Shown: positions 1 through 64,000 of the stretch, in pieces
How the letters are laid out: the number at the start of each line of letters is the position of its first letter
Position numbering within the stretch: position 1 is the first letter of the stretch
Assembly: GCA_964390495.1 (NCBI GenBank)
Contig: CAYMIN010000009.1
Span: 6,155-70,154 of the forward strand
Origin: an uncultured Armatimonadia bacterium
Lineage (GTDB): Bacteria > Armatimonadota > Zipacnadia > Zipacnadales > UBA11051
DNA length: 64,000 nucleotides
Reading direction: 5' to 3'
Translations under genes and position numbers: made by a program
Notes under the pieces: generated by a model
Seen by the model: the letters and a program-made list of their open reading frames with translations, nothing else
What the model was told of the DNA's origin: nothing
Databases searched by the model: none

Positions 1-330
1 CGCAAGAGCCAATTCTTCATGAAAGATGAGATCGCGGTCAATGAGGATACGGTGCCGTACGCGGAGATGGTCCGGCGGGCGGCGGCTAAGCAACCTTTCC
101 TTGACACCGACCATACCCTGACCCATTTCCGCGAGCTGTGGAACTCCGACTTACTGCCCCTGACGGTTCCGGCGACCGCCGGCGGCATCGGCCAGGAGCA
201 GAAGATGCTGGATAGATGCGAAGAGCGCTGGCGGGCCAATGTCGAGAAATGGGTGCCGCCGGAGATTGACGAGGACAAGCTCAAGGCCCTGACGAAGCTG
301 CAGGAGCGGGCCGAAAAGGAGTTCCTGTAG
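1..330 (+). CDS. 5'-truncated CDS; C-terminal ~109 aa of an MttB-superfamily (trimethylamine/glycine-betaine:corrinoid) methyltransferase-like protein
   Basis: Frame 1 is open from window position 1 (RKSQFF upstream of the first Met). The tail ...RWRANVEKWVPPEIDEDKLKAL..ERAEKEF resembles C-termini of non-Pyl MttB/MtgB family proteins. Assignment by recollection of family C-termini only. Confidence 0.45.
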   Translation, partial: RKSQFFMKDEIAVNEDTVPYAEMVRRAAAKQPFLDTDHTLTHFRELWNSDLLPLTVPATAGGIGQEQKMLDRCEERWRANVEKWVPPEIDEDKLKALTKLQERAEKEFL

Positions 331-344
331 GCTCGGAGCTTAAC

Positions 345-1190
345 ATGGAGGTGATCGGACCGACCATGGAAACCGAGAAGCTGGAGGAGTATCAGGAGCT
401 GGCGACCAAGATCCGCGCCCACTGCCTGCACATGACCCATCGCGGCATGAGCGGGCACCTGGGCAGCATGTTGTCCATGGCCGACCTGCTGGCGGTGCTG
501 TACACCAGTATCCTGCAGGTGGACCCGCAGAACCCCGACTGGGACGAGCGCGACCGCTTCGTGCTCAGCAAGGGCCACGGTGGCGCGGCTGTCTATGCGG
601 TGCTGGCGGAGAAGGGCTTCTTCCCGATGGAGTGGCTGAATACCTACTACCTCGACGACGGCAAGCTGTCCGGCCACATCAGCCACCACGTCCCGGGGGT
701 GGAGTTCTCCACCGGATCGCTGGGCCATGGGCTGCCGGTGGCCGTCGGCATGGCACTGGCGGCGCGTAATGACGGCAAGCGGCATCGCATTTTTTGCCTG
801 ATGAGCGACGGAGACTGTAACGAGGGCTCGACCTGGGAGGCGCTGATGTTCGCCGCCCACCACCGGTTGGACAACCTCATAGTGATCGTGGACTACAATC
901 GCGTCCAGGCGCTGGGCAAGATGGAAAATGTCATCGAGATGGAGCCGTTTGCGCCCAAGCTGCATCTCTTCGGCTGGAGCGTGCGAGGCATTGACGGGCA
1001 TGATTACGAGGCTATCGAGACGACGCTGTCGGATCTGCCGTTCGAGCCGGGCAAGCCCTCATGGTTGCTGGCCAGCACCACCAAATGCAAGGGCATCAGT
1101 CGGCTGGAGAACACGGTCGGCAGTCACTACGGCTGTGTGAACGATGACGAACTGGCGGAGGCGCTGGCCGAATTGGGGGTGTCAGAATGA
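345..1190 (+). CDS. transketolase, N-terminal (TPP-binding) subunit of a split transketolase
   Basis: SKGHGGAAVYAVLAEKG and GSLGHGLPVAVGMA motifs. Stop overlaps the start of the next gene (ATGA). Confidence 0.85.
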   Translation: MEVIGPTMETEKLEEYQELATKIRAHCLHMTHRGMSGHLGSMLSMADLLAVLYTSILQVDPQNPDWDERDRFVLSKGHGGAAVYAVLAEKGFFPMEWLNTYYLDDGKLSGHISHHVPGVEFSTGSLGHGLPVAVGMALAARNDGKRHRIFCLMSDGDCNEGSTWEALMFAAHHRLDNLIVIVDYNRVQALGKMENVIEMEPFAPKLHLFGWSVRGIDGHDYEAIETTLSDLPFEPGKPSWLLASTTKCKGISRLENTVGSHYGCVNDDELAEALAELGVSE

Positions 1191-2113
1191 GAAGCGCATT
1201 CAACGAAGAGCTGCTCAAGATCGCCGCACAAGATGACCGCATCTACATGGTGCTGGCCGACATCGGCTATGGCGAGATCGAGCCGTTCGCGGAGGCCTTT
1301 CCCGACCGCTTCTACAACTGTGGGGTGGCCGAGCAGAACATGACCGGCGTCGCCTGCGGTCTGGCTATGGAAGGCAAGATCGCCATCACCTACTCGATCG
1401 CCAACTTCCCGACCCTGCGATGCCTGGAGCAGATTCGCAACGATGTCTGCTACCACGATCAGAACGTCAAGATCGTCATCATCGGCGGCGGACTGGCATA
1501 CGGCTCGCTGGGGGTGTCCCACCATTCCACCGAGGACATCGCCATCATGCGGTCGCTGCCGGACTGTGTGGTGGTGTGCCCGGCGGATATCCAAGAAGCC
1601 AGAGCCGCGACCCATGCCATGATCGAGCATCAGGGGGCCTTCTACTACCGCTGCGGCTATAAGAAGGAGCCCGACCTGCACCAAGGCCAGATTGATTTCC
1701 GCCTCGGCGAAGCGATCCAGGTCTCCGACGGCTCGGATGTTACGCTGATAGGGACCGGCACCGTGACCTACCGGGCCTGGCAGGCGGCGGAACTGCTGGC
1801 CGGCGAGGGCATCAAGGCCCGCGTAATCAGCATGCACACCGTCAAGCCGATAGACCGCGAGGCCATCGTTACCGCCGCCCGGCAGACCGGGGCAATCGTC
1901 ACCGTCGAGGAGCACAATATCTGCGGCGGTCTCGGCGGCGCAGTCGCTGAGGTCATCGCCGAGGCCGGAATCGGCATCCGCTTCAAGATGATTGCGCTGC
2001 CGGACCAGTATGTCCACATCGTCGGGACCCACGAATGGCTGCTGGACTACTACGGCTTCTCGCCCCAGGGCATCGCGAACATGGTGCAGGACTTGTTGGC
2101 GAGCGGAAACTAA
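1187..2113 (+). CDS. transketolase, C-terminal (pyrimidine-binding/C-terminal domain) subunit
   Basis: 4-bp overlap with the upstream subunit. Typical transketolase C-terminal half: FPDRFYNCGVAEQNMTGVA ... KPID. Confidence 0.85.
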   Translation: MRSAFNEELLKIAAQDDRIYMVLADIGYGEIEPFAEAFPDRFYNCGVAEQNMTGVACGLAMEGKIAITYSIANFPTLRCLEQIRNDVCYHDQNVKIVIIGGGLAYGSLGVSHHSTEDIAIMRSLPDCVVVCPADIQEARAATHAMIEHQGAFYYRCGYKKEPDLHQGQIDFRLGEAIQVSDGSDVTLIGTGTVTYRAWQAAELLAGEGIKARVISMHTVKPIDREAIVTAARQTGAIVTVEEHNICGGLGGAVAEVIAEAGIGIRFKMIALPDQYVHIVGTHEWLLDYYGFSPQGIANMVQDLLASGN

Positions 2114-2142
2114 TGGGTACTACATCCCAACGACCACATCCC

Positions 2143-2210
2143 CGACTGCCGCGTGGCTCGGGCTTCCAGCCCGAGGCCGTGCGCAGACGCTAGCGTCGGC
2201 GTGAGAGGAT
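2143..2210 (+). repeat. conserved ~67-nt leader element upstream of E1 alpha, related to the TTCCAGCCCGA repeat family
   Basis: Near-identical to 3206-3272 (actgccgcg..gggc.t.ccagcccgaggc.gtgcgcagacg...cgtcggc.tgagagga). Hairpin ctcgggc-ttcca-gcccgag. Palindrome GACGCTAGCGTC. Confidence 0.6.
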
Positions 2211-2224
2211 AATTCAAAGGAACC

Positions 2225-3196
2225 ATGAAACCGACTGAAGAGCAAATGAAAGCAATGCTGCGGACGATGCTAACCATCCGCGGCTTCGAGGCGACCGCCC
2301 GCGCGCTCTATACGGCTAACTGGGAGAGCGGCAACTTTTTGGGCGCGCTGCATTCTTACGAAGGCCAGGAGGCCGTCGCCACCGGCGCGTGCGCCTGCCT
2401 GAGGCAGGACGACTATGTCTTCAGCACCCATCGCGGCCACGGGCACTTCATCGCCAAGGGTGGGGACATCAAGGCAATGTTCGCCGAGCTACTCGGCAAG
2501 GAAGCCGGCTGCAGCCGCGGGCGCGGCGGCTCGATGCACATGTTCGACCCCGGAAAAGGTCTGATGGGCGGCAACGGCATTGTGGGCGGCGGGATTCCCC
2601 TGGCCCTCGGACCCGCCTTCGCCGCCAACTACCTAGGTAGTGACCAGGTCACCGTCACCTTCTTCGGTGACGGCGCCTCCAGCCAGGGCGTATTTCATGA
2701 GTCGTTCAACTTGGCGGCGCTCTGGGACCTGCCCTTGATCTTCGTCTGCGAGAACAACCGCTATGCCGTGGGTACGCCGGCCTCTCAAGGCATTTCGGTG
2801 CCTAACCTATCGGTTCGCGCCGCCGGCTACGGCTGCCCTGGAGTGACGGTGGATGGCGACGACCCGGTGGCCGTCTATGAGGCGGTCAGTGAGGCCATCG
2901 CCCACGCCCGCGCAGGTAACGGCCCCAGCCTCGTCGAGGCCGTGACCCACCGGCATAGCACACACTGTATGGTTATGCGCGAAACTCGCGAAGAGCCGGA
3001 ACTGGACAAAATGAAGGAGTATGACCCCATCCCCCGCTTCGAGCAGCGCCTGCAGGAAAGCGGCATCATCGGGGCCGACGAACTGACGCAACTCAAAGAG
3101 GAAGTGAGCCAACTCATCGAGGCGGCCGTGGCCTTCGCTGAAAACGCCGCCTTCCCTGATCCTGCGACGGTGGCCGATGGTCTGTGGGTAGGCTAG
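2225..3196 (+). CDS. 2-oxoacid (pyruvate/acetoin-type) dehydrogenase E1 component alpha subunit, TPP-dependent
   Basis: E1 alpha motifs HRGHGH, GGNGIVGGGIPLALG and FFGDGASSQG. AAAGGA RBS 4-9 nt upstream of the ATG. Confidence 0.85.
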   Translation: MKPTEEQMKAMLRTMLTIRGFEATARALYTANWESGNFLGALHSYEGQEAVATGACACLRQDDYVFSTHRGHGHFIAKGGDIKAMFAELLGKEAGCSRGRGGSMHMFDPGKGLMGGNGIVGGGIPLALGPAFAANYLGSDQVTVTFFGDGASSQGVFHESFNLAALWDLPLIFVCENNRYAVGTPASQGISVPNLSVRAAGYGCPGVTVDGDDPVAVYEAVSEAIAHARAGNGPSLVEAVTHRHSTHCMVMRETREEPELDKMKEYDPIPRFEQRLQESGIIGADELTQLKEEVSQLIEAAVAFAENAAFPDPATVADGLWVG

Positions 3197-3205
3197 GCGG
3201 GGCCC

Positions 3206-3272
3206 GAACTGCCGCGCACCCGGGCCTGCCAGCCCGAGGCAGTGCGCAGACGACATCGTCGGCATGAGAGGA
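3206..3272 (+). repeat. second copy of the conserved leader element, upstream of E1 beta
   Basis: Aligns to 2143-2210. Palindrome GACGA-CA-TCGTC carries compensatory changes relative to copy 1. Confidence 0.6.
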
Positions 3273-4259
3273 GAACTTAGAGCATTGGCAAAGACGCGAC
3301 AGGTTGTGTTCGCCCGAGCGCTCAATGAGGCGCTCCGTGAGGAGTTCGAGCGCGATGACAGCGTCTTCCTGGTCGGCGAGGAGGTCGGCGGGATCTTTGG
3401 TGTCACCAGGGGTCTGGACCGGCGCTTTGGTGAAAAGCGGGTGCGCTGCACCCCGATCTCGGAGGCGGCCTTCACCGGACTGGCCGTCGGCGCGGCGATG
3501 GTCGGCCTCCGGCCCATCGTCGAGATCATGTACCTCGACTTCGTCACCGTTTGCTGGGACCAGATCGCCAACCAGGCGGCCAAGCTGCGGTATATGTCCG
3601 GCGGCCAGATCAGCCTGCCCCTGGTAATTCGCGGCCAGCAGGGCAACCTCACCCGCGAGGCCGCCCAACATTCCCAACAGATCGAGGGCTGGTGCGCCCA
3701 AGTACCGGGGCTCAAGGTCGTGATGCCGGCCACCGTCGAGGACGCCAAGGGCCTCCTCAAGTCTGCCATTAGGGATGACAATCCGGTCATATTCGTCGAG
3801 CATCGCGGCCTCTATGACCTCAAGGGGCCTATGCCCAAAGGCGAGTACACCACCCCGCTCGGTGTGGCCAAGGTCCACCGCGAAGGCACCGATATCACCG
3901 TTGTCGCCACATCCCTAGCCTTGCAGAAGGCACTGGCAGCGGCGGAAGCCCTCGCCGATGAGATCAGCGTGGAGGTGGTGGACCCGCGCACACTGGTGCC
4001 GCTAGATACGGAGACGATTCTGCAATCGGTACGCAAGACCGGCCGGCTGCTGGTGGCTCACGACGCCCCGGTGCGGCTGGGCTTCGGAGCCGAAGTCGTG
4101 CGCGCGGTTACCGAAGAGGCCTTCGCAGCTCTGCAGACAGCACCTCGTGTAGTCGGCGGAACCAATCTGCCGATGCCGTATAGCTCGGTGCTGGAGGACG
4201 CTTGCATCCCCAGCGAAGATGACATCACACAAGCTATCCGACAGGTGGTGAAGAGTTAG
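3264..4259 (+). CDS. 2-oxoacid dehydrogenase E1 component beta subunit
   Basis: E1 beta / transketolase-like pyrimidine and C-terminal domains (ALNEAL.EE, FLVGEEVG ... ). Start ambiguous: ATG at 3264 or in-frame TTG at 3285, with GAGAGGAG RBS at ~3266-3273. The aminotransferase start abuts the stop codon. Confidence 0.8.
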   Translation: MRGELRALAKTRQVVFARALNEALREEFERDDSVFLVGEEVGGIFGVTRGLDRRFGEKRVRCTPISEAAFTGLAVGAAMVGLRPIVEIMYLDFVTVCWDQIANQAAKLRYMSGGQISLPLVIRGQQGNLTREAAQHSQQIEGWCAQVPGLKVVMPATVEDAKGLLKSAIRDDNPVIFVEHRGLYDLKGPMPKGEYTTPLGVAKVHREGTDITVVATSLALQKALAAAEALADEISVEVVDPRTLVPLDTETILQSVRKTGRLLVAHDAPVRLGFGAEVVRAVTEEAFAALQTAPRVVGGTNLPMPYSSVLEDACIPSEDDITQAIRQVVKS

Positions 4260-5618
4260 ATGAGAAGCCATGATGAGTTGGTGGAGGCGGCTCGCAAGCA
4301 CGTCTGGCTGCATTTCGCGCATTACGACGATATTGAGAAGCGGCCTAAGATCTTCGTGCGCGGCGAGGGGATGTATCTATGGGACGATGAGGGCAACAAG
4401 TACCTGGATACCTTCGCCTCGCTGCTGACTACTATCTGCGGCCATCACCGCCCCGAAGTGCATGAAGCGGTGCAGAAGCAGATGGAGCAGCTTGAGTTCT
4501 TCCCGAATTACCATGATTGCTACACCATCCCCTCCATCGAGCTGGCCGAGAAGTTGGCCGAGATCATGCCGGGCGACCTCTCTGTCGCTTTCTTCACGGG
4601 CGGCGGCTCGGAAGCCAACGAAAGCGCTATGAAGATGGCCCGCCAGTACTTCTGGGAGCAGGGCCAGCGCTCCCGCACCGGCATCCTGGCCAAACGTTTC
4701 AGCTACACCGGCGCTACTATGGGCACGATGTCGGCCACCGGTATCCCCTGGTTCTGGGAGACCTTCCAGCCGCGCATGCCCGGCTACGGCTTTTTCAACC
4801 CGGAATGGTACTACCATCGCGAGCTGGGCCTCGCTGAGGAGCAAGCCGGCAAGATCGCCCTGCAAGACCTGGAGGAACTCGTGGAGTTTGAGGGGCCGGA
4901 ATCTATTGCCGCCTTGATTATGGATCCGGTTTCCGGCTCCAACACCGGCTATTGGGTGCCCTCGGCCGCCTTCATGCAGGGCGTCCGCGAGCTATGTGAC
5001 AAACACGGCATCCTCTTGATCTTCGACGAAATCCAAGTCGGCTTCGGCAAGAGCGGCAAATGGTTCTGCTGCGAGCACTGGGACGTGGTGCCCGACATCA
5101 TGACCCTGGGCAAGGGCTTCTCCGGCGGCTATCTACCTCTCGCAGCGGCGGTAACCACCCAGAAGATCGCCGAGGTCTTCCGCAAGCCTGATGCGGAGTT
5201 CCGCCACGGCTTCACCTTCGGCGGCCATACCACCGCGTGCGCCGCAACTTTGGCCAATATCGAGATTATCGAGCGCGAAAACCTCGTGGACAGGGCCGCC
5301 GAGATGGGTACCTACCTGCGCGAAAAGCTGGAGGCGCTATACAAGTACCCCATCGTCGGCCACGTGCGCGGCATCGGCCTGCTGCTGGCCCTTGAGCTAC
5401 TCGAGGACCGCAAGACCTGGAAGAAGCTGGAGCCGGAAGGCGAGATCGGCGCCTGGGTGCGCGACCGCTGCTACGAGCTGGGCATGATCCTGCGCAACAA
5501 CGACGACATCTTGGTCTTTGCACCCTCCTTGACCATCACCAAAGACGAAGTTGACTACATGGTCGGCCTCACCGAGCAAGCGCTCGCAGAGGCGTGTGAG
5601 AAGTTCGGCAAAGGTTAG
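4260..5618 (+). CDS. class-III (omega-type) PLP-dependent aminotransferase
   Basis: LWDDEGNKYLD and FDEIQVGFGKSG motifs, with the PLP-lysine region (TLGKG). Confidence 0.8.
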   Translation: MRSHDELVEAARKHVWLHFAHYDDIEKRPKIFVRGEGMYLWDDEGNKYLDTFASLLTTICGHHRPEVHEAVQKQMEQLEFFPNYHDCYTIPSIELAEKLAEIMPGDLSVAFFTGGGSEANESAMKMARQYFWEQGQRSRTGILAKRFSYTGATMGTMSATGIPWFWETFQPRMPGYGFFNPEWYYHRELGLAEEQAGKIALQDLEELVEFEGPESIAALIMDPVSGSNTGYWVPSAAFMQGVRELCDKHGILLIFDEIQVGFGKSGKWFCCEHWDVVPDIMTLGKGFSGGYLPLAAAVTTQKIAEVFRKPDAEFRHGFTFGGHTTACAATLANIEIIERENLVDRAAEMGTYLREKLEALYKYPIVGHVRGIGLLLALELLEDRKTWKKLEPEGEIGAWVRDRCYELGMILRNNDDILVFAPSLTITKDEVDYMVGLTEQALAEACEKFGKG

Positions 5619-5625
5619 GGAGAAG

Positions 5626-6669
5626 ATGGCATACCCCACGGTTCTGCAGGACGTACAGACTTGCATTGACCTCGGCGTGCCCTCCCGGGTGCCGATTTTC
5701 CTCCTGGGTGAGGAGTTCGATGTCGAGCAGTATGATATTGACTATCGCACCTACATCACCAGCCCGGAGGATATGGTCAACTGCTGGGTGCAGGCCGTCG
5801 CGCGCTTCGACTATGACTGGATTCTGCTGCATCCCGACGACTACATCGAGTTCGAGCCGTTGGGCCTTGTGACGGCGGCAGATGAAAAGATCCCGCCATC
5901 GCCCATCGAGGAGTTGCCTGCAGATTACGACACTCTTAACAGCCTGGAAATACCCGATGCCCACAGCGCCGGGCGAATGCCGCATCATCTGGCCGGCCTG
6001 CAAGGCATCAAGGAGGCGATGGGCGACAGCATCTGCCTCGCGGGTCGCGTGGCGGCACCGTTCAGCTCGGTGTGCCTGCTTTACGGGGTGCAGGAAGCGC
6101 TGATGCTGATGATGACCGATCCGCAACTGTTCCGCGATACGGCCGAGTTCATGGCCGAATTGATGGTCTATTGGGCGCACGAGCAGATCAAGGCCGGCGC
6201 CGACGCCTTGTGGGTCGGGGATTGTGTGGCCTCATCGGGGTTCTTGTCGCCTGCGCACTACGAGGAGTTCGCCATGGCCGGAGCCGGCCGGGTCTGCGAT
6301 GCCATCAAAGACGCCGGCGCATGGGCGATCTACCACGGTGGCGAGCCCTCTCTGCCCCACCTCCAACTGGCGGCTCAGTTCCAGCCGAGTATGCTCAATG
6401 TGGGCGAAGACCTTGACCTGGCGGTCGCCAAACAAGCCCTAGGCGACCAAGTCTGTCTGTCCGGCAACCTCAACCCGATTCAGCTCTTCGAGGCCAAAGA
6501 CCTTGCACTGGTAGCAGAGGAGACGCTTCGAGTTATCGAGGCCGGCAAGCCGGGCGGCGGATATATCTTCAACAGCGGTGAGGGCGTGCCTCGGCAGACT
6601 GACCCCGAGATCATCGCCACGATGATGCAGGTGGCAAAGGAGCACTGCTGGTACGACCAGCAGGACTGA
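5626..6669 (+). CDS. uroporphyrinogen-decarboxylase (URO-D) family protein, MtaA/CmuA-like methylcobamide methyltransferase candidate
   Basis: URO-D fold signature spread over the length. Start placed at the ATG with an AGGGAGAAG RBS (MAYPTV...); the longer track ORF start is unlikely. Confidence 0.6.
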   Translation: MAYPTVLQDVQTCIDLGVPSRVPIFLLGEEFDVEQYDIDYRTYITSPEDMVNCWVQAVARFDYDWILLHPDDYIEFEPLGLVTAADEKIPPSPIEELPADYDTLNSLEIPDAHSAGRMPHHLAGLQGIKEAMGDSICLAGRVAAPFSSVCLLYGVQEALMLMMTDPQLFRDTAEFMAELMVYWAHEQIKAGADALWVGDCVASSGFLSPAHYEEFAMAGAGRVCDAIKDAGAWAIYHGGEPSLPHLQLAAQFQPSMLNVGEDLDLAVAKQALGDQVCLSGNLNPIQLFEAKDLALVAEETLRVIEAGKPGGGYIFNSGEGVPRQTDPEIIATMMQVAKEHCWYDQQD

Positions 6670-6674
6670 GTGAA

Positions 6675-7754
6675 ATGCAGCAGCACAAGGATACGCTAAA
6701 CTGCGCTGTCGTCGGCTATGGCCGCTATCACGACTTCGGGCGGATGCACTGCCGCTGGATCAGCGCCTGCCAGGAACTCAACCTGGTCGCCGTTTGTGAT
6801 ATGGACCCACAGGCCCGCCAACGCGCCGGCGGCGATTTTCCCGATGCGCGCCTTTATGCTTCGGTCGCTGAGATGCTCGCCGATGACGACATTGACATGG
6901 TCAGCGTCGTCACTCCCCATTTCACCCATACCGAAATCGCCACCGACTGCTTGCGGGCCGGCAAGCATGTAATCGTCGAAAAAGCGATGGCTACTAGCGT
7001 AGCCGACTGTACGGCCATGATTGAGGCCGCCGAGCGCGCCGGCCGCAAGCTGGCGGTATTTCACAATCGGCGCCATGACGGCAACTACCGCGCCATTCAG
7101 CGAGTAATCGCCGATGGCACCATCGGTGAGGTGTTCCACGTCGAGTGCTCGGAGGAAAGCTACACCGAGCCGCAGCAGTGGTGGTATTCCGAGCCCGACA
7201 AGTCCGGCGGGGCGCTGTTCTACTGGGGCCCTCATGCGGTGGACTGGGTGCTACACCTGGTGCCGTCGAGGGTGGCCCGGGTCGTCGGCGCCACCCAGAG
7301 GCGCGTCTGGTCACACGTGGACATCGCCGACGAGGTGCGCGCCTATCTCTGGTTTGAGAACGACGCGACCGCCACTATCACCTTCTCCCGCATCGCCGCC
7401 ATCCGCAAGCCTTTGTGGCGGATACTGGGCACCAAGGGTGGCATCGAGGATTCCAAGGTCGGCGTCTGCGAGGGCAACTACATCCCCCATTACCAGGAGC
7501 TGCTGGTGGGCGATGCCGGTGAAGGCCAGATCCGTGTGGTGACTGTGGATGGCGAGGAGAAAAGCGAGACTCTGGTTGACTATCTGGCCTCGGATTGGCT
7601 GACGTATTACCAGGACATGGCCGCCGCGGTCTTGCGCGATCAGCCGCTCCCGGTCACGGGAGAAGAGGGACGCATGACGGTGGCGGTCATGGCTGCGGCG
7701 CAGGAGTCGGGCGACCAAGGCGGAGTCATCATCGAGATGAGTGACTATGAGTGA
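6675..7754 (+). CDS. Gfo/Idh/MocA family NAD(P)-dependent oxidoreductase
   Basis: N-terminal Rossmann VVGYGR..., conserved EKPMA-like motif (VEKAMA), and a C-terminal alpha/beta domain. Confidence 0.8.
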   Translation: MQQHKDTLNCAVVGYGRYHDFGRMHCRWISACQELNLVAVCDMDPQARQRAGGDFPDARLYASVAEMLADDDIDMVSVVTPHFTHTEIATDCLRAGKHVIVEKAMATSVADCTAMIEAAERAGRKLAVFHNRRHDGNYRAIQRVIADGTIGEVFHVECSEESYTEPQQWWYSEPDKSGGALFYWGPHAVDWVLHLVPSRVARVVGATQRRVWSHVDIADEVRAYLWFENDATATITFSRIAAIRKPLWRILGTKGGIEDSKVGVCEGNYIPHYQELLVGDAGEGQIRVVTVDGEEKSETLVDYLASDWLTYYQDMAAAVLRDQPLPVTGEEGRMTVAVMAAAQESGDQGGVIIEMSDYE

Positions 7755-8034
7755 CAGCGCCGACGATGTTACGGTGCTGATCCCGGAGCCGCTGCGGGTC
7801 TACACCAACGGACACGCGCAGGTGAGCGTGCCGGCCGGCACCGTCGGTGAGGTGCTGTACCAGCTTGTCACCCGCTACCAGGAGATCGGGGCGCAGATAA
7901 TTGACGAAGCCGGCGTTCTGCGACATGGCGTGACAGTTGCAGTCAACGGCCAGGACATCCGCTTCGTCGGGCACCTCCAAGCTCCCGTGCGGCCCGGCGA
8001 GCAACTCCAGATCGTGGTGACGATGCTGGTCTAG
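7747..8034 (+). CDS. MoaD/CysO/ThiS-like beta-grasp protein lacking the C-terminal Gly-Gly
   Basis: The whole length aligns to long-form MoaD/CysO proteins (VTV.IP..LR.YT.G...V.V...TV.EVL..L...Y..., VAVNG.DIRF). It ends ...QIVVTMLV* instead of ...GG*. The start overlaps the upstream stop. Confidence 0.5.
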   Translation: MSDSADDVTVLIPEPLRVYTNGHAQVSVPAGTVGEVLYQLVTRYQEIGAQIIDEAGVLRHGVTVAVNGQDIRFVGHLQAPVRPGEQLQIVVTMLV

Positions 8035-8101
8035 GAAACAATTCGTGCTCCCCCGCGTCGAAATAGATAGAAATTCGACATCGAGACACGGAGACGACCG
8101 G

Positions 8102-9253
8102 ATGCGTGTAAGGCGCCTCATCATAGCGATATGGGTATTGGTATTGCTTTTCAGTGCCACCGCGGTGCTGGCCAGGCAGTGGTCTGAGCAGCGCGAGCAG
8201 GCCGTCGGTGCCGAAGTTGCCGAGCAGATCGAGAAGCAGTACAAGCTCTGGGAGGACGAGGCGAGCCAGAAGCAGGTCGAGGAAATCCTAGCCGAATTGG
8301 TGCCACACACCGACCGCCCGGATGTTGAGTATCTGGTGAAACTGCTGGACAGTGATGAGGTCAATGCCTGCAGCATACCCGGCGGCCGCATCTACGTGCA
8401 CCGAGGACTGATCGAGGAAGTCGAGTCCGTTGACGAGCTGGCCGCGGTAATGGCCCACGAGATTGCCCACAACTGCACTTATGACGCCATGGACCAGGCC
8501 GAGCGCAACCAGAAGCTATTCATCGGCGGGATCACGGCGGCGCTGGTGGCGATATTCGTCGGAGCCGACAGTAGCGAAATATCCGGCGTTCTGGCCGCCG
8601 GCTCGTATGTGCGCCAGGGGATTCTCAGCCGGTATTCCATTGACATGGAGCAGCGCGCTGACCTCAACGCCATCCGCTATCTGGCGGCTAGCAAGTACAA
8701 CCCCACCGGCCTGCTGACCTTTATGGAGCGGCTGCTGGCCCAGACCTACAAGACGGCGCGCCCCGACTACGGGATCTATGAGACCCACCCCCAGGCCACG
8801 GAGCGCTGCGCATATATCATCCAGGCCATCTATGACGCGGGGTTCGACATCAATCGGCGTGCGGTAACTAAGTGGGACCCGCCCAGCTTTGAGAGCATCG
8901 GCCCTGAAGAAACGCAGATAGACCGCCAAACAGCGCCGGCCAAGATATCACTGTGGGGCGAAGAGCTGGTCACCCTATACTATGCCGGCGAATATCCGGG
9001 CATTGACAAGCGCGCCGAGGCCATCTGCAAGCACCTCACGGAAGCGCTCGCGGCGGGCCTGGTGCTGTACCAGATAGACACTGCTGAGACTGACGGAACC
9101 TCTACGATCACGCTGCGGGGTCAGCCGATGATGAAAATCTATCCCGAGGACGTGCAATCAGAAGCAAGCTCACCCCAGGCTGTGGCCGACGGCATCGTCA
9201 GGGCGCTGGCCAGAGCCATGCACCGGGAGGAGCTGGCGCGGCGGTATCACTAG
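8102..9253 (+). CDS. membrane-anchored M48-family zinc metallopeptidase
   Basis: HEIAHN (HEXXH) and a downstream ETHPqatER motif. N-terminal hydrophobic anchor. GGAG RBS. Stop is immediately followed by the start of the lipoyl protein. Confidence 0.75.
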   Translation: MRVRRLIIAIWVLVLLFSATAVLARQWSEQREQAVGAEVAEQIEKQYKLWEDEASQKQVEEILAELVPHTDRPDVEYLVKLLDSDEVNACSIPGGRIYVHRGLIEEVESVDELAAVMAHEIAHNCTYDAMDQAERNQKLFIGGITAALVAIFVGADSSEISGVLAAGSYVRQGILSRYSIDMEQRADLNAIRYLAASKYNPTGLLTFMERLLAQTYKTARPDYGIYETHPQATERCAYIIQAIYDAGFDINRRAVTKWDPPSFESIGPEETQIDRQTAPAKISLWGEELVTLYYAGEYPGIDKRAEAICKHLTEALAAGLVLYQIDTAETDGTSTITLRGQPMMKIYPEDVQSEASSPQAVADGIVRALARAMHREELARRYH

Positions 9254-9760
9254 ATGGGCCAGCGCATCACCATCGAGAAGTGGGCCGAGAACCTCGAAGA
9301 AGTCACCCTTGCCCGCTGGCTGAAGGCCGAGGGCGACCACATCGTTGCCGGCGAAGTGCTGTGCGAGATCATCACCGATAAGGCCACCTTCGAGTACACC
9401 GCTGAGCAAGCCGGCACAATCGTCAGGATCTACGCCGCCGAGCGCAGTACCGTACCCGTCGGCTATATCATAGCCTTCCTCGCCACTGCCGGCGAGCAGC
9501 CGGACCCCGACATCGAGACCCACAATGAGAAGCTGCTTGCCGATAACCAACAGCAGGCGCAACTGGACCTCGACGATATTCTCTCAGCCGCCGGTGGAAA
9601 ACCTGCTCGACCGCGCGCAACCGCGGCCGCACGACGGCTGGCGCGCCAACTTCAGATTGACCTGCAGCAGGTCGCCGACTGGCTCAGTCCGCCCACCGAA
9701 CTGATTACCGAAGACCACGTGCAAGCATACTTGAGCGACAAAGGGAGCAGCGGTGATTGA
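9254..9760 (+). CDS. stand-alone lipoyl-attachment domain + peripheral-subunit (E3/E1) binding domain protein; E2 without a catalytic acyltransferase domain
   Basis: Lipoyl-lysine motif [11 protein letters not shown]. Ala/Pro-rich linker, then a PSBD-like segment [19 protein letters not shown]. Only 168 aa, with no CAT-like catalytic core (no DHRxxDG). Confidence 0.75.
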
Positions 9761-10499
9761 CCTAAGCGGCAAAGTGGCGCTGGTGACGGGTGGCTCGCGA
9801 GGCTTGGGCCGGGCCATCGCGGTACAGCTCGCCGAAGCCGGCGCGGAGGTTGCGGTCAATTACCTGCAGAACGCCGCAGCGGCTGAAGAGACCGGTCGCC
9901 TCATCACCGAATACGGACGCCGCTGCATTCTCTGCCAGGCGGACGTGAGCGACCGCGAGGCCGTCAAGGCGATGGTCGAGCAGGTTTCCCAGGAATTGGG
10001 CGGGCCGGATATCCTAGTCAACAACGCCGGCATCATCAGCGACCAGTTCCTCGCCTTCATGAAGCCGGAGCAGTGGGAGAGCGTCATTGCCACCTCCCTG
10101 ACCGGCGCCTTCAACTGCTGCCAGGCGGCCATGCGGCCGATGCTGAAAAAGCGCTGGGGTCGCATCGTCAATATCGCCTCTGATGCCGGCTTGATGGGCG
10201 ACTTGCGGCGCACCAACTACGCCGCCGCCAAGGGTGGTTTGATCGCCTTCACTAAGGCGCTGGCGCGTGAGGTTGTCGCCCAGGGCATTGTCGTCAATGC
10301 GGTGGCGCCGGGTGTCATCGAGACCGACCTGATCGCTGAGATGACCGACAAGCAGCGCGAGCAGATGTGCCAATTGATCCCAGCCGGTCGGTTCGGGCGG
10401 CCTGAAGAGGTCGCTCCCCTCGTGGCATTTCTGTGCTCGCAGCATGCCAATTACATCACCGGCCAGGTCCTCAGCGTTGACGGCGGCCTCCGCATGTAG
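9753..10499 (+). CDS. fabG: 3-oxoacyl-[ACP] reductase-like short-chain dehydrogenase (FabG family)
   Basis: GTG start with a [20 protein letters not shown] and NNAG motifs, YAAAK catalytic YxxxK. 8-bp overlap with the upstream gene. Confidence 0.8.
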
Positions 10500-10526
10500 C
10501 GCCTGAATCGGCTGTAATTCCCCGAC

Positions 10527-10555
10527 TTGCAAAGCCCACCTGAATCGTTTATATT
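10527..10555 (+). promoter_or_regulatory. sigma-70-like promoter candidate (TTGCAA-17 bp-TATATT) for the DUF47-pitA-fabF-KS-like-E1alpha transcript
   Basis: Hexamers read directly, with 17-nt spacing, inside the 213-bp gap upstream of the DUF47 gene. Confidence 0.45.
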
Positions 10556-10712
10556 GTGGGCGCGGATAGAAGTAATTCACCTCTACGATGGGATCGGATG
10601 CGTTACCGTAAACGTACATTCCCACGTACCGACCTGCCACTAGGCCTACCGCCACTTGCTATTGCTCCACTGTCACTTGCATCCAGCGACCTCAAGGGAA
10701 GGGACGGATATC

Positions 10713-11378
10713 ATGCCGGGGCGGAACCGTTTTCTTGACGGCCTGCAGCGGGTCATGCGTGCCTTCGCGCCGAGCGAAGAGAACTTCTTTGAGCTGTTCG
10801 AGGCTCTGGGCGACAAGGCCCTGGCGGCCGCCGAGTGCCTCGACGATGTCATGCAGAGGTTCCACCGTTTGCCGCTAGCTGTAGAGAGAATCGAGGACAT
10901 CGAGCACGAGGCCGACGAGATCGTCCACGAGGTAGTCAGGCGGCTCAACACCACCTTCGTCACCCCCGCCTTGTTCGACCGCGAGGACATCTACCGCGTT
11001 GCCGAACGCCTCGACGACATCATTGACCAAACCAAAGGCGCCATTGACCGCCTACAGCTTTTCAAGATTGAGAAGCCCACCGACAGGTGCAAAGAGCTGG
11101 TGAAAATCTTCGTGCAAGCGGCAGAGTGTCTGCAGAGCAACATGCACAACCTGGCCGGGCTCAAACCCACAGACTGCGAATACGTTGCCGAGGTCAACAC
11201 TCTGGAGAACCAGGCTGATGTGGTCAACCGGGCGGCCATGAGCGAGCTGTTCCAGTACGAAGGCGACCCCCGTCAGATCATGAAATGGCTGCAGATTTAC
11301 CAATTCATCGAAGAGGCGATTGATAGCTGCGAGGCGGCAGTCAATTTCGTCGAGGCAGTGGTGGTGAAGAATGCCTGA
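10713..11378 (+). CDS. DUF47 family protein (PhoU-like putative phosphate-transport regulator)
   Basis: Helical PhoU-like sequence. Conserved pairing with, and 8-bp overlap of, the downstream PiT transporter. Confidence 0.7.
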   Translation: MPGRNRFLDGLQRVMRAFAPSEENFFELFEALGDKALAAAECLDDVMQRFHRLPLAVERIEDIEHEADEIVHEVVRRLNTTFVTPALFDREDIYRVAERLDDIIDQTKGAIDRLQLFKIEKPTDRCKELVKIFVQAAECLQSNMHNLAGLKPTDCEYVAEVNTLENQADVVNRAAMSELFQYEGDPRQIMKWLQIYQFIEEAIDSCEAAVNFVEAVVVKNA

Positions 11379-12405
11379 CCTGCCGATCTGGGTCTGGGTG
11401 ACCGTCGCGGTGGCCCTGACCTTCGACTTCATGAACGGATTTCACGATACGGCCAACGCGATTGCCACTTCCGTGCTTACCCGGGCCTTGAGTATCCGTC
11501 AGGCGATTGTGTTCGCATCAGGCCTCAATTTCCTGGGTGCGGTGGTAAGCGTCAGGGTCGCCGCAACCATTGGCAAGGGCATCGTGGACCCGGCCGATAC
11601 CTCGCATACGGTAGTGCTGGCCGCTTTGCTCGGGGGCATTACTTGGCTGCTCATCACCTGGTATCTGGGCTTGCCGACGAGTTGCTCTCACGCTCTCGTT
11701 GGCGGAGTGATTGGAGCTGTACTGGCTGACCATACGACCCTTCAGGCCGGTGGCGGCATGCTGGGCTGGGGTGTTAACTACGGTGTGCTACAATACGCGG
11801 GGCTGACCAAGATATTCGTGTCTCTGCTACTGTCCCCGATATTCGGTGTGATCGTCGGTGTCGCGCTGATGATTACTCTGTTGCACATCTTCGGCCACTG
11901 CGCCCCGGCGGCGCTCAACCGCCATTTCAAGCGTTTCCAGATCATGTCCGCAGGCTTTATGGCCTTCAGCCACGGCTCCAACGACGCCCAGCAAGTCATG
12001 GGCATCATCACTCTTACACTGGTTGCGAGCGGAGCTCTAGGCACCTTTATAGTCCCCTTCTGGGTCAAGGTGTGCTCGGCCACTGCTATGGCTCTGGGCA
12101 CGGCCGCCGGCGGCTGGCGGATCATTAAAACAGTCGGCCGCAAGGTGATGGAACTGAAGCCGATCCACGGTTTTGCCGCCGAGACGGCTGCAGCCTCAGT
12201 CATCCAGTTCGCGACGCACTTCGGCGCTCCGGTCAGCACCACTCACGTCATCTCCACCGCCATAATGGGCGTGGGCCTATCTCACCGACTCACGGCGGTG
12301 AGATGGGGCGTAGTGGGGCAGATCGTCGGCGCTTGGATACTGACGCTCCCGATGTCTATGTTCTTCGGCGCGCTGGCTCACTGGATAATCCACAACTGGC
12401 TGTAA
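11371..12405 (+). CDS. pitA: PiT-family inorganic anion (phosphate/sulfate) transporter
   Basis: N-terminal FDFMNGFHDTANAIATSV and a repeated C-terminal GSNDAQ-type motif. Confidence 0.85.
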   Translation: MPDLPIWVWVTVAVALTFDFMNGFHDTANAIATSVLTRALSIRQAIVFASGLNFLGAVVSVRVAATIGKGIVDPADTSHTVVLAALLGGITWLLITWYLGLPTSCSHALVGGVIGAVLADHTTLQAGGGMLGWGVNYGVLQYAGLTKIFVSLLLSPIFGVIVGVALMITLLHIFGHCAPAALNRHFKRFQIMSAGFMAFSHGSNDAQQVMGIITLTLVASGALGTFIVPFWVKVCSATAMALGTAAGGWRIIKTVGRKVMELKPIHGFAAETAAASVIQFATHFGAPVSTTHVISTAIMGVGLSHRLTAVRWGVVGQIVGAWILTLPMSMFFGALAHWIIHNWL

Positions 12406-12428
12406 ACTCCGCACACAGGCGATGAGCG

Positions 12429-13655
12429 ATGCAGGCCAGGCTGTACCATGTTGCCATAACCGGGCTCGGGGTCGTCAGCCCTTTGGGCAGCGGCGCCAGT
12501 ACCCTCTGGGAGGGTTTGCTGGCCGGCTGTCGCGGTCTCACTAGCCTGACCAAATTCGACCCCACCGGCCTGCGCAACCAGAAGGCCGGCCAGGTTAATG
12601 ACTGGCAATTCGACCCCGCTGAATATGGCCTCCAGCAAGCGCCTGACGAGGCCACCCAGTTTCTGCTCGCTGCGGCGCACGAGGCGGTCGCCGATGCCGG
12701 TCTCGATGACCGTTTGCACCCAGGCGCGGAGCCTGTCGCGCAGGCAGGGGCAGTGCTGGGGACCAACTTCGGCGGCGCTGCTTCGTGGGAGAGCTACATC
12801 AACGGAGTACTGGTCGGCCGGCCCTCACCCACGGCTTTCGAGCAATTTAGCTTCCACGAGGCGCTATCCCTGCTATCCAGCAGCTTCGCCCTCAGTGGCC
12901 CCTGCAGCCAGCTCTCCATGGCCTGCGCCTCCGGAACTGCCGCTATCGGCTACGGAGCCGAGCTGATACGAACCGGCCAGGCCGAGCTGGTGCTGGTCGG
13001 CGGCTACGATGCCCTGGCTCCCAGTATTCTCAGCGGGCTAAGCCTACTCCGCACCATGACCGATGACGACCTCTATCCGTTTTCGGCCAACCGCAGTGGG
13101 ACCCTTTTCGGTGAGGGCGCGGGCGTGCTGGTGCTGGAGAACCTGCAGCGCGCCCACCAACGCCGCGTGCGCTGCTACGGCGAAGTCTTGGGGGCGTGGC
13201 AGAACAACAATGCTTACCACCTGACCGCCCCCGATGCCGGCGGTGCCGGTATGGCACGAGCCTTGCGGGGAGCGCTGCAGGTAGCGGGAATTGCCCCTGA
13301 GGACCTGGATCACATCAACGCCCACGGCACCGGGACAGAGTACCACGATGTGGCCGAGACCGAGGCGATCAAGGCCGTCCTCGGCCCGGCCGCTTACGAC
13401 ATAACCGTGGTGTCCATAAAGGGGGCTATCTCGCATCTGATGGGGGCAGCCGGGGCCGTCGAGGGTGTTGTGACAGCTCTAGCGCTCTTCCATCAGATGG
13501 TGCCGCCTACCACCAATTACGGCGATCCGGACCCGGCCTGTGACCTGGACTACGTTACCACCGGCGCGCGCCGCCAGCCTATCAAACACGCGGCCTCGCT
13601 CTCAGCCGGCATCGGCGGCGATAACGCGTGTGTGGTCCTGGGCCGGCTTATCTAG
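12429..13655 (+). CDS. fabF: beta-ketoacyl-[ACP] synthase II-like condensing enzyme (intact Cys-His-His triad)
   Basis: Active-site Cys in SMACASGTA, HGTGT present (INAHGTGTEYHD), and second His in SIKGAISHLMGAAG. Confidence 0.85.
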   Translation: MQARLYHVAITGLGVVSPLGSGASTLWEGLLAGCRGLTSLTKFDPTGLRNQKAGQVNDWQFDPAEYGLQQAPDEATQFLLAAAHEAVADAGLDDRLHPGAEPVAQAGAVLGTNFGGAASWESYINGVLVGRPSPTAFEQFSFHEALSLLSSSFALSGPCSQLSMACASGTAAIGYGAELIRTGQAELVLVGGYDALAPSILSGLSLLRTMTDDDLYPFSANRSGTLFGEGAGVLVLENLQRAHQRRVRCYGEVLGAWQNNNAYHLTAPDAGGAGMARALRGALQVAGIAPEDLDHINAHGTGTEYHDVAETEAIKAVLGPAAYDITVVSIKGAISHLMGAAGAVEGVVTALALFHQMVPPTTNYGDPDPACDLDYVTTGARRQPIKHAASLSAGIGGDNACVVLGRLI

Positions 13656-13659
13656 CAAC

Positions 13660-13766
13660 GCGTAGCTCGGCCTGCCCTGAGCTTGTCGAAGGACAGGTGA
13701 GAACGCGGTTCACCGCGTTCTCAGCTTCCAGCTCGAGGTCATTGCCGTGATTACACTGTGCCATTT
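13660..13766. repeat. long copy of a dispersed intergenic repeat element with two hairpins
   Basis: Aligns to 43974-44077 over ~105 nt, roughly 80% identical by eye. Hairpins cctgccc..ggacagg and gagaacgcgg-ttca-ccgcgttctc. Confidence 0.7.
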
Positions 13767-13794
13767 CACTCGGGGATAATCCAGACTACAGACT

Positions 13795-14799
13795 GTGAAA
13801 AACGCATCGTCTCAAAACCAGCGCATAGTCATCAGCGGAGCCGCACCGATTGCCTCCGTCGGCATCGGGCGCGAGGACTTCTTAGAGGGCCTGCGCGAAA
13901 ACCGCGCGGGCCTCGGCGCCTCGCAACGCCTGACTGATGCCGGCGGCTTCGCACAGGTGGCGGAGTGCCGCGACTTTGTGGTCGAGGACTATCTGGAGAG
14001 CAAGAAGACCTACCTCGACCGCTGCTCGGAGCTGGCGCTGGCGGCTGCGGCCCTGGCCTTCGCGGACGCCGGACTGGTCTGGTCGGAACTGGATGGCGAG
14101 CGGATCGGCCTATGCCTGGGCACCGCCTACGGCTGTCTCGAATCCATGACCAATCACACAGCGCGGGTGCAGGCCAAGGGCTTGCGTTTCGGCTCGCCGA
14201 TGATCTTCACCCACACAATGCCCAACTCACCCACGGCGCTGGTGGCCATCGAGTACGGTATCCACGGGCCGGCTGGGACCTTTTGCGCCGGCAGCATAGC
14301 GGCGGCCTGTGCGCTGGAGTTCGCCCTGCGCCGCCTCAAGAGCGGAGATGCCGACTTTGTACTGGCCGGCGGCTGTGAGGCACTGAGTGTCGCGCTGCTT
14401 GGCGGCCTGGGCGGCCCCGAGCGACTCGGGCCGGATTTCGTACCGGGTGAGGGCGCCTGCCTATTCGTCCTGGAGCGCATGCACACGGCAGCGGCCAGAG
14501 GTGCTGAGATGCTAGCCGAGATCGCCGCTGTCGGTCTGGCGGTGGCTACCGAAGCCAATCCCGACGCCGCTCTGGACGCCGCGTGCGCGCAAGCCGCTCT
14601 GACCGACAGGCCCGCGATATTCGCCCCGCCCGCCGCATACGGCCACACCTTCGGCACCTCAGTGGCTCTGGACATTTGTGCGGCACTCGGTAGTTTGAAA
14701 TCGGATGCGAGCTGCGATTGCATCGCCATAACCGGCCGCAGCGGCCTTACCGGCACTCATGCGCCGGCCGCTGCTGTCATCATCCGGAGCCTAACATGA
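13795..14799 (+). CDS. degenerate ketosynthase-like protein (KS partner/CLF-like); retains GHxxG His region but lacks the HGTGT motif
   Basis: KS N-terminal RIVISGAAPIASVGIG. Possible Cys in GPAGTFCAGS. No HGTGT, with ~25 residues missing before AAYGHTFGTS. 334 aa versus 408 aa for the FabF-like neighbour. Stop overlaps the start of the E1 alpha paralog. Confidence 0.65.
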   Translation: MKNASSQNQRIVISGAAPIASVGIGREDFLEGLRENRAGLGASQRLTDAGGFAQVAECRDFVVEDYLESKKTYLDRCSELALAAAALAFADAGLVWSELDGERIGLCLGTAYGCLESMTNHTARVQAKGLRFGSPMIFTHTMPNSPTALVAIEYGIHGPAGTFCAGSIAAACALEFALRRLKSGDADFVLAGGCEALSVALLGGLGGPERLGPDFVPGEGACLFVLERMHTAAARGAEMLAEIAAVGLAVATEANPDAALDAACAQAALTDRPAIFAPPAAYGHTFGTSVALDICAALGSLKSDASCDCIAITGRSGLTGTHAPAAAVIIRSLT

Positions 14800-15776
14800 G
14801 CTATCCAGCCAAGGAGTTAATCGCCCATTATCGGCTGATGGTCACCATCAGGGAGTTTGAGGAGGCTCTGGATGACCTCTTCAGTCAGGGACTAATCACC
14901 GGCACCGCGCACTTCTGCCGAGGCCAGGAAGCCTGTGCGGTGGGAGCCGTCGCGGCGCTGGAAGCCTCTGATTTGGTGACATCGAATCATCGCGGGCACG
15001 GCCATTTCATCGCCAAAGGCGCGGAACCGGGGCGGCTGATGGCTGAGCTGATGGGCAAGCGGGCCGGCTATTCCGGCGGGCGCGGCGGCTCCCAGCACAT
15101 GGCTGCCTTTGACCTCGGCTTCCTGGGCTCCAACGGAATAACTGCCGGTATGATACCGATCGCGACCGGGGCCGCAATGACCCAGAAGCTCAAGCAGACC
15201 GGCCGCGTCGTACTATGCTTCTTCGGCGACGGGGCTTGCGCTCAGGGCGCCTTTCACGAGGCGATCAACATGGGGGCGCTCTGGGAGCTGCCTATCGTCT
15301 ATTTCCTTGAGAACAATCTCTACGCAATGAGCACGCATGTCGGCGAGAATTTCAAGATCACGGAGCTCGTGCAGTTCGCTGACGCATACGGTCTGGCGGG
15401 GGTCAGCGTTGATGGCAATGACTACTTCGCAGTGCGAGCGACGGTCACTGAGGCTGTGAGCCTGGCCCGCTCCGGAGCCGGGCCGACGCTCATCGAGGCC
15501 CGCACCTACCGCATGTGCGGACACTCCAAGAGCGATGACTGCGAATACCGGTCTGATGAAGAAGAGCGAACCTGGGCGGCCCGGGACCCGCTGCTAGTCA
15601 TGAAAAGCCGGCTCATTGCCGACAGCATTATGGATGAAGCGACGGCGGCAGCAGCCGAGCAGCGAGCTGCCGACGATGTTGCAACGGCGATTGAGTTCGC
15701 CCGCCAAGCATCCGAACCTGACCCTGATACGCTCACCGAGGGGCTTTTCGCTGCTTCATACCTCAAGGCTCGGTAG
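14796..15776 (+). CDS. second 2-oxoacid dehydrogenase E1 alpha subunit paralog (TPP-dependent)
   Basis: HRGHGHFIAKG, GSNGITAGMIPIATG and FFGDGACAQG motifs. ATGA overlap with the KS-like gene. No cognate beta subunit downstream. Confidence 0.8.
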   Translation: MSYPAKELIAHYRLMVTIREFEEALDDLFSQGLITGTAHFCRGQEACAVGAVAALEASDLVTSNHRGHGHFIAKGAEPGRLMAELMGKRAGYSGGRGGSQHMAAFDLGFLGSNGITAGMIPIATGAAMTQKLKQTGRVVLCFFGDGACAQGAFHEAINMGALWELPIVYFLENNLYAMSTHVGENFKITELVQFADAYGLAGVSVDGNDYFAVRATVTEAVSLARSGAGPTLIEARTYRMCGHSKSDDCEYRSDEEERTWAARDPLLVMKSRLIADSIMDEATAAAAEQRAADDVATAIEFARQASEPDPDTLTEGLFAASYLKAR

Positions 15777-15935
15777 CTCTAAATACCACGCACGACCCCG
15801 CTGGGCGCAGAAGTAGCGATTCACCGAGGATTATATGAGGCGGTATGGAATGTTCTCATCGTCAACCGATAAAAATCTGCCGCAATTTTTGACCAAACAC
15901 ATCTAACTGAATCGGGTCACTATGGAGGGCTTCTG

Positions 15936-18900
15936 ATGCATTCATCTTACCAGGGTAACACTCTGCTGTTTAGGCTCGTTGCAGTAATGCTGTTTGTGCT
16001 GCTTTACCCGATATGCGTTGCCGCAGCCCCGGGCATCGGCGTCGCCTTTTTCGCCAATGCGACCCCCAACTGCCCCGCGCCTGAGGGCTTCGCGGCCAGT
16101 GACTGGGAATGGCGCCCGCTGTATGTGAGCAACTCCGGAAGCTTCGCTATGCCGCAGAACCCGAACCTCATCGGCAAACCGTTCCACTGGCAAAGTACGG
16201 TCGCGTGGAAGAACCACATGGGCGCTTCCCCGTGGGGCAACAGCGCGGATTTCGCGCACGACGGTCTGCCCTCGGGTGTGTGGCGCAGGTATTCGGAGAC
16301 ACTCTATCATCAAGTGAACGGTGCGGTCATCCCCAACCCGCAGGCGGTCCCGGGCTATGATGTACCGGATTACTATTTCCAGCACTACGGTGCAGGGGGC
16401 ACGATGTCGGCCGACCAGCTCCCCACCAACTGGTATCTCGATCCGATGAAGCGGTGGTTGGTCTGGTCGGCACTCACTGCTTCGGACGGAATTAGTAATT
16501 GGGGTGCGTATCAGGACATCAGCGGAATGTACAGCTTCGAGAAATGGGAAGGCGGGGAGGCCCGTACCCTGCAGTGCGGAGCGCGGATGGGCTCCGGTGG
16601 TGCGGGGCTCTTTGCCGGGCTGCTGGTCGCTGAGTATGCTCTGACTATCGCCTATGACCAGCAGGTGCAAGCCCTCAACCAACAGGTCGCGGCCTACCGT
16701 GCAGCCCAGATGCCCACCGAGCACGACTACTATGGCATTGATGACCCGTCGCTCGGTCAGCGGATCGTCGTCCGGCGCAAAGTCCCCAACTTTGCCATTC
16801 CTTCGGGCTGCGACTCGGGAATTGCGCCCACCCGCAACAGCCAGGGAAGTGTGGGTATTCGCACTCCGGAGCTGACGGCACCGCAGTCCGGAGAGGCCTC
16901 ACAATCCAAGGCCGTGACCTTCAACGAGAGCTTCACCACCGCGACGGTGCCGTTCCAGTTCAGCATCGAGCCGTCCTGTGAATCCGGCACTCCGTCATCG
17001 CAGTTCAGCGGCCGTTTCTCCCTCCGCCTGCACGAATATGGCGGCGGATGGCATGAGGTCCCCATCGCCGGCGTGAAGGCCGGCCAGTGGATCAGCCCCT
17101 GGAGCTACGTGCAGGACCGCGACACGGCCCCAAGCTGGAACAGCACCAATAACGCTGGTGAGGCAGTCTCGACCCAGGTCAGCACCAGTGGCACGAACTC
17201 ATTGGCCCTCGCCTGGTCGGGCGAGGTGATTGTGCGAGCGTATGACTGGGGCGTCAGTCACTTCGATAAGCTGGAGGTGAAGGCCACCGTTTCGGCCAAG
17301 GGCGCCGCGGGTGGAGAGACCACCAAGGCCCGAGGCTGGCTGTCGGTGCAACCGCTGTTCACCCGCAACATCGCCCAGGCGGGGCCGTGGGCGTCAAAGC
17401 AGCCCGGCCAGTCGGTTACCTTCTCGGCGGATACCAGCGTCATCCCAAGCAACGCCACCGCCACCACCTATACATGGACTTTCCCTGACGGCTCGACCCA
17501 GACCGGCAGCAGCGCCAGCTACACCTTCAACACTGCCGGCATCTATGATGTCAAGCTGAAGGTGGACCCGACCGTGCCCGATGTCGCACCCAATGCCTAC
17601 CTGTTCAACGATCCGGCGGGTGGACTCTCCTATGACATCTGTCGGGTTGCGGTCGGCCAGAGCTCGAATCCGGTCGACTCGTCCGACGCGGCCACTGTGC
17701 AGTTCCAGAACGTGACTGTAACGGCCACCGCCTCGCAGATCACCGCCGATTTCACCACCAACACACCCTTACAGGCGCTGTTTTCCTGGAGAATGGCACC
17801 GCCCGATTTCGTCGGCCCGATGCCTACCGGGCTTGAGGGCTACGTGACCGACCAGAATGCCACCACGAACCACCACCTCTCTGTCTCTGTGGACCAGGGA
17901 ACGCCCTACACCCTGAGCATCTCCGTGCAACCCGGCGGATCGGGCACCAAAGTGTACGCCCGCTACGACAACCAGCAACTCTGGAACATCATGACACCGA
18001 CCAGCGGCACGGGGTCCGTGGCCCTGTCATCGAGTACCGCCCCGGTCTCGTTCTCGGTCCCGACATTCGCAGGCACTCCCGGCCAGGCGCACATCACTTG
18101 GGCAAGCGATGTCGCCACCACCACGCGCGTGCAGTGGAGCGACCAGCTAAGCAGTCCCCCAAGCAGCGCCGCTGCCGCCGGCAACTACTATGATCCCACC
18201 TACACCACTGACCACGATGTGACCATCACAGGTCTGACGCCCGGCCAGACCTATACCTTCTATCTGTCGGGCGTACCGCAAGCGAGCACCGGGCACGTCT
18301 ATCTGCGACACCCCTATGCGCCGGGGTCGTCGCTTGCCCCTATCGGCTGGAGGTTCACTGTGCCGCAGTACTATGACTCCGGCAGTCGCGCGGGCGAGGC
18401 ACATCCGCTGGAGTACCTGACGGCTACATCACAGGAGGGGGGAGCTTTGCAGGTCCAGGCCGTCCTCCAGCAGCCGGGCCGGATTCGCCTGAACTACCGG
18501 CCATACGGCACTGGAGACTGGACAACCGGGACCTGGACGGACGCCTCCGGCACCCAGCAGTGGTCGCTGGCTCTGTCTCAAGGGCCGTATGAGCTGGTGG
18601 TGGATTGGGAGACACTCGGTGGTCAGATCATGTCCTCGCGACCATACGCTGTCGTGCACCAAGAGGTGGAGGAACCGCAGCCGGTGGGCTTGATCAGCGT
18701 CACTGTGGTGCGAGCCGACAATAGACAAAGACTGCAGGGCATCGGCGTATGCGTGGATACGTGGAGCAATCCGGACTTCGTAGGCGAGACCGATGCCAAT
18801 GGCAACATCATCTTCCATGACATCGCGGTCGGGGAGCACACTGTTTTCGCCTCGGAGGCGGGCTACCATTCGGCGAATCAGACGGTCACGGTGCAGGAGG

Positions 18901-19769
18901 ACCACGGGCACATCGTAGAACTGTGGCTTGGCATGAAATCCACCGTGTACGGCTCCATCAAGCTTGCCGCCGAGCATCGAAACGCGCGGCCACAACTGCC
19001 GAGAAAGCCCGTGGATGGCGGAGACGGCTTCTATTACGCAGACCAGATCAACGTCTCGGCGACCCCCGGCGGACCGACTGTGCAAAGCCATCGCGAGGAA
19101 GCCGCCGGTAGCTTCGAAGCAGGTATGAAGCAACACGGCTTCTATCTGTTCGAGGACCTTGCACCGGGCGCACACACTATCAACATTTCGCTGGCCGGGT
19201 GGACCACACAACCATATACGGTAAATATCACACAGCCCGGCCAGAAGATCCGCCATGACTTCGTCATCCAGCCTGCCCAGGAGCAGCAGGGGCAGGGCCA
19301 ACAGGTCGCAGTGCAGGCGAGCGCCTATTCGCCATACCGCTGCTCACGCATCGTCGGATGGGACTGGCTGCGGAGCAACGGAGCGGCCATCACCTTCGCC
19401 TTCTCTGGCGCGGAGTTCCGGGGCTGCGATCCAGCCGGCATTCGCCTGGAGGTCGAGGCCTTGTGTACCGACAAGGCCAGCGGCGGCGCCGGCTATAGTG
19501 CCGACCTAACCTTCCACCTCAGCGCAGGATCTCAGTCACACGTATGCAAGGTAGAGATGAAAAACCCGTTCGGGCCGCCTGACCCCAATCTGAGAACCGG
19601 CAAGGGCTACACGATAAACGGCAAGAGCGGAACGATACCGGCAGCCTTGATCAACCAGGCGATCGCCACCGGGCAGCTCACAGCGGCAATCACCTGGCCC
19701 TCGGATGTGAGTCCGCAAAACCGCCATGTCGCATTCAAACAAAGCTCCCTGACACTGAAGTCGCAATAG
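15936..19769 (+). CDS. 1277-aa secreted multidomain protein with PKD, fibronectin-III-like and carboxypeptidase-regulatory-like domains
   Basis: N-terminal signal peptide (LLFRLVAVMLFVLLYPICVAAA). PKD motif TYTWTFPDGSTQTGSSASYTFNTAGIYDVKLKV. Fn3-like ITWASDVATTTRVQW...LTPGQTYTFY. CarboxypepD_reg-like ISVTVV...GVCVDTW..ETDANGNIIFHDIAVGEHTV. GGAGGG RBS. Confidence 0.8.
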   Translation: MHSSYQGNTLLFRLVAVMLFVLLYPICVAAAPGIGVAFFANATPNCPAPEGFAASDWEWRPLYVSNSGSFAMPQNPNLIGKPFHWQSTVAWKNHMGASPWGNSADFAHDGLPSGVWRRYSETLYHQVNGAVIPNPQAVPGYDVPDYYFQHYGAGGTMSADQLPTNWYLDPMKRWLVWSALTASDGISNWGAYQDISGMYSFEKWEGGEARTLQCGARMGSGGAGLFAGLLVAEYALTIAYDQQVQALNQQVAAYRAAQMPTEHDYYGIDDPSLGQRIVVRRKVPNFAIPSGCDSGIAPTRNSQGSVGIRTPELTAPQSGEASQSKAVTFNESFTTATVPFQFSIEPSCESGTPSSQFSGRFSLRLHEYGGGWHEVPIAGVKAGQWISPWSYVQDRDTAPSWNSTNNAGEAVSTQVSTSGTNSLALAWSGEVIVRAYDWGVSHFDKLEVKATVSAKGAAGGETTKARGWLSVQPLFTRNIAQAGPWASKQPGQSVTFSADTSVIPSNATATTYTWTFPDGSTQTGSSASYTFNTAGIYDVKLKVDPTVPDVAPNAYLFNDPAGGLSYDICRVAVGQSSNPVDSSDAATVQFQNVTVTATASQITADFTTNTPLQALFSWRMAPPDFVGPMPTGLEGYVTDQNATTNHHLSVSVDQGTPYTLSISVQPGGSGTKVYARYDNQQLWNIMTPTSGTGSVALSSSTAPVSFSVPTFAGTPGQAHITWASDVATTTRVQWSDQLSSPPSSAAAAGNYYDPTYTTDHDVTITGLTPGQTYTFYLSGVPQASTGHVYLRHPYAPGSSLAPIGWRFTVPQYYDSGSRAGEAHPLEYLTATSQEGGALQVQAVLQQPGRIRLNYRPYGTGDWTTGTWTDASGTQQWSLALSQGPYELVVDWETLGGQIMSSRPYAVVHQEVEEPQPVGLISVTVVRADNRQRLQGIGVCVDTWSNPDFVGETDANGNIIFHDIAVGEHTVFASEAGYHSANQTVTVQEDHGHIVELWLGMKSTVYGSIKLAAEHRNARPQLPRKPVDGGDGFYYADQINVSATPGGPTVQSHREEAAGSFEAGMKQHGFYLFEDLAPGAHTINISLAGWTTQPYTVNITQPGQKIRHDFVIQPAQEQQGQGQQVAVQASAYSPYRCSRIVGWDWLRSNGAAITFAFSGAEFRGCDPAGIRLEVEALCTDKASGGAGYSADLTFHLSAGSQSHVCKVEMKNPFGPPDPNLRTGKGYTINGKSGTIPAALINQAIATGQLTAAITWPSDVSPQNRHVAFKQSSLTLKSQ

Positions 19770-19855
19770 TGGGGACATTATGCCGATCTGAAGGGCGGTG
19801 TGTGAGGACGTAGCAGAAATATGTGGCATAGATGTCTTGACACGGGGCCTGTTTC

Positions 19856-19897
19856 ACTACTATGATTAGTAGTACGTGTTATGGGGAATACTACTAG
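19856..19897. promoter_or_regulatory. candidate BlaI/MecI-type operator: ACTACTA-TGAT-TAGTAGT dyad plus a third ACTACTA half-site
   Basis: Perfect 7-bp inverted repeat with a 4-bp spacer, and a direct repeat of the half-site ~30 bp downstream. Lies 55-100 bp upstream of the BlaI-family repressor gene. Confidence 0.45.
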
Positions 19898-19952
19898 CAG
19901 GTAAGCAACTCGCCGAACCCGCTATCTGCGTCAACGCTCCAAGTAGCCGGAG

Positions 19953-20408
19953 GTGACCATCGTGGAAAAAGACAATGCGCCGGAGGTCCCCGTCTATCGC
20001 CCTGGCGAAGAGGGCCTGCAACAGACCCTGGGAGCCCTGGAAGCCCGCGTGATGAATGCCGTCTGGGACGTCGAGGGCCACGTCTCGGTGGAGCAGGTCC
20101 GCCAGAAGCTCGAGGAGCAGGGCAAGAAGGTCGCCTACACCACCGTCATGACCACCATGAGCCGCTTGTACAATAAGGGGCTGCTTAGCCGCGAGATGCG
20201 CGGCAAGGCCTACTACTATACCGCCGGCGTATCGCGCGGCGAGCTCGACACCAATGTCATCAGGCAGGTGATAGACGGCCTGCTGGGCACCTTTGCCGAA
20301 CCGGTCATGTCGTACTTCGTCGAGGCGCTGCGGGACAGCGACCCGGCCCAACTCGATTCGTTAGCAGCGATGATCGAAGAGAAGCGCAAGGAAGATCAAG
20401 GGGGTTAG
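19953..20408 (+). CDS. BlaI/MecI/CopY-family winged-helix transcriptional repressor
   Basis: VSVEQVRQKL...YTTVMTTMSRLYNKGLL.RE..GKAYYY matches the penicillinase-repressor family. GTG start (19953 or 19962), GGAGG RBS. Confidence 0.8.
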   Translation: MTIVEKDNAPEVPVYRPGEEGLQQTLGALEARVMNAVWDVEGHVSVEQVRQKLEEQGKKVAYTTVMTTMSRLYNKGLLSREMRGKAYYYTAGVSRGELDTNVIRQVIDGLLGTFAEPVMSYFVEALRDSDPAQLDSLAAMIEEKRKEDQGG

Positions 20409-20412
20409 CTTC

Positions 20413-21408
20413 TTGGCCGCTGTGCTGGCCGCGGCCCTGCTGTTGATCGTCTCTGGCGCAGTAATACAACTGCTCATCGCCCTGCCGGCAACGGCTGCAG
20501 CCGAATCACTTTCCGATGACAATCCCGCTAGCGCTGCCCGTTTCTGGCTGGCGGTTTGCCTGTTACCCCCGATCGCCGCCGTTCTGCTCACCAGCCTTTG
20601 CCTGATCGCCCCCTCAACTGCTGCTCTCTCACCGCACCTGGAGCGCGTCCGCTCGCACTTCTGCTGGCGAGGTCTGACCCAGGCGCCTGACGCGGTCTGG
20701 CACTTCCGCCTAGCCGCCACGCTCGCCGCTGCCGTCATCCTCTTCGCCCTATCACGTTTCATCTGGCGCTGGGTAAGCTCCCGGCGAGTGGAGAAGCTGG
20801 CGGCGCAGATGGCAGCAGGCAAGGACCAAAGCCACCTGCTAATTGCGAGAAGCGACCACGACTTCTCTTTTACTGTGGGGGTGCGCGAGGGTTTCGTGGT
20901 GGTGTCGCGCGGACTGGTGGACCGGCTCACGGATGAGCAATTGCGCGCCCTGCTGGCCCACGAGCAGGCCCATGTTGAGCGCAAAGATAATATGTGGCAT
21001 CTGATCGTCGAACTGGCCGGCACGCTTGCCTTGCCGATGCCGTTGGGCTTCCTCTCTGCTCAGCGCTGGCGGGCAGCGGCGGAAGCTGACTGTGATTTGC
21101 AGGCGGCCCAAGCTACCAGCCGGGAGACCGTCAGCCGGCTCCTGCTGATGCTGGAGCAGCAGACCCGCCCGCCGCAAGCCTCGCTGCCTGCCGGACTGAC
21201 CCCCGTATATCATGCCGGCATCTCCCCCAGTCACCGTGCCGGCCGCCTGATCGGCTCGCCCCGACCTTTGGTGGCGCCGCCGCTGGCAGTCGTGATCGCC
21301 GCCGAATTGGGCGCCATACTGATAGCAGTTGTGCTAGCCAGACGTTGGCTGTGGGATTCGCTTTACTGTGCCGGTGAGAGCCTGCTCAGGGTGATGGCCG
21401 GCCGGTGA
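20413..21408 (+). CDS. BlaR1/MecR1-like M56 membrane metalloprotease without a C-terminal penicillin-binding sensor domain
   Basis: N-terminal TM helices. HEQAH zinc motif in LLAHEQAHVERKD. 331 aa, versus ~585 aa for sensor-containing BlaR1. Immediately downstream of blaI. Start codon uncertain (TTG or GTG). Confidence 0.7.
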   Translation: MAAVLAAALLLIVSGAVIQLLIALPATAAAESLSDDNPASAARFWLAVCLLPPIAAVLLTSLCLIAPSTAALSPHLERVRSHFCWRGLTQAPDAVWHFRLAATLAAAVILFALSRFIWRWVSSRRVEKLAAQMAAGKDQSHLLIARSDHDFSFTVGVREGFVVVSRGLVDRLTDEQLRALLAHEQAHVERKDNMWHLIVELAGTLALPMPLGFLSAQRWRAAAEADCDLQAAQATSRETVSRLLLMLEQQTRPPQASLPAGLTPVYHAGISPSHRAGRLIGSPRPLVAPPLAVVIAAELGAILIAVVLARRWLWDSLYCAGESLLRVMAGR

Positions 21409-21506
21409 CCGCGCAGGCCGTGGCGGATGGCGTATCTCTTTTGCAAAAACCACCGGTTTGTGCTAAAATCTCGGCGATGGAGAACCTGGGTTTTGAGTGG
21501 AGCACT

Positions 21507-22103
21507 ATGCGCCGTGTCGGCATAATGGGCGGCACTTTTGACCCTATTCACCACGGGCATCTGGTCGCCGCCGAGCAGGTGTGTCAGGACTATGATCTGC
21601 AGCGCGTCGTTTTCATTCCCTCCGGCCGGTCTCCCCACAAGCCTGACGCCAAAATCAGCAGCGCTAAAGACCGCTATCTGATGGCGCTTCTGGCGACGAT
21701 TGATAGCCCCCGCTTCTCCGTGTCCCTGGTGGAACTGAGCCGTGATGAGATCACTTACACCATAGACACCTTGCGGCAGTTGCGGTTATGGACTGGGCCG
21801 CGTTGCCAACTGTATTTCATTGCCGGCGCCGACATGGCCCTGGACCTGCCCACCTGGCGGCAGCCGGACGCCGTCCTGGACGAATGTCACTTTATAGCCG
21901 TCGAGCGTCCGAGGTATGATTTGACCAATCTTGAGCAGGCAATCGGCCCGCAGCGGGCGGCCAAAATGCAGGTGGTAGCGGCTCCCACCCCGGATATCTC
22001 GGCTACGGACCTCCGCAAACGGGTCGCTGCAGGCACGTCCCTGGCTGGCCTGACTCCGGAGCCTGTCAGCCTGTATATCGCGGCAGCAGGGCTCTACAGT
22101 TAG
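21507..22103 (+). CDS. nadD: nicotinate-nucleotide adenylyltransferase
   Basis: GIMGGTFDPIHHGHL (H/TxGH motif). Confidence 0.85.
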   Translation: MRRVGIMGGTFDPIHHGHLVAAEQVCQDYDLQRVVFIPSGRSPHKPDAKISSAKDRYLMALLATIDSPRFSVSLVELSRDEITYTIDTLRQLRLWTGPRCQLYFIAGADMALDLPTWRQPDAVLDECHFIAVERPRYDLTNLEQAIGPQRAAKMQVVAAPTPDISATDLRKRVAAGTSLAGLTPEPVSLYIAAAGLYS

Positions 22104-22181
22104 CTCCTGCCGTGCAGGTGTGGCGGCGTTGCGGGCAGCAGGGACCGAAACCAAACCAGCAGCAGTCATTCGGAGCAAGAC

Positions 22182-23456
22182 ATGAAGAGCTCTCTCGATA
22201 TCGTCCTATACTTCCTGGCCATTGCCGTGATCGTCGGCGGAGCGCTGGGCGTGTACGACGCAGTGGTCTGCCCTACCGTGACCCGGCCGACCCCCGGTGT
22301 GGCTACCGATAGCGGTGAGCCGTGGTACCGGCCCAGCCACCTGCCTAGCGGCACGACCCTGCGCGTGGTCCTGCTGGGCGCTGATGAACGCAAGGACGAC
22401 CCCGGCCGCTCCGATACCTTGATTGTCGTTTTCATCAACCCAAGCTTGAAGAAAGTGGCCCTACTCTCGATCCCGCGCGATCTCCGGGTCCGTATCCCCG
22501 GCCACGGTTACGACAAGATTAATGCCGCCTTTGCAGAGGGTGGGCCTCAACTCACCGTTGCCACGGTCCGGGAATTGCTGGACCAGGATACTGACTACTA
22601 TGTGAAGGTCAATTTCGAGGGCTTTGTGAAGGTGGTGGACACCCTCGGCGGAGTTGACATAACTGTGCCTGACATCGAGGGGCCCAAAACTAATGGTGCC
22701 CATGAGGGCATGAACTATGACGACAACTGGGGCAATCTGCACATCGCGCTGAAACCGGGACGCCAGCACCTTGATGGCAGACAGGCTCTGGGATTCGTCC
22801 GCTACCGCAAGTCGAACGTTTACCGCACCCGCTCGGGCGTGAAATATCAGGTTGAGATCGGCGACCTGGAGCGCGCCGCCAACCAGCAGATGTTCATCAG
22901 GGAGCTGATGGACCAGAAGCTGCGGGTATCGCAATGGTGGCGACTGCTCAAGGCCGGCAGCCAGATAATGAACTATATCGAGACCGACATCGGCTGGCTC
23001 GAAGCCGTGGACATGTTCAAGGTCCTGAGGGCCGTCAAGCCCTCGGAGGTCCACTGTGCAACCGTGCCTATGGGCGGCCGCATGCACAACGGCGTCTGGT
23101 ACGGCGAGCTGCACGAAACGGCCTTTCACGAAGAGCTTAGCACGATCCAGGACCATCTCTATGGCCGCATCAACACTGACTGCCCGGTAGCGGTCTATAA
23201 CGGCTGCGGCAAGACCGGGATAGCCGGCCAGGCCGCCGAACTGCTGCGCCGCTACGGCTTCGAAGACGTCACCACCGACAACGCCGAGGAGTTCGACCAC
23301 CAGCGCACCTCAATCGAGTACCACGGCGACACCAAAGCCATAGCCGAGCGCGCCGCAGAGGCCATCGGCTGCGGACAAGTCGTCGCCGCCACCGGCCAGG
23401 AGGCGCACGCGCGGCTGGATATCGTGATCGGTGAAGACTTCCAGCCGCCGAGTTAG
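22182..23456 (+). CDS. LytR-CpsA-Psr (LCP) family cell-envelope phosphotransferase with C-terminal LytR_C-like domain
   Basis: N-terminal TM, then RSDTLIVVFINP...LSIPRDL...GYDKINAAF... and the GGVD.TVP core. Confidence 0.8.
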   Translation: MKSSLDIVLYFLAIAVIVGGALGVYDAVVCPTVTRPTPGVATDSGEPWYRPSHLPSGTTLRVVLLGADERKDDPGRSDTLIVVFINPSLKKVALLSIPRDLRVRIPGHGYDKINAAFAEGGPQLTVATVRELLDQDTDYYVKVNFEGFVKVVDTLGGVDITVPDIEGPKTNGAHEGMNYDDNWGNLHIALKPGRQHLDGRQALGFVRYRKSNVYRTRSGVKYQVEIGDLERAANQQMFIRELMDQKLRVSQWWRLLKAGSQIMNYIETDIGWLEAVDMFKVLRAVKPSEVHCATVPMGGRMHNGVWYGELHETAFHEELSTIQDHLYGRINTDCPVAVYNGCGKTGIAGQAAELLRRYGFEDVTTDNAEEFDHQRTSIEYHGDTKAIAERAAEAIGCGQVVAATGQEAHARLDIVIGEDFQPPS

Positions 23457-23492
23457 ATTCTTGAACCCGCAGCACCTAGGGCGGGCACCAGT

Positions 23493-23876
23493 TTGCACTC
23501 AGTTCAGGGAGGCGATTACTTGGGTTTGAATCCCAAAGAGAAGGCCGAGGCGATCGTCCAGGCGGTTCAGGACCGACGCGGCTTGGACATTGTACTGCTG
23601 GACATGCGACCGGTCACGACGATCTGCGATTACTTCGTTATCTGCCACGGGCGCTCGCCTCAGCATCTGGCAGCGATCGCCGAAGAAGTGCAGCAGCAGA
23701 TGGAGAAGCTCGGCATCCGGCCCGGCCACGTCGAGGGCAGCCGCGAGGGCCGATGGATACTCATTGACTACCTCCACGTGGTGGTGCACATCTTTTCCGA
23801 AGAGACCCGCCAGACCTATGATCTGCAGCGCCTCTGGGCCGACGCCAAGGTCGTCATAGAGCCTAGCGATGACTGA
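23493..23876 (+). CDS. rsfS: ribosome silencing factor RsfS (Iojap family)
   Basis: DIVLLDMRPVTTICDYFVICHG..S..H...IA and IDYLHVVVHIF. Conserved proximity to nadD. Confidence 0.85.
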   Translation: MHSVQGGDYLGLNPKEKAEAIVQAVQDRRGLDIVLLDMRPVTTICDYFVICHGRSPQHLAAIAEEVQQQMEKLGIRPGHVEGSREGRWILIDYLHVVVHIFSEETRQTYDLQRLWADAKVVIEPSDD

Positions 23877-24585
23877 TGAAATAGCCGACGACAGTCAGGT
23901 CGAGCTCGACAAGCTCCTGGCACGGGGCCAGCTTCTGCTTCGGACCGGCGACTTGGCCGGGGCCGAAGCGGCGGCCCTTGAGCTCGCCGAGCGGCATCCG
24001 GACAGCACCTCAGCCCACGAACAGCTTGGCGATGTCTATCTGGCTATGGGCAAATCGGCGCAGGCCCGCAGGCACTACCGCTGCGCCCTCCAGATCGAGC
24101 CGGCCAATGCCGATGCCGAGCGCAAGTTCGCTGCTGCGCTAGTTAACATGTCGCCTGAGGAGCAGCGACGCCAGGCGATCCGGGGGCTTGTGAGCGGCTC
24201 TGACGATTATCAACCGAGTGCTCGCCGGCCGCTCAATGCGGTAGTAGCGGCTGTGATATTCCCGGGCCTGGGACAGCTCTATAACCGCCAGTACGAGAAG
24301 GGCCTGGCGCTTTTCGGCGGCGCCGCCGTGCTGGTCATGCTGCTGTTTTACGGCTTCGTCATCAATCCCTGGAGCATCGTGGCACATCAGGCCGCCGGCA
24401 AGAGCCTTACCTGGCAGCAACAGATCGAACTGGCCCAGAAGGTGCTCGCGAACATGTCAATAGGCTATTGGGCGCTGCTGATATGCGGCACTATGGTATT
24501 GGTGGCCGTCTATGTTTACTGCATCTACGACGCCCACAGAACCGCTCAGGAGCAGGTAGATACTCCCGAGGGACTGGGAGTCTAG
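23869..24585 (+). CDS. TPR-repeat protein with C-terminal two-helix membrane domain
   Basis: TPR-like helices in residues 1-110, then hydrophobic segments around the GLGQLYNRQYEKG motif. 8-bp overlap with rsfS. Confidence 0.6.
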   Translation: MTDEIADDSQVELDKLLARGQLLLRTGDLAGAEAAALELAERHPDSTSAHEQLGDVYLAMGKSAQARRHYRCALQIEPANADAERKFAAALVNMSPEEQRRQAIRGLVSGSDDYQPSARRPLNAVVAAVIFPGLGQLYNRQYEKGLALFGGAAVLVMLLFYGFVINPWSIVAHQAAGKSLTWQQQIELAQKVLANMSIGYWALLICGTMVLVAVYVYCIYDAHRTAQEQVDTPEGLGV

Positions 24586-24681
24586 CGGCGAATCCTGATA
24601 GGCCAGGTTGACACGTGTTGAACTTTTATACTAAGCTGTTCCCAAGCATGACGGCATATTTGCGATTGGGAGGCAACACAA

Positions 24682-24942
24682 GTGCGTGGGCGTGTAAAAT
24701 GGTTTGACGCCCAAAAGGGCTACGGCTTCATCGAGCGCGAGGACGAGGAGGATGTTTTCGTCCACTACTCGGCGATTCAGGAAGAGGGCTACAAGACGCT
24801 CGATGACGGCGAGGAGGTAGAGTTCGACGTGGTGCAGGGCGACCGCGGCCCACAAGCTGCGAACGTCGTGCGCATGGGCGGCTCTAGCGCATCGCCGGTA
24901 TCTGACGAAGAAGACGAAGCCGATACCGAGTCGGTTTGGTAG
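24682..24942 (+). CDS. cold-shock protein (CspA family) with an acidic C-terminal extension
   Basis: GTG start with a [21 protein letters not shown] (RNP1) and VFVHYSAI (RNP2). ~20-aa tail rich in D/E. Confidence 0.85.
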
Positions 24943-24988
24943 TCAAGCTCAGCACCAGTGCAGCTAATCGAGACCTAGAGTAAGCGAC

Positions 24989-25033
24989 AACCCCGGGGTC
25001 CTCCGAGGGAGGAGAAGGCTGAGGGGTTTTTTG
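24989..25033 (+). terminator. rho-independent terminator downstream of csp
   Basis: GC-rich hairpin (CCCC/GGGG outer stem, CCTCC-GAG-GGAGG inner stem) followed by TTTTTT. Confidence 0.6.
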
Positions 25034-25088
25034 CGATTCCTAAACGGAGGCACGATAGGGCTTATAGACATACAACGCCCTGCCGAAG

Positions 25089-26885
25089 ATGGCCAGGCGG
25101 AGAAGCATTGCATACAGGTTGGGTAGATATTATTTCCACATTCTTGAAAGAAGCGTCCGCCGTTCGGACCTTTCTCAGTATTCGCTGATTCTGGCTGCAG
25201 GAGCTCTGGTCGGGGTCCTAGCCGGCGGCGGCGCAGTTGCCTTCCGCTTGCTGATTGAGTACTTCCACATGGTGTTCTTCACGCAGCTACCTCACGCCTT
25301 CGCCTTCATGGGTGACAGCTACGTGATACTTGCGCCTGGGATCGGCGCGCTGTTGGGCGGCGCCCTGGTCCATCTGCTGGCACCCGATGCCGGCGGTAGC
25401 GGCATACCTCAGGTTATGGAAGCAGTGGTGGCGCAAGGCGGCAAGATCCGCGGCCGCGTCGCCGTGGTTAAGGCGCTCGCCTCCTCACTGACTGCCGGCT
25501 CCGGTGGCTCGGTCGGCCGCGAAGGCCCGATCGTGCATATCGGGTCGGCGCTCGGTTCGCTGATTGCCCAGGTTTGTGGCCTCAATCGCACGCGCATCCG
25601 CACCTTGCTGGCCTGTGGCGCGGCCGCCGGGATTGCTGCCACCTTCAACTCCCCCCTGGCCGGTGCCTTCTTTGCCCACGAGATCATCCTGTCAGAGGTC
25701 GGCGCCGAATCGTTTGCCGCAGTGGTGGTCTCCGCAGTCACTGCGTCAGTCATCGGCCATGCGGCCTTTGGCGATTCCCCGGCCTTTCTGATACCCGAAT
25801 ACAAACTCGCCACCTTAGGCGAATTGCCGTTCTTCTTCGTGTTAGGATTGGCAGCAGCGGCAGCGGCAGTGGTCTTCACCCGGGTGCTATATGCCGTCCA
25901 GGACCTGTTCGCGGCATCTCGGCTGCCGATATGGCTCACCGCAGCCATTGGCGGGCTCTTGGTGGGCTTGATTGGCTACTTCTATCCCGCCGTCCGTTGC
26001 ATCGGGTATGACAGGATCAGGGAAATCTTGATCGGCCAGGAAACGGCCGCCGGGCTGCTATTGCTTCTATGTGTGCTTAAAATTGTGGCAACATCGCTGA
26101 GTATCGGCTCCGGCGGCTCCGGCGGCCTGGTGGCGCCTTCGCTGTTCATAGGAGCCGTTTTGGGGGCCGGACTCGCCCGCCTGACTGCCAGCTATACCGT
26201 GACGACCACACCGGCCTACGCGCTGGTGGGTATGGGGGCCACCTTTGCGGCCGCCAGTCATGCCCCCATCACCTCGGTCCTGACCGTGTTCGAACTGACC
26301 CGGGACTATAGCATGATACTGCCTCTGATGCTGGCCTGTGGCGTGGCTACCATCGCCGCCCGTATGATGTACCGCTTCTCGATCTTCAACTTCTACTTGG
26401 TGCGACGCGGCATCCACTACTCCCTGAGCCGGGACACGCGGCTGCTGGATCAAATCACCGTCAGCGAAGCGATGGCAACCGACATCATGACGGTGCCCCC
26501 TGACATGCCCGTGTCGCAGGCTGCTCACCTTTTCGATCAGACCAAGCACCACGGCTTCCCGATTGCCGATGACAACGGCATCCTGCACGGCATCATCTCT
26601 CTGGGTGATGTGCGCGAGGCCCTGGCGCGCGGCCGACACAACATCACCGTCCAGGAAGCGGGCACCCACGACCTGATTGTCGCCTTCCCGGACGAAACCC
26701 TCAATGACGCCTTGCGCAAGCTGGGCCTGCGCGATATCGGCCGGCTGCCCGTAGTCGAGCGCGATTGTCATACCAGACTCGTCGGGCTAGTCACCCGCAA
26801 AAACATTATCGGCGCGTACAACAGGGCCCTGGTCAAGCTGCACACCCATCTGGACGAGACCGTCAAACCGGAACACATCGAATAG
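25089..26885 (+). CDS. ClC-family voltage-gated chloride channel / H+-Cl- antiporter with C-terminal CBS pair
   Basis: GSGIPQV and GREGP selectivity motifs and a GxFxP-like region. Two C-terminal CBS domains. Confidence 0.85.
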   Translation: MARRRSIAYRLGRYYFHILERSVRRSDLSQYSLILAAGALVGVLAGGGAVAFRLLIEYFHMVFFTQLPHAFAFMGDSYVILAPGIGALLGGALVHLLAPDAGGSGIPQVMEAVVAQGGKIRGRVAVVKALASSLTAGSGGSVGREGPIVHIGSALGSLIAQVCGLNRTRIRTLLACGAAAGIAATFNSPLAGAFFAHEIILSEVGAESFAAVVVSAVTASVIGHAAFGDSPAFLIPEYKLATLGELPFFFVLGLAAAAAAVVFTRVLYAVQDLFAASRLPIWLTAAIGGLLVGLIGYFYPAVRCIGYDRIREILIGQETAAGLLLLLCVLKIVATSLSIGSGGSGGLVAPSLFIGAVLGAGLARLTASYTVTTTPAYALVGMGATFAAASHAPITSVLTVFELTRDYSMILPLMLACGVATIAARMMYRFSIFNFYLVRRGIHYSLSRDTRLLDQITVSEAMATDIMTVPPDMPVSQAAHLFDQTKHHGFPIADDNGILHGIISLGDVREALARGRHNITVQEAGTHDLIVAFPDETLNDALRKLGLRDIGRLPVVERDCHTRLVGLVTRKNIIGAYNRALVKLHTHLDETVKPEHIE

Positions 26886-26889
26886 CGGG

Positions 26890-27627
26890 GTGGCGATGGA
26901 CTCCCAAGCGCGAGAACTGCTCATTATCGTCGCAACCTATAACGAAAGCGAGAATATCCCCATCCTTATCGCTAAGCTGAGGGAGCTACCGGTACCCGCG
27001 CACCTGCTGGTGGTGGATGACAACTCCCCCGACGGCACCGGCCGAATCGTGGAAGAACTCGCCGAGCAAACGCCCGCAGCCATCCGCGTCTTGCACCGCA
27101 GCGGTAAGCTCGGATACGCCTCGGCGCTGCGTGAGGGCTTCGCCCTGGGGCTGGCCGAAGGCTATAAGGTTATCATGACGATGGACGCCGACCTGTCTCA
27201 CGACCCGGCCAAGATCCCCGAAATCTACGCAGCCACTGAGCACCACGATGTGGTGCTGGGCTCGCGCTATGTCCCCGGCGGCGGGACCGTCAACTGGCCG
27301 CTGCATCGGCGCTTGCTCAGCCGCACCGCCTCGCGCTTGGCCCGGTTGCTGGCCGGCCTACGGGCTTCTGACTGCACCGGCGGCTTCCGCGCCTACCGCA
27401 GCCCTATCATCACCGCCGCAGGTCTGCTTGACAGCAACACCGAGGGCTACTCCTTTTTGGTCGAGACGCTGTTCAAATGCCAACGTGCCGGCGCCAGTAT
27501 CGGCGAGGTACCGATACTTTTTGCCGACCGCCGGCTGGGCACCTCGAAGATTTCCAAAAAGATTATCCTCGAGGCCGGCTGGGTGCTGCTGAAGCTATTC
27601 TGGTGGCGACTCACCCGTAAGCCCTGA
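26890..27627 (+). CDS. GT2 polyprenyl-phosphate glycosyltransferase (Dpm1/ArnC-like)
   Basis: LLIIVATYNESENI, VVDDNSPDGT, MDADLSHDP (DXD-like). Confidence 0.8.
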   Translation: MAMDSQARELLIIVATYNESENIPILIAKLRELPVPAHLLVVDDNSPDGTGRIVEELAEQTPAAIRVLHRSGKLGYASALREGFALGLAEGYKVIMTMDADLSHDPAKIPEIYAATEHHDVVLGSRYVPGGGTVNWPLHRRLLSRTASRLARLLAGLRASDCTGGFRAYRSPIITAAGLLDSNTEGYSFLVETLFKCQRAGASIGEVPILFADRRLGTSKISKKIILEAGWVLLKLFWWRLTRKP

Positions 27628-27774
27628 GTGCAACACAGGCGACGTCGTGCTTGGCTTGGCAGGCAGACCCGGGCGTTCTCATTTCTCGATGCAGGTCTCT
27701 TTCCTTTTGGTTTCAGCAGGAAGGTATTCGGAGCAAATTGTGGAACCTAGACTGAGACACACAAGAAGCGATGG

Positions 27775-27791
27775 GCGGTGTCGGACACCGC
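27775..27791. promoter_or_regulatory. 17-bp perfect palindrome GCGGTGTC-G-GACACCGC upstream of the DegT-family gene
   Basis: Read directly. Lies ~45 bp upstream of the RBS-supported start at 27835. Confidence 0.3.
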
Positions 27792-27834
27792 TTTAGCACT
27801 CGTAATTGGGATACGATATAGGAGGAATACTCAA

Positions 27835-29109
27835 ATGTCCGAGAAGCTAGCGATTGACGGCGGTGAGAAGGTCAGAGCAGAGCCGTTTCCGCCCTGGCCG
27901 TATTTCGACCAGGAAAGCATCGAGGCGGCCATGGAGCCGTTGCGCAGCGGCAAGGTCAACTATTGGACCGGCTCGGTCGGCCAGCAGTTCGAGAGTAAGT
28001 ACGCCGAGTGGTGCGGCTGCAAGTATGGCATCTCAACCAACAGCGGCACCAGCGCTTTGCATGTGGCAATGGCCGGCGCGCTTAACATCGGCCCCGGGGA
28101 TGAGGTGATCGTCCCCAGCTACACCTTCATCGCTTCCTCGATGTCCATCGCCCAGGCCGGCGCCGTGCCGGTATTCGCCGATGTCGAAAAACTCACCCAC
28201 ACCATTGCTCCGGCTTCCATCGAGGAGAAGATCTCCGACCAGACCAAGGCCATCGTTCCGGTGCATCTCTACGGCTGCATGTGCGACATGGACCCGATTA
28301 TGCAGATTGCCGAGAAGCACGGGCTGTATGTGATTGAGGACTTCGCCCAAGCCCCCGGCGGTGAGTACAAAGGCAAGCAGGCCGGCAGTATCGGGCACGT
28401 CAACGCCACCTCCTTCTGCCAGAGCAAGCACTTCACCACCGGCGGCGAGGGCGGTTGCGTGGTCACCGACAACGAGGATTGGGCCTGGAATGCCCGCGCC
28501 TTCCGCGACCACGGCTATGACGTATCCGAGCGGATGCGGCTGCTGGAGCTAGAGGAGAAGCTGCCTTACATCCACAACCGCATCGGTTTCAACTTCCGCA
28601 TGACCGAGATGCAGTCGGCCATCGGCCTGCGCCAACTCGAACTGATGGACACCTGGCATCTGCCTACGCGCCGTCGCAATGCCAAGATCCTTGACGAAGA
28701 GCTGCAGGACCAGCCGTACATCCTGGCGCTGCCGATTGATACCGAGGAGCGCAAGAACGCCTACTGGATGTACCCGATCATCCTGGATACGGATAATATC
28801 ACGGTTGATGCCCGGCAGTTCTTCCAGGCGGTGGCTGCCGAGGGCGTGCCGGCCGGGCCTGTGATGTGGCCTGAAGGCTACAAGGAGAAGTGCTATGCCG
28901 AGCATGTCGGCTTCGGCGAGTTGGCCTACCCGTTCAAGGACCCGGCCACCAGGCCTGAGGCCGTGGACTACAAGAACATGGAGATGGCCAACGCCGTCTG
29001 GGTCGAGAGCCGCACCTTCTTCGTACCGCCGCATCCCACCTATGAAGAGCAAGACATGCGCGACATTGCCACAGCAATCAAGAAGGTCGGCGCAGCCTAC
29101 GCCAAGTAA
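27835..29109 (+). CDS. DegT/DnrJ/EryC1/StrS-family PLP-dependent sugar aminotransferase (ArnB-like) with C-terminal extension
   Basis: AGGAGGAA RBS 8 nt upstream. GTSALHVAMAGALNIGPGDEVIVPSYTFIAS and the PLP-Lys region (SFCQSKHFTTGGEGG). Confidence 0.8.
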   Translation: MSEKLAIDGGEKVRAEPFPPWPYFDQESIEAAMEPLRSGKVNYWTGSVGQQFESKYAEWCGCKYGISTNSGTSALHVAMAGALNIGPGDEVIVPSYTFIASSMSIAQAGAVPVFADVEKLTHTIAPASIEEKISDQTKAIVPVHLYGCMCDMDPIMQIAEKHGLYVIEDFAQAPGGEYKGKQAGSIGHVNATSFCQSKHFTTGGEGGCVVTDNEDWAWNARAFRDHGYDVSERMRLLELEEKLPYIHNRIGFNFRMTEMQSAIGLRQLELMDTWHLPTRRRNAKILDEELQDQPYILALPIDTEERKNAYWMYPIILDTDNITVDARQFFQAVAAEGVPAGPVMWPEGYKEKCYAEHVGFGELAYPFKDPATRPEAVDYKNMEMANAVWVESRTFFVPPHPTYEEQDMRDIATAIKKVGAAYAK

Positions 29110-29344
29110 GCAGGCCTCAGCGGTTAAACCGCCGGAGGGCAGCTATGAAGCGTCGGGGCATCTGCCCGGCGCTTTGCTGTGTTCCGCTGACGATCTTGAT
29201 GCCGAGCAAATAGTCGTTATGCTATAATACCAGCGCCAGAAAACACAAACAGCGAGGCCCGGGCTGCTGGCAGTGGTGCCGGGCTTGACGCAATTGTCAT
29301 TCGGGCGACGGCCACGGCGCTTCTGGCCCAAAGGAGTTGCTGCT

Positions 29345-29812
29345 ATGACCGCCAAAGATATCATGCAACCCGACTTCGTCTGCGTGCAGCCGGATATGCC
29401 TCTGAGGCAGGCGGCCGAGCTGATGACGGAGCAACGCAAGCTGCTACTGCCGGTGATTGACGCGGAAGGCTGCGGACAGGGAGTTCTGATGGAGGCCGAC
29501 CTGCTACGGGTGGTGCTACCCAAGTATTTAGACGGTCTGGCCAGCCTCAACTTTCTGCCGGAGGCCTGCGACTTGTTCGACCTCAATGTGAAGATCCCCA
29601 GCCTCAAGGTCCAAGATGTTATCGGCCAGCGCAAGCTCTACACCGTTAAACCGGATACCAAGGCGATGGAGATCGCCCACGTCATGCTCACCGAACAGAT
29701 ATCGTCGGTAGCTGTCGAGAAGGATGGCAAGATCGTCGGGATCGTCACTCGCGGCAGCCTGGTGCGTCACATCTTCGAGCACCTACTCTGTGAGGAAGAG
29801 CAGCAGCAATGA
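29345..29812 (+). CDS. CBS-pair domain protein
   Basis: Two CBS motifs (TAKDIMQPDFVCV..., ITEQISSVAVEKDGKIVGIVT). AAGGAG RBS. Stop overlaps the permease start. Confidence 0.75.
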   Translation: MTAKDIMQPDFVCVQPDMPLRQAAELMTEQRKLLLPVIDAEGCGQGVLMEADLLRVVLPKYLDGLASLNFLPEACDLFDLNVKIPSLKVQDVIGQRKLYTVKPDTKAMEIAHVMLTEQISSVAVEKDGKIVGIVTRGSLVRHIFEHLLCEEEQQQ

Positions 29813-31161
29813 ATTACCCTGCCATAGGCGCGGTGGCAATATTCCTCGTCACTTACATACTTCTGGCCACCGAGAAGGTCCACAAAACCAAGGCGGTGCT
29901 GGCCGGCGCGGTCTTGATGATACTGCTCGGCATCGTCAGCCAGCGCACTGCCTTCCACGGGGGGCAAGCCAAGTACCTCGAGAACGTGTACATCGAGGGT
30001 ATTGACTGGAACACCATCATGCTGCTCATCGGCATGATGATCATCGTCAACATCATCCGCACCACCGGAGCCGTCGAGTTTTTGGCCATCAAGTCCGCCA
30101 AGGCCGTCCACGGCCATCCCACTCTCATCATTGTGCTGCTTTGCGTCATCACAGCCGTATTGTCGGCATTCCTGGACAACGTGACCACGGTGATCATCAT
30201 AGCGCCGGTGGCTATCCTAATCTTTGAGCGCCTGGAAAGCGATCCGGTTCCCTGCCTAATATCTGTTATCTGCGCCTCTAACATTGGCGGGACGGCAACA
30301 CTTATCGGGGACCCGCCTAATATCATCATCGGCTCGGCAGCGCGTCTGAGCTTTCTCGACTTTCTATCGGTGGACGCCCCTGTGGCGATCGTCTCGATGC
30401 TGGCGCTCTTGGTGGCGATAGCTCTATTTCTACATCCCCGTCTCTCGGTAAGTCAGCAAGTGCGCGAACGCGTCATGGAGTTTGATGAGAGCGCGGCGAT
30501 TACCGACTGGAGCCTGCTGCGCCGCTGCCTTGTGGTTCTGGGGATCACACTGATAGGCTATGTCGTTCATGACCGGCTTAGTCTGGAGCCGGCAACTATA
30601 GCTCTGGGCGGCGCGGCACTGCTGCTGCTGCTTCACACCGACGGCCCGGAAGAGGCGCTCGAGCGCGTTGAGTGGCCCACCATTTTTTTCTTCATTGGCC
30701 TCTTCATAATGGTAGCCGGCCTGGTGGAGAGCGGCGTAATGGAGATGCTGGGGCAAGGCTTCAGAACCTTCACTGGCGGCAACACCGCGGCAATGACCAT
30801 GCTGATGCTCTGGGGCTCAGGTATCATGTGCGCAGTAGTCAACAACATCGCCTATACCACCATGATGACGCCGCTGATCACAACCATCGCGCTCTCCGCA
30901 CATCCTGCAGCAGCCACCGCGTCATGGGTGGAAATATATCATTCGCCCGAAATACTGCCGCTGTGGTGGGCGCTCTCACTGGGCGCGTGTTTGGGTGGCA
31001 ACATGACGTATGTGGGTTCGGCCGCTAATGTGGTGGTCGTGGGTATCGCTGACGGCAGTGATCACCCGATTGGCTTCGGTCGCTACCTCAAGTACGGTGT
31101 GCCGATTGCCTTCGCGTCGCTGCTGCTGGCCACCTTGTGGTTGTGGCTGCTGTTCTTGTAG
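29809..31161 (+). CDS. ArsB/NhaD-superfamily anion permease
   Basis: ~12 TM helices with an internal repeat and NhaD/ArsB-like hydrophobic pattern. Family call by overall architecture only. Confidence 0.6.
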   Translation: MNYPAIGAVAIFLVTYILLATEKVHKTKAVLAGAVLMILLGIVSQRTAFHGGQAKYLENVYIEGIDWNTIMLLIGMMIIVNIIRTTGAVEFLAIKSAKAVHGHPTLIIVLLCVITAVLSAFLDNVTTVIIIAPVAILIFERLESDPVPCLISVICASNIGGTATLIGDPPNIIIGSAARLSFLDFLSVDAPVAIVSMLALLVAIALFLHPRLSVSQQVRERVMEFDESAAITDWSLLRRCLVVLGITLIGYVVHDRLSLEPATIALGGAALLLLLHTDGPEEALERVEWPTIFFFIGLFIMVAGLVESGVMEMLGQGFRTFTGGNTAAMTMLMLWGSGIMCAVVNNIAYTTMMTPLITTIALSAHPAAATASWVEIYHSPEILPLWWALSLGACLGGNMTYVGSAANVVVVGIADGSDHPIGFGRYLKYGVPIAFASLLLATLWLWLLFL

Positions 31162-31198
31162 GGGTGGGTAACGACGGGGCCGCCAGGAGGATAATGCA

Positions 31199-31630
31199 AT
31201 GAGCAATACACAACGTTTCGGCATTTCCATGCCCGCTGATCTGCTGCAAGCCTTCGATGAACTCATCGCCAAGCAGGGCTATGCCAACCGCTCCGAGGCC
31301 ATCCGCCATATCGTCCGCGACTTCCTGATCCAGCGCCAGTGGATGATGCCCGAAGGCCACGTCGTCGGCACTATCACTATCGTCTATGACCATCACGTCC
31401 GCGGACTGCAATCACGGCTGATTGACCTACAACATCAACATGAACACATCGGTCACATCTCCTGCACCACCCACGTACACCTCGACCATGAGAATTGCGT
31501 GGAGGTTATGGTGGTTGAGGGCACTGCGGAAGAGGTGCGCCAGCTTGCCGACACCATCATCAGCGCCCGTGGGGTCAAGCACGGCCAACTCTCCTGCACC
31601 GGCGTGACACCGCTCAAGCACGCTCACTAG
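31199..31630 (+). CDS. nikR: nickel-responsive transcriptional regulator NikR
   Basis: RHH N-terminus QGYANRSEAIRHIVRDF. High-affinity Ni-site residues in HEHIGHISCTTHVHLDHENCVE. RGVKHGQLSC C-terminus parallels E. coli NikR. Confidence 0.9.
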   Translation: MSNTQRFGISMPADLLQAFDELIAKQGYANRSEAIRHIVRDFLIQRQWMMPEGHVVGTITIVYDHHVRGLQSRLIDLQHQHEHIGHISCTTHVHLDHENCVEVMVVEGTAEEVRQLADTIISARGVKHGQLSCTGVTPLKHAH

Positions 31631-31749
31631 GCAAGCTGAACAAGCCTGTGCCCCGACCGATTTTGGTTTGCAGAATCTGCCTGGCGGGAATATTGCTATT
31701 TGGGAATTGTTCAATCGGCACCTGACCGTACCCAAGGAGGAGAGCCGTT

Positions 31750-32202
31750 ATGTCACCTGCGCTGATCTGGCTGATTGTGGGGCTTGGCCTGCTCATCATT
31801 GAGCTTTTCACCATGACCTTCTTCTTGATGTGGCTGGCCTGTGGCGCGCTGCTGGCGGCCGTTGCGGCCTTCTTCACCAGCGCCGCCTGGGTGCCGTGGA
31901 TGGTCTTTTCGGTCGCCACGGTGGTGCTCTTGATCGCTACCCGGCCTCTGGCCCGCAGCATGCACGGCAGCGTCACCGTCCCCTCCAATGTGGACCGCCT
32001 CGTCGGCCAGACGGCGGTCGTCCTGGAGACCATCGACAATCTCCACAATACCGGCCGGGTGCGCATCGAATCCGATGAATGGCGCGCCCGCAGTGCCGGC
32101 GATGCTATCGCCCAGGGCCAACACGTCATCGTCAAGAGCGTCGAAGGCACTACCTTGATGGTAGAGCTCCCCGACGCCGAGACAACTGCAACAGACCAGT
32201 AG
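31750..32202 (+). CDS. NfeD-family membrane protein (short form, OB-fold C-terminus)
   Basis: Two N-terminal TM helices and a C-terminal beta-rich domain. Immediately upstream of an SPFH gene (canonical operon). Confidence 0.8.
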   Translation: MSPALIWLIVGLGLLIIELFTMTFFLMWLACGALLAAVAAFFTSAAWVPWMVFSVATVVLLIATRPLARSMHGSVTVPSNVDRLVGQTAVVLETIDNLHNTGRVRIESDEWRARSAGDAIAQGQHVIVKSVEGTTLMVELPDAETTATDQ

Positions 32203-32288
32203 CCGAGTCGCCGCCGACGCCGTTCCGCCTCATCAGTATGTCCGTTAGTACGGTGCGAATGCGGTCGCAACCAAGGAGTTGACAAGCG

Positions 32289-33230
32289 ATGAGTTGGGCA
32301 GGTTGGATTGTCTTAGCGATTCTGGCACTTGTGGTCGTGGGCAAGGCGGTCTATATCGTCCGCCAGCACCAGCGAGGTGTGGTGGTGACCTTCGGCAAAT
32401 ACTCGAGGACGGTGCAGCCGGGGCTGGTGTTCGTCTTCCCCTTCGTCCAGGGCATTACCCTGGTGGACATGCGCGAGACGGTCCTTGATGTGATGCCGCA
32501 GGAGGTCATCACCGAGGATAACGCTCTGGTGACCGTGGATGCGATCGTGTACTACGAGATCACCGATCCCTTCCGCAACCTCTACAATGTCACCGACTTC
32601 CGCATGGCGGCGGTCAAGCTGGCCCAGACCAACCTACGTAACGTAGTCGGCGATATGGAGCTTGACGAGGTGCTGACCTCCCGCGAGACAGTCAATGCCC
32701 AGTTGCGGCAAATCCTCGACGACGCTACCGATAAGTGGGGCGTGCGCGTCACCCGCGTCGAGTTGCAGACCATCGAGCCGCCCGCCGACATCATTCAGGC
32801 CATGAGCCAGCAGATGAAGGCTGAGCGCCTCAAGCGTGCCGCGATCCTCGAGGCCGAGGGCCTGAGGCAGGCCGCGATTCTCAAAGCCGAGGGTGAGCGC
32901 CAGGCCCGCATCAACATCGCCGAGGGTGAGGCGGAAGCGATCAAGAAGGTGGCAGACGCCGAGAAGTACCGCGAGATCGCGGTGGCCCAAGGCGAAGCCC
33001 AAGCTATCACCACCGTCTTCGACGCCATTCACGCCGGCGATCCCACACCCGACCTGTTAGCGATTAAGTATCTCGAGGCGCTCGCCGATATCGCCGACGG
33101 TGAAGCCACCAAGATCTTCTTGCCGCTGGAAGCGATGGGCGTCCTGGGAAGCATGGCCGCTATCGGTGAGGCCTTCAAAGACGTTCAGCCGCCGGCAGCC
33201 AAAGGTCAAGTGGCTCCATCGGACGGGTAG
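32289..33230 (+). CDS. SPFH/band-7 (stomatin/prohibitin-like) protein
   Basis: N-terminal TM and band-7 core (YIVRQHQRGVVVTFGKY..., VDAIVYYEI.DP). C-terminal coiled-coil with EA-rich repeats. Confidence 0.85.
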   Translation: MSWAGWIVLAILALVVVGKAVYIVRQHQRGVVVTFGKYSRTVQPGLVFVFPFVQGITLVDMRETVLDVMPQEVITEDNALVTVDAIVYYEITDPFRNLYNVTDFRMAAVKLAQTNLRNVVGDMELDEVLTSRETVNAQLRQILDDATDKWGVRVTRVELQTIEPPADIIQAMSQQMKAERLKRAAILEAEGLRQAAILKAEGERQARINIAEGEAEAIKKVADAEKYREIAVAQGEAQAITTVFDAIHAGDPTPDLLAIKYLEALADIADGEATKIFLPLEAMGVLGSMAAIGEAFKDVQPPAAKGQVAPSDG

Positions 33231-33243
33231 TAGCTAGCTCTGG

Positions 33244-34218
33244 ATGGGAGCCGACGACGCAATGAAGCGGATCGTCAGCGTCAGCTTGGGGTCGAAAAGC
33301 CGAGACGCCAGCGCCACCGTTGAGATATTCGGCCAGCAGTTCCATCTGGAACGGGTCGGCACTGACGGCGACATCGCGGCCGCTCGGCGGATCATCTCCG
33401 AGCTCGATGGTCAGGTTGAGGCGATCGGGCTCGGTGGTATAGACCTCTATCTGGTCTGTGGGCGCCGTCGCTGGACGATCCGCGATGCGGCCAAGCTGGC
33501 GCGCGCCGCCAAGACCACTCCGGTCGTGGATGGCAGCGGCCTCAAGGACACTCTCGAACGCCGCGCCATCCGCGTGCTGCACGAAGAGGGACTCCTGGTC
33601 CCGCCTTCGTCTGCCCGTGATCCCGAGGCCGGCCCCCACTCCACCAAGGTCCTCATCGTTTCCGCGGTGGACCGCTTCGGCATGGCCGAAACCTTCGCCG
33701 AACTCGGCTACGACTGCCGCTTCGGGGATCTCATTTTCGCCCTGGGGCTGCCGCTCGTCCTAGCCTCGCTGACCTGGATCAAGCTCGCGGCCATAACCCT
33801 CCTGCCCCTTCTGACGCGCCTCCCCTTCACTGTCCTCTACCCCACTGGCAGCAAACAGGAGAGCCAGACCGGAAGAGCGCCTAAACACTTCGCGTGGGCC
33901 GACATCATCGCGGGGGACTTCCACTATATCAGGCGCAACTTACCTGCTGAGGGCGACTTACTGCGGGGCAAGACCATCATCACCAATACCACCACCGAGG
34001 CCGACATGCAGTTGCTGCGCGGCCTGGGCCTGCACCGGCTCATTACGACCACACCGCGCCTGGAGGGCCGCTCCTTCGGCACCAACATGATGGAGGCGGC
34101 GCTGCTGGCGCTGTCCGACAAGCCGTTTGCCGAGATCGGCCGCGACGATTACCTCGAAATGCTCGATAGAATGGAGTACGGCCCCTCGGTGGAACTACTC
34201 AACGACCCCAACAGGTGA
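33244..34218 (+). CDS. conserved hypothetical protein (unassigned family)
   Basis: ORF with good codon usage, 13 bp after the SPFH gene. No motif I can assign confidently. Start could be the internal Met (MKRIV) at 33262. Confidence 0.5.
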   Translation: MGADDAMKRIVSVSLGSKSRDASATVEIFGQQFHLERVGTDGDIAAARRIISELDGQVEAIGLGGIDLYLVCGRRRWTIRDAAKLARAAKTTPVVDGSGLKDTLERRAIRVLHEEGLLVPPSSARDPEAGPHSTKVLIVSAVDRFGMAETFAELGYDCRFGDLIFALGLPLVLASLTWIKLAAITLLPLLTRLPFTVLYPTGSKQESQTGRAPKHFAWADIIAGDFHYIRRNLPAEGDLLRGKTIITNTTTEADMQLLRGLGLHRLITTTPRLEGRSFGTNMMEAALLALSDKPFAEIGRDDYLEMLDRMEYGPSVELLNDPNR

Positions 34219-34453
34219 AGCTGGCGTCTTGGGCTGTCCAGTCTCTGTATATGACTCTTCGGCGTGCGGTGCTTCATGGAAGCCAGGCCATGAAACTGGC
34301 TCTGATGCACAACAATCTCCAGGACGACGGGCATCCCTGCCTGTCGCGAAACGGGGACAGGCGAGGATGCCTGTCCTCCAGGATGGGGTTGTGGGGGCGA
34401 GGCGTCACCGGCTGCCTTGCCTGTCCACTCCTCTAACGCCCCAAGCTGAGCAA

Positions 34454-35890
34454 TCACAGCTCCCGTCGGTGGCGCAGGTACTTCTCCTCCATATTCAGTT
34501 CTTCCAGCAGCTTGACGTAATCGGCGTGAAGCTCTCTGGCGATTTCCGGATGCTCGCCGATGACGTTTTGCTGCTGGCCGGGGTCCTCAGCTAGGTCATA
34601 GAGCTCCGGCGGCGGGATCCTGTCCCCTACTACCACGGCGTCGCGGCTCTCATCGTCCACGATGCTGGTGACATGCGATACCGGCGGCGCGTCGGGGCTG
34701 CCGAAGTGTACCAGGCACCAGTTGCCTTTGGTCACTGTTACCGGCCGTCCGCCGTTGGGATCGTGGGCCAGCGAGGCGGTCGTGACAGCGAAATCGCGAT
34801 TGCTTTGGCGCTCGCCGTTGATGATCGGCAGCAGACTGGCTCCGTGCATGGTCCCGGGGTCGGGTGCGCCGCTGAATTGCAAAATCGTCGGCATCAGGTC
34901 AGGCGGCTGGGCATAAGCTGAGACGCGCTTGCCCGTAGTCTGTTCGGGCATCCGGATCAGCAGCGGAATGTGCGCCACCTCCTCATAAAGCTGGACGATG
35001 GCGTGACCCTGCTGTTGAATCAGGCTCTTGCCGGTCAGCCCGTGCTCGCCCAGATAAAAGCCGTGGTCCGTGGTGAAGATGACCATGGTCTCGTCCAGCA
35101 CGCCGAGTTGGTCCAGGCGCTGCAGCAGGTAGCCCACCCAGGTGTCCACCAGGCTGACCTCGCCCGCATACAAGGCCCGCATGTGCTGCAACTCCGCCTC
35201 GGTGTAAACGTCGGCCGGACCGTAATTCGGGTAGTAGCAGATCTCGCCCCGATAGTTGGGATCAGCGTACAGGTCGGCGTACCACTTCGGCGGGTCGAAC
35301 GGCTCATGGGGGTCGAAGGTGTCCACGTACATGAAAAAAGGCTGCTGGTAGTTGTCTTCCAGCCAGCGAGCGGCTGTCATCATAGTGCGGGCCGGGAAGT
35401 AATCCTGCTCCTCCCGCCGCCACGAGGTATTGCGGATATACTGCCTGACGCTGTTGACGCCGCCATAGCGGATCTTGGCTTCGGAGCTGGGCAGCGGCGG
35501 ATCTGCCGGCGCTGACTTCCAGTTATCGTTCTCCTCCCCGCGGATCCAGTCATAGGCCGAGAAGCCGCGGAAGAAGTTCTGCTGGCCCCTGGCGATGTGG
35601 GGAGTATCCACGCAGAAGTACGTGGTGTAGCCGGCCCGGCCCAGCGCCTCCGCAACCACCGGCTTATCGGCAGGCAGCGGCGACCAGTCGAAATCAATGA
35701 AAGTGAACTGCCCTGTCATCACGTCACAGCGGTTGGGTACGGTCGGGAAAGACGCTGCGTAGGCGTTGTCGAAAATGGAGGCTTCGGCGGCCAGCCGGTC
35801 CAGGTTCGGCGTCCGTATCCAGTCATTGCCGTAGCAGCCCAGATGGTCGCGACGCATCGTGTCCGAGATGATGACTACCACATTCTTCAT
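34454..35890 (-). CDS. cytoplasmic sulfatase-like / alkaline-phosphatase-superfamily enzyme with Thr in the nucleophile position
   Basis: VVIISDTMRRDHLGCYGN metal-binding start. FPTVPNRCDVMTGQ replaces the sulfatase C/S-x-P-x-R, putting Thr at the nucleophile position as in EptA/LtaS-type transferases. No signal peptide. Confidence 0.7.
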   Translation of the reverse strand: MKNVVVIISDTMRRDHLGCYGNDWIRTPNLDRLAAEASIFDNAYAASFPTVPNRCDVMTGQFTFIDFDWSPLPADKPVVAEALGRAGYTTYFCVDTPHIARGQQNFFRGFSAYDWIRGEENDNWKSAPADPPLPSSEAKIRYGGVNSVRQYIRNTSWRREEQDYFPARTMMTAARWLEDNYQQPFFMYVDTFDPHEPFDPPKWYADLYADPNYRGEICYYPNYGPADVYTEAELQHMRALYAGEVSLVDTWVGYLLQRLDQLGVLDETMVIFTTDHGFYLGEHGLTGKSLIQQQGHAIVQLYEEVAHIPLLIRMPEQTTGKRVSAYAQPPDLMPTILQFSGAPDPGTMHGASLLPIINGERQSNRDFAVTTASLAHDPNGGRPVTVTKGNWCLVHFGSPDAPPVSHVTSIVDDESRDAVVVGDRIPPPELYDLAEDPGQQQNVIGEHPEIARELHADYVKLLEELNMEEKYLRHRREL

Positions 35891-35934
35891 AATTGCAGCT
35901 CCTCTTGATGCTCATCACAGTGCCGCATTCCATT

Positions 35935-37944
35935 CTAGAACACGGCATAGTAACGCCTTGAAACGGCACCCTCGATGAACAGGCTGAGCACTGACCAGCC
36001 GATGCCGCCAATGAGGTAGTGGGCGACCACATAGCCGATGAACAGCGGTATCAGCCGGCGGAATAGCCGAATGCCTCCGATCTTCAGGATCGCCCCCTTG
36101 ACGATCCACACACACAAAAAAGCGAACCACAGCGGTGTCGAAGGCCCGTAGGCCAGGGCCACTACGAAGCCAAGCGGATGCAGCGGGAAGCGCAGCCATA
36201 TCATCCTGGCCATCGCTAGTCCTAACGTAATCAAGGCGCCGCTGGCGATTGCGCCGGTGTGCTGCCAGTCGGGACCGGTCGGCGATTCGATCCGCCCCAC
36301 CATCCCCGTGTACGCCCCTACGGTGTCCGCCGTCCGCCAGTCCTGATTATTCGGGTGACTCTCCAGGACATTGAGCCCGTTCGCGTAGAAAGTGGTGAAA
36401 TGGCCCCAGAAGGCCAGTGTCAGGCCGGCTAGGAACGCCACCACCAACAAGGCCGAGAGCGCCCGCCGGTTGAGGCCGCCGGCCTTGCCGATCTGGAAAG
36501 CATCGGTCTGATTCGAGGTCATTATCTGCGTCGGGTGGAAGCGCGACAGAAACGCCAGCATCTCGAATACAACCATAGTGCGTTTCCCGCCCGCTGCCAG
36601 CACCCCTCGCGAGCCGATCGCGTAGAGAATCGTGTATTGCGGTAGCCGGTAGGGATACACGAAGTCATGTGCCACACCGACCTCGGCCCGTACGCGACCG
36701 TAGGTAAGGCCATAAGCCAGCACGATAAGGAAAAACGGCAGCGCGATTTTCAAGCTCATTCCCGAAAGCGTCATCCAGCCCACAACCATAGCGCCGCCGG
36801 CGGCCATGCCGATTATCGCCCAGCGGTAAGGCAGCGGCTCACGGCTGTCATCTATCCCCGGCGCTCGCCCGAAACCCTTGGCGAATACCTCCCGCAGATG
36901 CCCCTTGGCCACCCACAGCACCAGCACCGCCATCATCAGGTAGCCGCCGGCGCTCTGCTCCTGCATGTACGGCCAGCCGGGCGGCTCGTACCCGACTATG
37001 GCCCCGCCGACTGCCGCCAACTTGGCCAGGGCCGTGCAGGCGAAGATGCTGAAACACAGCTCCTGGGAGACCAGATAGCCGAAGCCGAAATACTGCGGAG
37101 TGCTGGACACCACCAGCGGATTCACCGCCGACCAGGGCCGCTCGGTGAAGAATTCGTTGAGGCTCCTGCTCTGCTCGATGGTCGGCACCGCCGGGTTAAC
37201 CGCGTGGGCGATGTTGAGGCCATTGTAGATGACTGCCATCAGTACCCCGACCCACGTCATCGGGTTAGTGAGAAAGTTGGCGAAAGCGCCTCGGGCGCTG
37301 GTGCCCTGCACCATCTCCATCGGCAGTTGCACCAGCGGGTACGGCAAATGCTCGCCGTCCGACCACTGCTTCGACATGATGCTCATCAGCGACATCGTGC
37401 ATACAAATAGCCCCAGGAAAAACAGCGTCCACAGCGCCAGGGGCTTGCCCCACACCGCCCAGGGCAGCCCGGTCTCGCTCAGTCCCTCATACATCTCGGT
37501 GATCCGCTGCAGCGACTGCGGCGCGTACCACGAAGGGATCAGGTGAGTGTATTCGGCCAAGTGGTTCTCCGGGGTCGCGTAGTACTGCATCACTGTCAAG
37601 CGGGGCAAGAACGAGCGGATACCGTAGGTGCCACAGAACGGTATCGCGATGATCATCAGGATATAGACCACCAGCAGCTCGCGCCGGGAAATGTTGAACC
37701 GCCCCAGCAGGCGTTGTCCCAGGGGATAAAGCGCCACCATCAGCGCCAGCACGGTGACGGCCGGTATCGGTGGGATGCCGCTGGCAATGTAGCGGCCGGT
37801 GACCAGCTCGATACGGCTCACCATCAGGTTGAAGATGAATATGAAGACCAGCGCCAGCAGCACGGCTCGCAGGGTGATGCCGCCAAGCTCAGGCTGCGCG
37901 GCGGCTTGCTCTTCGGGACTTGCGCTAGTTTCCTGGGTAGCCAT
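35935..37944 (-). CDS. 669-aa polytopic integral membrane protein of unknown function
   Basis: >14 predicted hydrophobic helices along the length. No recognisable catalytic motif. 25-bp gap to the upstream GHMP kinase gene and 44-bp gap to the downstream sulfatase-like gene. Confidence 0.7.
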   Translation of the reverse strand: MATQETSASPEEQAAAQPELGGITLRAVLLALVFIFIFNLMVSRIELVTGRYIASGIPPIPAVTVLALMVALYPLGQRLLGRFNISRRELLVVYILMIIAIPFCGTYGIRSFLPRLTVMQYYATPENHLAEYTHLIPSWYAPQSLQRITEMYEGLSETGLPWAVWGKPLALWTLFFLGLFVCTMSLMSIMSKQWSDGEHLPYPLVQLPMEMVQGTSARGAFANFLTNPMTWVGVLMAVIYNGLNIAHAVNPAVPTIEQSRSLNEFFTERPWSAVNPLVVSSTPQYFGFGYLVSQELCFSIFACTALAKLAAVGGAIVGYEPPGWPYMQEQSAGGYLMMAVLVLWVAKGHLREVFAKGFGRAPGIDDSREPLPYRWAIIGMAAGGAMVVGWMTLSGMSLKIALPFFLIVLAYGLTYGRVRAEVGVAHDFVYPYRLPQYTILYAIGSRGVLAAGGKRTMVVFEMLAFLSRFHPTQIMTSNQTDAFQIGKAGGLNRRALSALLVVAFLAGLTLAFWGHFTTFYANGLNVLESHPNNQDWRTADTVGAYTGMVGRIESPTGPDWQHTGAIASGALITLGLAMARMIWLRFPLHPLGFVVALAYGPSTPLWFAFLCVWIVKGAILKIGGIRLFRRLIPLFIGYVVAHYLIGGIGWSVLSLFIEGAVSRRYYAVF

Positions 37945-37969
37945 ATCTACCTCGGGCGAAGACGCTCCC

Positions 37970-38989
37970 TTACCAGCACAGAATGCCGTGGATATCTATG
38001 CTGCAGTCGAAGATCCTGGCCTGCGCCTCGCGCAAGGCCTGGCGCACGGCAAATTCGCGGTTGGGTGCCGCGAAGAAGACCATCGTACCGCCACCACCGG
38101 CGCCGCACACGCGACCACCCGTCGCGCCGGCTGCCATCGCGGTCGCGAAAAGCTGCTCCAGACGTTCGTTAGTCACATCGGGGTGCAACTGCTTGTGAAG
38201 CTGCCAGACCTCCGTCAAGATCGGCCCGATGGTATCCACCTTGCGGTCCAGAAGCTCCCGCCGCAACCGCTCGGCAAACTCGCTCATGCCCTGCAGGGCG
38301 CCGACGACCTGCCCAGCCCCGGCCAGTACACCAGCGGCTACCGCATCGAGAATTGACTTGGCGGGCCGCGAGATGCCACTGTAGCATACCACCATGCTCT
38401 TCTCAAGCTGCGCCATGCTTCTGGCGTCCAGCGGGATCAGGTTGATCTCGATGCCGCGCCCGCTGGCGACAGGCCAGTGCTTCATGAACTTCATGCCCCC
38501 GCCAGTCACCGGGCTGTATTGGTCCTGCCAGCCGTAGGTGGTGTCCAGAGCCGCGGTCTCGCAGTCCCGGGCCATCTCCGCCATCTCGTACGCCGACAGC
38601 CCATGACCGGTCAGAGCATCAAGCGCGGCGATGATACAGGTCGCGATTGTCGAGGACGATCCCAGTCCGGCACCGCTGGGCATCTCGGAATAGGTGGTCA
38701 GCTCCATGCCGCAGGGAAGATCAAAGCGCCTGATCAGTTCCTGGGCCAGGCCCAGCTCGCCCTTGGCGTCCAATTCCTCTGGAGACGCCACCTCGACACG
38801 CAAATCGCCATGATCCGGTGCATTGAGGATGATCCGTTCGTCCTGGCGGGGCGCCAGATGGGCGTAGATGTACTTGTTGATGGTGGCGTTGATGATGCTG
38901 CCGCCGAACTGCCGGCAGGCGGGCACGTAATCGGTCATGCCCACCAGGTCCACCCGTAGCGGCGAACGCACTGTAATATCTTCGGCCAT
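37970..38989 (-). CDS. GHMP-family sugar kinase (HddA/fucokinase-like)
   Basis: PLRVDLVGMTDY...GGSIINATINKYIY N-terminus. PSGAGLGSSS ATP-binding motif. C-terminal GAGGGG. Confidence 0.8.
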   Translation of the reverse strand: MAEDITVRSPLRVDLVGMTDYVPACRQFGGSIINATINKYIYAHLAPRQDERIILNAPDHGDLRVEVASPEELDAKGELGLAQELIRRFDLPCGMELTTYSEMPSGAGLGSSSTIATCIIAALDALTGHGLSAYEMAEMARDCETAALDTTYGWQDQYSPVTGGGMKFMKHWPVASGRGIEINLIPLDARSMAQLEKSMVVCYSGISRPAKSILDAVAAGVLAGAGQVVGALQGMSEFAERLRRELLDRKVDTIGPILTEVWQLHKQLHPDVTNERLEQLFATAMAAGATGGRVCGAGGGGTMVFFAAPNREFAVRQALREAQARIFDCSIDIHGILCW

Positions 38990-39010
38990 CCTCAGACCTC
39001 AGCGAAATCG

Positions 39011-39829
39011 CTACTTCTTCGCATCATCAAGATAGCGGCGCAGCACCTCAGCGTTCTGCGGCAGGATCTCCTCCGGCGGGAGCCACCCGATCCACTCGCC
39101 TGACAGCGCGCCCTGGAAGTCAATCGTGCTCAGCAGTTGCACGGCCTCGTCGTGAGGGATGTCGCCCTCGCCAGTCAGGCACAGCTCGACCTTCCCGTTC
39201 TCGTCTATGATGCCGTCATGGATGTGGCAGTGCCGCGCGTGGCCCTTGACATGCTCAAAGGCCTCGGCCATGCTCATGCCGTGAGTCACCGGGTGCATGA
39301 TGTCCCAACACACCTGCACGTGCGGATGGTCGGCCATGTTGATGACCTCCATCAGGTCATTGGCCAGGCAGTAGGCGTCATGGCTTTCCATGCACAGATA
39401 GACTTCGGTGCCTGCAGCGGCCTCGGCAGCGGCCCGCAGTGCTTCGGCCACGTACTTCTTAGCATCGGCGAAGTCCATGCCCTCCGGGGTCCCGCCGCCG
39501 AACACGCGCAGGTGGTGGCAGCCCACATCATCGGCCAACTCAATGAAGCGCCTAGTGATGTCAACGCTCTCCTGCCGCTCTCTGGCCTCGGCCTTCGCGT
39601 AGCTGCGCGAGGTAGCGATGCAGCTCATAGTGATGCCGGTGTCCTCGAACGCCGCCTTGATCGCGGCCCGCTCCTTTTTGGTCGTCTCGAGCTCCACGCC
39701 GTGCTTCTGTTGGTCGGTCTCAGCCCGGGGCTCGACCGCATCGTAGCCGTAGCGAATCGCGGCAGTCAGGACTTCGTTGAGGTCCCAGTCGGGGCATACC
39801 CATGTCATAAAGCTCAGTTGCATGATCAC
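39011..39829 (-). CDS. xylose-isomerase-like TIM-barrel sugar-phosphate isomerase/epimerase
   Basis: AP-endonuclease-2/xylose-isomerase TIM-barrel pattern with conserved His/Glu/Asp metal ligands. Confidence 0.7.
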   Translation of the reverse strand: MIMQLSFMTWVCPDWDLNEVLTAAIRYGYDAVEPRAETDQQKHGVELETTKKERAAIKAAFEDTGITMSCIATSRSYAKAEARERQESVDITRRFIELADDVGCHHLRVFGGGTPEGMDFADAKKYVAEALRAAAEAAAGTEVYLCMESHDAYCLANDLMEVINMADHPHVQVCWDIMHPVTHGMSMAEAFEHVKGHARHCHIHDGIIDENGKVELCLTGEGDIPHDEAVQLLSTIDFQGALSGEWIGWLPPEEILPQNAEVLRRYLDDAKK

Positions 39830-40464
39830 TTCTCACCTTTCTCATGGCTCATTCTCTTGACCAGTACGCACCTACTGTCCGAGTAGTAATACCGCAGCAG
39901 CAGCTCTTCGCCGTGCCCCTCCGCCAGCCCGATGCGACTTGTCACCACCACGGGCCGCTCCGGCCGGCTCCGGTCCGCCGCAACGTACAGCGGGGACCCA
40001 TCGAGCCGCGAGCGGTTGTCATCGCGGTCTATGCCTAGCGCCTGGGTCAGTTTCCCTGGGCCGCTGGCTAAATCCTCCAGCCGCTGGCGATTGCGCCGCT
40101 TTTGCATCAGCTCAATGCCGAGCAGCGGCTCCAGGGCGCGGATCAAAACGGCCCCAGGGAAGTTTATGGCCCCGGCGACCGCATCGAGGCAGCAGCGGGT
40201 GTGGATCGCATATACATAAGCCGTCCCTGGCGCTTCCCACATCACACTGTTGCGCGGGGTCTTGCCACGGGCGGCGTGACAGCCATCATCACCACAAGCC
40301 AAGTACGCTTCCGTCTCCACGATCCGCCCGGCGCAGATACCCTCTTCAGTCTCCTTGACCAGTATCTGCCCCAGCAAGCTGGCGGCGACCAGTTCAGCGG
40401 GCCGCGCATAAAAAGATGCCGGCAGAATCCGCCGGCGGAGCTGCTGAATCTCAGAGTTCCGCAT
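39826..40464 (-). CDS. mpg: DNA-3-methyladenine glycosylase (Mpg/AAG family)
   Basis: ARPAELVAASLLGQILV...RIVETEAY...GPGKL.QALGI motifs. Confidence 0.8.
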   Translation of the reverse strand: MRNSEIQQLRRRILPASFYARPAELVAASLLGQILVKETEEGICAGRIVETEAYLACGDDGCHAARGKTPRNSVMWEAPGTAYVYAIHTRCCLDAVAGAINFPGAVLIRALEPLLGIELMQKRRNRQRLEDLASGPGKLTQALGIDRDDNRSRLDGSPLYVAADRSRPERPVVVTSRIGLAEGHGEELLLRYYYSDSRCVLVKRMSHEKGEK

Positions 40465-40528
40465 CTGATGCTGGTTCTTCGGCGATTAGGCGCTTCCCTG
40501 CCTGAGCCGAGGTCGCTAGAGGGCGACT

Positions 40529-41197
40529 TCAGTCATCAGCCTTGGTCCACAGTGCATCCTTGGCTGTGGCCTCGATCGCGCTCAGCCACTTGGAGTGACC
40601 GTCGCAGTAGCCGTAGTTACCGCCGCCGTTGTGACGCCTGGCCACATTACTCAAGGCCGGGTCGTCGGCGGGGTTGTCGTCGACATCACGCTGGCTAGGG
40701 CCGTAGATGCACATGCCTCCGGCGTCGTGGAAGCCCTGGTCGGGGTCGTCGCCGATAAGTATGGTGCCGGCCGGTATCGGGATCCCACCCAGCTTGCAGC
40801 CCGCGCTGCTGCTGATGCTCCCGCTCGCAGCCCGATAACCGAAATTCTGGTAATTCCACCCGTAGCCGATATGCTGGTTGGGATAACTGGGGCAAACTAT
40901 GATCTGGGTGTTCTTCACATATGGCATCAGGGCCTGGTACCAGTAAATGTTCGTCGGCGTCCCGGCCTCACCCCACGCGGAGGCATAGGGCAGCGTTTCA
41001 TCATAGTCCTGGGCGTACATCATGATGCCCAGCATCAACTGCTTGACGTTTGACAGGCAGCTCGATTGTCGGGCCTTCTCCCGCGCGCGGGCGAAGACCG
41101 GGAACAAAATGGCCGCCAGGATCGCGATAATCGCGATCACCACTAGCAGTTCAATCAGCGTGAAACCTCGCCGGCTCATATCATCACCCCTATCCAT
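40529..41197 (-). CDS. prepilin-type N-terminal cleavage/methylation domain protein with DUF1559 (H-X9-DG) domain
   Basis: [25 protein letters not shown] class-III signal. C-terminal [13 protein letters not shown]. Likely start at the internal Met ([12 protein letters not shown]). Confidence 0.8.
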
Positions 41198-41447
41198 AAT
41201 ACAGCGTTCTATATTTAGTTCGGCGCGGGCAGGCTAGATTCCTGCCGGAAAATGCTTCGCCTTTGAGAGAACTATACCCAAATCGTTGCTTCCCTACACC
41301 CCCGAAAACGCGCGGAACAGGCGACTATCCCAGTTCTTCCCAGGTGCTGCACTTCGAGCCCGAAAGCAGGTCTGGCGCTGCCAAGTGGTGAACTACTGTG
41401 TGTCGGCAAGCTCCTACCAATAGCCGGTTACTCACGGGAGGTCTTCC

Positions 41448-42236
41448 ATGATCAAGTTAGGATTGTCGGGGCGCATCATCGAGGAGAGCGGGCCGAGCTA
41501 TCGGATGCCCGTCAGCGACTTTATTGCCAAAGCTGCTGAGATTGGCTATCGCGGTGTCGAGTTGCGCTCCGGCCAGCTAGACCACGAGACTAGCGACGAA
41601 CAGGTCGCGGAAATAGCTCAGGCGCTCACCACCAACAATGTCGCCTGTGCCTTTGCCAATTGTCTGGTTGCGCAGACGCCCGAGAATACGCAGAATCTCC
41701 GCCGCATGGCCGAGGTGGCCCGCTCGCTGGCCGCACCCTATCTGCGCATGGGCGCCGGCGATATCGAATGGGTACAGCAGGCCTGCGACATCAGCGTTGA
41801 GTTCGAGGTAAGCATCATCGTCCAGATTCACACCAATACGCCACTGGAGACCGTGGAGGGGGCGCTGCGGGTCTGCGAGCAGGTTGACCGGCCCAACTTC
41901 GGCCTTACCTACGAGCCGGCCAACTTCGTGCTGGCAGGCCGTGACTACGGCCAGCAAGCCCTTGAGCAGCTCGGCGACAAGCTCTTCAACGTTTCGCTGC
42001 AGAACCTCAAGCCGGTTGATACCACCGAGGGCGAGGGCGTCATCGCGCATCAGCAGCGCGGCTTCGTGCGTTGCCGTCCCGACGATCCCGAGGGCGTCAA
42101 TTTCGACAAGGTCTTCGGAGCGCTGAAGGCGGTCGGCTATAACGGCTACGCCACGCTGATTGAGCCGATATCACCGGTGATGGACAACCTGGAGATGGCC
42201 GCAGCTTACTACGACAAACTCAACCCGCTGTGCTGA
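41448..42236 (+). CDS. xylose-isomerase-like TIM-barrel protein (second, divergent paralog)
   Basis: TIM-barrel sugar-phosphate isomerase/epimerase pattern. GGGAGG RBS. Confidence 0.65.
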   Translation: MIKLGLSGRIIEESGPSYRMPVSDFIAKAAEIGYRGVELRSGQLDHETSDEQVAEIAQALTTNNVACAFANCLVAQTPENTQNLRRMAEVARSLAAPYLRMGAGDIEWVQQACDISVEFEVSIIVQIHTNTPLETVEGALRVCEQVDRPNFGLTYEPANFVLAGRDYGQQALEQLGDKLFNVSLQNLKPVDTTEGEGVIAHQQRGFVRCRPDDPEGVNFDKVFGALKAVGYNGYATLIEPISPVMDNLEMAAAYYDKLNPLC

Positions 42237-42263
42237 GGTCCGACGATTCCAGGAGATAGTGAC

Positions 42264-42749
42264 ATGCGAGGCCGTCTGGCTGAGGACATACTGGCGCTGC
42301 TGGTGGCTGTCGTGGTCTGCCAACTGGCCGGCGCGGTCGGTGCCCTGTTCACCGCTCCCGCGATACCAGGCTGGTACAGCCAACTTGCCAAGCCGCCGTT
42401 TAATCCCCCATCGTGGGTATTTGCGCCCGTCTGGATGTTGCTGTATCTGCTGATGGGCGTTTCAGCGTTCTTGGTGTGGCGCAAGGTCCGCGCCGTGCCC
42501 GGTGCCAAACTCGCGCTGGCTGTGTTTAGCGTCCAACTGCTGCTCAACGCGGCCTGGTCGCCGGTGTTTTTCGGTCTGCAATCACTCCTGGGCGGGCTCT
42601 GTGTCATCATTCCCCTGTGGATCGCGATCGTGGCGACAATAGCGTTGTTCTGGCGCATTTCCGCGGCGGCGGGTGCATTGCTGGTGCCTTACCTCCTGTG
42701 GGTGAGCTTCGCCGCGGTACTGAACTACTCGATATACACGCTTAACTGA
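42264..42749 (+). CDS. tspO: TspO/MBR tryptophan-rich sensory protein
   Basis: Five TM helices. Trp-rich motifs PPSWVFAPVW and NAAWSPVFFG. Confidence 0.85.
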   Translation: MRGRLAEDILALLVAVVVCQLAGAVGALFTAPAIPGWYSQLAKPPFNPPSWVFAPVWMLLYLLMGVSAFLVWRKVRAVPGAKLALAVFSVQLLLNAAWSPVFFGLQSLLGGLCVIIPLWIAIVATIALFWRISAAAGALLVPYLLWVSFAAVLNYSIYTLN

Positions 42750-42925
42750 TAAGCGCAACGCCGGTAGGCACCTTCGTACTGGCGGAGGCGTTCAGCTTCG
42801 ACGGTTTATTTCCCCACGCAGGAGGAATCCCTGTCTTGGTATCGAAGCTAGCCTAAGCACGCGGCCAGTCACAGTGGCCCGTGCTCAGTACCCAAACGTG
42901 TCGCTTTATTCGTAGGAGGTCGCAA

Positions 42926-43954
42926 ATGGAATACCGACAGCTTGGTCGTACCGGTACGCGCGTCTCAAAGCTGTGTCTGGGCACGATGAACTTCGTCGGC
43001 AGCACGGACCTCGATGAGGCCAAGCGCATTGTTGATGAGGCAATTGACGGAGGTATCAATTTCATAGACACCGCCGACTGCTACGCCCGTGGCGGCTCCG
43101 AGGAGTATCTGGGCATGGCCCTGCAGGAGAACGGGCACCGCGACGATGTGGTGGTGGCAACCAAAGCCGTGGCGAACATGGGTGACGGACCCAACGACCA
43201 CGGAGCCAGCCGCTACCATCTCACCCGTGCCGTCGAGGCCAGCCTCAAGCGTCTGCAGACCGACCGCATTGACCTGTTCTACCTCCACATCACCGACATC
43301 TCCACTCCCATTGACGAGATCCTCGATACCCTCGATGTCCTGGTGCGGCAGGGCAAGATTCTCTACATCGGCACCTCGAAGTGGCCGGTGCCGCTGATCA
43401 TGGAGCTGCTGGCGCTGAGCGACAAGCACGGTCTGCCGCGCACCGTCGCCGAGCAGCCCCCCTACAACCTCACCGACCGGCGCATCGAGATGGAGCTGGT
43501 GTGGACCTGCCTGCGCCACGGCATCGGCATCGTGCCCTTCGGGCCGTTGGCAGGCGGCATTCTCAGCGGCGTATATCGCAAAGGTCAGCCGGCTCCCGCA
43601 GGCCATAAGTTCAAGGAAATCGGCCAGCGCGACGGTCACAACCGCTACACCGAAGCGACTATGGACCTAGTCGAGAAGCTGATGCCGCTGGCTGAGGCGC
43701 GGGGCGTGACGCTGGCCGAGTTCTCCACCGCCTGGCTGATGCAGCGGCCGGGGATCACCGCACCGATAGCCGGGCCGCGTACGGTCGAGCACCTGCGCTC
43801 TTCGCTCAAGGCGTGCGAGATCGAGCTGACGCAGGAGGAGTTGGATAAGGTGGATGAGGCCATCCCGCCGGGCACCAATCTGACCAACTACTGCACGCTG
43901 TATGAGCGGATGTGCCGCGCCGTCAACAAGCCCGAGCCGCTGGGGGCGTTCTAA
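42926..43954 (+). CDS. aldo/keto reductase (AKR11/YhdN-like), paralog 1 of 3
   Basis: MEYRQLGRTGTRVS..LCLG, INFIDTADCY, and a C-terminal NADP-binding region. AGGAGG RBS. Confidence 0.85.
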   Translation: MEYRQLGRTGTRVSKLCLGTMNFVGSTDLDEAKRIVDEAIDGGINFIDTADCYARGGSEEYLGMALQENGHRDDVVVATKAVANMGDGPNDHGASRYHLTRAVEASLKRLQTDRIDLFYLHITDISTPIDEILDTLDVLVRQGKILYIGTSKWPVPLIMELLALSDKHGLPRTVAEQPPYNLTDRRIEMELVWTCLRHGIGIVPFGPLAGGILSGVYRKGQPAPAGHKFKEIGQRDGHNRYTEATMDLVEKLMPLAEARGVTLAEFSTAWLMQRPGITAPIAGPRTVEHLRSSLKACEIELTQEELDKVDEAIPPGTNLTNYCTLYERMCRAVNKPEPLGAF

Positions 43955-43973
43955 GCCCGAAGTACCCACCAGC

Positions 43974-44077
43974 GCGTAGCTCGGCCTGCCCCGAGCCTGT
44001 CGAAGGGCAGGTGAGAATGCGTCAGCATTCTCAGCTTCCAGCCCGAGGCCGTTGGGGTGACCACAGTGCGCCGTTTT
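43974..44077. repeat. second long copy of the intergenic repeat element
   Basis: Aligns to 13660-13766. Hairpins cctgccc..gggcagg (perfect) and gagaatgc-gtca-gcattctc, with compensatory substitutions relative to copy 1. Confidence 0.7.
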
Positions 44078-44181
44078 GCTCGCGTTCGCAAAAGCCCACG
44101 GCATCACTGTCAGCATGTTAGCAGAATCTACCTAGCTTCAGTCGGAAACCTGACCGACGCGACAAGAATAAGGAGGCAGTC

Positions 44182-45207
44182 ATGGAGTACCGACAACTGG
44201 GCCGCACCGGAACCAGAGTCTCAGAGCTCTGTCTCGGCTTGATGATTGACAGTCTGACCGATGAACAGACCTTTATAGACATCGTCAATGAGGCGATTGA
44301 TCTGGGCATCAACTTCCTTGACACCGCCGACTGCTACGGCACCGGCGAATCGGAGCGGCGCTTGGGCAAGGCGCTGGCGCAAAACGGCAAGCGCGATGAC
44401 ATCGTGCTGGCGACCAAAGCCGTCGCGGGCATGGGCCCCGGGCCTAACGACCACGGCGCCAGCCGCTATCACCTCTCCCGCGCAGTCGAGGCCAGCCTCA
44501 AGCGCCTGCAGACCGACCGCATTGACCTGTTCTATCTCCACATCGTGGACATCACCACCCCGCTGGACGAGATCTTCGGCCAGCTCGACATTCTGGTCAA
44601 GCAGGGCAAGATCCTCTATGTCGGCACCTCCAAGTGGCCGGTACCGCTGATCATGGAGGGCCTGATGATGCACGAGAAATACGGCTATCCGCGTATCGTT
44701 GCTGAGGAGCCACCTTACAGCCTCTGCGACCGCGGTATCGAGAACGAACTGGTGTGGACCTGCCTGCGCCACGGCATCGGTCTGTGTACGTGGGGACCAC
44801 TGGCCAGCGGCATCCTCGGCGGCGCCTATCGCAAGGGCCAGCCCTTCCCGGAGGGGCATCGCAAGTCAACGGTGGACCCTTCCGAAGACAAGCGCTTGAC
44901 CGAGGGTGCTCTCGACCTGATCGAGAACCTGATCCCGCTGGCCGAGGCCAGAGGCATAACGCTGCCCGACTTGTGTCACGCCTGGCTGCTGCAGCGGCCC
45001 GGCATCACCGCCCCCATCATCGGCGCGCGCAAGGTCGAGTATCTCCAGGCCGCGGTCAAGGCCACCGAGATCGAGCTAACCCAGGAAGAACTCGACAAAA
45101 TTGATGAATTCGCGCCGCCGGGCAGCGCAGTCAGCAACTACTACGACGGCAATGTCTATGCCCGCATGCGCAATGCCATCAACACCGACAACCCGCTGGG
45201 CTACTGA
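44182..45207 (+). CDS. aldo/keto reductase, paralog 2 of 3
   Basis: ~70-75% identical to the flanking AKRs by eye. AAGGAGG RBS. Confidence 0.85.
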   Translation: MEYRQLGRTGTRVSELCLGLMIDSLTDEQTFIDIVNEAIDLGINFLDTADCYGTGESERRLGKALAQNGKRDDIVLATKAVAGMGPGPNDHGASRYHLSRAVEASLKRLQTDRIDLFYLHIVDITTPLDEIFGQLDILVKQGKILYVGTSKWPVPLIMEGLMMHEKYGYPRIVAEEPPYSLCDRGIENELVWTCLRHGIGLCTWGPLASGILGGAYRKGQPFPEGHRKSTVDPSEDKRLTEGALDLIENLIPLAEARGITLPDLCHAWLLQRPGITAPIIGARKVEYLQAAVKATEIELTQEELDKIDEFAPPGSAVSNYYDGNVYARMRNAINTDNPLGY

Positions 45208-45224
45208 GGCCGGCGCACAGCCAC

Positions 45225-45262
45225 TGTCGCGTAGGTCGGGCTTCCAGCCCGACAATGCCGTA
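45225..45262. repeat. short variant of the same repeat family (gcgtaggtcgggcTTCCAgcccgac...)
   Basis: Shares the 5' gcgtag.tcgg and 3' cttccagcccga / caatgccgtaatg blocks with the long copies, but lacks the central ~50 nt. 7-bp stem gtcgggc/gcccgac around the TTCCA loop. Confidence 0.55.
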
Positions 45263-45321
45263 ATGCCAACTCGCTGCACGGACAGACAACCATCAACTCT
45301 CAGCTAGCCAGGAGGAACACC

Positions 45322-46356
45322 ATGGAGTACCGACAGCTAGGCCGCACCGGAACCAGAGTTTCACAGCTTTGCCTCGGCACCATGAACTTCGGCAATGTCA
45401 CCGATGAGCCGACCGCCCACCAGATGATTGATGAAGCTCTCGACGCGGGGATCAACTTCATTGACACCGCCGATTGCTACCAACGGGGCGTCTCGGAGGA
45501 GTTTATCGGCAGGGCGCTGGCCGAGAACGGCAGGCGCGATGACATCGTGCTGGCAACTAAAGCCGTCGCGGGTATGGGCGAAGGGCCCAACGATCACGGC
45601 GCCAGCCGCTACCACCTGTCGCGCGCGGTTGAGGCCAGCCTCAAGCGCTTGCAAACCGAGCGCATTGACCTGTTCTACCTGCACGTCGTGGATATCACCA
45701 CGCCGATGGATGAGATCTTCGGCCAGCTCGACGTGCTGGTCAAGCAGGGGAAGATCCTCTACGTGGGGACCTCGAAATGGCCGGTGCCGCTGATTATGGA
45801 GGGGCTGATGATGCACGAAAAGTACGACTACCCGCGCATCGTCGCCGAACAGCCGCCATATCAACTATGCGACCGCGGCATCGAAATGGAGCTGGTCTGG
45901 ACCTGCCTGCGCCAAGGTATCGGCATCGTCCCGTGGGGACCGCTGGCCTACGGGTTGCTTACCGGAATGTACCGCAAGGGCCAGCCGATTCCCGAAGGCC
46001 ACCGCTGGTCAGGTGCCGACCCCGACGCCAACAAGCGCTTCACCCATGCGGCCTTGGACCTGGTGGAGAAGCTGATTCCCATCGCCGAGGCTAAGGGCAT
46101 TGACCTACCGGCAATGGCACATGCCTGGCTGCAACAGCGGCCCGGCATCACCTCCCCGATCGTCGGCCCGCGCACTATCGAGCATCTACGCGCCGCCCTG
46201 GCGACCACCGAGATCACCTTCACCCAGGACGAACTTGACGCGATTGATGAGGCCATCCCGCCGGGCACGTGGGTAAGCGACTTCTACTTCGGCAACACCT
46301 ACGCCCACCTGGTGCGCTCGATCAATGACCCGGAGGACCCGACCGGATACCATTGA
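45322..46356 (+). CDS. aldo/keto reductase, paralog 3 of 3
   Basis: Same family signature. AGGAGGAA RBS. Confidence 0.85.
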   Translation: MEYRQLGRTGTRVSQLCLGTMNFGNVTDEPTAHQMIDEALDAGINFIDTADCYQRGVSEEFIGRALAENGRRDDIVLATKAVAGMGEGPNDHGASRYHLSRAVEASLKRLQTERIDLFYLHVVDITTPMDEIFGQLDVLVKQGKILYVGTSKWPVPLIMEGLMMHEKYDYPRIVAEQPPYQLCDRGIEMELVWTCLRQGIGIVPWGPLAYGLLTGMYRKGQPIPEGHRWSGADPDANKRFTHAALDLVEKLIPIAEAKGIDLPAMAHAWLQQRPGITSPIVGPRTIEHLRAALATTEITFTQDELDAIDEAIPPGTWVSDFYFGNTYAHLVRSINDPEDPTGYH

Positions 46357-46503
46357 GCCGGCCGGCCTTCCTAGGCAGTCGGGCCAGCGTTTTGTGGGGC
46401 GGGGCTATATTGCCACCGCCCCATTAGGCCACTGCCCACTCAACCTCAATAGCAACAGCCACTGCCAGCCTGAGCGAGGCAAAGGCCAACAGAATGCGCC
46501 AGG

Positions 46504-47445
46504 TCAGAAATGTACCCGGCCAATCTTCAGCCGCTCGCTGCGCTGGAGGTTGGCCATCAGGACCGCGGTAGCGATGGAGTACAGTCTCGCCTCGGGACTA
46601 TCGGCGCGCGAGGTGAGAATCACCGGAGCTGCTGCCCCCACCAGCACCCCGGCTATGCGTCCCTTGGCCAAGAAGCTGAACGACTTGGCCAGGATGTTGC
46701 CGGCCTCGATGTCAGGGACCACCAGGATATCGCACCTGCCGGCTACATCTCCCGTGATCCCCTTGATGTCAGCGGCCAATACCGACACGGCATTGTCGAG
46801 TCCGAAGGGGCCGTCCACTATGCAATCAGGGAACTGCCGGCGCGTCGCCATCGTGCGAAGCGCCGCCGCTTCAACGGTGACCGGCATTTTGGGGTTAACC
46901 ACCTCGACGGCACCTAGGACACCGACCCGCGGGCGCTCGATGCCGAAGCAGCGAGCCAAGTACACAGCATTCATGATAATATCACCCTTGGTGGTCAGGT
47001 CCGGGGCAATGTTCATGCCGCCGTCAGTGATGAAGGTGAGTCGGCCGCGGTCGAGGGTTTCCAGGATGAAGATATGGCTCATGATCGACCCGGTGCGCAA
47101 GCCGGCTTCCTTGTCGAGGACCGCGCGCAGAAAGTCGTCGCTGTGGATATGGCCCTTCATCAGCAAATCGGCCCGGCCTTCGCGGACAGCCAGGGTGGCC
47201 AGGTGTGCGGCCTGCAGGTCATCGGCCTCGTCAATGATCTCAACGTCACTGAGATCGAGGGCGACCTCCTCGGCCAGCGGCTCAATCAGAGCGCGGCGGC
47301 CCACCAGCAGCGGGCGAGCCAAGTCCATATTCATGGCGGCCTTGACCGACTCGATGACCGGTCGCCTTTCAGCCACTGCCACGGCAACCGTGCGGATCGG
47401 GTAGTTGGCAGTAGCCTCAGCGAGTTCCTCAAATTTGGTGATCAT
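46504..47445 (-). CDS. phosphate acyltransferase of the Pta/Ptb family (phosphate butyryl/acetyltransferase-like)
   Basis: Family-wide conserved blocks (ILVVPDIEAGNI, SRADS). Confidence 0.75.
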   Translation of the reverse strand: MITKFEELAEATANYPIRTVAVAVAERRPVIESVKAAMNMDLARPLLVGRRALIEPLAEEVALDLSDVEIIDEADDLQAAHLATLAVREGRADLLMKGHIHSDDFLRAVLDKEAGLRTGSIMSHIFILETLDRGRLTFITDGGMNIAPDLTTKGDIIMNAVYLARCFGIERPRVGVLGAVEVVNPKMPVTVEAAALRTMATRRQFPDCIVDGPFGLDNAVSVLAADIKGITGDVAGRCDILVVPDIEAGNILAKSFSFLAKGRIAGVLVGAAAPVILTSRADSPEARLYSIATAVLMANLQRSERLKIGRVHF

Positions 47446-47459
47446 ATGGTGTGCTCCTC

Positions 47460-48296
47460 CTAAAGACGCTGCTTGAGAGCAGCATTGACGGCTTCGATGG
47501 CACTGTTAGGTGTGGAGGCGCCGGCAGTTATACCTACTCTGACAGCGCCGGCAACCCATTCGGGTTGGAGCTCCTCGGCGCGCTCTATATGGTAAGTGCG
47601 AGGATTGACTTCGGAGCAGATCTCGGCCAAGCGCGCCGTGTTGGCGCTGTGGTAGCCGCCGATGACGATCATTACATCAACCTCCCTAGCCGTGGCTAGG
47701 GAAGCCTCCTGCCGCTGAGTCGTAGCACCACAGATGGTGTTACTGACGGTGAGCAGCCGCACGCGCGGCAGCAGCTCACTGACCAGGGCGTCGAGATTAT
47801 CCATGCGCTGGGTCGTCTGGCAGACCACGGCGACACGGTCCTTGAGCTGCAGTCCGTCCAGGTCCTGGGGGCCCTCGACGATGACTGCACGACCGCCGGT
47901 GTGCTCTCTGATGGAGCGGGCCTCGGGATGCTCGGGCTCGCCGAGGATGATGACCTGCCAGTCTTCGTCGCAGAGCCGTTGAGCCTCGCGTTGGGCCCGA
48001 GCAACAAACGGGCAGGTAGCGTCCAGTACCACAACACCGCGGGCTCGGGCCGCGCGCTCAACCGCAGGGTCGCAGCCGTGGGTGCGGATCATGAGCGTCT
48101 CGCCCGGCTGCATGTCACTGACCTGCTCCACCACCCGAACGCCCTGCTGCTGAAGCTGCTCGACCACCTGCGGGTTATGAATCAGAGGCCCAAAAGTGGC
48201 GCTGAGCTGCTTCTCCCGGATGGCTTCCCCGGCCATATCCAGCGCTCGCCGCACCCCGAAGCAGAAGCCGGCCCCCTTGACGATCACTATTTCCAT
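47460..48296 (-). CDS. ispH: 4-hydroxy-3-methylbut-2-enyl diphosphate reductase
   Basis: MEIVIVKGAGFCFGVRRA..., three Cys ligands, LIHNPQVV. Start taken at the internal Met of the track ORF. Confidence 0.85.
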   Translation of the reverse strand: MEIVIVKGAGFCFGVRRALDMAGEAIREKQLSATFGPLIHNPQVVEQLQQQGVRVVEQVSDMQPGETLMIRTHGCDPAVERAARARGVVVLDATCPFVARAQREAQRLCDEDWQVIILGEPEHPEARSIREHTGGRAVIVEGPQDLDGLQLKDRVAVVCQTTQRMDNLDALVSELLPRVRLLTVSNTICGATTQRQEASLATAREVDVMIVIGGYHSANTARLAEICSEVNPRTYHIERAEELQPEWVAGAVRVGITAGASTPNSAIEAVNAALKQRL

Positions 48297-48307
48297 GCCT
48301 GTTCCTT

Positions 48308-49207
48308 CTAGCTGTCGCGCTCCAGGAGCAAGTTCACCAGTTGCACCCACAAGTCGTTGCGAGCCTGCAGGACCTCGGCTGCGGCGATTGCCATCCGTGC
48401 CACCTCCTGCGCGCGCTGTCGCGAACCGGCTACCCCCAAAAGCGCCGGATAAGTCATCTTCTGCGAGGCCCGATCAGCCCCCACCGGCTTCCCGAGCCGC
48501 GCCTCAGTGCCGGTTGCATCCAAAATATCGTCAGTAATCTGGAACAGGAGGCCGAGGTGATGGGCATACTCGCTGAGCGTCCGCAGCGGAGCGTCTTCAG
48601 CAAGCGCTAGGATCGCGCCAGTACGGGCCGCTGCGACAATCAGCTTGGCCGTCTTATTGGTGTGGATGAAGCTGAGCAGATTGGCTTCCGGCGGTTGGTT
48701 CTCCGCCTCAATGTCTGCAGCTTCGCCCCCGATCAGCCCCATCGCGCCGGTCGCCTCAGCGAATTCGCCGATAACGCGGACAATTGCCGCAGGATCAATT
48801 CCACTCGTCCGCACCGAGGCAAGTAGCTCGAAGGCCCGCACGATCAGAGCATCCCCGGCCAGCAGGGCCGTATGTTGATCGAACTGAGTGTGGCATGAGG
48901 GCAGGCCACGGCGCATCGGGGAGTCGTCAATACACGGCATGTCGTCGTGAATCAGCGAGGCAGCGTGCATGAACTCGATGGCGACGGCGGCGGGTAGTAC
49001 GGCTTCGGTGGTGAGGCCGAACATCTCAGCGGCCTGAATGGTGATAAAGGCGCGGACGCGCTTACCTCCCTGGACACTATACCTCATAGCGGCCAGCAAG
49101 CGCGCCGCCGGCCCCACCGGCTCGGGCAAGAAGCCGTTGAGCCCTTGCTCTATCAGGGCTTGGGTTGCTGCGAGGTGCTGGGCTATGTCCATTGTATGCA
49201 GTCTCAA
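48308..49207 (-). CDS. polyprenyl diphosphate synthase (GGPP/FPP synthase family)
   Basis: First DDxxD (IHDDMPCIDD), second DDxxD (ITDDILD). Confidence 0.85.
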   Translation of the reverse strand: MRLHTMDIAQHLAATQALIEQGLNGFLPEPVGPAARLLAAMRYSVQGGKRVRAFITIQAAEMFGLTTEAVLPAAVAIEFMHAASLIHDDMPCIDDSPMRRGLPSCHTQFDQHTALLAGDALIVRAFELLASVRTSGIDPAAIVRVIGEFAEATGAMGLIGGEAADIEAENQPPEANLLSFIHTNKTAKLIVAAARTGAILALAEDAPLRTLSEYAHHLGLLFQITDDILDATGTEARLGKPVGADRASQKMTYPALLGVAGSRQRAQEVARMAIAAAEVLQARNDLWVQLVNLLLERDS

Positions 49208-49230
49208 AAAGGGGCAGCGATAAACGCCCC

Positions 49231-50277
49231 TCAGCTAATGTCACCGGTGCCGATCAGGACGCGCTTGGGCTGGGGCTCCTCAATGGTCTGCTGTTCAACG
49301 ACTTCCTTGGCCACCTGTTTGTCGTTGTGCTTCTTGATGCGGTAGGTAACTTTGCGCCGCCCCGCCTTGCCAGGGAACGAGACACGCTTCTCGCCGCGTT
49401 TCAGCGCCGGCGAGTGCTGCTGGTTGACCGGCGGCGGGATGCTTTCTTCGCATGTAGCCTCCAGGACGGTCACCACAGTGATGGCTGGGACGGCGACACC
49501 GACTTTGAGCTTCTCGCCGGGATGAATCGTGCGCCCCTTTAGGCCGGGATTGGCCTGATAAAGCTCGCCCACACTCAGATGGTGGGCACTGGCGATCTTT
49601 TCCGGAAAGTCGCCCGCTTTGACGACATAAACCTTGGGCTGGCGCCTGACTTGGGTCAACTGCCCGACGACCTTGCGAATGTCCGTAGAGATGCTCTCGG
49701 GACGCTCGCCCGAGGCGCAGACGTTGACTTCGGGTACCAGCTTCTGAGACACGACGGTCGCGGCGTCGTCGCCGATATACTGAGACTTGAGCGTGTCGAG
49801 CACTTTCTGAGCGAGGTTTTCCGAGGCCAAAATCGCGATATTGACGCCGTTGACGTTGATGGCCGCAGCCTCAACCTTGACGCTGACCTTATCCTTGAGA
49901 GCCTCAACGGCCTCATCTACGGAGAGCACGGGCCGCTCATCCACAGCCCAGGTCTCGTCTTCCCATTTCTGCTCGATGCAGGCCTCGCCGGGCAGTTGCC
50001 CTTTGGCGGCGCCGACAAGGCGTTGGCGGACGGTCTCGGCATCCCTCTGACTGGCTACCAAGCAGCAGATTTCGTTATCCACAACAATGGCGCGGGCAAA
50101 GTGCCTGCGCTGGCCGAGGGCATTGAATAGAAGCACAGCCAGCACCAGCGCCACACAAACGGCCAGAGCGGCGCGATAGACGCGGAGGCTACGTTCCAGC
50201 CGCTCGATGTTGCGCCGGGCCAGGCGCAGCAGTTCGGCGCTGTCCTCGTTTTCGAAGGCCATCACTAGCACCGTCAC
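49231..50277 (-). CDS. cell-wall-binding protein with LysM and G5-like domains (YabE-like)
   Basis: N-terminal TM. LysM: YVVKAGDFPEKIASAHHLSVGELYQANP. G5-like beta-rich C-terminus. Confidence 0.65.
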   Translation of the reverse strand: MTVLVMAFENEDSAELLRLARRNIERLERSLRVYRAALAVCVALVLAVLLFNALGQRRHFARAIVVDNEICCLVASQRDAETVRQRLVGAAKGQLPGEACIEQKWEDETWAVDERPVLSVDEAVEALKDKVSVKVEAAAINVNGVNIAILASENLAQKVLDTLKSQYIGDDAATVVSQKLVPEVNVCASGERPESISTDIRKVVGQLTQVRRQPKVYVVKAGDFPEKIASAHHLSVGELYQANPGLKGRTIHPGEKLKVGVAVPAITVVTVLEATCEESIPPPVNQQHSPALKRGEKRVSFPGKAGRRKVTYRIKKHNDKQVAKEVVEQQTIEEPQPKRVLIGTGDIS

Positions 50278-50343
50278 AGGTGCGGCGCGGCCCCAAGAAC
50301 GGTCTTATGCCGCGCCGCATAGGACTAGTCGGTTGCTGCTAGG

Positions 50344-51645
50344 TTATGCGTTCTTCTCGGCTTTGAGTAGCTCCACGGCTCTATCAATTTGCTTCTGGTG
50401 CCATTCCTCGAAGGTATAGGTGGCATCAGGGTCGGGCTCCGGGAAGATGTACTCAGGCTTGACGCCGCGATCGCCGTTCTCGTCCTCCTTGCCCAAGTCG
50501 GTAAGTTCCGGCGTCAGATAGACGGCGGTTGAGAGGAACAGGGCGGAGCCGTCGCGCATCTCGATAATCGTCTGCACCTTCGACTTCCCGAAGGTGTGGT
50601 GGCCCGCGACTTTGGCACGGCCGCGTTCCTGGAGCGCACTGGCCACGATCTCCGAAGCGCTGGCACTGCCCCGATCCACCAAAACCAGCATCGGCAGTGT
50701 GTCAGGGACCTCGGTGCCCGGGGAGGCATTGAGCGCCTGAGGCTCACTGTCACGCCCCTTGATATAGACTACCGGCCCACCATCGAGAAAGAAGCCGGCC
50801 ACGCCTACAGCGGCGTCGAGAATCCCTCCGGGGTCCATGGACATATCCAGCAGCAAGGCTTCCATGCCCTGCTTGGAGAGGTCTGTGACGGCTTTGGCCA
50901 TTTCATTCTCGGCGAGCTGGTTGAAGTTACGCAGCCAGATATAGCCGATCTTGCCATCCAACATCTCATACTCGAGGGTGGGCAGGTCCACCTTGGCCCT
51001 GATTATCTCTACATCAAAGCTGTCCGCGCGGCCTTCACGGATCAGGGTAAGAACCACCGGGGTCCCGCGCTTGCCGCGAATCTGGCGCACTACTTGCTGC
51101 AGGGTCTGGCCCTTGACGAGCTTCTGGTCAACTTTGATGATCTGATCCCCGGGGCGCAGCTCGGTACTGGCGGCTGGTCCCTCGGGGAGTACCGAACTGA
51201 CTACCACCCGCTGGTCGTGGCCGGTGTCATCGCTCTGGGCCTCCAGCACGGCGCCGATGCCGTCGAAATGGCCTTCGCTCTCGGTGCGGAAGTCCTTGAA
51301 CTCCTCGGGGGCCAGGAAGCGGCTGTAGGGGTCCTCGAGGGCGGCTAACATGCCGCGGACAGCGCCGTAAGTGAGCCGCTTGTCATCCTCCACAGGATAG
51401 ACGTAGTTGATCTTGATCTTCTCCCGCACCTGCCAGAAAGTCGCGAGCGGGGACAGATCGGTGACCGTCGGTATGTCGTAGTCGCTAGCGTGTTGATAGA
51501 CACCGGGTATTATCTGGGCCAGCGAGGCCGACAGCGGCAATATCTTGCCGTCACTCATTACCTGCGCGGTCGTGACGGCCCCGATGGCAAAGGAGACTGC
51601 AGCAACAAGCACGCCGGCTATGCCTAGATAGATGTTGCGCTTCAT
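50344..51645 (-). CDS. ctpA: carboxyl-terminal processing protease (S41, CtpA-like) with PDZ domain
   Basis: S41 catalytic Ser/Lys blocks (GGPVVYIKGRDSEPQA..., SASASEI). PDZ segment. Signal anchor. Confidence 0.85.
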   Translation of the reverse strand: MKRNIYLGIAGVLVAAVSFAIGAVTTAQVMSDGKILPLSASLAQIIPGVYQHASDYDIPTVTDLSPLATFWQVREKIKINYVYPVEDDKRLTYGAVRGMLAALEDPYSRFLAPEEFKDFRTESEGHFDGIGAVLEAQSDDTGHDQRVVVSSVLPEGPAASTELRPGDQIIKVDQKLVKGQTLQQVVRQIRGKRGTPVVLTLIREGRADSFDVEIIRAKVDLPTLEYEMLDGKIGYIWLRNFNQLAENEMAKAVTDLSKQGMEALLLDMSMDPGGILDAAVGVAGFFLDGGPVVYIKGRDSEPQALNASPGTEVPDTLPMLVLVDRGSASASEIVASALQERGRAKVAGHHTFGKSKVQTIIEMRDGSALFLSTAVYLTPELTDLGKEDENGDRGVKPEYIFPEPDPDATYTFEEWHQKQIDRAVELLKAEKNA

Positions 51646-51676
51646 TTTAGATCCTAAGCCTCCAGGAACTTGCGGA

Positions 51677-52840
51677 TTATAGGTAATTCATGGGATTGAC
51701 ATGTCTGCCGTTGACCCGCACCTCGAAATGCAGGTGGTTGCCGGTGGAGCGGCCGGTGGTGCCGCAGCGACCGATCATCTGGCCGCGGCTCACGTTCTGG
51801 CCCCGGCACACGCGCAGACTCCCCGACTGCAGGTGACCATAGACGGTGGACATCCCGCTGCCGTGGTCTATGATCACGCACACGCCATAGGCGCCGCGCC
51901 AGCCAGCATAGATCACACGCCCGGCAGCGGCGGCCTTGATCGGGGTACCACCGGCTCGCGCGATGTCAATCCCCGTGTGCATCTTCCGGTAGCCGAGGAT
52001 CGGGTGCATGCGCATCCCATAGGGTGAGCTGAGGCGGCCGGTCATCGGCCAGGCGAAGGTGCCGGCCCATTTGCCCTTGTAGCTCCCGCCGACGCCGCTG
52101 CCACTGGCCAGCTTGGCCAGCATCTCGCCAATGGCCCTAGATTCGGCCTCAAATTGGGCCAGTTGCCTCTCGTAGGTGGCGCGGTCGGTGCTTGCCTTGT
52201 GGAGCAACTGCTGGGCCGTGGCCTTCTTCTCTGCTACCGCGTTGCGCTGCTGGGTGACCTTGCGCCGCAAGCTGATCTGCTCTTGCTCTTTGGAGCGAAG
52301 TTGCGCCTGTTGTTGGTCGCGGCGTTTGTGGTAGTCCAGCATTGCCTGGAGCAATCGGCTGTCCTCGGCGGCCATCCGGGCATTGAACTCGGCGCGGTTG
52401 GCGAAATCGTTAAAGTCGGCGGCATTGAGCAAGACTTCCACGTAGCTGGGTGTGCCGCTCTTAAAGGTGACCAGGATGCGCTGCTCGGTTTCGCTTTTGT
52501 GGCGGTTGAGCGTGGCTTCGGTGTTAGCCAACTCCTGCTTGACGCGGCGGATAGTCACGCGGGTGCTTTCGAGCTGCCACTCCGCGGCTTTGAGATGCCT
52601 CTCAGCCTCGGCCAGGTCCTGCTGGGCCTCGACAAGCTCGTTGCGATAGGTGGCCTGCTCGGCCTTAGCGGTCTTCAGTTTCCTGCGGGCCTCGGCTTTC
52701 TCCCGCTCAATACGATTGAGGCTGCGGCGCAGTTGCGACCCGCTCTGGGCGCTGGCCTGGTTGCCAGCAGTGAAGATGCTGATAGCAACCAGAAATGCCG
52801 CCAGCGTCGAAAAGGCCCGCAAGCCGTTGCTGTTGTGCAT
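51677..52840 (-). CDS. M23 peptidoglycan DD-metalloendopeptidase with N-terminal coiled coil (EnvC-like FtsEX effector)
   Basis: Long coiled-coil, then HTGIDIA...G.PI.AAAAG.V.YAGW...YG..VIIDHG....TVYGHL. Confidence 0.85.
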   Translation of the reverse strand: MHNSNGLRAFSTLAAFLVAISIFTAGNQASAQSGSQLRRSLNRIEREKAEARRKLKTAKAEQATYRNELVEAQQDLAEAERHLKAAEWQLESTRVTIRRVKQELANTEATLNRHKSETEQRILVTFKSGTPSYVEVLLNAADFNDFANRAEFNARMAAEDSRLLQAMLDYHKRRDQQQAQLRSKEQEQISLRRKVTQQRNAVAEKKATAQQLLHKASTDRATYERQLAQFEAESRAIGEMLAKLASGSGVGGSYKGKWAGTFAWPMTGRLSSPYGMRMHPILGYRKMHTGIDIARAGGTPIKAAAAGRVIYAGWRGAYGVCVIIDHGSGMSTVYGHLQSGSLRVCRGQNVSRGQMIGRCGTTGRSTGNHLHFEVRVNGRHVNPMNYL

Positions 52841-52855
52841 GCAAAGCTCCCCCGT

Positions 52856-53755
52856 TTAGGCCTCGGAGAGGTAGCGATTGGCGCTGATAAAGGCGCCGGC
52901 AGTGCCGAATAGCGCCCCGGCCAGGATAAGCCCCAGGGCAAAGGCTGTCAAGAACTGTGCCGAGTACACGATCTTTATGAACTTCAGGCTGTCGGCCAGA
53001 TAAGAGTGCAGATACACGTAACCAATGATCAGCACGATAGCGGCCAAGAGGCCACCGACGATGCCCTGAAACGCCCCCTCAAACAGAAGCGGCGCTCTAA
53101 TGAACCAGTTGGTGGCTCCGACAAGCTGCATGATGCGTATTTCGCGCCGGCGGGCATAGATGGTGAGGCGGATGGTGGTACTGACGATGAGCATGGTGCC
53201 CGCAACCAGCAGCAGGCCGAGTACCAGACCACTGACCTTAATGCCGTGAGACAGTATCAGGAGCTTGTCGAACACCGAGCGGCTGTAAGAGGCCTCCTCA
53301 ACACCGGGCATCTGCTGGGCCAGTTCGGCGACGGCTGCCATGTCATCAGGGTCGGTGACTTTGACGCGGACAATGTCGGGCAAGGGGTTGTGAATGATCT
53401 TGAGGGCTTCAGGGTCCACGCCGGTCATCTCGGCCCATTCCTGGAGCGCCTCCTGCTTGCTGACAAACTCAGTCTTTTCGACGCGCAAATCGCCGTGGAG
53501 TTCGGCCTCGATATCACCGGCATTGGCCTCATCTTCGAGATAGACACTGATAAAGACGCTCTTAGCCTGGACCCCGGCCATGTAGTCGAGATTGATAGCG
53601 CCTACGACAAAGGCGCCGAGTATCGCCAGAGAGACGGCCATATTACCGATAGCGGCAAAGGTGATGAGCAGATTGCGGCGGATCGCCGTCCAGGTTTCCA
53701 GGAGGATGAAGTCAAGCCCGCTACGTTCCATCGTAGCTGCCCCCCTGCTTGGCAT
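52856..53755 (-). CDS. ftsX: cell-division ABC transporter permease FtsX
   Basis: FtsX topology with a large periplasmic loop and C-terminal TM triplet. Overlaps the ftsE stop. Start may be the internal MERSGLD Met. Confidence 0.85.
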   Translation of the reverse strand: MPSRGAATMERSGLDFILLETWTAIRRNLLITFAAIGNMAVSLAILGAFVVGAINLDYMAGVQAKSVFISVYLEDEANAGDIEAELHGDLRVEKTEFVSKQEALQEWAEMTGVDPEALKIIHNPLPDIVRVKVTDPDDMAAVAELAQQMPGVEEASYSRSVFDKLLILSHGIKVSGLVLGLLLVAGTMLIVSTTIRLTIYARRREIRIMQLVGATNWFIRAPLLFEGAFQGIVGGLLAAIVLIIGYVYLHSYLADSLKFIKIVYSAQFLTAFALGLILAGALFGTAGAFISANRYLSEA

Positions 53756-54407
53756 CCCTGACTATAGCGCCCTGGACGAGGTTGATGACGCGCTTGCGCA
53801 TGCGGTCAACGATGTATTTATCATGAGTACCAACAACCACAGTGGTGTCGCGTTGCGCGATGTTGGCCAGGAGTTGGACAATATCCCACGAGACGTCGGG
53901 GTCCACATTGCCGGTCGGCTCATCCGCCAGCAGCACGGGTGGAGCGTTGACCAGGGCCCGGGCGATGGAAACGCGCTGCTGTTCGCCTCCGGAGAGCTGG
54001 TGCGGGAAGGCATCGCTCTTATCGGCAAGCCCGACAAGCTCCAGGCTGATTGGGACCTTGTGGTGCTTCTCCTTGCGACCGCTGCCGAGCACGTCAAGGG
54101 CGAATCCGACATTCTCCCAGACCGTCTTATCCGGCAGCAGGCGGAAGTCCTGGAAGACCACTCCGACCTGCCGGCGCAGATATGGCACCATGCGCCGGGG
54201 CAGGGCCGCGACATCCTGGCCGGCCACAACTACGCGGCCCTCGGTGGGAACGAAGTCGCGATAAATCAAGCCCAGTAGCGAGCTCTTACCACTACCCGAT
54301 GCGCCGACCAGGAAACAGAACTCACCGCGCTCGATGTGCAGGTCTATGGAGCGCAAGGCCCGGGTCCCGTCAGGGTAAACCAGGCCGACACCTTCCATGT
54401 GTATCAT
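53721..54407 (-). CDS. ftsE: cell-division ABC transporter ATPase FtsE
   Basis: Walker [13 protein letters not shown] signature [15 protein letters not shown]. Walker [12 protein letters not shown]. Confidence 0.9.
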
Positions 54408-54647
54408 AGCTGGTCGCCATCTTCTGTTGCGAAGCAAGACTGGGTATGTTTCTGCGAGATTCTGTGAATCCAGTATAGCAAAAACCGCAGTCAGAAGCAA
54501 CCAATTCAGCTACGACAAGCAGTTTGGGGCCACCAGGCAGGTAATCGGGCCAAGGGCCCCGAAGTAATTCCAATCCGGCAAGCGATTCCGGCCCGGCGAT
54601 GCTATGATGTAATACTAGACCGAGCGAAGAGGGGATATAGGGCTGCT

Positions 54648-55403
54648 ATGAGAACTTCAACATTGCTTACACGTGTGTGGCTGTTGGTGCTAGTGGTAGT
54701 GGTTGCGGGCTGTGTCGGCGGCTGCAAGCGTCCCGACCGGCTGTTGAGCCGGGATGAGGAAGTCCGGCTTGGACAAGAAGCCGGAGACGACTTCGAGCGC
54801 GAGCACGGCCGCGATTATGATCAGCGGCGCAACGCGATGCTGCAGCGGATCGGGCGCCGGATCGAGCAGGTCGCCGAGCCACCGGACTATCCCTACGACT
54901 TCCGGGTACTCGCCGATGATGCCGTGAATGCGGTGGCATTCCCGGGCGGCCGCATCTACTTCTACCGGGGCATATTCCAGGCGCTTGGCTACGACGAGGC
55001 GCAACTGGCATGGGTTGCCGGTCATGAGGTCACCCACATATCGCGCCAGCACGCTTGTCGTCGCATCGAGAAGTCGTTGGGCTACGAACTGGTAATCCAA
55101 CTGATCTTCGGCAAGGACACCGCCGGCCAGATAGCCGGCCTGGTGGCGGGCCTAATGCTGCAGGACTACGGGCGGGATAACGAGTTCGAGGCCGACCGTA
55201 TGGGAGTGGAATACGCCCACGCAGCAGGCTATGACCCGACGGCGGCGCTGGCGGTACTGCAGAAGTTCAGCGAGATGCAGGGCGAGGACCCCAGCGATTT
55301 CGAGCTGCTGTTTATGAGCCATCCCGGAAGTACCGCCCGCAGCGATGCTATCAAGAGCCACCTGCGCCAGCGCGGCTGGCGCGGCAAGTACTTCGCGCCC
55401 TGA
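54648..55403 (+). CDS. M48-family metallopeptidase lipoprotein
   Basis: Lipobox LVVVVAGCVGGC. HEVTHISRQH (HEXXH). MSHPGSTARSDAI motif. Confidence 0.75.
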   Translation: MRTSTLLTRVWLLVLVVVVAGCVGGCKRPDRLLSRDEEVRLGQEAGDDFEREHGRDYDQRRNAMLQRIGRRIEQVAEPPDYPYDFRVLADDAVNAVAFPGGRIYFYRGIFQALGYDEAQLAWVAGHEVTHISRQHACRRIEKSLGYELVIQLIFGKDTAGQIAGLVAGLMLQDYGRDNEFEADRMGVEYAHAAGYDPTAALAVLQKFSEMQGEDPSDFELLFMSHPGSTARSDAIKSHLRQRGWRGKYFAP

Positions 55404-55482
55404 AGGGCGGGCGTAGAGGGATGCGGCCTTGGTGCGGCAGTTGCCGGTGAGCCAGCGCACGCGTTTGAGGCTGCGGTGATTT

Positions 55483-56763
55483 ATGCCTGAGCCGATAGAG
55501 CTGATGCACATCTTCCGTTCTGCAGCGCCCTTCATCTGCAACCAGGCGCTGGCGCTGATCTCGCGCTTGCCCCGCCAACGCTTCCATACCACGGTTGCGG
55601 GCGAACTGGATCGGCGTACCAAACGGCGGCTGGCGATGAGCCGGGCGCGGTGGGTGCAGATGCCCCTGCCTACCGACCTCCAGCCGCTGCTGCAGATCGG
55701 TACCGCCCGGCGCCTGGCCCGCCTGTTTGCCGGTCAAGGTACCGCCCTGGTGCATGCTCACGGCTTCCAGGCGGGGTTTACTGCGCTGCTTGCCAGGCGT
55801 CATCTGGCCGATGGGCCGGCGATCATTTGCAGTCCGTACGGTCCGCCGGGACTGGCTGACCGCTCGGGCCTCGCCCGGCAATCGGTGGTGACGGCGGCGC
55901 GCTGGGTGATGCGCCAGGCCGATGTGGTCGCGGTGCAGTCTGAGCACGAGGCCGCACAACTCGCCAGTCTGCTCCCCGGCAAGCAAGCTAATCTACGGGT
56001 GGTGCCCGAGGGTGTTGTACTGGAGAGCCTGCGGGAGGACTTCGAGCCGGGCACTAAGCGCCGGCTGGTGGGCTTGGACCCGATGGCTGCAATCGTCGGG
56101 GTAATGTCGCCGCCGGACGGAAGCGGCATCTCGGAGTTCCTCGAGGCCGCACGCCTAGTGATGGATAGCAGGCCGAACGTGGAGTTCGTGTCAATCGGCC
56201 AGGGCGCCAAGACCGAGCAGTTTGTCGAGGCTGCGCACCAGTTGGGCCTGAGCGGATGCACCGTGTTTCTGGGCGACCGGGCCGATATTGTGGAGATAAT
56301 CGCCTCCCTGAATGCCCTGGTGATCCCGGCCGACTACTCCGGCTGCCGGCGCTATGCGGTTCACGCTCTGGCCAGCAACATCCCGCTGATCGTCGCCGCC
56401 GATGGCGGGCTGCCCGACCTGGTGAGTGAAATCAAGCAGGCGCGCATTGTTGCTCCGGGCGATGTGGTCGCCATCGAGAAGGCGATTGCTGGGTTTCTCG
56501 ACACCGTACCCCCCGGCGACACCGATGCGCTAGCGGATGACGAACTCGGCTTCAGCCAGCGCGAACTGCTAGTATCGGGGATGGTCATAGACTTTGATAC
56601 CGTCGGTCTCGATCCGGTCCCAGGGCGCGAACTGAGCGAAGAACAGCAGGCCATACAGCAGACCATCGAGCGGTTCAGCATGCAGCAGGTGGCGCGTCAT
56701 CTCGCCGATCTCTACCTGCAAGTGGCCAGCATCAGCACGGCCGACGAGAAAAGCATTGATTGA
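55483..56763 (+). CDS. GT4-family (group 1) glycosyltransferase
   Basis: GT-B fold with an E-x7-E-like C-terminal region. Family call on overall similarity. Confidence 0.65.
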   Translation: MPEPIELMHIFRSAAPFICNQALALISRLPRQRFHTTVAGELDRRTKRRLAMSRARWVQMPLPTDLQPLLQIGTARRLARLFAGQGTALVHAHGFQAGFTALLARRHLADGPAIICSPYGPPGLADRSGLARQSVVTAARWVMRQADVVAVQSEHEAAQLASLLPGKQANLRVVPEGVVLESLREDFEPGTKRRLVGLDPMAAIVGVMSPPDGSGISEFLEAARLVMDSRPNVEFVSIGQGAKTEQFVEAAHQLGLSGCTVFLGDRADIVEIIASLNALVIPADYSGCRRYAVHALASNIPLIVAADGGLPDLVSEIKQARIVAPGDVVAIEKAIAGFLDTVPPGDTDALADDELGFSQRELLVSGMVIDFDTVGLDPVPGRELSEEQQAIQQTIERFSMQQVARHLADLYLQVASISTADEKSID

Positions 56764-58268
56764 GCATGGCATACTTCTTGGGCATAGATGTCGGGACGAC
56801 GCTAGTCAAGGCCCTGGTCGCCGATGAGGCGGGCCGGGTGGTTGAGGAGGCCGGCGTCGAGTACGGCTACAGCCAGCCGCACCCGGGCTGGGCCGAGCAG
56901 AATGCCGAGGACTGGTGGGGCTGCCTGAAACAGGTTACGCGGGCCGTTGCCGGCCGACTTGCGGAGCCACCGGTGGCCCTGGCGCTCTCGACCCACGGCG
57001 ACACGATGGTGCCGGTGGATGCCGATAATCACCCGCTGCTGCCGGCGCGACTGTGGCTCGACAACCGGACCGCCGCGCAAGTGGCCCGCCTGGTGGACCA
57101 AGTACCCCAGCAGCAGTGGCTGGAGGTAACGGGCAGTCGCTTGGCGGCCTATGCGGCCGCCGCCAGCCTGGCCTGGTGGGCCGACGAGCGCCCTGCGATA
57201 TTCGCCCGAGCCGCCCGCTTCTGCCTGGTGCAGGATTACCTGACGGCGCGGCTGACCGGACGCCACCTGGCGGATGCGCCCAATGCCTCCCGCACGTTGA
57301 TTTTCGATCTGCACACCCGTGACTGGTGTGAGGCGCTGCTGGCCGCGGTCGGCGTCGAGCGCGAGCGGCTGCCGGTCGCCGCCGAGTCAGGTACGCCGGT
57401 AGGTAATTTGACGCGGGAGGCCGCCGGGGAACTGGGCCTGCCGCCGGAGACGTTGGTTGTGCTCGGGGCCCACGATCAGACCGCGGCCGCGATCGGCTGC
57501 GGGGCCGTCAAGCCGGGCACGGTGATGCTCTCCACCGGCACCGCCTGGGTGGTGCTGGGCGCCGCCGATGAACTGCATATTGACCCGGGCGGACGGCTGC
57601 AGACTTACTGCCATGCCATGCCTGGAGGCATTGCTATTCTGGGGGCCTATGCCGGCGGTTCGCTGCTGCGCTGGGCCCGGGATAACTTCTCCCAGCTTGC
57701 CGATGCCGACGCGGCCGACTATGACACCATCGTAGCTGAAGCACAGGCAGCCGAACAGGCAGGACGCGGCCCGCTGGTGTTCTTGCCGCATTTCTACGGC
57801 TCCGGACCGCCGCTGCGGCGCACTTATGCCCTGGGGGCGCTGACCGGACTGCAACTGCAGCACACCCGCGCAGACATATACCTGGCGCTGCTCAGAGGGG
57901 TCGCTACCCAGACAGCCGCGGCCCTGGCGACGATGGCGGAGATGGGCTACGATATCGGGGAGGTGCGGATGATCGGTGGTGGCGCCCAGAGCGACTTCTG
58001 GGCCCAGCTTGTGGCCGATGCCCACGGCGCGCCGCTGGAGTTGCCCGTGGTATCGGAGGCGGCGGCCTACGGTGCGGCGATGCTAGCCGCCATCGGTTCC
58101 GGCCACCTCGCATCGGCAGAGCAGGTGGCCGAGAGGGTCGCCATCCGCAAACAGATTGTCCCACGCCCGCAAGCCTCAGCCGTCGCGCCCGAATGGCACA
58201 CCCGGTATCTTGAGGCACTTGATGGAACCTGGCAAGCGCTTGCGGGCTATCGCGCCGAATACCGCTAG
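56760..58268 (+). CDS. FGGY-family carbohydrate kinase (xylulokinase-like)
   Basis: LGIDVGTT...KAL N-terminus and an FGGY C-terminal block (MIGGGAQSDFWAQLVADAHGAP). 4-bp overlap with the GT4 gene. Confidence 0.8.
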   Translation: MSMAYFLGIDVGTTLVKALVADEAGRVVEEAGVEYGYSQPHPGWAEQNAEDWWGCLKQVTRAVAGRLAEPPVALALSTHGDTMVPVDADNHPLLPARLWLDNRTAAQVARLVDQVPQQQWLEVTGSRLAAYAAAASLAWWADERPAIFARAARFCLVQDYLTARLTGRHLADAPNASRTLIFDLHTRDWCEALLAAVGVERERLPVAAESGTPVGNLTREAAGELGLPPETLVVLGAHDQTAAAIGCGAVKPGTVMLSTGTAWVVLGAADELHIDPGGRLQTYCHAMPGGIAILGAYAGGSLLRWARDNFSQLADADAADYDTIVAEAQAAEQAGRGPLVFLPHFYGSGPPLRRTYALGALTGLQLQHTRADIYLALLRGVATQTAAALATMAEMGYDIGEVRMIGGGAQSDFWAQLVADAHGAPLELPVVSEAAAYGAAMLAAIGSGHLASAEQVAERVAIRKQIVPRPQASAVAPEWHTRYLEALDGTWQALAGYRAEYR

Positions 58269-58478
58269 TACACTGAATCGGCAGACGCCAATGGCCCCTG
58301 TCCCGGCCTTAGCGAAGGCCCCATCCCGATGGGCCAAGCAGCCAGCGACTTTTCGTCACTTCTGTCCGAGGCAGGACTGGGATCATTAGGCGCCTCGCTG
58401 AGATTACGTGTCCGGATAATGTCTTCTCCATCCGGTCAGGCCGCCTCGAGTTCGACACTATGTAAGGCTTGGAATCGT

Positions 58479-61154
58479 ATGCTAAATGATGCAGAACTGA
58501 CACCGATGTACCGACAATGGGCCCGGGCCAAGCGGGACTATCCCGATGTCCTGATGCTTTTCCGCATGGGCGATTTCTACGAGATGTTCGGTGAGGATGC
58601 CGAGATCGGCGCGCGTGTGCTGGAATTGACGCTCACCAGCCGCGGTATGGGCAACAAGGGCCGGATCCCGATGTGCGGCGTACCCCACCACGCAATCGGC
58701 CGCTACCTGAAGACACTCGTGGAGAAGGGCTACCGGGCGGCGATCTGCGAACAGGTCGAGGACCCCAAGCAAACCAAGGGCCTGGTACGGCGGCAGGTCA
58801 CGCGCGTGGTCACGCCGGGGACGCTGCTGGAGGATGAACTGATCGGGGACAGCGGCTACAATTTCCTGACCTCGATTGCCAAAATCGGCCCGGCCTATGG
58901 GGTGGCGACAGTTGACGCCTCCACCGGCGAGTTTGTAGTGACTCAGATTGATGCAGCCAGCGACAGCCAGCCGGCTGTGGCGGCTACGCTGCCGGAGATG
59001 AGGACCCCGGGCCTGGAGCCGACGCTGGCCGCGATGCTGGATGAGCTAGTGCGGCTGCAGCCGGCTGAAGTGGTCCTCAGCGCCGACCTGAGCGAGGACG
59101 AACCGACTCACGCCGCTATCAGTGAGGCTTTGCCTGTGCCGATCAATCCGGCGCCGCCCGACAGCGGCTTCACATCTCCCGCCCAGCAGTTGCAGGAGCA
59201 CTTCGGCGTCGCGACGCTGCACGGCTTCGGGTGCCAGGACCAGCCGGCGGCAGTGGCAGCGGCGGCTCAGGCCCTCCGCTACCTGCAGAGCGTGCAACTG
59301 GAGGCGATGCCCCGTCTCACCGGCCTGACGACCTATTCCACCAGCGATTTCATGGTGATAGACGCCGCGACACGGCGCAACCTGGAGCTGGTGCGCTCGT
59401 TGCGAGATGGTAGCAAGCGCGGCACGCTGCTGGAGCTGCTGGACCAGACGGAGACGCCGATGGGAGCTCGGGCGCTACGCTCCGCCCTGCTGCAGCCGCT
59501 TCTGAGCCTGGAACAGATCAATCTGCGCCTGGATGCGGTGGAGAATCTCAGCTCCGGGACGATTCTGGCCGACCAGCTGCGCCAGCGACTGGATGAGATT
59601 TACGATCTGGAGCGCCTCGCCAGCCGCGCCTCTGCCGGCACGGCCAACGCCAAGGACCTGCGTGCCCTCTGCAGCTCGCTGCAGCAGCTTCCCGAGATCC
59701 GCCGGGAGCTCGACAGCGCCACCGCGCACCTGCTCAAGACCATCCAGAGCCGCATTGACCCGCTGGAGGAGCTCACCGAGCTGCTGGAACGCGCCATCGT
59801 CGAGGACCCGCCGGTGCAGATCACCGAAGGCGGCATCATCCGCCCAGGCTACAACGCCGAGCTGGATGAGTTGCGCGACGGTGCCGCCGCCGGTCGCGAT
59901 TGGATCGCCCAACTGCAGGACGGCGAACGCGCCCGCACCGGCATCAAGTCACTGAAGGTCGGCTTCAACAAGGTTTTCGGCTACTATATCGAGGTCAGCA
60001 AGCCTAACCTCGACCTGGTGCCGGAGGACTACGAGCGCAAGCAGACGCTGGTCAACGCCGAGCGCTTCATCACCCCGCAGCTCAAGGAGCAGGAGGCGCG
60101 GATCCTCGGCGCCGATGAGCGCAGTCAGGAACTGGAGTACCAGCTTTTCGGGGAAGTGCGACAGCAGGTCGCCGCAGTCAGCGACCGGATTATGTCCAGC
60201 GCCCGGGCGATAGCCGAACTGGACATGCTCATCTCCCTGGCGGCCGCCGCGGTGCAGTACAACTATACTAAACCGCAGGTCAACACCTCCGCCGAATTGC
60301 GCATCGTTGACGGCCGCCACCCGGTGGTGGAACAGGCCCTGCTCAGCGAGCTGTTTGTGCCTAATGACGCGCACCTCGACTGCGAGAAGGACCAGCTCCT
60401 GATAGTGACAGGGCCGAACATGGCCGGCAAATCCACCTACCTGCGTCAGGTGGCGCTGATCGCCTTGATGGCGCAGATGGGCAGCTTCGTGCCGGCGAGG
60501 TCGGCCACGGTCGGGCTGTTGGACCGCATATTTACGCGCGTCGGGGCCAGCGATGACCTGGCCAGCGGGCGTTCGACATTCATGGTGGAGATGACCGAGG
60601 CGGCCAATATTCTCCAGAATGCCACCGACAGAAGTCTGGTTGTACTCGATGAGATCGGGCGCGGCACCTCGACCTATGATGGCATGTCCCTGGCATGGGC
60701 GGTGGCGGAATATCTGGTCAAGAGCATCGGGGCCAAAACGCTGTTTGCTACCCATTACCATCAGCTCAACGAGCTTGCCGAGCTACTTGAGCCGGTCAAG
60801 AATCTGCGGGTTACGGTCAAGGAAGAGGGAGATGAGATAATCTTTCTACGTAAGATCGTCCCCGGTGGCACGGACCGTTCCTACGGCATTCAGGTGGCGC
60901 GGCTGGCAGGACTCCCGGATGCGGTAGTCGAGCGGGCCAAGGCAGTGCTGCATACGCTCGAGCAGCAGGACCTGGCGGCCGGTCCCAGCGCCGAAGCGGT
61001 CAGTAAGGTGGCCGATACGGTGCAGTTGCGGCTGTTCGAGGGGGTGCGCGATCCGGTGGTGGAAGAACTCAAGCAGTTGGACCTGGACACGATGTCGCCG
61101 CTGGAGGCGCTGACGAAGCTCAAGCAGTTGCAGGACGAGGCCGGTCAGGACTGA
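58479..61154 (+). CDS. mutS: DNA mismatch repair protein MutS
   Basis: TPMYRQW...LFRMGDFYEMF mismatch-binding domain. Walker A GPNMAGKST. DEIGRGTSTYDG. Start placed at the MLNDAELTPM Met inside the longer track ORF. Confidence 0.9.
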   Translation: MLNDAELTPMYRQWARAKRDYPDVLMLFRMGDFYEMFGEDAEIGARVLELTLTSRGMGNKGRIPMCGVPHHAIGRYLKTLVEKGYRAAICEQVEDPKQTKGLVRRQVTRVVTPGTLLEDELIGDSGYNFLTSIAKIGPAYGVATVDASTGEFVVTQIDAASDSQPAVAATLPEMRTPGLEPTLAAMLDELVRLQPAEVVLSADLSEDEPTHAAISEALPVPINPAPPDSGFTSPAQQLQEHFGVATLHGFGCQDQPAAVAAAAQALRYLQSVQLEAMPRLTGLTTYSTSDFMVIDAATRRNLELVRSLRDGSKRGTLLELLDQTETPMGARALRSALLQPLLSLEQINLRLDAVENLSSGTILADQLRQRLDEIYDLERLASRASAGTANAKDLRALCSSLQQLPEIRRELDSATAHLLKTIQSRIDPLEELTELLERAIVEDPPVQITEGGIIRPGYNAELDELRDGAAAGRDWIAQLQDGERARTGIKSLKVGFNKVFGYYIEVSKPNLDLVPEDYERKQTLVNAERFITPQLKEQEARILGADERSQELEYQLFGEVRQQVAAVSDRIMSSARAIAELDMLISLAAAAVQYNYTKPQVNTSAELRIVDGRHPVVEQALLSELFVPNDAHLDCEKDQLLIVTGPNMAGKSTYLRQVALIALMAQMGSFVPARSATVGLLDRIFTRVGASDDLASGRSTFMVEMTEAANILQNATDRSLVVLDEIGRGTSTYDGMSLAWAVAEYLVKSIGAKTLFATHYHQLNELAELLEPVKNLRVTVKEEGDEIIFLRKIVPGGTDRSYGIQVARLAGLPDAVVERAKAVLHTLEQQDLAAGPSAEAVSKVADTVQLRLFEGVRDPVVEELKQLDLDTMSPLEALTKLKQLQDEAGQD

Positions 61155-61178
61155 GCTTGCCATCGCGAGCCGCGCTGT

Positions 61179-62213
61179 TTACAACAATCCTCGGCGCGGA
61201 GCGAACTCCCCGGCGGCTCCCTCCATGATGTCCAACTGATCCAGGACCTTGCCGGTGCCCATTGCCACCGAGGAAATCGGGTCTTCGGGTACGTGTACCG
61301 GAATGCCGGTCTCTAGATACAGCAGGCGGTCCAGCCCATTGAGCAGCGCCAGGCCGCCGGTGAGAGTGATGCCGCGCTGAATGATGTCGGCGGCCAGTTC
61401 GGGCGGAGTACGTTCTAGCTGGCTCTTAACGGCCTCGATGATCTGGCTGATGTTCTCAGCCATTGCCTCCCGGACCTCATGGGAGCTTACCGCTACGGTT
61501 TTGGGCAGGCCGGAGACGATGTCCAGGCCGCGCACCTCCATCTCCTGTTCCTCTTCCGGCTCGAACGCCGAGCCGATCTCCTGCTTGATGGTCTCGGCCG
61601 TGCGCTCGCCGATGTCGAGGTTATAGACATGGCGGATATGGCGGGTGATGGCCTCGTCCAGCATCGTGCCTCCGACCCGCAGCGAGTCGCTGATCACTAT
61701 ACCGCCCAGGGAGATGACGGCGATATCGGTGGTGCCGCCGCCGATGTCCACGACCATATTACCACCGGGGCTGGCGATCGGCAGGCCGACACCGATAGCT
61801 GCAGCCATCGGCTCTTCGATGGGGATGACCTTGCGGGCTCCGGCGGCCCGGGTAGCCTCGAGGGCGGCTCGCTCCTCGACGGCGGTAGCACCTGAGGGGA
61901 TACAGATTACCACTAGGGGCTTGAAGAATCGCGCACGACTGCCGCAGGCCTTGCGGATCAGGTAGCGCAGCATCTCGCGGGTGACCGAGTAGTCGGCTAT
62001 GACTCCGTCGCGCAGGGGCCTGAGGGCGACGATATTGCCGGGCGTGCGGCCGAGCATCTCCTGGGCCTGATGGCCGACGGCGAGCACGCGTTTGGTCTGC
62101 TCGCTGATAGCTACCACAGAAGGCTCGCGGACCACAATACCCCGCCCGCGAGCGAATACAATGATAGTAGCGGTGCCGAGATCAATTCCGATACGTTCAC
62201 CGATGCCAAGCAT
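61179..62213 (-). CDS. mreB: rod-shape-determining actin homolog MreB
   Basis: IGIDLGTA, DIGGGTTD, typical MreB length. Confidence 0.9.
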   Translation of the reverse strand: MLGIGERIGIDLGTATIIVFARGRGIVVREPSVVAISEQTKRVLAVGHQAQEMLGRTPGNIVALRPLRDGVIADYSVTREMLRYLIRKACGSRARFFKPLVVICIPSGATAVEERAALEATRAAGARKVIPIEEPMAAAIGVGLPIASPGGNMVVDIGGGTTDIAVISLGGIVISDSLRVGGTMLDEAITRHIRHVYNLDIGERTAETIKQEIGSAFEPEEEQEMEVRGLDIVSGLPKTVAVSSHEVREAMAENISQIIEAVKSQLERTPPELAADIIQRGITLTGGLALLNGLDRLLYLETGIPVHVPEDPISSVAMGTGKVLDQLDIMEGAAGEFAPRRGLL

Positions 62214-63495
62214 TCCGCGCCTTGTCGTCCTCTACAGATGGCGTGCTGGTTATGGTGGCGCCGAGCTGCTGCAGTTTGCCTTCGAGGTTCTCGTAGCCGC
62301 GCGCCAGGAACTCAGCGCCGCTAATCTCGGTATAGCCGTCGGCAGCCAGGCCGGCCACCACCAGGGCCGATCCGGCGCGGATGTCGGTGGCTTCGACCGG
62401 CGCCCCGTACAACTTCGGCACACCTCTGATGATTGCCACACTGTCCTTCAACTGCATGTCAGCACCCATCCGCTTCAGTTCATCTATGTAGTTGAAGCGG
62501 GCCTCGAAGATCGTCTCCTGGATCACCGTCGTGCCAACGGCGAGAGCCCCGAGAACGCCGGCATTAGGCTGCAGATCGGTCGGAAAGCCGGGGTAAGGAG
62601 CCGTGGTGACCTCAAAGGCGTGCGGGCGCTTGTCCGCGATTGCGTGTACGTAATCGGGCCCGCTTTCAACTTTTAGGCCGGCCCTTTGCAGCAGATTGAG
62701 CACCACCCCCATGTGGCGCGGCTCGACGGCTCGCACCGTAACATCGCCGCGGGCGACACCACACGCTATCAAGAAAGTGCCGGCCTCCATGCGGTCGGGG
62801 ACTGAGCGGAAGCGGCAGCCGTGGAGCTTCTCGACGCCCTTGATGACCACGATGTCGGTGCCGACCCCACGGATATCGGCGCCGGCTTGCTGGAGGAACT
62901 GCTGGCAGCAGATCACTTCCGGCTCGCGGGAGGCATTCTCAATCACGGTCACGCCATCCGCCAGCACGGCCGCCAGCATGACGTTGACGGTAGCGCCGAC
63001 ACTGCGGTAGCGGCTGTCCATATACATGCGACTACCTGTGAGCTTGTCGGCGCGGGCGCGCATGATACCGTGGCGTTCCTCTACCACGGCACCGAGCGCC
63101 CGGAAGCCACTAAGATGGTAGTCAACGGGTCGCGAGCCGATGACACACCCGCCCGGCAGCGGCACCTCCGCCTCGCCGAGGCGTCCCAACAGTGCCCCGG
63201 CCACATAAAAAGAGCCCCGCATCTTTCGCACCAGATCATACGGGGCACTTACCGAGGTTATGTGGCTTGCATCAATGCTGAGTACCGAGCGCTCAATAAA
63301 CTCGCACTTGGCTCCCAGGGCACGCAACATGTCAATCATTGCGTTGATATCGTCAATGCGGGGGACGTTTTCGATGATGCTCTGATCGGCGATCAGCAGG
63401 GCAGCAGCCAGCAGCGGCAGGGTGCCATTCTTCGAGCCGCTGACTGTGATCTCGCCACCGAGGGGATTGCCGCCGTGGATCTTGATGGTTGCCAC
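62197..63495 (-). CDS. murA: UDP-N-acetylglucosamine 1-carboxyvinyltransferase
   Basis: KI.GG..L.G...VSGSKN and the active-site Cys region (LPGGCVIGSRPVD). Confidence 0.9.
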   Translation of the reverse strand: MATIKIHGGNPLGGEITVSGSKNGTLPLLAAALLIADQSIIENVPRIDDINAMIDMLRALGAKCEFIERSVLSIDASHITSVSAPYDLVRKMRGSFYVAGALLGRLGEAEVPLPGGCVIGSRPVDYHLSGFRALGAVVEERHGIMRARADKLTGSRMYMDSRYRSVGATVNVMLAAVLADGVTVIENASREPEVICCQQFLQQAGADIRGVGTDIVVIKGVEKLHGCRFRSVPDRMEAGTFLIACGVARGDVTVRAVEPRHMGVVLNLLQRAGLKVESGPDYVHAIADKRPHAFEVTTAPYPGFPTDLQPNAGVLGALAVGTTVIQETIFEARFNYIDELKRMGADMQLKDSVAIIRGVPKLYGAPVEATDIRAGSALVVAGLAADGYTEISGAEFLARGYENLEGKLQQLGATITSTPSVEDDKARNAWHR

Positions 63496-63577
63496 GATAA
63501 CTCCCTCCCAGTATCCCTCATTAGCTGCGTCTAGGCTGCAAACGGTTGCTGCGATGCCGGCGGGCCGGCCGTTGCCC

Positions 63578-63997
63578 TCAGCCTAGCATACCAGCTTTTC
63601 CCGCGGCGTGCAAGCGGTTCAGCGCTCTGGCCAAAGCCAGTCTGGCGCGGTCGGCATCAATCAACTCGCGTTCCACACCCCGGTAGGCGGTCTCCAGACG
63701 CTGCTTCGCCCGCTGCATCGCCTGCTGCGCTCGCTCGATATCAATCTCACTGGCCATTTCTGCAGCATCGGCCAGCAGCATCACCCGATTGTCGAAAACC
63801 TCCATCACCCCGCCGGCCACGGCAGCGTACTCATCGCCGGCGGGGGTATGCAGAGTGACTACGCCGGTGGTCAGATTGGTCAGAAGCGGGGCGTGTCCAC
63901 GCCTGACTCCCAGGTAGCCCAGGCCGCCGGGCGCAACCACGCCCTCAACAGGCCCCTCATATTCTACACCAGATTGGGTCACAATCTCAACTACCAA
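63578..63997 (-). CDS. atpC: F-type ATP synthase epsilon subunit (start at or just beyond the window edge)
   Basis: N-terminal beta-sandwich then C-terminal helical hairpin, typical of AtpC. TTG start 3 nt from the window end, so the true start may lie outside. Confidence 0.7.
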   Translation of the reverse strand: MVVEIVTQSGVEYEGPVEGVVAPGGLGYLGVRRGHAPLLTNLTTGVVTLHTPAGDEYAAVAGGVMEVFDNRVMLLADAAEMASEIDIERAQQAMQRAKQRLETAYRGVERELIDADRARLALARALNRLHAAGKAGMLG

Positions 63998-64000
63998 TTC

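Follow-up and report, generated by a model that had tools for sequence, protein, structure and literature searches.

A stand-alone lipoyl–PSBD protein encoded beside FabG, a ketosynthase pair, and a PDH-type E1 in an Armatimonadia genome

Genes at the locus and the didomain protein

The window analyzed here, a stretch of 64,000 nucleotides from an uncultured Armatimonadia bacterium, carries a short gene for a protein composed of a lipoyl domain and a PSBD, the domain type described by the Pfam E3_binding model. It is followed directly by a FabG-type ketoreductase gene and, farther on, by genes for two ketosynthase homologs and a PDH-type E1alpha. The relevant features are listed in window coordinates.

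345-2113, split transketolase, upstream of the cluster
3285..4259, + strand, E1beta, the sole one in the window (PRK09212, 372 bits, above the 321 cut-off)
8102..9253, + strand, M48 metallopeptidase (Pfam Peptidase_M48, 1.7e-26)
9254..9760, + strand, stand-alone lipoyl–PSBD didomain protein, 168 aa (Pfam, NCBIfam, family alignment, profile versus PDB, AlphaFold2, Foldseek)
9254-9487, + strand, lipoyl domain of the didomain protein, residues 1-78
9380-9382, + strand, lipoyl-lysine of the didomain protein, K43
9509-9589, + strand, long helix of the didomain protein, residues 86-112 (predicted)
9614-9748, + strand, PSBD of the didomain protein, residues 121-165
9753..10499, + strand, FabG-like 3-oxoacyl-ACP reductase, SDR, 248 aa, GTG start (TIGR01830, synteny, fusions)
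10713..12405, + strand, DUF47/PhoU_div and PHO4 phosphate transporter, between fabG and KSa (Pfam)
12429..13655, + strand, KSa, FabF-like ketosynthase (Pfam ketoacyl-synt N and C domains)
13795..14799, + strand, KSb, shortened ketosynthase homolog of 334 aa, predicted CLF-like partner of KSa (only the N-terminal KS domain detected by Pfam)
14796..15776, + strand, E1alpha of the PDH type, ortholog of the cluster-associated E1alpha (Pfam E1_dh, 8.3e-79)

The didomain ORF starts with ATG, and the same ORF was found in an independent public gene call. Its lipoyl domain is matched by Pfam Biotin_lipoyl over residues 14-74 (E = 4.8e-13) and, in NCBIfam, by the N-terminal parts of E2 models (4e-19 to 3e-10) and no other E2 part, with the N-terminus of the acetoin-dehydrogenase E2 (AcoC) as the best match. 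A biotinyl domain, the competing assignment raised in the preliminary description, was rejected, as the motif is TDKA with no MKM and the biotin carriers in the same scan reached only 0.09 or worse against 4e-19 for the E2 models. Pfam GCV_H (PF01597) did not match the protein at E <= 0.01. In the family alignment, K43 is unchanged in 35/35 homologs and is among 12 invariant columns.

The PSBD is weak by Pfam E3_binding in the window protein (19.4 bits against a cut-off of 23.7), and many didomain homologs exceed that cut-off. When the family profile was compared with the PDB, it covered the lipoyl domain and PSBD of PDH E2s from end to end (9y7v_D, 3.5e-40; 3duf_I, residues 1-168) and also matched isolated PSBD structures at 1e-8 to 1e-4 (1w4i at 1.4e-8, 2coo, 1zwv, and 4qoy). 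The two N-terminal Arg residues of the PSBD motif ARRLAR, R127 and R128, are kept at >=90% in the alignment; the classical PSBD “electrozipper” has a third Arg, carried on a GTG..GR loop, and neither of these is conserved in the family. The AlphaFold2 model has a mean pLDDT of 93, with a beta-barrel at residues 1-78 and PSBD helices at 124-132, 137-143, and 153-165, so that only three residues follow the last helix. Foldseek aligned the model to lipoyl domains at 1.1-1.3 Å rmsd, the best of them from E2s. The preliminary description had proposed a lipoyl domain and an E3-binding domain joined by an Ala/Pro linker. Profile searches and the model bear out the two domains, but for most of the linker the model predicts, with confidence, one long helix (residues 86-112) with an invariant Asn91 and only short proline-containing segments on either side. 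Read from sequence and model together, the protein is a natural “E2 didomain,” a lipoyl swinging arm plus a PSBD with neither a catalytic nor a scaffolding core, and it is predicted to be lipoylated.

The gene has close neighbors on both sides. As first described, its stop codon (TGA 9758-9760) overlaps the GTG start of fabG at 9753; the overlap is 8 nt, and FabG is near-canonical (297.7 bits against the TIGR01830 cut-off of 297.75). The proposed coupling to the M48 peptidase holds in part: the M48 stop codon (TAG 9251-9253) abuts the didomain ATG, but M48 is a neighbor in only nine loci, all of them close relatives, and lies outside the conserved unit, and we rejected the peptidase as a general functional partner on this account. 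The DUF47/PhoU_div and PHO4 insertion is likewise restricted to the closest relatives and outside that unit. E1alpha overlaps the KSb stop by 4 nt, and no E1beta gene comes next in the window lineage, where E1beta, ACP, and the glycosyltransferase extension found elsewhere are all non-adjacent and the phosphate-transporter pair interrupts the cluster. The only E1beta of the window pairs with a paralogous E1alpha at 2225-3196; it may also serve the E1alpha at 14796, which is an orphan. A scan for promoters and terminators gave counts at chance level and was uninformative.

Search for an E2 core, E3, and ACP

According to the preliminary description, the protein stops without an acyltransferase (CAT-fold) domain, and the window encodes no full-length E2 and no E3. 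Several searches agree. Pfam found no CAT-fold catalytic/core domain (PF00198) on the didomain protein, and neither 2-oxoacid_dh nor Pyr_redox among the other window ORFs that it scanned. In tblastn, probes for the E2 catalytic domain and for E3 gave nothing credible in the 64-kb window or in 84 related loci; the E2 probe was validated by its detection of the core in about 30 full-length E2s. Neither an E2 core nor an E3 was found within about 10 kb in any of about 90 loci (tblastn, Pfam-annotated loci). One weak E2-probe match at 20364-20498 (E = 5e-4, 53 aa) was judged spurious, as it runs antisense to ORFs of 151 and 331 aa at 19953-21408. The overlap with fabG leaves no room for an out-of-frame E2 core downstream, and a frameshift was rejected on this ground and on the negative tblastn result.

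No ACP was found in the window with two tblastn probes. Two small ORFs were considered as hidden ACPs and rejected: one at 7747-8034 is ThiS-like, and an 88-aa ORF between the didomain gene and fabG in a related locus (L001) appears to encode a short hydrophobic, probably membrane, peptide and had no Pfam match.

In the textbook picture, lipoyl swinging arms belong to giant complexes built on an E2 core, and the product is acyl-CoA. The didomain protein has the TDKA-lysine lipoyl domain and the ARRLAR PSBD in the same order as PDH/BCKDH E2s and the recombinant lipoyl–PSBD didomain studied with Geobacillus stearothermophilus E1 (PDB 3DUF, 1W85), and in part of its family PDH-type E1alpha/beta genes share the operon. 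However, it lacks the CAT-fold core and so would be expected neither to transfer acyl groups to CoA nor to form a 24/60-mer scaffold. The flexible Ala/Pro linker of the E2s is replaced by the predicted helix, no E3 gene is adjacent, and FabG and KS/CLF stand as partners where E2 and E3 would be. Eukaryotic PDH E3BP (protein X; 1zy8_K matched at 2.4e-16) also combines a lipoyl and an E3-binding domain with no acyltransferase activity, but it still has an inner core domain, non-catalytic, by which it inserts into the E2 core, whereas the didomain protein ends after the PSBD.

Conservation of the cluster and its active sites

Stand-alone didomain proteins are widespread. Among the top 150 profile matches, didomain-only proteins of <=250 aa account for at least 86 clusters at 50% identity, drawn from the lineages named below, and lengths of 160-180 aa are found in nearly all of the 120 best database clusters. 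The lineages represented are Armatimonadota, Planctomycetota (including Brocadiia), Lentisphaerae, Kiritimatiellia, and Verrucomicrobiota. Fusions to FabG occur in five clusters (P0244, P0337, P0338, P0339, and P0346) spanning 41-83% identity. Fusions to holo-ACP synthase are recurrent, in lineages only 44% identical to each other, and there the synthase has a housekeeping context. A further protein, P0333, combines lipoyl domain, PSBD, and alpha/beta-hydrolase, and the family profile also found a PSBD match in a hydrolase in the PDB (7qjm_A).

Synteny was compared over 80 genome loci from five or more phyla, with counts taken over 84 loci; in high-GC loci, ORFs were called with a GC-frame-scored caller and cross-checked against public gene calls. 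FabG adjoins the didomain gene in 67/84 loci. The collinear order didomain–FabG–KSa–KSb–E1alpha(–E1beta) was present in about 27 of the about 50 loci with enough flanking sequence to be informative, and E1beta follows E1alpha in 14 loci apart from that of the window; the E1beta of our window is 42-50% identical to the E1beta in those 14. Adjacency to KS and E1 is not obligatory, as 12 loci have only the didomain gene and fabG and eight the didomain gene alone. Brocadiia loci keep the didomain gene, KSa, KSb, GT2, and ACP even when FabG and E1 are missing. The operons are tight: adjoining core genes overlap or are spaced by 0-8 nt (independent gene calls and Pfam). Some loci extend to GT2, ACP, two hydrolases, GT4, and MurJ or an Lnt-like protein. 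For example, one locus (L091) reads GT4, a didomain–ketoreductase (LD-PSBD-KR) fusion, KS, KS', E1a, E1b, GT2, ACP, hydrolase, hydrolase, GT4, and MurJ, and a second (L092) is laid out similarly. ACP genes were found in about 10 related loci; most clusters, including that of the window, have no adjacent ACP. Beside the ACP, two hydrolases occur in about 5-7 loci and match TIGR03101 (4.7e-30) and TIGR03100 (1.1e-39) with scores under the family cut-offs. The Pfam-annotated loci contained no lipoate ligase or lipoate synthase genes.

The ketosynthases differ in their active sites. KSa has an intact Cys166-His299-His336 triad and Lys331, all invariant in 23/23 orthologs. It scores 326 bits with the fabF model, below the cut-off of 494, and 232 bits with AmcF, and its best PDB match is 9s5h_B, which we tentatively take to be the anammox heterodimer amxFabF2/amxFabFmut. 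In KSb, the active-site Cys is replaced in 23/23 orthologs (by Ser in the window) and the first His is mostly deleted. A triad-bearing ketosynthase beside a Cys-less homolog fits a KS/CLF-like module, with the heterodimer itself predicted. E1alpha scores best with PDH E1alpha models (342 bits with TIGR03182, below its cut-off of 394) and shares 50-67% identity with cluster E1alphas from other phyla versus 40% with the other E1alpha of the window. Its ThDP motif is conserved, as is the His of the GHS motif, presumably the catalytic loop His. From these comparisons, the conserved module is a PDH-type E1alpha/beta, the didomain protein, a predicted KS/CLF-like ketosynthase heterodimer, and a FabG-type ketoreductase, to which many genomes add a dedicated ACP. 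The component machinery is known already; what is new is the genomic context of the core-less arm, with FabG, KS/CLF, and E1. In the literature searched, we found no description of a lipoyl–ketosynthase system or of a stand-alone lipoyl–PSBD system.

Possible routes for the acyl group

The reading we favor, tentatively and with slightly less than even confidence, is that E1 loads an acyl group onto the core-less arm and that the group enters ACP-based synthesis at the KS/CLF pair. The comparisons above show which domains the protein has, that an E2 core is missing, that synteny is conserved, that fusions exist, and which active-site residues KSa and KSb keep; the steps of the route itself are our inference. 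The PSBD would dock the didomain protein on E1beta and on an E3 encoded elsewhere. E1 would then decarboxylate a 2-oxo acid and reductively acylate the lipoyl-lysine; because of the similarity of the E1, the substrate would most likely be pyruvate, giving acetyl. Since no E2 acyltransferase is present, the S-acyl-dihydrolipoyl arm would pass its group on to ACP-based synthesis, and the simplest way would be transthioesterification to the active-site Cys in KSa. KSa/KSb would condense it with malonyl-ACP, the adjacent FabG would reduce the 3-oxoacyl-ACP to 3-hydroxyacyl-ACP, and E3 would re-oxidize the dihydrolipoyl arm. The preliminary description had speculated that another acceptor, such as a condensing enzyme, takes the acyl group. 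The collinear FabG, KS/CLF, and E1 genes in several phyla and the fusions to FabG and holo-ACP synthase lend this idea real support by comparison, but the direct hand-off from lipoyl to ketosynthase would still be a step beyond them. KS/CLF pairs can self-prime by malonyl-ACP decarboxylation, in which case an E1 that supplies acetyl would be superfluous, except where the starter is something other than acetate. The boldest reading, that the didomain protein is a second, non-phosphopantetheine carrier of a hybrid synthase from which the KS/CLF pair takes the unit directly, requiring neither a CoA thioester nor E2 catalysis, seems only slightly less likely when all forms of direct lipoyl-to-KS transfer are taken together.

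Parts of this route have precedents. In the glycolyl-ACP supply systems QncN/QncL/QncM (quinocarcin) and SclQ1-4 (scleric acid), a lipoyl arm is charged by a ThDP enzyme, and ACP, not CoA, finally carries the acyl unit (PMC6335953); our window also carries a split transketolase upstream of the cluster. However, QncL and SclQ4 keep an E2-type acyltransferase catalytic domain (PMC6335953) that the didomain protein does not have, so the known case of lipoyl-to-ACP transfer argues against a direct hand-off, and Qnc feeds an NRPS whereas the didomain gene sits with KS/CLF and a ketoreductase. The KS pair resembles those of type II PKSs and the anammox amxFabF2/amxFabFmut heterodimer in that the KSa triad is intact and the KSb triad lost. 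The anammox heterodimer initiates synthesis by making acetoacetyl-ACP, a precedent for KS/CLF-like FabF heterodimers in FAS-type initiation (bioRxiv 10.64898/2026.05.19.726425). Those pairs have no E1 or lipoyl partner, whereas here the KS pair is collinear with the didomain and E1alpha/beta genes. We rejected the anammox ladderane cluster as the same system, as it has radical-SAM genes, amxACP, and FabZ, has no lipoyl or E1 genes, and shares the KS/CLF logic alone.

Alternatively, the arm may depend on a separate acyltransferase, either a split E2 core encoded elsewhere or an alpha/beta-hydrolase pair like hydr1_PEP and hydr2_PEP, that moves the acyl group from lipoyl to CoA or ACP. We regard this as unlikely, if still a serious contender. 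Acyl-CoA or acyl-ACP would then be a conventional substrate for the KS/CLF pair, and the hydrolases would resemble the hydrolase-fold domain of AcoC-type E2s. AcoC joins a lipoyl domain to an alpha/beta-hydrolase fold, and its standing as the best NCBIfam match favors this explanation, although no hydrolase is fused to the didomain protein itself. In actinobacterial OdhA there is precedent for lipoyl and catalytic parts sitting on separate proteins. Proteins that join a PSBD to an alpha/beta-hydrolase exist (P0333 and 7qjm_A), the two hydrolases adjoin ACP where they occur, and QncL hands its acyl unit to ACP via its catalytic domain (PMC6335953). However, the window and most clusters have no hydrolases of the hydr1_PEP/hydr2_PEP kind. 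The genes of canonical E1-E2-E3 sets usually stand side by side, and the lack of an E2 core near any of the about 90 loci weighs against a split complex. Furthermore, published work describes Zipacnadia relatives as anaerobic, with PFOR as their enzyme for pyruvate (PMC10290634).

It is quite improbable, in our estimate, that the protein serves mainly as an E1/E3-binding adaptor or as a lipoate-assembly relay that carries octanoyl or lipoyl groups, with octanoate from ACP, like GcvH in the Bacillus LipM-LipL pathway. The link to FabG, AcpS, and KS/CLF would then reflect octanoyl-ACP supply rather than acyl delivery to a ketosynthase. Fusions to a holo-ACP synthase of housekeeping context and adjacency to a near-canonical FabG do tie the protein to ACP and fatty-acid synthesis generally, loci with only the didomain gene and fabG or the didomain gene alone exist, and a CLF-like subunit could set a short chain such as C8. 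Known relay proteins have the GcvH fold and are not known to carry a PSBD, whereas the didomain protein gave no GCV_H match and its PSBD is conserved family-wide. The presence of E1alpha/beta in the same operon points to the protein as an E1 substrate, and the annotated loci lack genes for lipoate ligase or synthase.

Much less probable still is a lipoyl domain that replaces ACP, so that KS/CLF and FabG act on lipoyl-tethered intermediates and E1 might even convert oxaloacetate to malonyl-lipoyl and so sidestep acetyl-CoA carboxylase. The didomain gene occupies the usual ACP position beside fabG and fabF, most clusters have no adjacent ACP, and several lineages fuse the didomain to the ketoreductase. 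Such chemistry is without precedent, however, and the fullest clusters have dedicated ACPs. FabG is almost canonical, keeping one of the two ACP-binding Arg residues of E. coli FabG, and the holo-ACP synthase fusions imply the involvement of a genuine ACP. Finally, the ORF might be what decay or mis-assembly has left of an E2 gene in a normal PDH operon, whether truncated, frameshifted, or a pseudogene, as the PDH-like E1 genes and the loss of an adjacent E1beta in the window lineage might hint. This possibility is effectively refuted by a length of 160-180 aa common to hundreds of homologs in several phyla, the 12 invariant columns with the lipoyl-lysine, the confident model, the fabG overlap that leaves no space for a core, and an identical protein on eight independently assembled contigs.

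To return to the favored reading, acyl delivery from the arm to the KS/CLF pair, the fuller clusters of other genomes hint at where its product may go. The genes that come next there encode GT2, ACP, a pair of exosortase-type hydrolases, GT4, and either MurJ or an Lnt-like protein, and for this reason the product probably acylates a cell-envelope glycoconjugate. With their ACP, hydr2_PEP-like and hydr1_PEP-like hydrolases, and glycosyltransferases, these clusters resemble the exosortase-A-associated ACP/hydrolase-1/hydrolase-2 cassette.

The didomain family departs from the textbook in two ways: the arm persists without its core, and synteny and fusion tie it to a ketoreductase, KS/CLF, E1, and the ACP-activating enzyme. 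That its gene belongs to a fatty-acid/polyketide-type gene set, or is fused to members of one, in five or more phyla of bacteria suggests an undescribed feed of 2-oxo-acid carbon into acyl-chain synthesis. If this is true, 2-oxo-acid decarboxylation would plug directly into ACP-based chain synthesis, giving type II FAS/PKS-like systems a new priming logic and explaining the orphan PDH-type E1 genes of PFOR-using anaerobes. A set of five or six proteins would then provide CoA-independent starter-unit supply, with possible use in pathway engineering, and in the extreme, malonyl-lipoyl form, carbon entry would be independent of both acetyl-CoA and acetyl-CoA carboxylase. For poorly studied phyla such as Armatimonadota and those of the PVC group, the clusters may point to an uncharacterized acyl decoration of envelope glycoconjugates.

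Domain architecture and the missing core

The gene under study encodes a stand-alone protein of 168 aa (9254-9760, + strand), and an independent public gene call on the identical sequence returned the same ORF. Residues 14-74 match Pfam Biotin_lipoyl (4.8e-13). The NCBIfam matches of this domain are solely the N-terminal thirds of E2 subunits (4e-19 to 3e-10), whereas biotin-carrier models score 0.09 or worse. Together with the TDKA motif, whose Lys43 (9380-9382) never varies among 35 aligned homologues, this settles the choice between a lipoyl and a biotinyl domain in favor of the former, as the preliminary description had it. GcvH and BCCP were also considered and rejected, the first for its fold and the second for its motif.

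The Pfam E3_binding match of the window protein is below threshold (19.4 versus 23.7 bits). A family profile spans the lipoyl domain and PSBD of PDH E2 chains end to end (9y7v_D, 3.5e-40), aligns with 3duf_I over residues 1-168, and matches the isolated PSBD structures 1w4i (1.4e-8), 2coo, 1zwv, and 4qoy; by profile comparison, the C-terminal domain is a PSBD. The AlphaFold2 model, made from the family alignment (mean pLDDT 93), has a beta-barrel (1-78), a long helix (86-112), and three short helices within 124-165, and in Foldseek, the barrel matches E2 lipoyl domains with an rmsd of 1.1-1.3 A. All of these sources bear out the initial reading of a stand-alone lipoyl and PSBD protein, except in one detail. 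The Ala/Pro linker that had been proposed, a flexible element in canonical E2s, consists here mostly of a long helix, predicted with high confidence at residues 86-112 (window 9509-9589), in which Asn91 is invariant. This helix might be a docking or oligomerization element that replaces the absent E2 core.

The stop codon of the M48 peptidase gene (9251-9253) directly abuts the didomain ATG, and the GTG of fabG (9753) overlaps its TGA (9758-9760), boundaries that had been placed correctly from the start. The overlap of fabG with the final codons of the didomain gene leaves no space for a catalytic domain in another frame. Probing by tblastn with the E. coli SucB catalytic domain and E. coli Lpd gave nothing credible for an E2 core or an E3 in the 64-kb window or in 84 related loci. 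The SucB probe picks up the core in approximately 30 full-length E2 proteins, which makes the negative result for the core meaningful. Pfam scans of the other window ORFs, covering the small ones in part, found neither a 2-oxoacid_dh nor a pyridine-nucleotide-disulfide oxidoreductase domain, in agreement with the original claim that the window has no full-length E2 and no E3. No ACP was detectable in the window.

Almost every one of the top 120 database clusters measures 160-180 aa and has the same two domains. When 1.84 billion representatives were searched exhaustively with a profile, 86 of the best 150 matches were didomain-only proteins of at most 250 aa. Judged from these sequences, the short length is a family trait. 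The protein lacks the catalytic core that defines an E2 as well as the inner core domain of an E3BP, and is predicted to act like the lipoyl-PSBD didomain that biochemists excise from E2. No curated family exists for such proteins, and PGAP labels homologues "biotin/lipoyl-containing protein" or "E3 binding domain-containing protein", nothing more specific.

A gene cluster and gene fusions across phyla

We compared 80 loci from species-representative genomes, all MAGs, of Armatimonadota (including Ca. Zipacnadia and "WS1"), Planctomycetota (including Brocadiia), Lentisphaerae, Kiritimatiellia, and Verrucomicrobiota. When the window proteins were mapped onto these loci, a collinear unit emerged, made up of the didomain gene (LIP), a FabG-like reductase, the ketosynthase KSa, its short homologue KSb, E1alpha, and E1beta.

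Gene arrangements at related loci
FabG adjoining LIP: 67 of 84 loci
Full LIP-FabG-KSa-KSb-E1alpha order: approximately 27 loci with enough downstream sequence
LIP-FabG only: 12 loci with at least 6 kb of downstream sequence
LIP alone: 8 loci with at least 5.9 kb of downstream sequence
LIP-KSa-KSb-GT2-ACP, without FabG or E1: 3 loci (Brocadiia)
E1beta immediately after E1alpha: 14 loci
E1alpha without adjacent E1beta: 13 loci, the window lineage among them

In locus L091, the order is GT4, LD-PSBD-KR, KS, KS (N-terminal domain only), E1alpha, E1beta, GT2, ACP, two alpha/beta-hydrolases, GT4, and MurJ, with core intergenic gaps or overlaps of 0-8 nt (public gene calls and Pfam). Locus L092 resembles it and ends with an Lnt-like acyltransferase; in both Pfam-annotated loci, the cluster is a tight operon. 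The L091-type hydrolases resemble exosortase-A-associated hydrolase 2 (4.7e-30) and hydrolase 1 (1.1e-39), both under the family cut-offs, and the nearest family of the cluster ACP is AmcB. The extension of the cluster by GT2, AmcB-like ACP, hydr2_PEP-like and hydr1_PEP-like hydrolases, GT4, and MurJ, or an Lnt-like N-acyltransferase, covers L091 15491-21281 and L092 5587-10096, and such an extension is also present in L018, L030, L040, L046, L055, L076, L068, L081, and L084. Its gene content suggests a cassette that adds acyl groups to an envelope glycoconjugate and is akin to the ACP/hydrolase set associated with exosortase A.

Other settings were also seen. One Planctomycetota lineage (L003, 9109-12060) has a lone didomain gene between KdsA-like DAHP_synth_1 and LptD_N/LptC-like genes, with LPS-related neighbors and with FabG, KS, and E1 all absent. 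Eight loci labelled Lentisphaerae, Kiritimatiellia, Verrucomicrobiota, or other MAGs (L063, L070, L073, L074, L075, L077, L079, L082) carry a gene for a giant protein (approximately 1,700-2,040 aa) directly upstream; the single one inspected, from L063, has a signal-peptide-like N-terminus.

LD-PSBD-FabG fusions fall into five clusters with a mutual identity of just 41-83% (P0244, P0337, P0338, P0339, and P0346, the last from a Rhodothermales MAG), and two such fusions stand at the head of the complete clusters L091 and L092. Fusions to holo-ACP synthase form two lineages that are 44% identical (P0200, P0270, and P0271 versus P0273 and P0274) and occur among housekeeping genes: CoaE and YjeF_N are the neighbors in L089, GlmS in L090. 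The recurrence of the fusions in divergent sequences makes an origin in assembly errors unlikely, and the two independent types physically link the didomain to ACP-based synthesis. Helix 86-112 is missing from P0244-type fusions.

All 23 KSa orthologues keep Cys-His-His and Lys. None of the 23 KSb orthologues retains the Cys, which has given way to Asp, Phe, Ser, Ala, Met, or Trp, and 14 of them lack the segment with the first His. This residue pattern is the sequence signature of a KS/CLF heterodimer. KSa scores 326 bits against the fabF model (cut-off 494), also resembles AmcF of cispentacin biosynthesis, and has 9s5h_B as its top PDB match. A comparable FabF heterodimer of anammox bacteria produces acetoacetyl-ACP (bioRxiv 10.64898/2026.05.19.726425). 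At 297.7 bits against TIGR01830 (cut-off 297.75), the window FabG is consequently a near-canonical 3-oxoacyl-ACP reductase. E1alpha scores highest as PDH E1alpha (342 bits, under the 394 cut-off) and retains both the ThDP motif and, within the GHS motif, the conserved His. The cluster-orthologous E1alpha (14796-15776) is 50-67% identical to cluster E1alpha across phyla, and its paralogue at 2225-3196 is 40% identical to it.

Lineage-specific surroundings in the window

Coupling to M48, as first suggested, holds as adjacency in the window but not as a general feature: M48, the DUF47/PHO4 pair, and the upstream transketolase, E1, aminotransferase, URO-D, and GFO genes are shared with the closest relatives only.

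Window genes around the cluster (those within 1-8034 form the upstream run)
Start of window, +, MTTB-family methyltransferase, 3' end
345-1190 and 1187-2113, +, split transketolase
2225-3196 and 3285-4259, +, second PDH-type E1alpha/E1beta pair
4260-5618, +, class-III aminotransferase
5626-6669, +, URO-D-family protein
6675-7754, +, GFO/IDH/MocA oxidoreductase
7747-8034, +, ThiS-like 95-aa ORF
10713-12405, DUF47/PhoU_div and PHO4 phosphate-transporter pair, between fabG and KSa
26890-27627, GT2
27778-29109, DegT-type sugar aminotransferase
55483-56763, GT4

The split transketolase recalls QncN/QncL-N, which perform glycolyl loading of a lipoyl arm, so the didomain might have several ThDP enzymes as partners in the window. 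A weak promoter-like site lies at 10527-10555. The gene after the E1alpha of the window cluster is not E1beta and encodes a 1277-aa secreted protein with PKD and CarboxypepD_reg domains (15936-19769), with no homologue in the related loci first compared. Envelope-related genes, including LytR-CpsA-Psr, follow downstream (19953-29109 and 55483-56763) and may correspond, in scattered form in this lineage, to the glycosyltransferase extension found elsewhere. Two ORFs among them (19953-21408), one of 151 aa and a membrane one of 331 aa, have by eye the appearance of a BlaI/BlaR-type regulator pair. Three aldo/keto reductase paralogues stand in tandem at 42881-46356, with a Pta/Ptb-family phosphate acyltransferase on the opposite strand (46504-47445).

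A proposed route from E1 to the ketosynthase

The comparative evidence argues strongly for a functional link between the didomain, E1, KS/CLF, and FabG, which we regard as highly probable. The complete mechanism, in which an E1-loaded core-less arm feeds KS/CLF, is more tentative and falls just short of an even chance. It builds on the observed architecture, missing core, synteny, fusions, and catalytic-residue status of KSa and KSb. Through the PSBD, the lipoyl arm would dock on E1beta as well as on an E3 whose gene lies elsewhere, and E1 would reductively acylate Lys43-lipoate from a 2-oxo acid, probably pyruvate by E1 similarity. The KS/CLF pair would be the point at which the acyl group enters ACP chemistry, and the simplest way in would be transthioesterification to KSa Cys166; condensation with malonyl-ACP and reduction by FabG would then yield 3-hydroxyacyl-ACP. 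In fuller clusters, this product is probably attached to a lipid-linked glycan or glycolipid. The hand-off is chemically plausible: SNAC esters and acyl-CoA are among the small thioesters that ketosynthases take, and S-acyl-dihydrolipoamide, carried on a flexible arm, is a thioester of comparable kind. The preliminary description had speculated on a non-CoA acceptor, for example a condensing enzyme; the link to E1, KS/CLF, and FabG now has comparative backing, while the acceptor step itself is one that we infer.

Ca. Zipacnadia, the source of many loci, is described as an anaerobic fermenter that handles pyruvate via PFOR (PMC10290634), which makes a classical PDH role less likely. In function, the closest parallel is QncN/QncL/QncM (SclQ1-4), a system in which a lipoyl arm charged by a ThDP enzyme delivers glycolyl to an ACP (PMC6335953); there, however, transfer is done by an E2-type catalytic domain, which the didomain lacks.

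A separate acyltransferase, be it an E2 core elsewhere in the genome or a hydrolase pair acting like the alpha/beta-hydrolase domain of an AcoC-type E2, is unlikely but deserves some weight. The AcoC model is the top NCBIfam match of the lipoyl domain (AcoC-type E2s join a lipoyl domain to an alpha/beta-hydrolase fold), an LD-PSBD-hydrolase protein is known (P0333), and 7qjm is a hydrolase with a PSBD match, but hydrolases are absent from most clusters and from the window. It is doubtful that the didomain is a lipoate relay or adaptor: octanoyl-ACP supply would account for the FabG and AcpS links but would leave the conserved PSBD and the operonic E1 unexplained. Most exotic, and very improbable, is a lipoyl domain serving as an ACP surrogate, including malonyl-lipoyl made from oxaloacetate. 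That the ORF is a decayed E2 gene is excluded by the conservation data, and we give it next to no credence.

The literature that we searched, with incomplete coverage, holds no account of a ketosynthase-coupled lipoyl didomain; because of that coverage, this absence is weak evidence of novelty. Direct testing of the E1-to-ketosynthase route is feasible with five or six soluble proteins. The system is widespread, and it is unexpected for specialists of 2-oxo-acid dehydrogenases and of type II synthases alike.

Follow-up and report, generated by a model that had tools for sequence, protein, structure and literature searches.

A conserved ketosynthase pair and E1 alpha in an Armatimonadota gene cluster: a possible loading module fed by 2-oxo acids

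Genes at the locus

The window (the whole 64-kb stretch of DNA that was analyzed) encodes a FabF-like ketosynthase (KS), a shorter chain-length-factor-like (CLF-like) protein (KS′) and a ThDP-dependent E1 alpha subunit (E1 alpha-2). All three genes are genuine, intact and under purifying selection. A free-standing lipoyl carrier and a FabG-like reductase lie upstream, and a second E1 alpha (E1 alpha-1) is found farther away with the only E1 beta in the window (Table 1).

Table 1. Positions of the genes and features discussed, numbered from the first nucleotide of the window
Feature	Position	Strand	Description	Basis
E1 alpha-1	2225–3196	+	Second E1 alpha	Pfam
E1 beta	3264–4259	+	Only E1 beta in the window	Pfam
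Carrier	9254–9760	+	Free-standing lipoyl domain plus peripheral-subunit-binding domain (PSBD), 168 aa, no E2 catalytic core	Pfam Biotin_lipoyl
SDR	9753–10499	+	FabG-like SDR ketoreductase, 248 aa, start overlapping the carrier stop	Pfam adh_short/KR
PhoU–Pit	10656–12405	+	PhoU_div and PHO4/Pit phosphate-transporter pair	Pfam
KS	12429–13655	+	FabF-like ketosynthase of predicted active type, 408 aa	Pfam PF00109 and PF02801
Hairpin	13698–13723	+	Perfect 11-bp hairpin without a T tail, in the KS/KS′ spacer	Sequence; RNA fold z-score −2.4
KS′	13795–14799	+	Putative CLF-like partner of KS, 334 aa, GTG start	Pfam, N-terminal KS domain only
E1 alpha-2	14796–15776	+	ThDP-dependent 2-oxoacid dehydrogenase E1 alpha, 326 aa	Pfam E1_dh, E-value 8e-79

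The initial annotation described KS, KS′ and E1 alpha-2 as translationally coupled. This is correct for the last two genes, where the stop of KS′ overlaps the start of E1 alpha-2 in an ATGA at 14796, as had been noted. This 4-nt overlap persists in 25 of 34 loci, with protein identities of 45–65%, which argues against E1 alpha-2 being an unrelated, separately transcribed gene. Coupling does not extend to KS and KS′, which stand 139 nt apart (13656–13794) with a stable hairpin between them. The hairpin has no match in Rfam; its stem flanks are conserved in locus L010, with a longer loop, and not in L011. The GTG start of KS′ is conserved in both of these loci.

A predicted active ketosynthase and its degenerate probable partner

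Both ketoacyl-synthase domains are present in KS, and Cys166, His299, Lys331 and His336 occur without exception in the 60 family members compared. The Cys-His-His triad reported for this protein at the outset is therefore intact, and KS is predicted to be of the catalytically active type. Its dN/dS values are 0.11–0.18. Scored with the NCBIfam fabF equivalog model TIGR03150 (cut-off 493.75), KS reaches 325.9 bits, which places it outside the housekeeping FabF group, and KS′ reaches 128.6 bits.

KS′ is 74 residues shorter than KS. It retains the His block (YGHTFG) and has lost the HGTGT motif, as first described, although the gap around that motif spans ~31 residues rather than ~25 and is accompanied by further deletions. 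The candidate Cys did not survive alignment: Cys164 is offset from the catalytic column by three residues on the upstream side, and only 19 of 29 family members have it. The column itself holds Ser167 in KS′ and S, D, A, V, G or R across the family, never Cys or Gln, and no more than 15 of the 29 retain His284. Since it has no catalytic Cys, KS′ would not serve as a second acyl acceptor and appears to be a dead partner, that is, a CLF-like structural subunit with no predicted catalytic role. Canonical CLFs self-prime by virtue of a Gln that KS′ does not have. This Gln occupies the catalytic column in the Streptomyces CLF P0078 and is absent from the KS′ family, which thus stands apart from the canonical aromatic-PKS CLFs.

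An early concern was that KS′ might be a frameshifted or otherwise broken FabF. This is ruled out by its membership in a conserved family (84 database homologues and 65 genome loci, ranging from 240 to 400 aa), by purifying selection (dN/dS ~0.2) and by a confident AlphaFold (AF2) model with a thiolase fold (pLDDT 92.7). The top Foldseek match of the model is 6KXD, the ishigamide KS/CLF structure. KS and KS′ probably form a heterodimer, for which natural fusions into a single ORF in six loci offer indirect support. In most loci the two genes lie side by side or overlap.

The E1 subunits

Among solved structures, E1 alpha-2 is closest to human PDH E1 alpha, which scores 204 bits compared with 144 for BCKDH. 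The ThDP motif (GDG...ENN) and His243 of the GHS loop are invariant in 39 homologues, which suggests a catalytically competent enzyme, and the dN/dS is 0.11. E1 alpha-2 is the orthologue of the E1 alpha found in the related cassettes, with 52–65% identity to these proteins versus 40% to E1 alpha-1.

E1 alpha-2 was initially said to be without a beta partner. No beta gene adjoins it, but the window does have one (3264–4259), which goes with E1 alpha-1. This beta is 46–49% identical to the cassette betas, while those share 55–81% among themselves, and it is 75% identical to the beta of locus L015, which likewise adjoins a class-III aminotransferase. The pair at 2225–4259 is a different E1, and its role as a beta donor for E1 alpha-2 is possible but unproven. 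A cassette-type E1 beta follows E1 alpha in 24 loci. In relatives the cluster also encodes a dedicated ACP and a holo-ACP synthase along with this E1 beta, which suggests that the system is ACP-dependent and that its E1 normally consists of alpha and beta subunits.

Lipoyl carrier and reductase

The carrier aligns with the lipoyl and PSBD portions of E2 chains and ends after the PSBD. Its lipoyl Lys (T-D/E-K) and PSBD motif are conserved in 28 loci, which points to a functional protein, and the family includes more than 200 stand-alone homologues of 160–180 aa. The E2 motif [DN]HRxxDG is absent from every ORF in ~1.1 Mb of neighborhoods. Of the 27 loci with a carrier, 24 have the SDR next to it, with the holo-ACP synthase in between in the Abditibacteria type; overlaps of the two genes are common, and the pairing persists even where KS is elsewhere.

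As the initial annotation stated, the full 64 kb holds no ACP gene; a cluster ACP is present in 12 related loci. The window also contains no E3 (dihydrolipoamide dehydrogenase). A Pyr_redox_2 protein, an E3 candidate for reoxidizing the carrier, lies downstream of the cluster in only two loci, which counts against the lipoyl-based loading proposed below. A housekeeping E3 encoded elsewhere may take this role.

These genes could instead be co-located housekeeping functions. KS and SDR would be the FabF and FabG of the organism, or a FabH-independent initiation module, and E1 an ordinary acetyl-CoA-making pyruvate dehydrogenase, co-regulated because it feeds fatty-acid synthesis and with no direct hand-over. 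The SDR score of 297.7 at the FabG cut-off (TIGR01830, 297.75) and the holo-ACP synthase within the cluster fit such a role and count against a specialized loading module. The gene set is also widespread in the phylum, and its sub-operons are dispersed amid unrelated genes, as is often the case with core genes. This explanation is nonetheless unlikely. KS (326 bits) falls short of the FabF cut-off, the cluster ACP is far from AcpP (19.8 bits against the E. coli protein) with the cispentacin ACP as its best family, and ordinary fatty-acid synthesis has no dead partner subunit. In addition, fabH, fabD, fabZ and acpP are missing from all neighborhoods, and a carrier that has no E2 core could not make acetyl-CoA alone.

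A conserved cluster across Armatimonadota

The cluster is found in ~65 species-level genomes from Armatimonadota, Abditibacteria and a few bins from other phyla. Its recurrent order is lipoyl + PSBD carrier, holo-ACP synthase, FabG-like reductase, esterase, KS, KS′, E1 alpha, E1 beta, GT2, ACP, two alpha/beta hydrolases (ABHa and ABHb), GT4s and MurJ, with the holo-ACP synthase and the esterase as variable members. The adjacency of a KS-like gene and E1 alpha, suggested earlier as something to look for in other genomes, recurs in dozens of species, and the repetition of the KS–KS′–E1 alpha order is beyond chance. These three genes make up the conserved core of a previously undescribed cluster; no published description of the combination of KS/KS′, E1 and lipoyl carrier was found in the literature. 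Synteny strongly supports a functional link among the carrier, E1 and the KS pair.

The version in the window is fragmented. The carrier and reductase (9254–10499) are separated from KS by the PhoU–Pit pair, which occurs in L001, L011, L012 and L015 and is missing from L014 and every other lineage. The pair was inserted in this lineage, splitting the ancestral carrier–SDR–KS operon, and does not belong to the system. No cassette-type E1 beta, ACP, hydrolase or glycosyltransferase lies within the 64-kb window. It could be argued that the cassette in this lineage is a decaying remnant, a truncated KS fragment with a functionless orphan E1 alpha, given these absences, the inserted transporter pair and the 74 residues by which KS′ falls short of KS. 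However, dN/dS is 0.09–0.3 for all five genes in comparisons with three relatives, KS and E1 alpha have kept every catalytic residue, and the same reduced layout is common to at least six species (L001, L010–L012, L014 and L015). Decay therefore appears largely refuted and is highly improbable.

A proposed loading module

The reading we favor, tentatively and at somewhat less than even confidence, is that KS, KS′ and E1 alpha-2 make up the core of a type II condensing system, built of discrete subunits and with a 2-oxoacid-dehydrogenase-type loading module, in which an acyl chain is begun from a 2-oxo acid by way of the free-standing lipoyl carrier. This proposal is drawn from genome comparison. 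The ThDP-dependent E1, pyruvate-type by similarity and alpha + beta in relatives, would decarboxylate the 2-oxo acid and reductively acylate the lipoyl-lysine of the carrier, which may dock through its PSBD with no E2 acyltransferase core involved. The S-acyl-dihydrolipoyl arm would pass the starter to the KS/KS′ heterodimer, either straight onto Cys166 of KS or through the cluster ACP first. KS would condense the starter with malonyl-ACP, and the FabG-like reductase would produce a 3-hydroxyacyl-ACP. In relatives with the full cluster, the acyl group would finish on an envelope glycan or glycolipid, a destination suggested by the two alpha/beta hydrolases, the GT2 and GT4 proteins and the MurJ-type flippase. 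Acyl transfer from the lipoyl arm to KS or ACP is putative, as are the substrate and the product.

Several lines of evidence argue for this loading module: the conserved gene order, the KS′/E1 alpha and carrier/SDR overlaps, the KS–KS′ fusions, the invariant KS triad beside a dead KS′, a competent E1 alpha and functional carrier, purifying selection, the absent E2 core and the Qnc/Scl precedent discussed below. There is also no alternative starter source, as the conserved gene set has no KSIII, acyltransferase or AMP-ligase. Other observations count against it. The window lineage has no cassette-type E1 beta, ACP, hydrolases or glycosyltransferases; Abditibacteria retain carrier–ACPS (the holo-ACP synthase)–SDR–KS–KS′ with no E1 within 10 kb; and carrier–SDR and KS–KS′–E1 are at separate sites in some genomes.

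A bolder form of the proposal, which we consider unlikely, has the S-acyl-dihydrolipoyl-lysine arm prime KS directly. The KS/KS′ heterodimer would then replace the E2 core of a 2-oxoacid dehydrogenase, the acyl group would enter chain extension with no acyl-CoA stage, and the dead KS′, co-translated with E1 alpha, could offer a docking surface for E1 or the lipoyl carrier. On the genomic evidence, direct lipoyl-to-KS transfer and transfer via ACP, as in QncN/L/M, may be regarded as equally open routes. A further possibility, itself rather doubtful, is that an alpha/beta hydrolase, like the hydrolase-fold half of acetoin-dehydrogenase AcoC, moves the acyl group from the lipoyl arm to ACP or CoA, and that KS is then primed conventionally from acyl-ACP. 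The ACP gene directly adjoins ABHa and ABHb in 10–12 loci, the acyl group is handed to ACP in QncL-type systems, and the AcoC model NF011457 matches the carrier through the model's N-terminal part (positions 4–108) and the ABHb of L038 through its C-terminal part (positions 130–327, 22.9 bits). The ABHb match is weak, however, and the nearest counterparts of ABHa and ABHb are the exosortase-A-associated hydrolases 2 and 1, respectively. The systems in which such hydrolases (TIGR03100/TIGR03101) occur are not known to have a lipoyl protein. Many lineages, the window included, also keep carrier–SDR–KS–KS′–E1 alpha with no ABH or ACP nearby.

The glycosyltransferases and terminal flippase of the full cluster raise another explanation. 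E1 alpha/beta might attach a C2 unit from pyruvate to a keto-sugar of a glycan built by the neighboring glycosyltransferases, with the KS pair making an independent acyl decoration. There is precedent in the avilamycin and paulomycin pathways, where AviB1/AviB2 and Pau11/Pau12 are PDH-like E1 alpha/beta pairs without an E2 that transfer such a C2 unit (PMC4425429). This is quite unlikely here, as it leaves unexplained both the conserved lipoylatable carrier with its E1/E3-binding domain and the near-universal KS′/E1 alpha overlap of 4 nt, and the KS–KS′–E1 alpha–E1 beta four-gene unit is kept at loci where no glycosyltransferase is nearby.

Comparison with known systems

The proposed loading module resembles several characterized systems in part. 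Like the KS–CLF heterodimers of type II PKSs, in particular the highly reducing subgroup (ishigamide Iga11/Iga12, PDB 6KXD), it pairs an active Cys-His-His KS with a homologous partner that has no catalytic Cys, the two genes lie side by side or overlap, and there is a discrete KR, with an ACP in related loci. It differs in that KS′ does not carry Gln in place of the Cys and is missing the entire first-His loop and a C-terminal segment, the Armatimonadota cluster has no dehydratase, and the KS pair is translated together with a 2-oxoacid dehydrogenase E1 and has a lipoyl carrier associated with it.

In cispentacin biosynthesis, the KS AmcF works with AmcG, a truncated, motif-less cyclization factor of 157 aa, in one round of elongation on a dedicated ACP, with a starter derived from a 2-oxo acid that an adenylating enzyme loads intact (PMC10698177). 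The cluster shares a KS with a truncated motif-less partner, a dedicated ACP in related loci and, as proposed here, a starter from a 2-oxo acid that is elongated once. The NCBIfam AmcF, AmcG and AmcB models are among the matches for KS (232.5 bits, cut-off 325), KS′ (17.4, cut-off 80) and the ACP (64.2, cut-off 80), all under their cut-offs, with AmcB the best match of the ACP. In contrast to AmcG, KS′ proteins have 240–400 aa, and oxidative decarboxylation by E1 would take the place of adenylating loading.

A precedent for the loading chemistry is provided by QncN/QncL/QncM and SclQ1-4, in which a ThDP enzyme passes its product through a lipoyl/E2-like protein to an ACP, giving glycolicacyl-ACP (PMC6335953). 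Both types have a ThDP-dependent alpha/beta enzyme, a lipoyl domain and, in related loci of the cluster, a dedicated ACP, and the Qnc and Scl proteins supply a carrier-bound acyl unit to an assembly line. In those systems an acyltransferase catalytic domain is joined to the lipoyl domain and an NRPS receives the acyl unit (domain description in PMC6335953), whereas here the lipoyl protein has no catalytic domain and a KS pair is the neighbor. Similarly, the intact ThDP motif in E1 alpha/beta, the D/E-K lipoylation motif and the PSBD are shared with PDH, BCKDH and AcoABC, which differ in that here the neighborhoods have no core-forming E2 catalytic domain, the cluster has no E3 and the carrier is a stand-alone protein of 160–180 aa.

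Finally, the ACP–ABHa–ABHb trio of the relatives, set inside a polysaccharide locus, recalls the exosortase-A-associated cassette (TIGR03100, TIGR03101). The best matches are hydr1_PEP for ABHb and hydr2_PEP for ABHa, with scores below the cut-offs. Where that cassette has an acyl-CoA ligase and a PLP decarboxylase, the relatives have E1, the lipoyl carrier, KS, KS′ and KR. The trio is not in the window.

Significance

Known type II polyketide and fatty-acid systems obtain their starters as acyl-CoA via KSIII, through adenylating enzymes or by CLF-catalyzed malonyl decarboxylation. If the favored reading is true, selection by an E1 and a free lipoyl carrier without an E2 core would be a new means of starter-unit choice, and the lipoyl swinging arm would have a new role as the starter-unit carrier for a condensing enzyme. 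An E1/lipoyl module that makes primers from cheap 2-oxo acids could also become an engineering tool. Even if the link is one of co-regulation only, the stand-alone lipoyl + PSBD proteins, a family of more than 200, and the shrinking CLF-like family still lack annotation and deserve names. Armatimonadota and Abditibacteria, in which the cluster is widespread, have an envelope chemistry that is almost unstudied; the cluster would be a sign that these bacteria make an acylated envelope glycan or glycolipid.

The Ketosynthase Pair

In the FabF-like ketosynthase (KS), the two ketoacyl-synthase domains are both present, as are the motifs MAC166ASG, NAH299GTGT, and K331...H336. Cys166, His299, Lys331, and His336 do not vary across 60 sequences, which bears out the intact Cys-His-His triad read in the initial annotation. 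The protein scores 326 bits against the FabF model (cut-off 493.75), and its best PDB match is 9S5H/9S5I, codes for which a literature search gave unrelated papers only.

The 334-amino-acid ketosynthase-like partner (KS') is a different case, with just an N-terminal KS domain detected by Pfam. When KS' is aligned with KS and homologues, about 31 residues are missing around HGTGT, a loss already recognized in outline, along with about 27 near the C terminus and two smaller gaps, while YGH284TFG is retained. The column of the catalytic Cys is occupied by Ser167, where the helix from residue 166 begins in the AlphaFold model, and across the KS' family it holds Ser, Asp, Ala, Val, Gly, or Arg, but never Cys or Gln. 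Cys164, previously put forward as the candidate nucleophile, is rejected because it lies three residues off register and is poorly conserved (19 of 29 members; His284 is found in 15 of 29).

A database search returned 84 homologues of KS', about 65 of them KS' proteins of 250–400 amino acids from metagenomes and Armatimonadota MAGs. The longer members (354–401 amino acids) have the first-His region in mutated form (GASGS, AANGS), and their second His is replaced by Glu or Asp, while in shorter members the first-His loop is deleted. With this loop mutated in some members and lost in others, the family shows a dead subunit undergoing stepwise reduction. The possibility that KS' is a frameshifted FabF fragment, named at the outset as a ground for refutation, is rejected given a conserved family, a dN/dS of about 0.2 (0.18–0.21 against three relatives), and a confident predicted fold (pLDDT 92.7, pTM 0.92). 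Superposed on structures of FabF and KS/CLF, the model gives TM scores of 0.80–0.85, the top match being the ishigamide KS/CLF 6KXD.

Gene Coupling and the KS–KS' Spacer

The KS' stop overlaps the start of E1 alpha-2, the second E1 alpha of the window, as ATGA, just as first described. The suggested search for this adjacency in other genomes found the 4-nt overlap in 25 of 34 loci having both genes (21 of 30 after near-duplicate removal). In most loci KS and KS' overlap or abut, and in six, from Armatimonadia and two Kiritimatiellia bins, they form a single open reading frame of 640–780 amino acids (see the table). Translational coupling of KS to KS' does not hold in the window itself, where 139 nt separate the genes without overlap. 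With the triad and the ATGA overlap borne out and Cys164 and this coupling not, the original observation is partly confirmed.

The spacer contains a perfect 11-bp palindromic hairpin at 13698-13723 (UGAGAACGCGG / CCGCGUUCUCA) with no T tail. The related locus L010 has this stem with a longer loop, and L011 lacks it. The hairpin has no Rfam match; over 8000–16200, Rfam returned nothing besides a weak ALIL pseudoknot match within the Pit gene (11892–11972; 21 bits versus a gathering score of 50, E 0.036), which is probably due to chance. No promoter or terminator stands out inside KS–KS'–E1 alpha: consensus-scan sites are no commoner than in shuffled sequence, and none falls on the + strand within 12429–15776.

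Features of the window and of related loci
Feature	Location	Coordinates	Strand
MTTB-like fragment	window	19-330	
Split transketolase	window	345-1190 and 1187-2113	+
E1 alpha-1	window	2225-3196	+
E1 beta	window	3264-4259	+
Class-III aminotransferase	window	4260-5618	+
URO-D-like protein	window	5551-6669	+
GFO/IDH/MocA oxidoreductase	window	6675-7754	+
M48 peptidase	window	8045-9253	+
Lipoyl-domain carrier, 168 aa	window	9254-9760	+
FabG-like SDR	window	9753-10499	+
PhoU_div + PHO4/Pit phosphate-transporter pair	window	10656-12405	+
KS	window	12429-13655	+
KS'	window	13795-14799	+
E1 alpha-2	window	14796-15776	+
1277-aa protein with PKD, CarboxypepD_reg-like, and purple-acid-phosphatase N-terminal domains	window	15936-19769	+
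Aldo/keto reductases	window	42881-43954, 44182-45207, 45322-46356	
KS–KS' fusion	L017	5628-7862	
KS–KS' fusion	L018	3-1928	
KS–KS' fusion	L022	4883-7189	
KS–KS' fusion	L025	1663-3963	
KS–KS' fusion	L052	5783-8125	
KS–KS' fusion	L058	8663-11002	
E3-like oxidoreductase	L067	16301-17731	

A Conserved Cluster and Its Layouts

With each species represented by one genome, a scan gave 65 loci, on which proteins of the window and related loci were mapped by phmmer to obtain gene order. They occur in Armatimonadota (Armatimonadia, Candidatus Zipacnadia, and Fimbriimonadaceae) and in Abditibacteriaceae, including the cultured Abditibacterium utsteinense, with a few further loci in bins labelled WS1, Kiritimatiellia, Verrucomicrobiota, or Planctomycetales. 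The window's closest relatives (78% identity) are MAGs of Candidatus Zipacnadia, a class of Armatimonadota.

The recurrent order is lipoyl carrier–(holo-ACP synthase, ACPS)–SDR–(esterase)–KS–KS'–E1 alpha–E1 beta, followed by GT2–ACP–hydrolase a–hydrolase b–two or three GT4. The esterase is S9/PHB-depolymerase-like and about 650 amino acids long, and in L033 and L036 the GT4 genes are followed by a MurJ-family flippase. The hydrolases a and b are best matched by exosortase-A-associated hydrolases 2 and 1, respectively, below cut-off.

Reduced layouts are also found. One is a four-gene KS–KS'–E1 alpha–E1 beta unit. Another, in Abditibacteria and Fimbriimonadaceae, is carrier–ACPS–SDR–esterase–KS–KS' with no E1 within 10 kb. 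In Abditibacteria (L062–L074, e.g., L067 5929-11841 and L063 1521-10573), KS' has shrunk to about 240–255 amino acids, and KS and KS' are separated by inserted unrelated genes, for example RmuC in L063. An E3-like class-I pyridine-nucleotide disulfide oxidoreductase lies downstream in L067 and L064; E3 was rejected as a cluster member because it is present in these two loci only.

The window has the layout M48–carrier–SDR–(PhoU–Pit)–KS–KS'–E1 alpha, common to L001, L010–L012, L014, and L015. The PhoU–Pit pair separates SDR from KS in L001, L011, L012, and L015 and is missing from L014 and every other lineage, indicating a lineage-specific insertion into an older carrier–SDR–KS operon. In some genomes carrier and SDR are still paired with KS located elsewhere. 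The M48 gene ends at the base before the carrier start, an adjacency shared only with L001, L011, L012, L014, and L015.

Directly 3' of E1 alpha-2 the window has the PKD-domain gene, where relatives have E1 beta, GT2, and ACP. A second ThDP set lies upstream (19–7754), running from the transketolase halves, E1 alpha-1, and E1 beta through the aminotransferase onward; in L015 its E1 beta–aminotransferase segment likewise precedes the cluster, as does the aminotransferase alone in L011. Three aldo/keto reductase genes stand in a row farther along the window. In L076, from a Planctomycetota-labelled bin, the stand-alone lipoyl and peripheral-subunit-binding domain (PSBD) gene sits between KdsA-like DAHP_synth_1 and LptD_N/OstA-like genes (9109-12060), a neighborhood that may point to a connection with outer-membrane or LPS biogenesis.

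E1, the Lipoyl Carrier, and Alternative Roles

E1 alpha-2 is orthologous to the alpha of the cassette (52–65% identity, versus 40–47% for E1 alpha-1). Its ThDP motif and GHS-loop His are invariant, and human PDH E1 alpha is its closest solved relative. The claim that it has no beta partner stands insofar as the window has no cassette-type beta: the upstream E1 beta is 46–49% identical to cassette betas, which share 55–81% among themselves, and was rejected as the missing one. Even so, this beta could act as a heterologous partner. Since it is not of the cassette type, the lineage's own cassette beta has apparently been lost or relocated. Decay of the cassette in this lineage is contradicted by dN/dS; the value for E1 alpha-2, 0.11, reveals strong purifying selection despite the absent cassette beta.

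The carrier aligns to the lipoyl domain and PSBD of E2 chains and then stops. Across 28 loci the lysine of T-D/E-K and the PSBD motif are both conserved, and there are >200 stand-alone homologues of 160–180 amino acids. The idea that E2 is split, with its catalytic domain encoded separately close by, was rejected, the search for the E2 catalytic motif having given nothing real in any neighborhood ORF. Among the other large ORFs of the window, Pfam scans revealed no ACP, E2, E3, or further fab gene, and phmmer with E. coli AcpP and cluster ACP queries against all stop-to-stop ORFs of the 64 kb agrees with the initial report of no ACP.

The cluster might serve ordinary fatty-acid and PDH metabolism, as its ACPS gene, the FabG-like score of SDR, and its wide distribution would allow. 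This reading is weakened by a KS below the FabF cut-off, a dead partner subunit, a carrier without an E2 core, and a cluster ACP only distantly related to AcpP (19.8 bits), whose top hit is the cispentacin ACP model. A KS pair making octanoyl-ACP for carrier lipoylation was rejected, as no unannotated conserved family is left in the synteny set as a LipA/LipB candidate. By analogy, E1 might instead take part in sugar branching like the E1-type enzymes AviB1/AviB2 and Pau11/Pau12 (PMC4425429), which fits the glycosyltransferase context of the cluster but leaves the lipoyl carrier and the KS'/E1 alpha overlap unexplained.

Precedents exist for the parts. In QncN/L/M and SclQ1-4, a ThDP enzyme loads an ACP through a lipoyl domain that bears its own acyltransferase domain (PMC6335953), whereas the carrier here has no E2 core. 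In AmcF–AmcG, the partner of the KS is inert and reduced in size (PMC10698177). Scores against the FabF, AmcF, and AmcG models all fall below cut-off, and full-text literature searches turned up no account of a KS pair together with E1 and a lipoyl carrier. Every part is of a known kind, and the combination has the defining features of no one system, lacking both an E2 core and a CLF Gln.

A Proposed Route for Starter Loading

Canonical CLFs have a Gln that allows primer making through malonyl-ACP decarboxylation. KS' has no such Gln, the conserved set has no KSIII, acyltransferase, or adenylating enzyme, and E1 with the lipoyl carrier is the sole acyl-generating machinery in the cluster. With no other source of a starter there, loading through E1 and the carrier is proposed; as judged from gene content, these most likely supply the starter acyl group of KS/KS'.

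E1 would decarboxylate a 2-oxo acid and acylate the carrier, from which the starter would pass to KS/KS'. Transfer straight from the lipoyl group onto Cys166, as originally speculated, is favored by the persistence of the carrier–SDR–KS–KS'–E1 alpha core without ACP or hydrolases, and is nonetheless considered rather unlikely. Alternatively, the acyl group could be handed over to ACP by a hydrolase resembling the alpha/beta-hydrolase half of AcoC. Under the proposed E1–carrier route, KS would then extend the starter using malonyl-ACP and SDR would reduce the product. In organisms with full clusters, the hydrolases and glycosyltransferases may attach the acyl group to a glycan or glycolipid of the envelope, which MurJ would flip.

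Follow-up and report, generated by a model that had tools for sequence, protein, structure and literature searches.

The dispersed intergenic repeat described here most probably consists of REP elements of the GTAG-tagged superfamily, carried by an uncultured Armatimonadota bacterium and spread by a RAYT transposase. The assignment is drawn from (i) the GT[A/G]G head and its hairpin, (ii) dispersal, (iii) extragenic sites, (iv) inverted doublets in relatives, (v) adjacency to RAYT genes in relatives and (vi) covariation. The family is genuine and statistically solid, and it falls within the established GTAG-REP/BIME kind rather than representing a novel one. The window, that is, the whole stretch of 64,000 nt that was analysed, lies within the 110-kb contig Ga0180431_10000100 of a JGI metagenome (the source sample; the sister sample is Ga0180432). 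The best named matches of the MutS encoded in the window are Armatimonadota MAGs, with identities of up to 71%.

Copies of the repeat in the window

Five intergenic copies are present in the window: two long (C and D) and three short (A, B and E). All are single and lie on the + strand, with no inverted doublet in the window. Each sits in a short spacer flanked by same-strand (+) genes, 11-44 nt downstream of a stop codon, within gene strings comprising E1 alpha/beta, ketosynthase (KS)/KS-like and three aldo-keto reductase (AKR) paralogs.

2140-2219, + strand: copy A, short form in an 80-nt repeat unit, upstream of the E1 alpha gene; the unit's 3' end is GAGAGGA, just upstream of the E1 alpha start codon (2225)
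2150-2156, + strand: head of copy A, CGCGTGG
2157-2175: hairpin of copy A, CTCGGGC-TTCCA-GCCCGAG
2186-2197, + strand: second small hairpin of copy A, GACGC-TA-GCGTC
3203-3282, + strand: copy B, degenerate short form, in the E1 alpha/E1 beta spacer
3213-3219: decayed head of copy B, CGCGCAC
3221-3236: hairpin of copy B, CGGGC-CTGCCA-GCCCG
3250-3261: second hairpin of copy B, GACGA-CA-TCGTC, with a compensatory C:G to A:T change relative to copy A
about 13653-13788, + strand: copy C, long form, between the KS and KS-like genes
13653-13655: TAG of copy C, which is the KS stop codon
13659-13665: head of copy C, CGCGTAG
13666-13670 and 13733-13737: outer stem P1 of copy C, CTCGG / TCGAG
13671-13697: H1 of copy C, CCTGCCC / GGACAGG, one C.A mismatch
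13699-13722: H2 of copy C, 10 bp
13724-13732: mini-hairpin of copy C, GCT-TCC-AGC
13788: end of the 3' tail of copy C, ...ATTTCACTCGGGGATAATCCAGACTA
about 43952-44135, + strand: copy D, long form, between AKR paralogs 1 and 2
43952-43954: TAA of copy D, with which the AKR gene stops and the leader TAAGCCCGAAGTACCCACCAG starts
43973-43979: head of copy D, CGCGTAG
43980-43984 and 44043-44047: outer stem P1 of copy D, CTCGG / CCGAG
43985-44011: H1 of copy D, CCTGCCC / GGGCAGG
44013-44032: H2 of copy D, 8 bp
44034-44042: mini-hairpin of copy D
about 44135: end of tail 1 of copy D (GGCCGTTGGGGTGACCACAGTGCGCCGTTTTGC...)
45228-45253, + strand: copy E, canonical 26-nt REP unit, between AKR paralogs 2 and 3 (genes 44182-45207 and 45322-46356)
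45228-45234: head of copy E, CGCGTAG
45235-45241: 5' stem of copy E, GTCGGGC
45242-45246: loop of copy E, TTCCA
45247-45253: 3' stem of copy E, GCCCGAC

The core motif TTCCAGCCCGA, with at most one mismatch, occurs at six sites in the window where 1.47 are expected, and none of 100 shuffles reaches six or more. Five of the six sites are family members; the other, at 41353 with one mismatch, has neither head nor hairpin and is treated as a probable chance match. Copy E matches the cross-genome consensus, taken from 64 headed copies, without a mismatch.

The two long copies align end to end (13650-13790 against 43962-44100, 86% column identity), as the initial annotation had reported. The repeat is present where that annotation placed it, at 13660-13766 and 43974-44077, but the units exceed these limits on the coordinates listed above. 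Compensatory base changes had been claimed for both hairpins. In H1, C and D share the 5' arm CCTGCCC and diverge in the 3' arm alone (GGACAGG versus GGGCAGG), so that copy C simply carries a C.A mismatch and nothing is compensated. In H2, GAGAACGCGG/CCGCGTTCTC versus GAGAATGC/GCATTCTC does contain one true pair change, C:G to T:A, with a stem 2 bp shorter. Equally real is the swap from C:G to G:C noted between short copies, CTCGGGC/GCCCGAG at 2157-2175 versus GTCGGGC/GCCCGAC at 45235-45253.

Several features of the surrounding genes can be recorded alongside. The 80-nt units of copies A and B are 78% identical, and each closes with GAGAGGA(T/G) shortly ahead of the start codon of its downstream gene, E1 alpha or E1 beta; judged from the sequence, these units may be a source of ribosome-binding sites for the two genes. 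The three AKR paralogs stand in tandem (42881-46356) and share 67-82% nucleotide identity over long stretches, with a long copy in the first spacer and a short copy in the second: either the spacers received independent insertions after gene duplication, or they diverged later. The region 12429-15776 contains the KS gene, then a KS-like gene (N-terminal domain only) and then an E1 dehydrogenase alpha-like gene, the other E1 alpha/beta set being located at 2225-4259 (region 1187-4259). The KS locus is also found in an independent assembly, Logan contig SRR14699969_112059 (L002), which ends at 10056, 30 nt past the KS stop codon and exactly at the repeat start. This break indicates that the repeat disrupts short-read assemblies.

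The 26-nt unit and its spread

REPs are defined by a GT(A/G)G head and a GC-rich palindrome, present in abundance, with a cognate rayt gene between two inverted copies (Nunvar 2010; PMC2817692). The core unit of the present family is 26 nt long: CGCGT[A/G]G-[G/C]TCGGGC-TTCCA-GCCCGA[C/G], or CGCGTAGGTCGGGCTTCCAGCCCGAC. Its palindrome is a stem of 7-8 bp with a TTCCA or TCC loop, in which paired changes are retained. In the window, the head reads CGCGT[A/G]G in copies A, C, D and E and is decayed in B.

When one GTDB genome of each species was scanned for exact matches to the hairpin TCGGGCTTCCAGCCCGA, more than 113 loci were listed, and inexact copies were sought by a Hamming-distance scan. Among the exact matches listed, 64 of 125 carry C-G-C-GT[A/G]G-[G/C] directly 5' of the stem; the other half or so are single, chance-like matches within genes of unrelated bacteria. 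When 64 copies are chosen for GT[A/G]G at positions -5 to -2, the preceding positions -8 to -6 are C, G and C in 57, 51 and 59 of them, and beyond this extended head the flanks of headed copies show no conservation. The closing pair is Watson-Crick in 68 of 72 headed copies elsewhere (G-C in 55, C-G in 13) versus 21 of 61 headless matches.

Headed copies are multi-copy, among the matches listed, in Armatimonadota MAGs (three Ca. Zipacnadia bins, E05-054, MAG056 and CSMAG_2444), in WS1 and in the unclassified 'bacterium CSMAG_1176', which has a 3' tail in common with the window. In one Ca. Zipacnadia MAG, exact copies number at least 14, at no fewer than 10 loci; E05-054 has at least eight loci and CSMAG_1176 at least five, again among the matches listed. 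Headed copies are also found on megabase contigs of Poribacteria and in other phyla. The units are arranged as inverted doublets at L018, L071 and L053 and as tandem arrays at L057, L049 and L010.

Larger arrangements are seen in related MAGs. At L057 (4716-4861, Ca. Zipacnadia MAG), five REP-like units follow one another head to tail with a 30-nt period. In the variants at L019 (about 7195, - strand), L102 (357-440), L014 (4346-4420) and L058 (about 2470-2560, - strand), the loop region holds one or two motifs of the type CTGAGC(N2-3)GTCGAAGG, at times as an inverted pair; the same motif is the 13-nt H1 loop of window copies C and D.

RAYT genes flanked by hairpins of the same design

With E. 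coli RayT as tblastn query against all fetched loci, a match is obtained in L068, from a Fimbriimonas MAG. The open reading frame has the HUH and Y motifs IMPNHVHAVV and YVLENPVKAGL and scores 26 bits against Pfam Y1_Tnp (cut-off 23) and 76 bits against NCBIfam REP_Tyr_transpos (cut-off 80). This RAYT-family gene lies between inverted copies of a 19-mer hairpin identical to that of the present family, CTCGGGCTTCCAGCCCGAG, at 606-624 and 1297-1315, and here GTGG stands 5 nt from the stem, not directly adjoining it. The L068 protein has 1423 homologs at E <=1e-10, many of them named RayT by JGI, and four were inspected together with their DNA:

L178 (Planctomycetota): GTGGCATGCGCTTCCAGCGCATG and three similar hairpins, inverted across the gene
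L177: GTGGCATCGGCTTCCAGCCGAT
L185: arrays of GTAGCGCCGCC-[TTCCT/ATCCT]-GGCGGC
L179: the same hairpin design with other loops

The flanks of L178, L177 and L185 follow the design GTGG/GTAG-C-stem-TTCCA/TTCCT/ATCCT-stem. From these flanking hairpins it follows that head, stem and TTCCA loop together represent the cognate REP type of the L068 RAYT clade. The initial annotation had called the repeat 'REP/MITE-like', a description borne out by the GT[A/G]G head and GC-rich palindrome, the dispersed and extragenic copies, and the RAYT-family genes flanked by hairpins of the same architecture.

E. coli RayT has no tblastn match in the window itself, and tblastn finds no RAYT of the L068 clade in about 0.5 Mb from the source population. 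The sole RAYT found in that 0.5 Mb, P0246 on Ga0180432_10006123 (L183), belongs to a second clade, and the RAYT homologs P0100 and P0087 come from samples other than the source sample. The window's own genome would be expected to have a cognate RAYT of the L068 clade.

In gene calls, homologs of the L068 clade are often fused to host genes (L177, 2253-3942; L068, 1-2106; proteins P0001, P0030, P0039, P0040, P0049 and P0081). P0001 combines Y1_Tnp with Sua5_C and adjoins the gene for the Sua5 N-terminal part, and several others combine AdoMet_dc with Y1_Tnp. At L068, the RAYT and both flanking hairpins are contained in a single 700-codon open frame. Such calls could reflect insertion of a RAYT plus its REPs into genes, or read-through by gene calling in GC-rich DNA.

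The long form and its four-way junction

A metagenome scan for the junction TCTCAGCTTCCAGCYCGAGG gave 60 loci and at least 58 distinct long copies. The source sample accounts for at least 21 of these, the window's two included, spread over at least 14 contigs (about 1.6 Mb); the remainder were recovered from its sister sample and three others. The long form is the 26-nt unit with two further hairpins, H1 and H2, inserted between CTCGG and GCTTCCAGC of the 5' arm. The layout is constant: the head CGCGT[A/G]G, the outer stem CTCGG, H1 (CCTG...CAGG), a single T, H2 (GAGAA...TTCTC), a single A, the mini-hairpin GCT-TCC-AGC and the outer stem CCGAG. Most long copies fold into a four-way junction.

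The helices are highly variable within this fixed frame. The inner pairs of H2 vary, and several copies have a nested hairpin, GGGGTACCCRCNCC-NNNN-GGNGTGGGTCA, in it. H1 exists in at least four unrelated stem versions:

Version 1: CCTGCCC/GGGCAGG, with a 13-nt loop
Version 2: CCTGACCTGCGC/GCGCAGGTCAGG
Version 3: CCTGAGCTTTGT.../...ACAAAGCTCAGG
Version 4: CCTGAGCGTGG.../...CCACGCTCAGG

In an alignment of 32 long copies, 90.9% of cells are paired, against 25-44% in slid controls, and changes on both sides affect nine pairs in 57 cells. The covariation score of the long-copy helices is reached by none of 500 shuffles, and H1 covaries strongly across the wider family. Partial copies occur too: L131, L136 and L150 are truncated, and a half-copy followed by a full copy, tandem copies and nested copies are common.

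The initial annotation had allowed that the repeat might reduce to a local duplication if it had no further copies and no supported covariation; both are present, in 58 distinct long copies and in the shuffle result above. Local duplication is ruled out by the dispersal of the family across contigs and genomes.

A second hairpin family

The hairpin nested in H2 belongs to a second family, GGGGTACCCRCNCC-NNNN-GGNGTGGGTCA (GGGGTACCCRC...GTGGGTCA), which occurs both alone, at other sites of the same contigs, and within H2 loops, with the same boundaries in either setting.

Sites of the second family: L133 (750-770); L141, L160 and L163 (three copies); L183 (3035-3090)
Nested in long copies: L118, L121, L128, L135, L149 and L152

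The second RAYT clade is represented by an open reading frame of L133 (Ga0114930, 157-792), which at 80.4 bits reaches the NCBIfam REP_Tyr_transpos cut-off, and by P0246 on L183. On either side of its members stand CGGAGGGGCCGAAT / ATTCGGCCCCTCCG segments in inverted orientation, within which the GGGTRCCCRC hairpin is found. This suggests that the H2-nested module has its own transposase, and it lends some support to a model in which the mosaics are built as hairpins of one family insert into those of another. In the 5' arm, H1 and H2 occupy the space that separates CTCGG from GCT, with 0-1 nt at the junctions. It is possible, though on balance doubtful, that the long form as such preserves a history in which discrete hairpin modules entered a REP by nested insertion at specific sites.

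Leader, tails and the larger unit

Around the long copies the repetition extends to a unit of about 140-330 nt, whose leader and tail are conserved. In many of the copies the leader, TA followed by GCCCGAAYAATTCACMAAA, is directly 5' of the head, and two alternative tails are shared among the copies. Tail 1 is about 125 nt long and ends in ...TCATGAATAATCCAGGC followed by TA; tail 2 is carried by L119, L122, L125, L132, L143 and L155. That tail 2 is the end of a multi-copy gene is ruled out: the convergent neighbours differ (alcohol-dehydrogenase-like, methyltransferase-like and others). The larger unit is a BIME-like mosaic.

These ends raise the question of whether the long unit is a classical MITE derived from a DDE transposon (e.g. 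IS630/mariner-like), with the REP hairpin a passenger or a later insertion. The consensus ends of the leader (TA followed by GCCCGAAYAATTCAC...) and of tail 1 are inverted repeats at 13 of 17 positions, and TA is present at both ends of most full copies. The leader of L156 matches its reverse-complemented tail with z = 5.6. In copies C and D, as at L126, L135 and L153, the upstream gene also uses the terminal TAG or TAA as its stop codon, and REP ends that supply TAG stop codons are already described for GTAG REPs (PMC3733652). Against this, the inverted-repeat test on individual copies is not significant in 12 of 14, the alternative tail 2 exists, the 26-nt unit spreads alone with unconserved flanks in many genomes, and neither a DDE transposase nor an empty insertion site was found. 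A MITE origin of the long unit is thus unlikely.

Location, orientation and the level of action

All 58 long copies are intergenic. Of the 29 copies between unidirectional genes, 18 are sense and 11 antisense; nine copies lie between convergent and three between divergent pairs. Short copies likewise occur in both orientations relative to genes. With long and short copies pooled, the head-first orientation downstream of a co-oriented gene prevails by 63 to 29, about 2:1, a bias that could stem from a single-strand transposase inserting strand-specifically or from some selection at the RNA level.

The placement and structure of the copies could also be read as those of a primarily functional cis-acting RNA, a four-way-junction structure of 3'UTRs and intercistronic regions that governs mRNA decay, processing or read-through, with its multiplicity the outcome of selection for the RNA role. 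Such a role would fit the invariant junction nucleotides beside hypervariable covarying helices, the 2:1 sense bias, and the position of the copies always after stop codons and never within genes. E. coli REPs in 3'UTRs or between cistrons do act as barriers to decay (stabilisers) and as partial attenuators or terminators (bioRxiv 10.64898/2026.03.23.713779).

The base pairs themselves point elsewhere. A selected RNA is expected to tolerate G.U pairs on one strand only. Among about 1570 pairs, G.U is found 43 times on the + (element) strand and 34 times on the - strand; G.U is thus equally rare on both, as for palindromes maintained at the DNA level, and the sequence data favour a DNA-level element. 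About one-third of the copies are antisense to their neighbours, truncated, tandem and nested copies are common, and transposase genes are flanked by the same hairpin. Rfam gives no match at the gathering score over the whole window and none at E <=10 for 13600-13850. A primary role as a cis-acting RNA is accordingly very improbable, and the 'small structured RNAs' of the initial annotation are not favoured as the primary nature of the family in view of both orientations relative to genes, the symmetrically rare G.U and the lack of an Rfam match. By analogy, an RNA-level side effect of the REP elements on operon expression is plausible.

Rho-independent terminators, the other function that had been suggested, are hardly credible: stable GC-rich hairpins do lie closely downstream of stop codons, but none of the five window copies has a T-run 3' of its stem, a terminator scan reports none of the five, and four of the five stand between closely spaced same-strand genes that are seemingly co-transcribed.

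Proposed mechanism of spread

The most probable reading, REP elements spread by RAYT, can be set out as a mechanism modelled on the HUH Y1 enzyme systems of E. coli, Stenotrophomonas and Marinomonas (PMC3479197, PMC8266576). The basic unit would be a 26-nt DNA hairpin that can fold as a single strand. By analogy with these systems, a RAYT/TnpA-REP, a monomeric HUH Y1 transposase, would bind the folded single-stranded hairpin, read the GTAG head (for the choice of cleavage site) and the stem, and cut and rejoin the strand. Units would in this way spread in trans as non-autonomous elements. Complementarity is presumably kept both by the need of the enzyme for a hairpin and by self-correction of palindromes.

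Copies that are transcribed would probably form RNA hairpins that shift the ratio of upstream to downstream expression, as E. coli REPs do. In the window, the ratios that may be affected are E1 alpha versus E1 beta, KS versus its partner, and those among the three AKR paralogs.

Relation to known elements

The closest known systems are the GTAG-tagged REPs, among them the Stenotrophomonas SMAG/REP, Thioalkalivibrio GTAGGTCGGCCTTCAGGCCGAC (a listed REP example in PMC2817692) and Haemophilus GTAGGGTGGGCTTCAGCCCACC elements (PMC2817692, PMC3733652, PMC8266576). Di Nocera 2013 describes 24 GTAG families in eight phyla, with long self-complementary loops, association with other palindromes and positions between unidirectional and convergent genes (PMC3733652). 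Like these, the present family has a GT[A/G]G head directly 5' of a perfect GC-rich stem of 7-8 bp with a short loop, about 22-26 nt in total. It is multi-copy and extragenic in unidirectional and convergent spacers, has an end that can supply TAG, and forms inverted dimers in some genomes, with RAYT genes between inverted copies (here in relatives).

It differs in its extended conserved head CGCGTAG, in the recurrence of one 26-mer in several phyla, in its Armatimonadota host (a phylum absent from the published surveys compared) and in the many copies of the window's lineage that have two inserted hairpins and form a four-way junction. REPs usually exceed 100 copies per genome; the window's 64 kb hold five, and about 1.6 Mb of source-sample contigs at least 21 long ones.

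The modular mosaics of REP hairpins and short conserved motifs resemble the BIMEs of enterobacteria and the GTAG-3 and GTAG-14 REPs. In GTAG-3 and GTAG-14, the loops can accommodate additional pairing over as much as about 27 bp (PMC3733652); the extra modules described here are instead in the 5' arm, with junctions of 0-1 nt. The existence of at least four unrelated H1 stems, and the ability of H2 to nest a hairpin of another family, set the present mosaics apart from BIMEs as well as from GTAG-3 and GTAG-14. With IS200/IS605-derived miniature elements and REPINs (PMC3116915), the family shares non-autonomous hairpins, whose mobility is presumed to depend in trans on a single-copy HUH Y1 transposase. 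The inverted doublets at L018 and L071 are REPIN-like, whereas the window copies are singlets, and unlike IS200/IS605-derived elements there is no subterminal pair of left-end and right-end hairpins that bounds a defined cargo.

The repeat had initially been thought not to be described. The kind of element has been described since 2010-2013; the sequence family itself, and REPs of Armatimonadota, were not found in the literature searched. Nor did that literature contain a relevant publication on the core 15-mer, the H1 loop motif or the peptide read-throughs, and the text and supplements of Di Nocera 2013 (PMC3733652) are without the TTCCAGC core or GTAGGTCGGGC.

Significance

The basic picture of REPs is unchanged by the present family. 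To our knowledge, work on REPs and RAYT transposases has been confined almost entirely to Proteobacteria, and the family extends the REP class to Armatimonadota, with one 26-nt unit common to several phyla. If the long form does record nested insertion, REP hairpins would be preferred targets of RAYT-type insertion, Armatimonadota genomes would hold natural sequence evidence of how REPs and BIMEs are constructed, and the four-way junction might itself serve as an RNA or DNA structure. The family offers dozens of natural variants with fixed junction bases and swapped or nested helices, useful for finding what the transposase reads. The repeats also break metagenome assemblies and, located within operons, may tune the relative expression of neighbouring genes.
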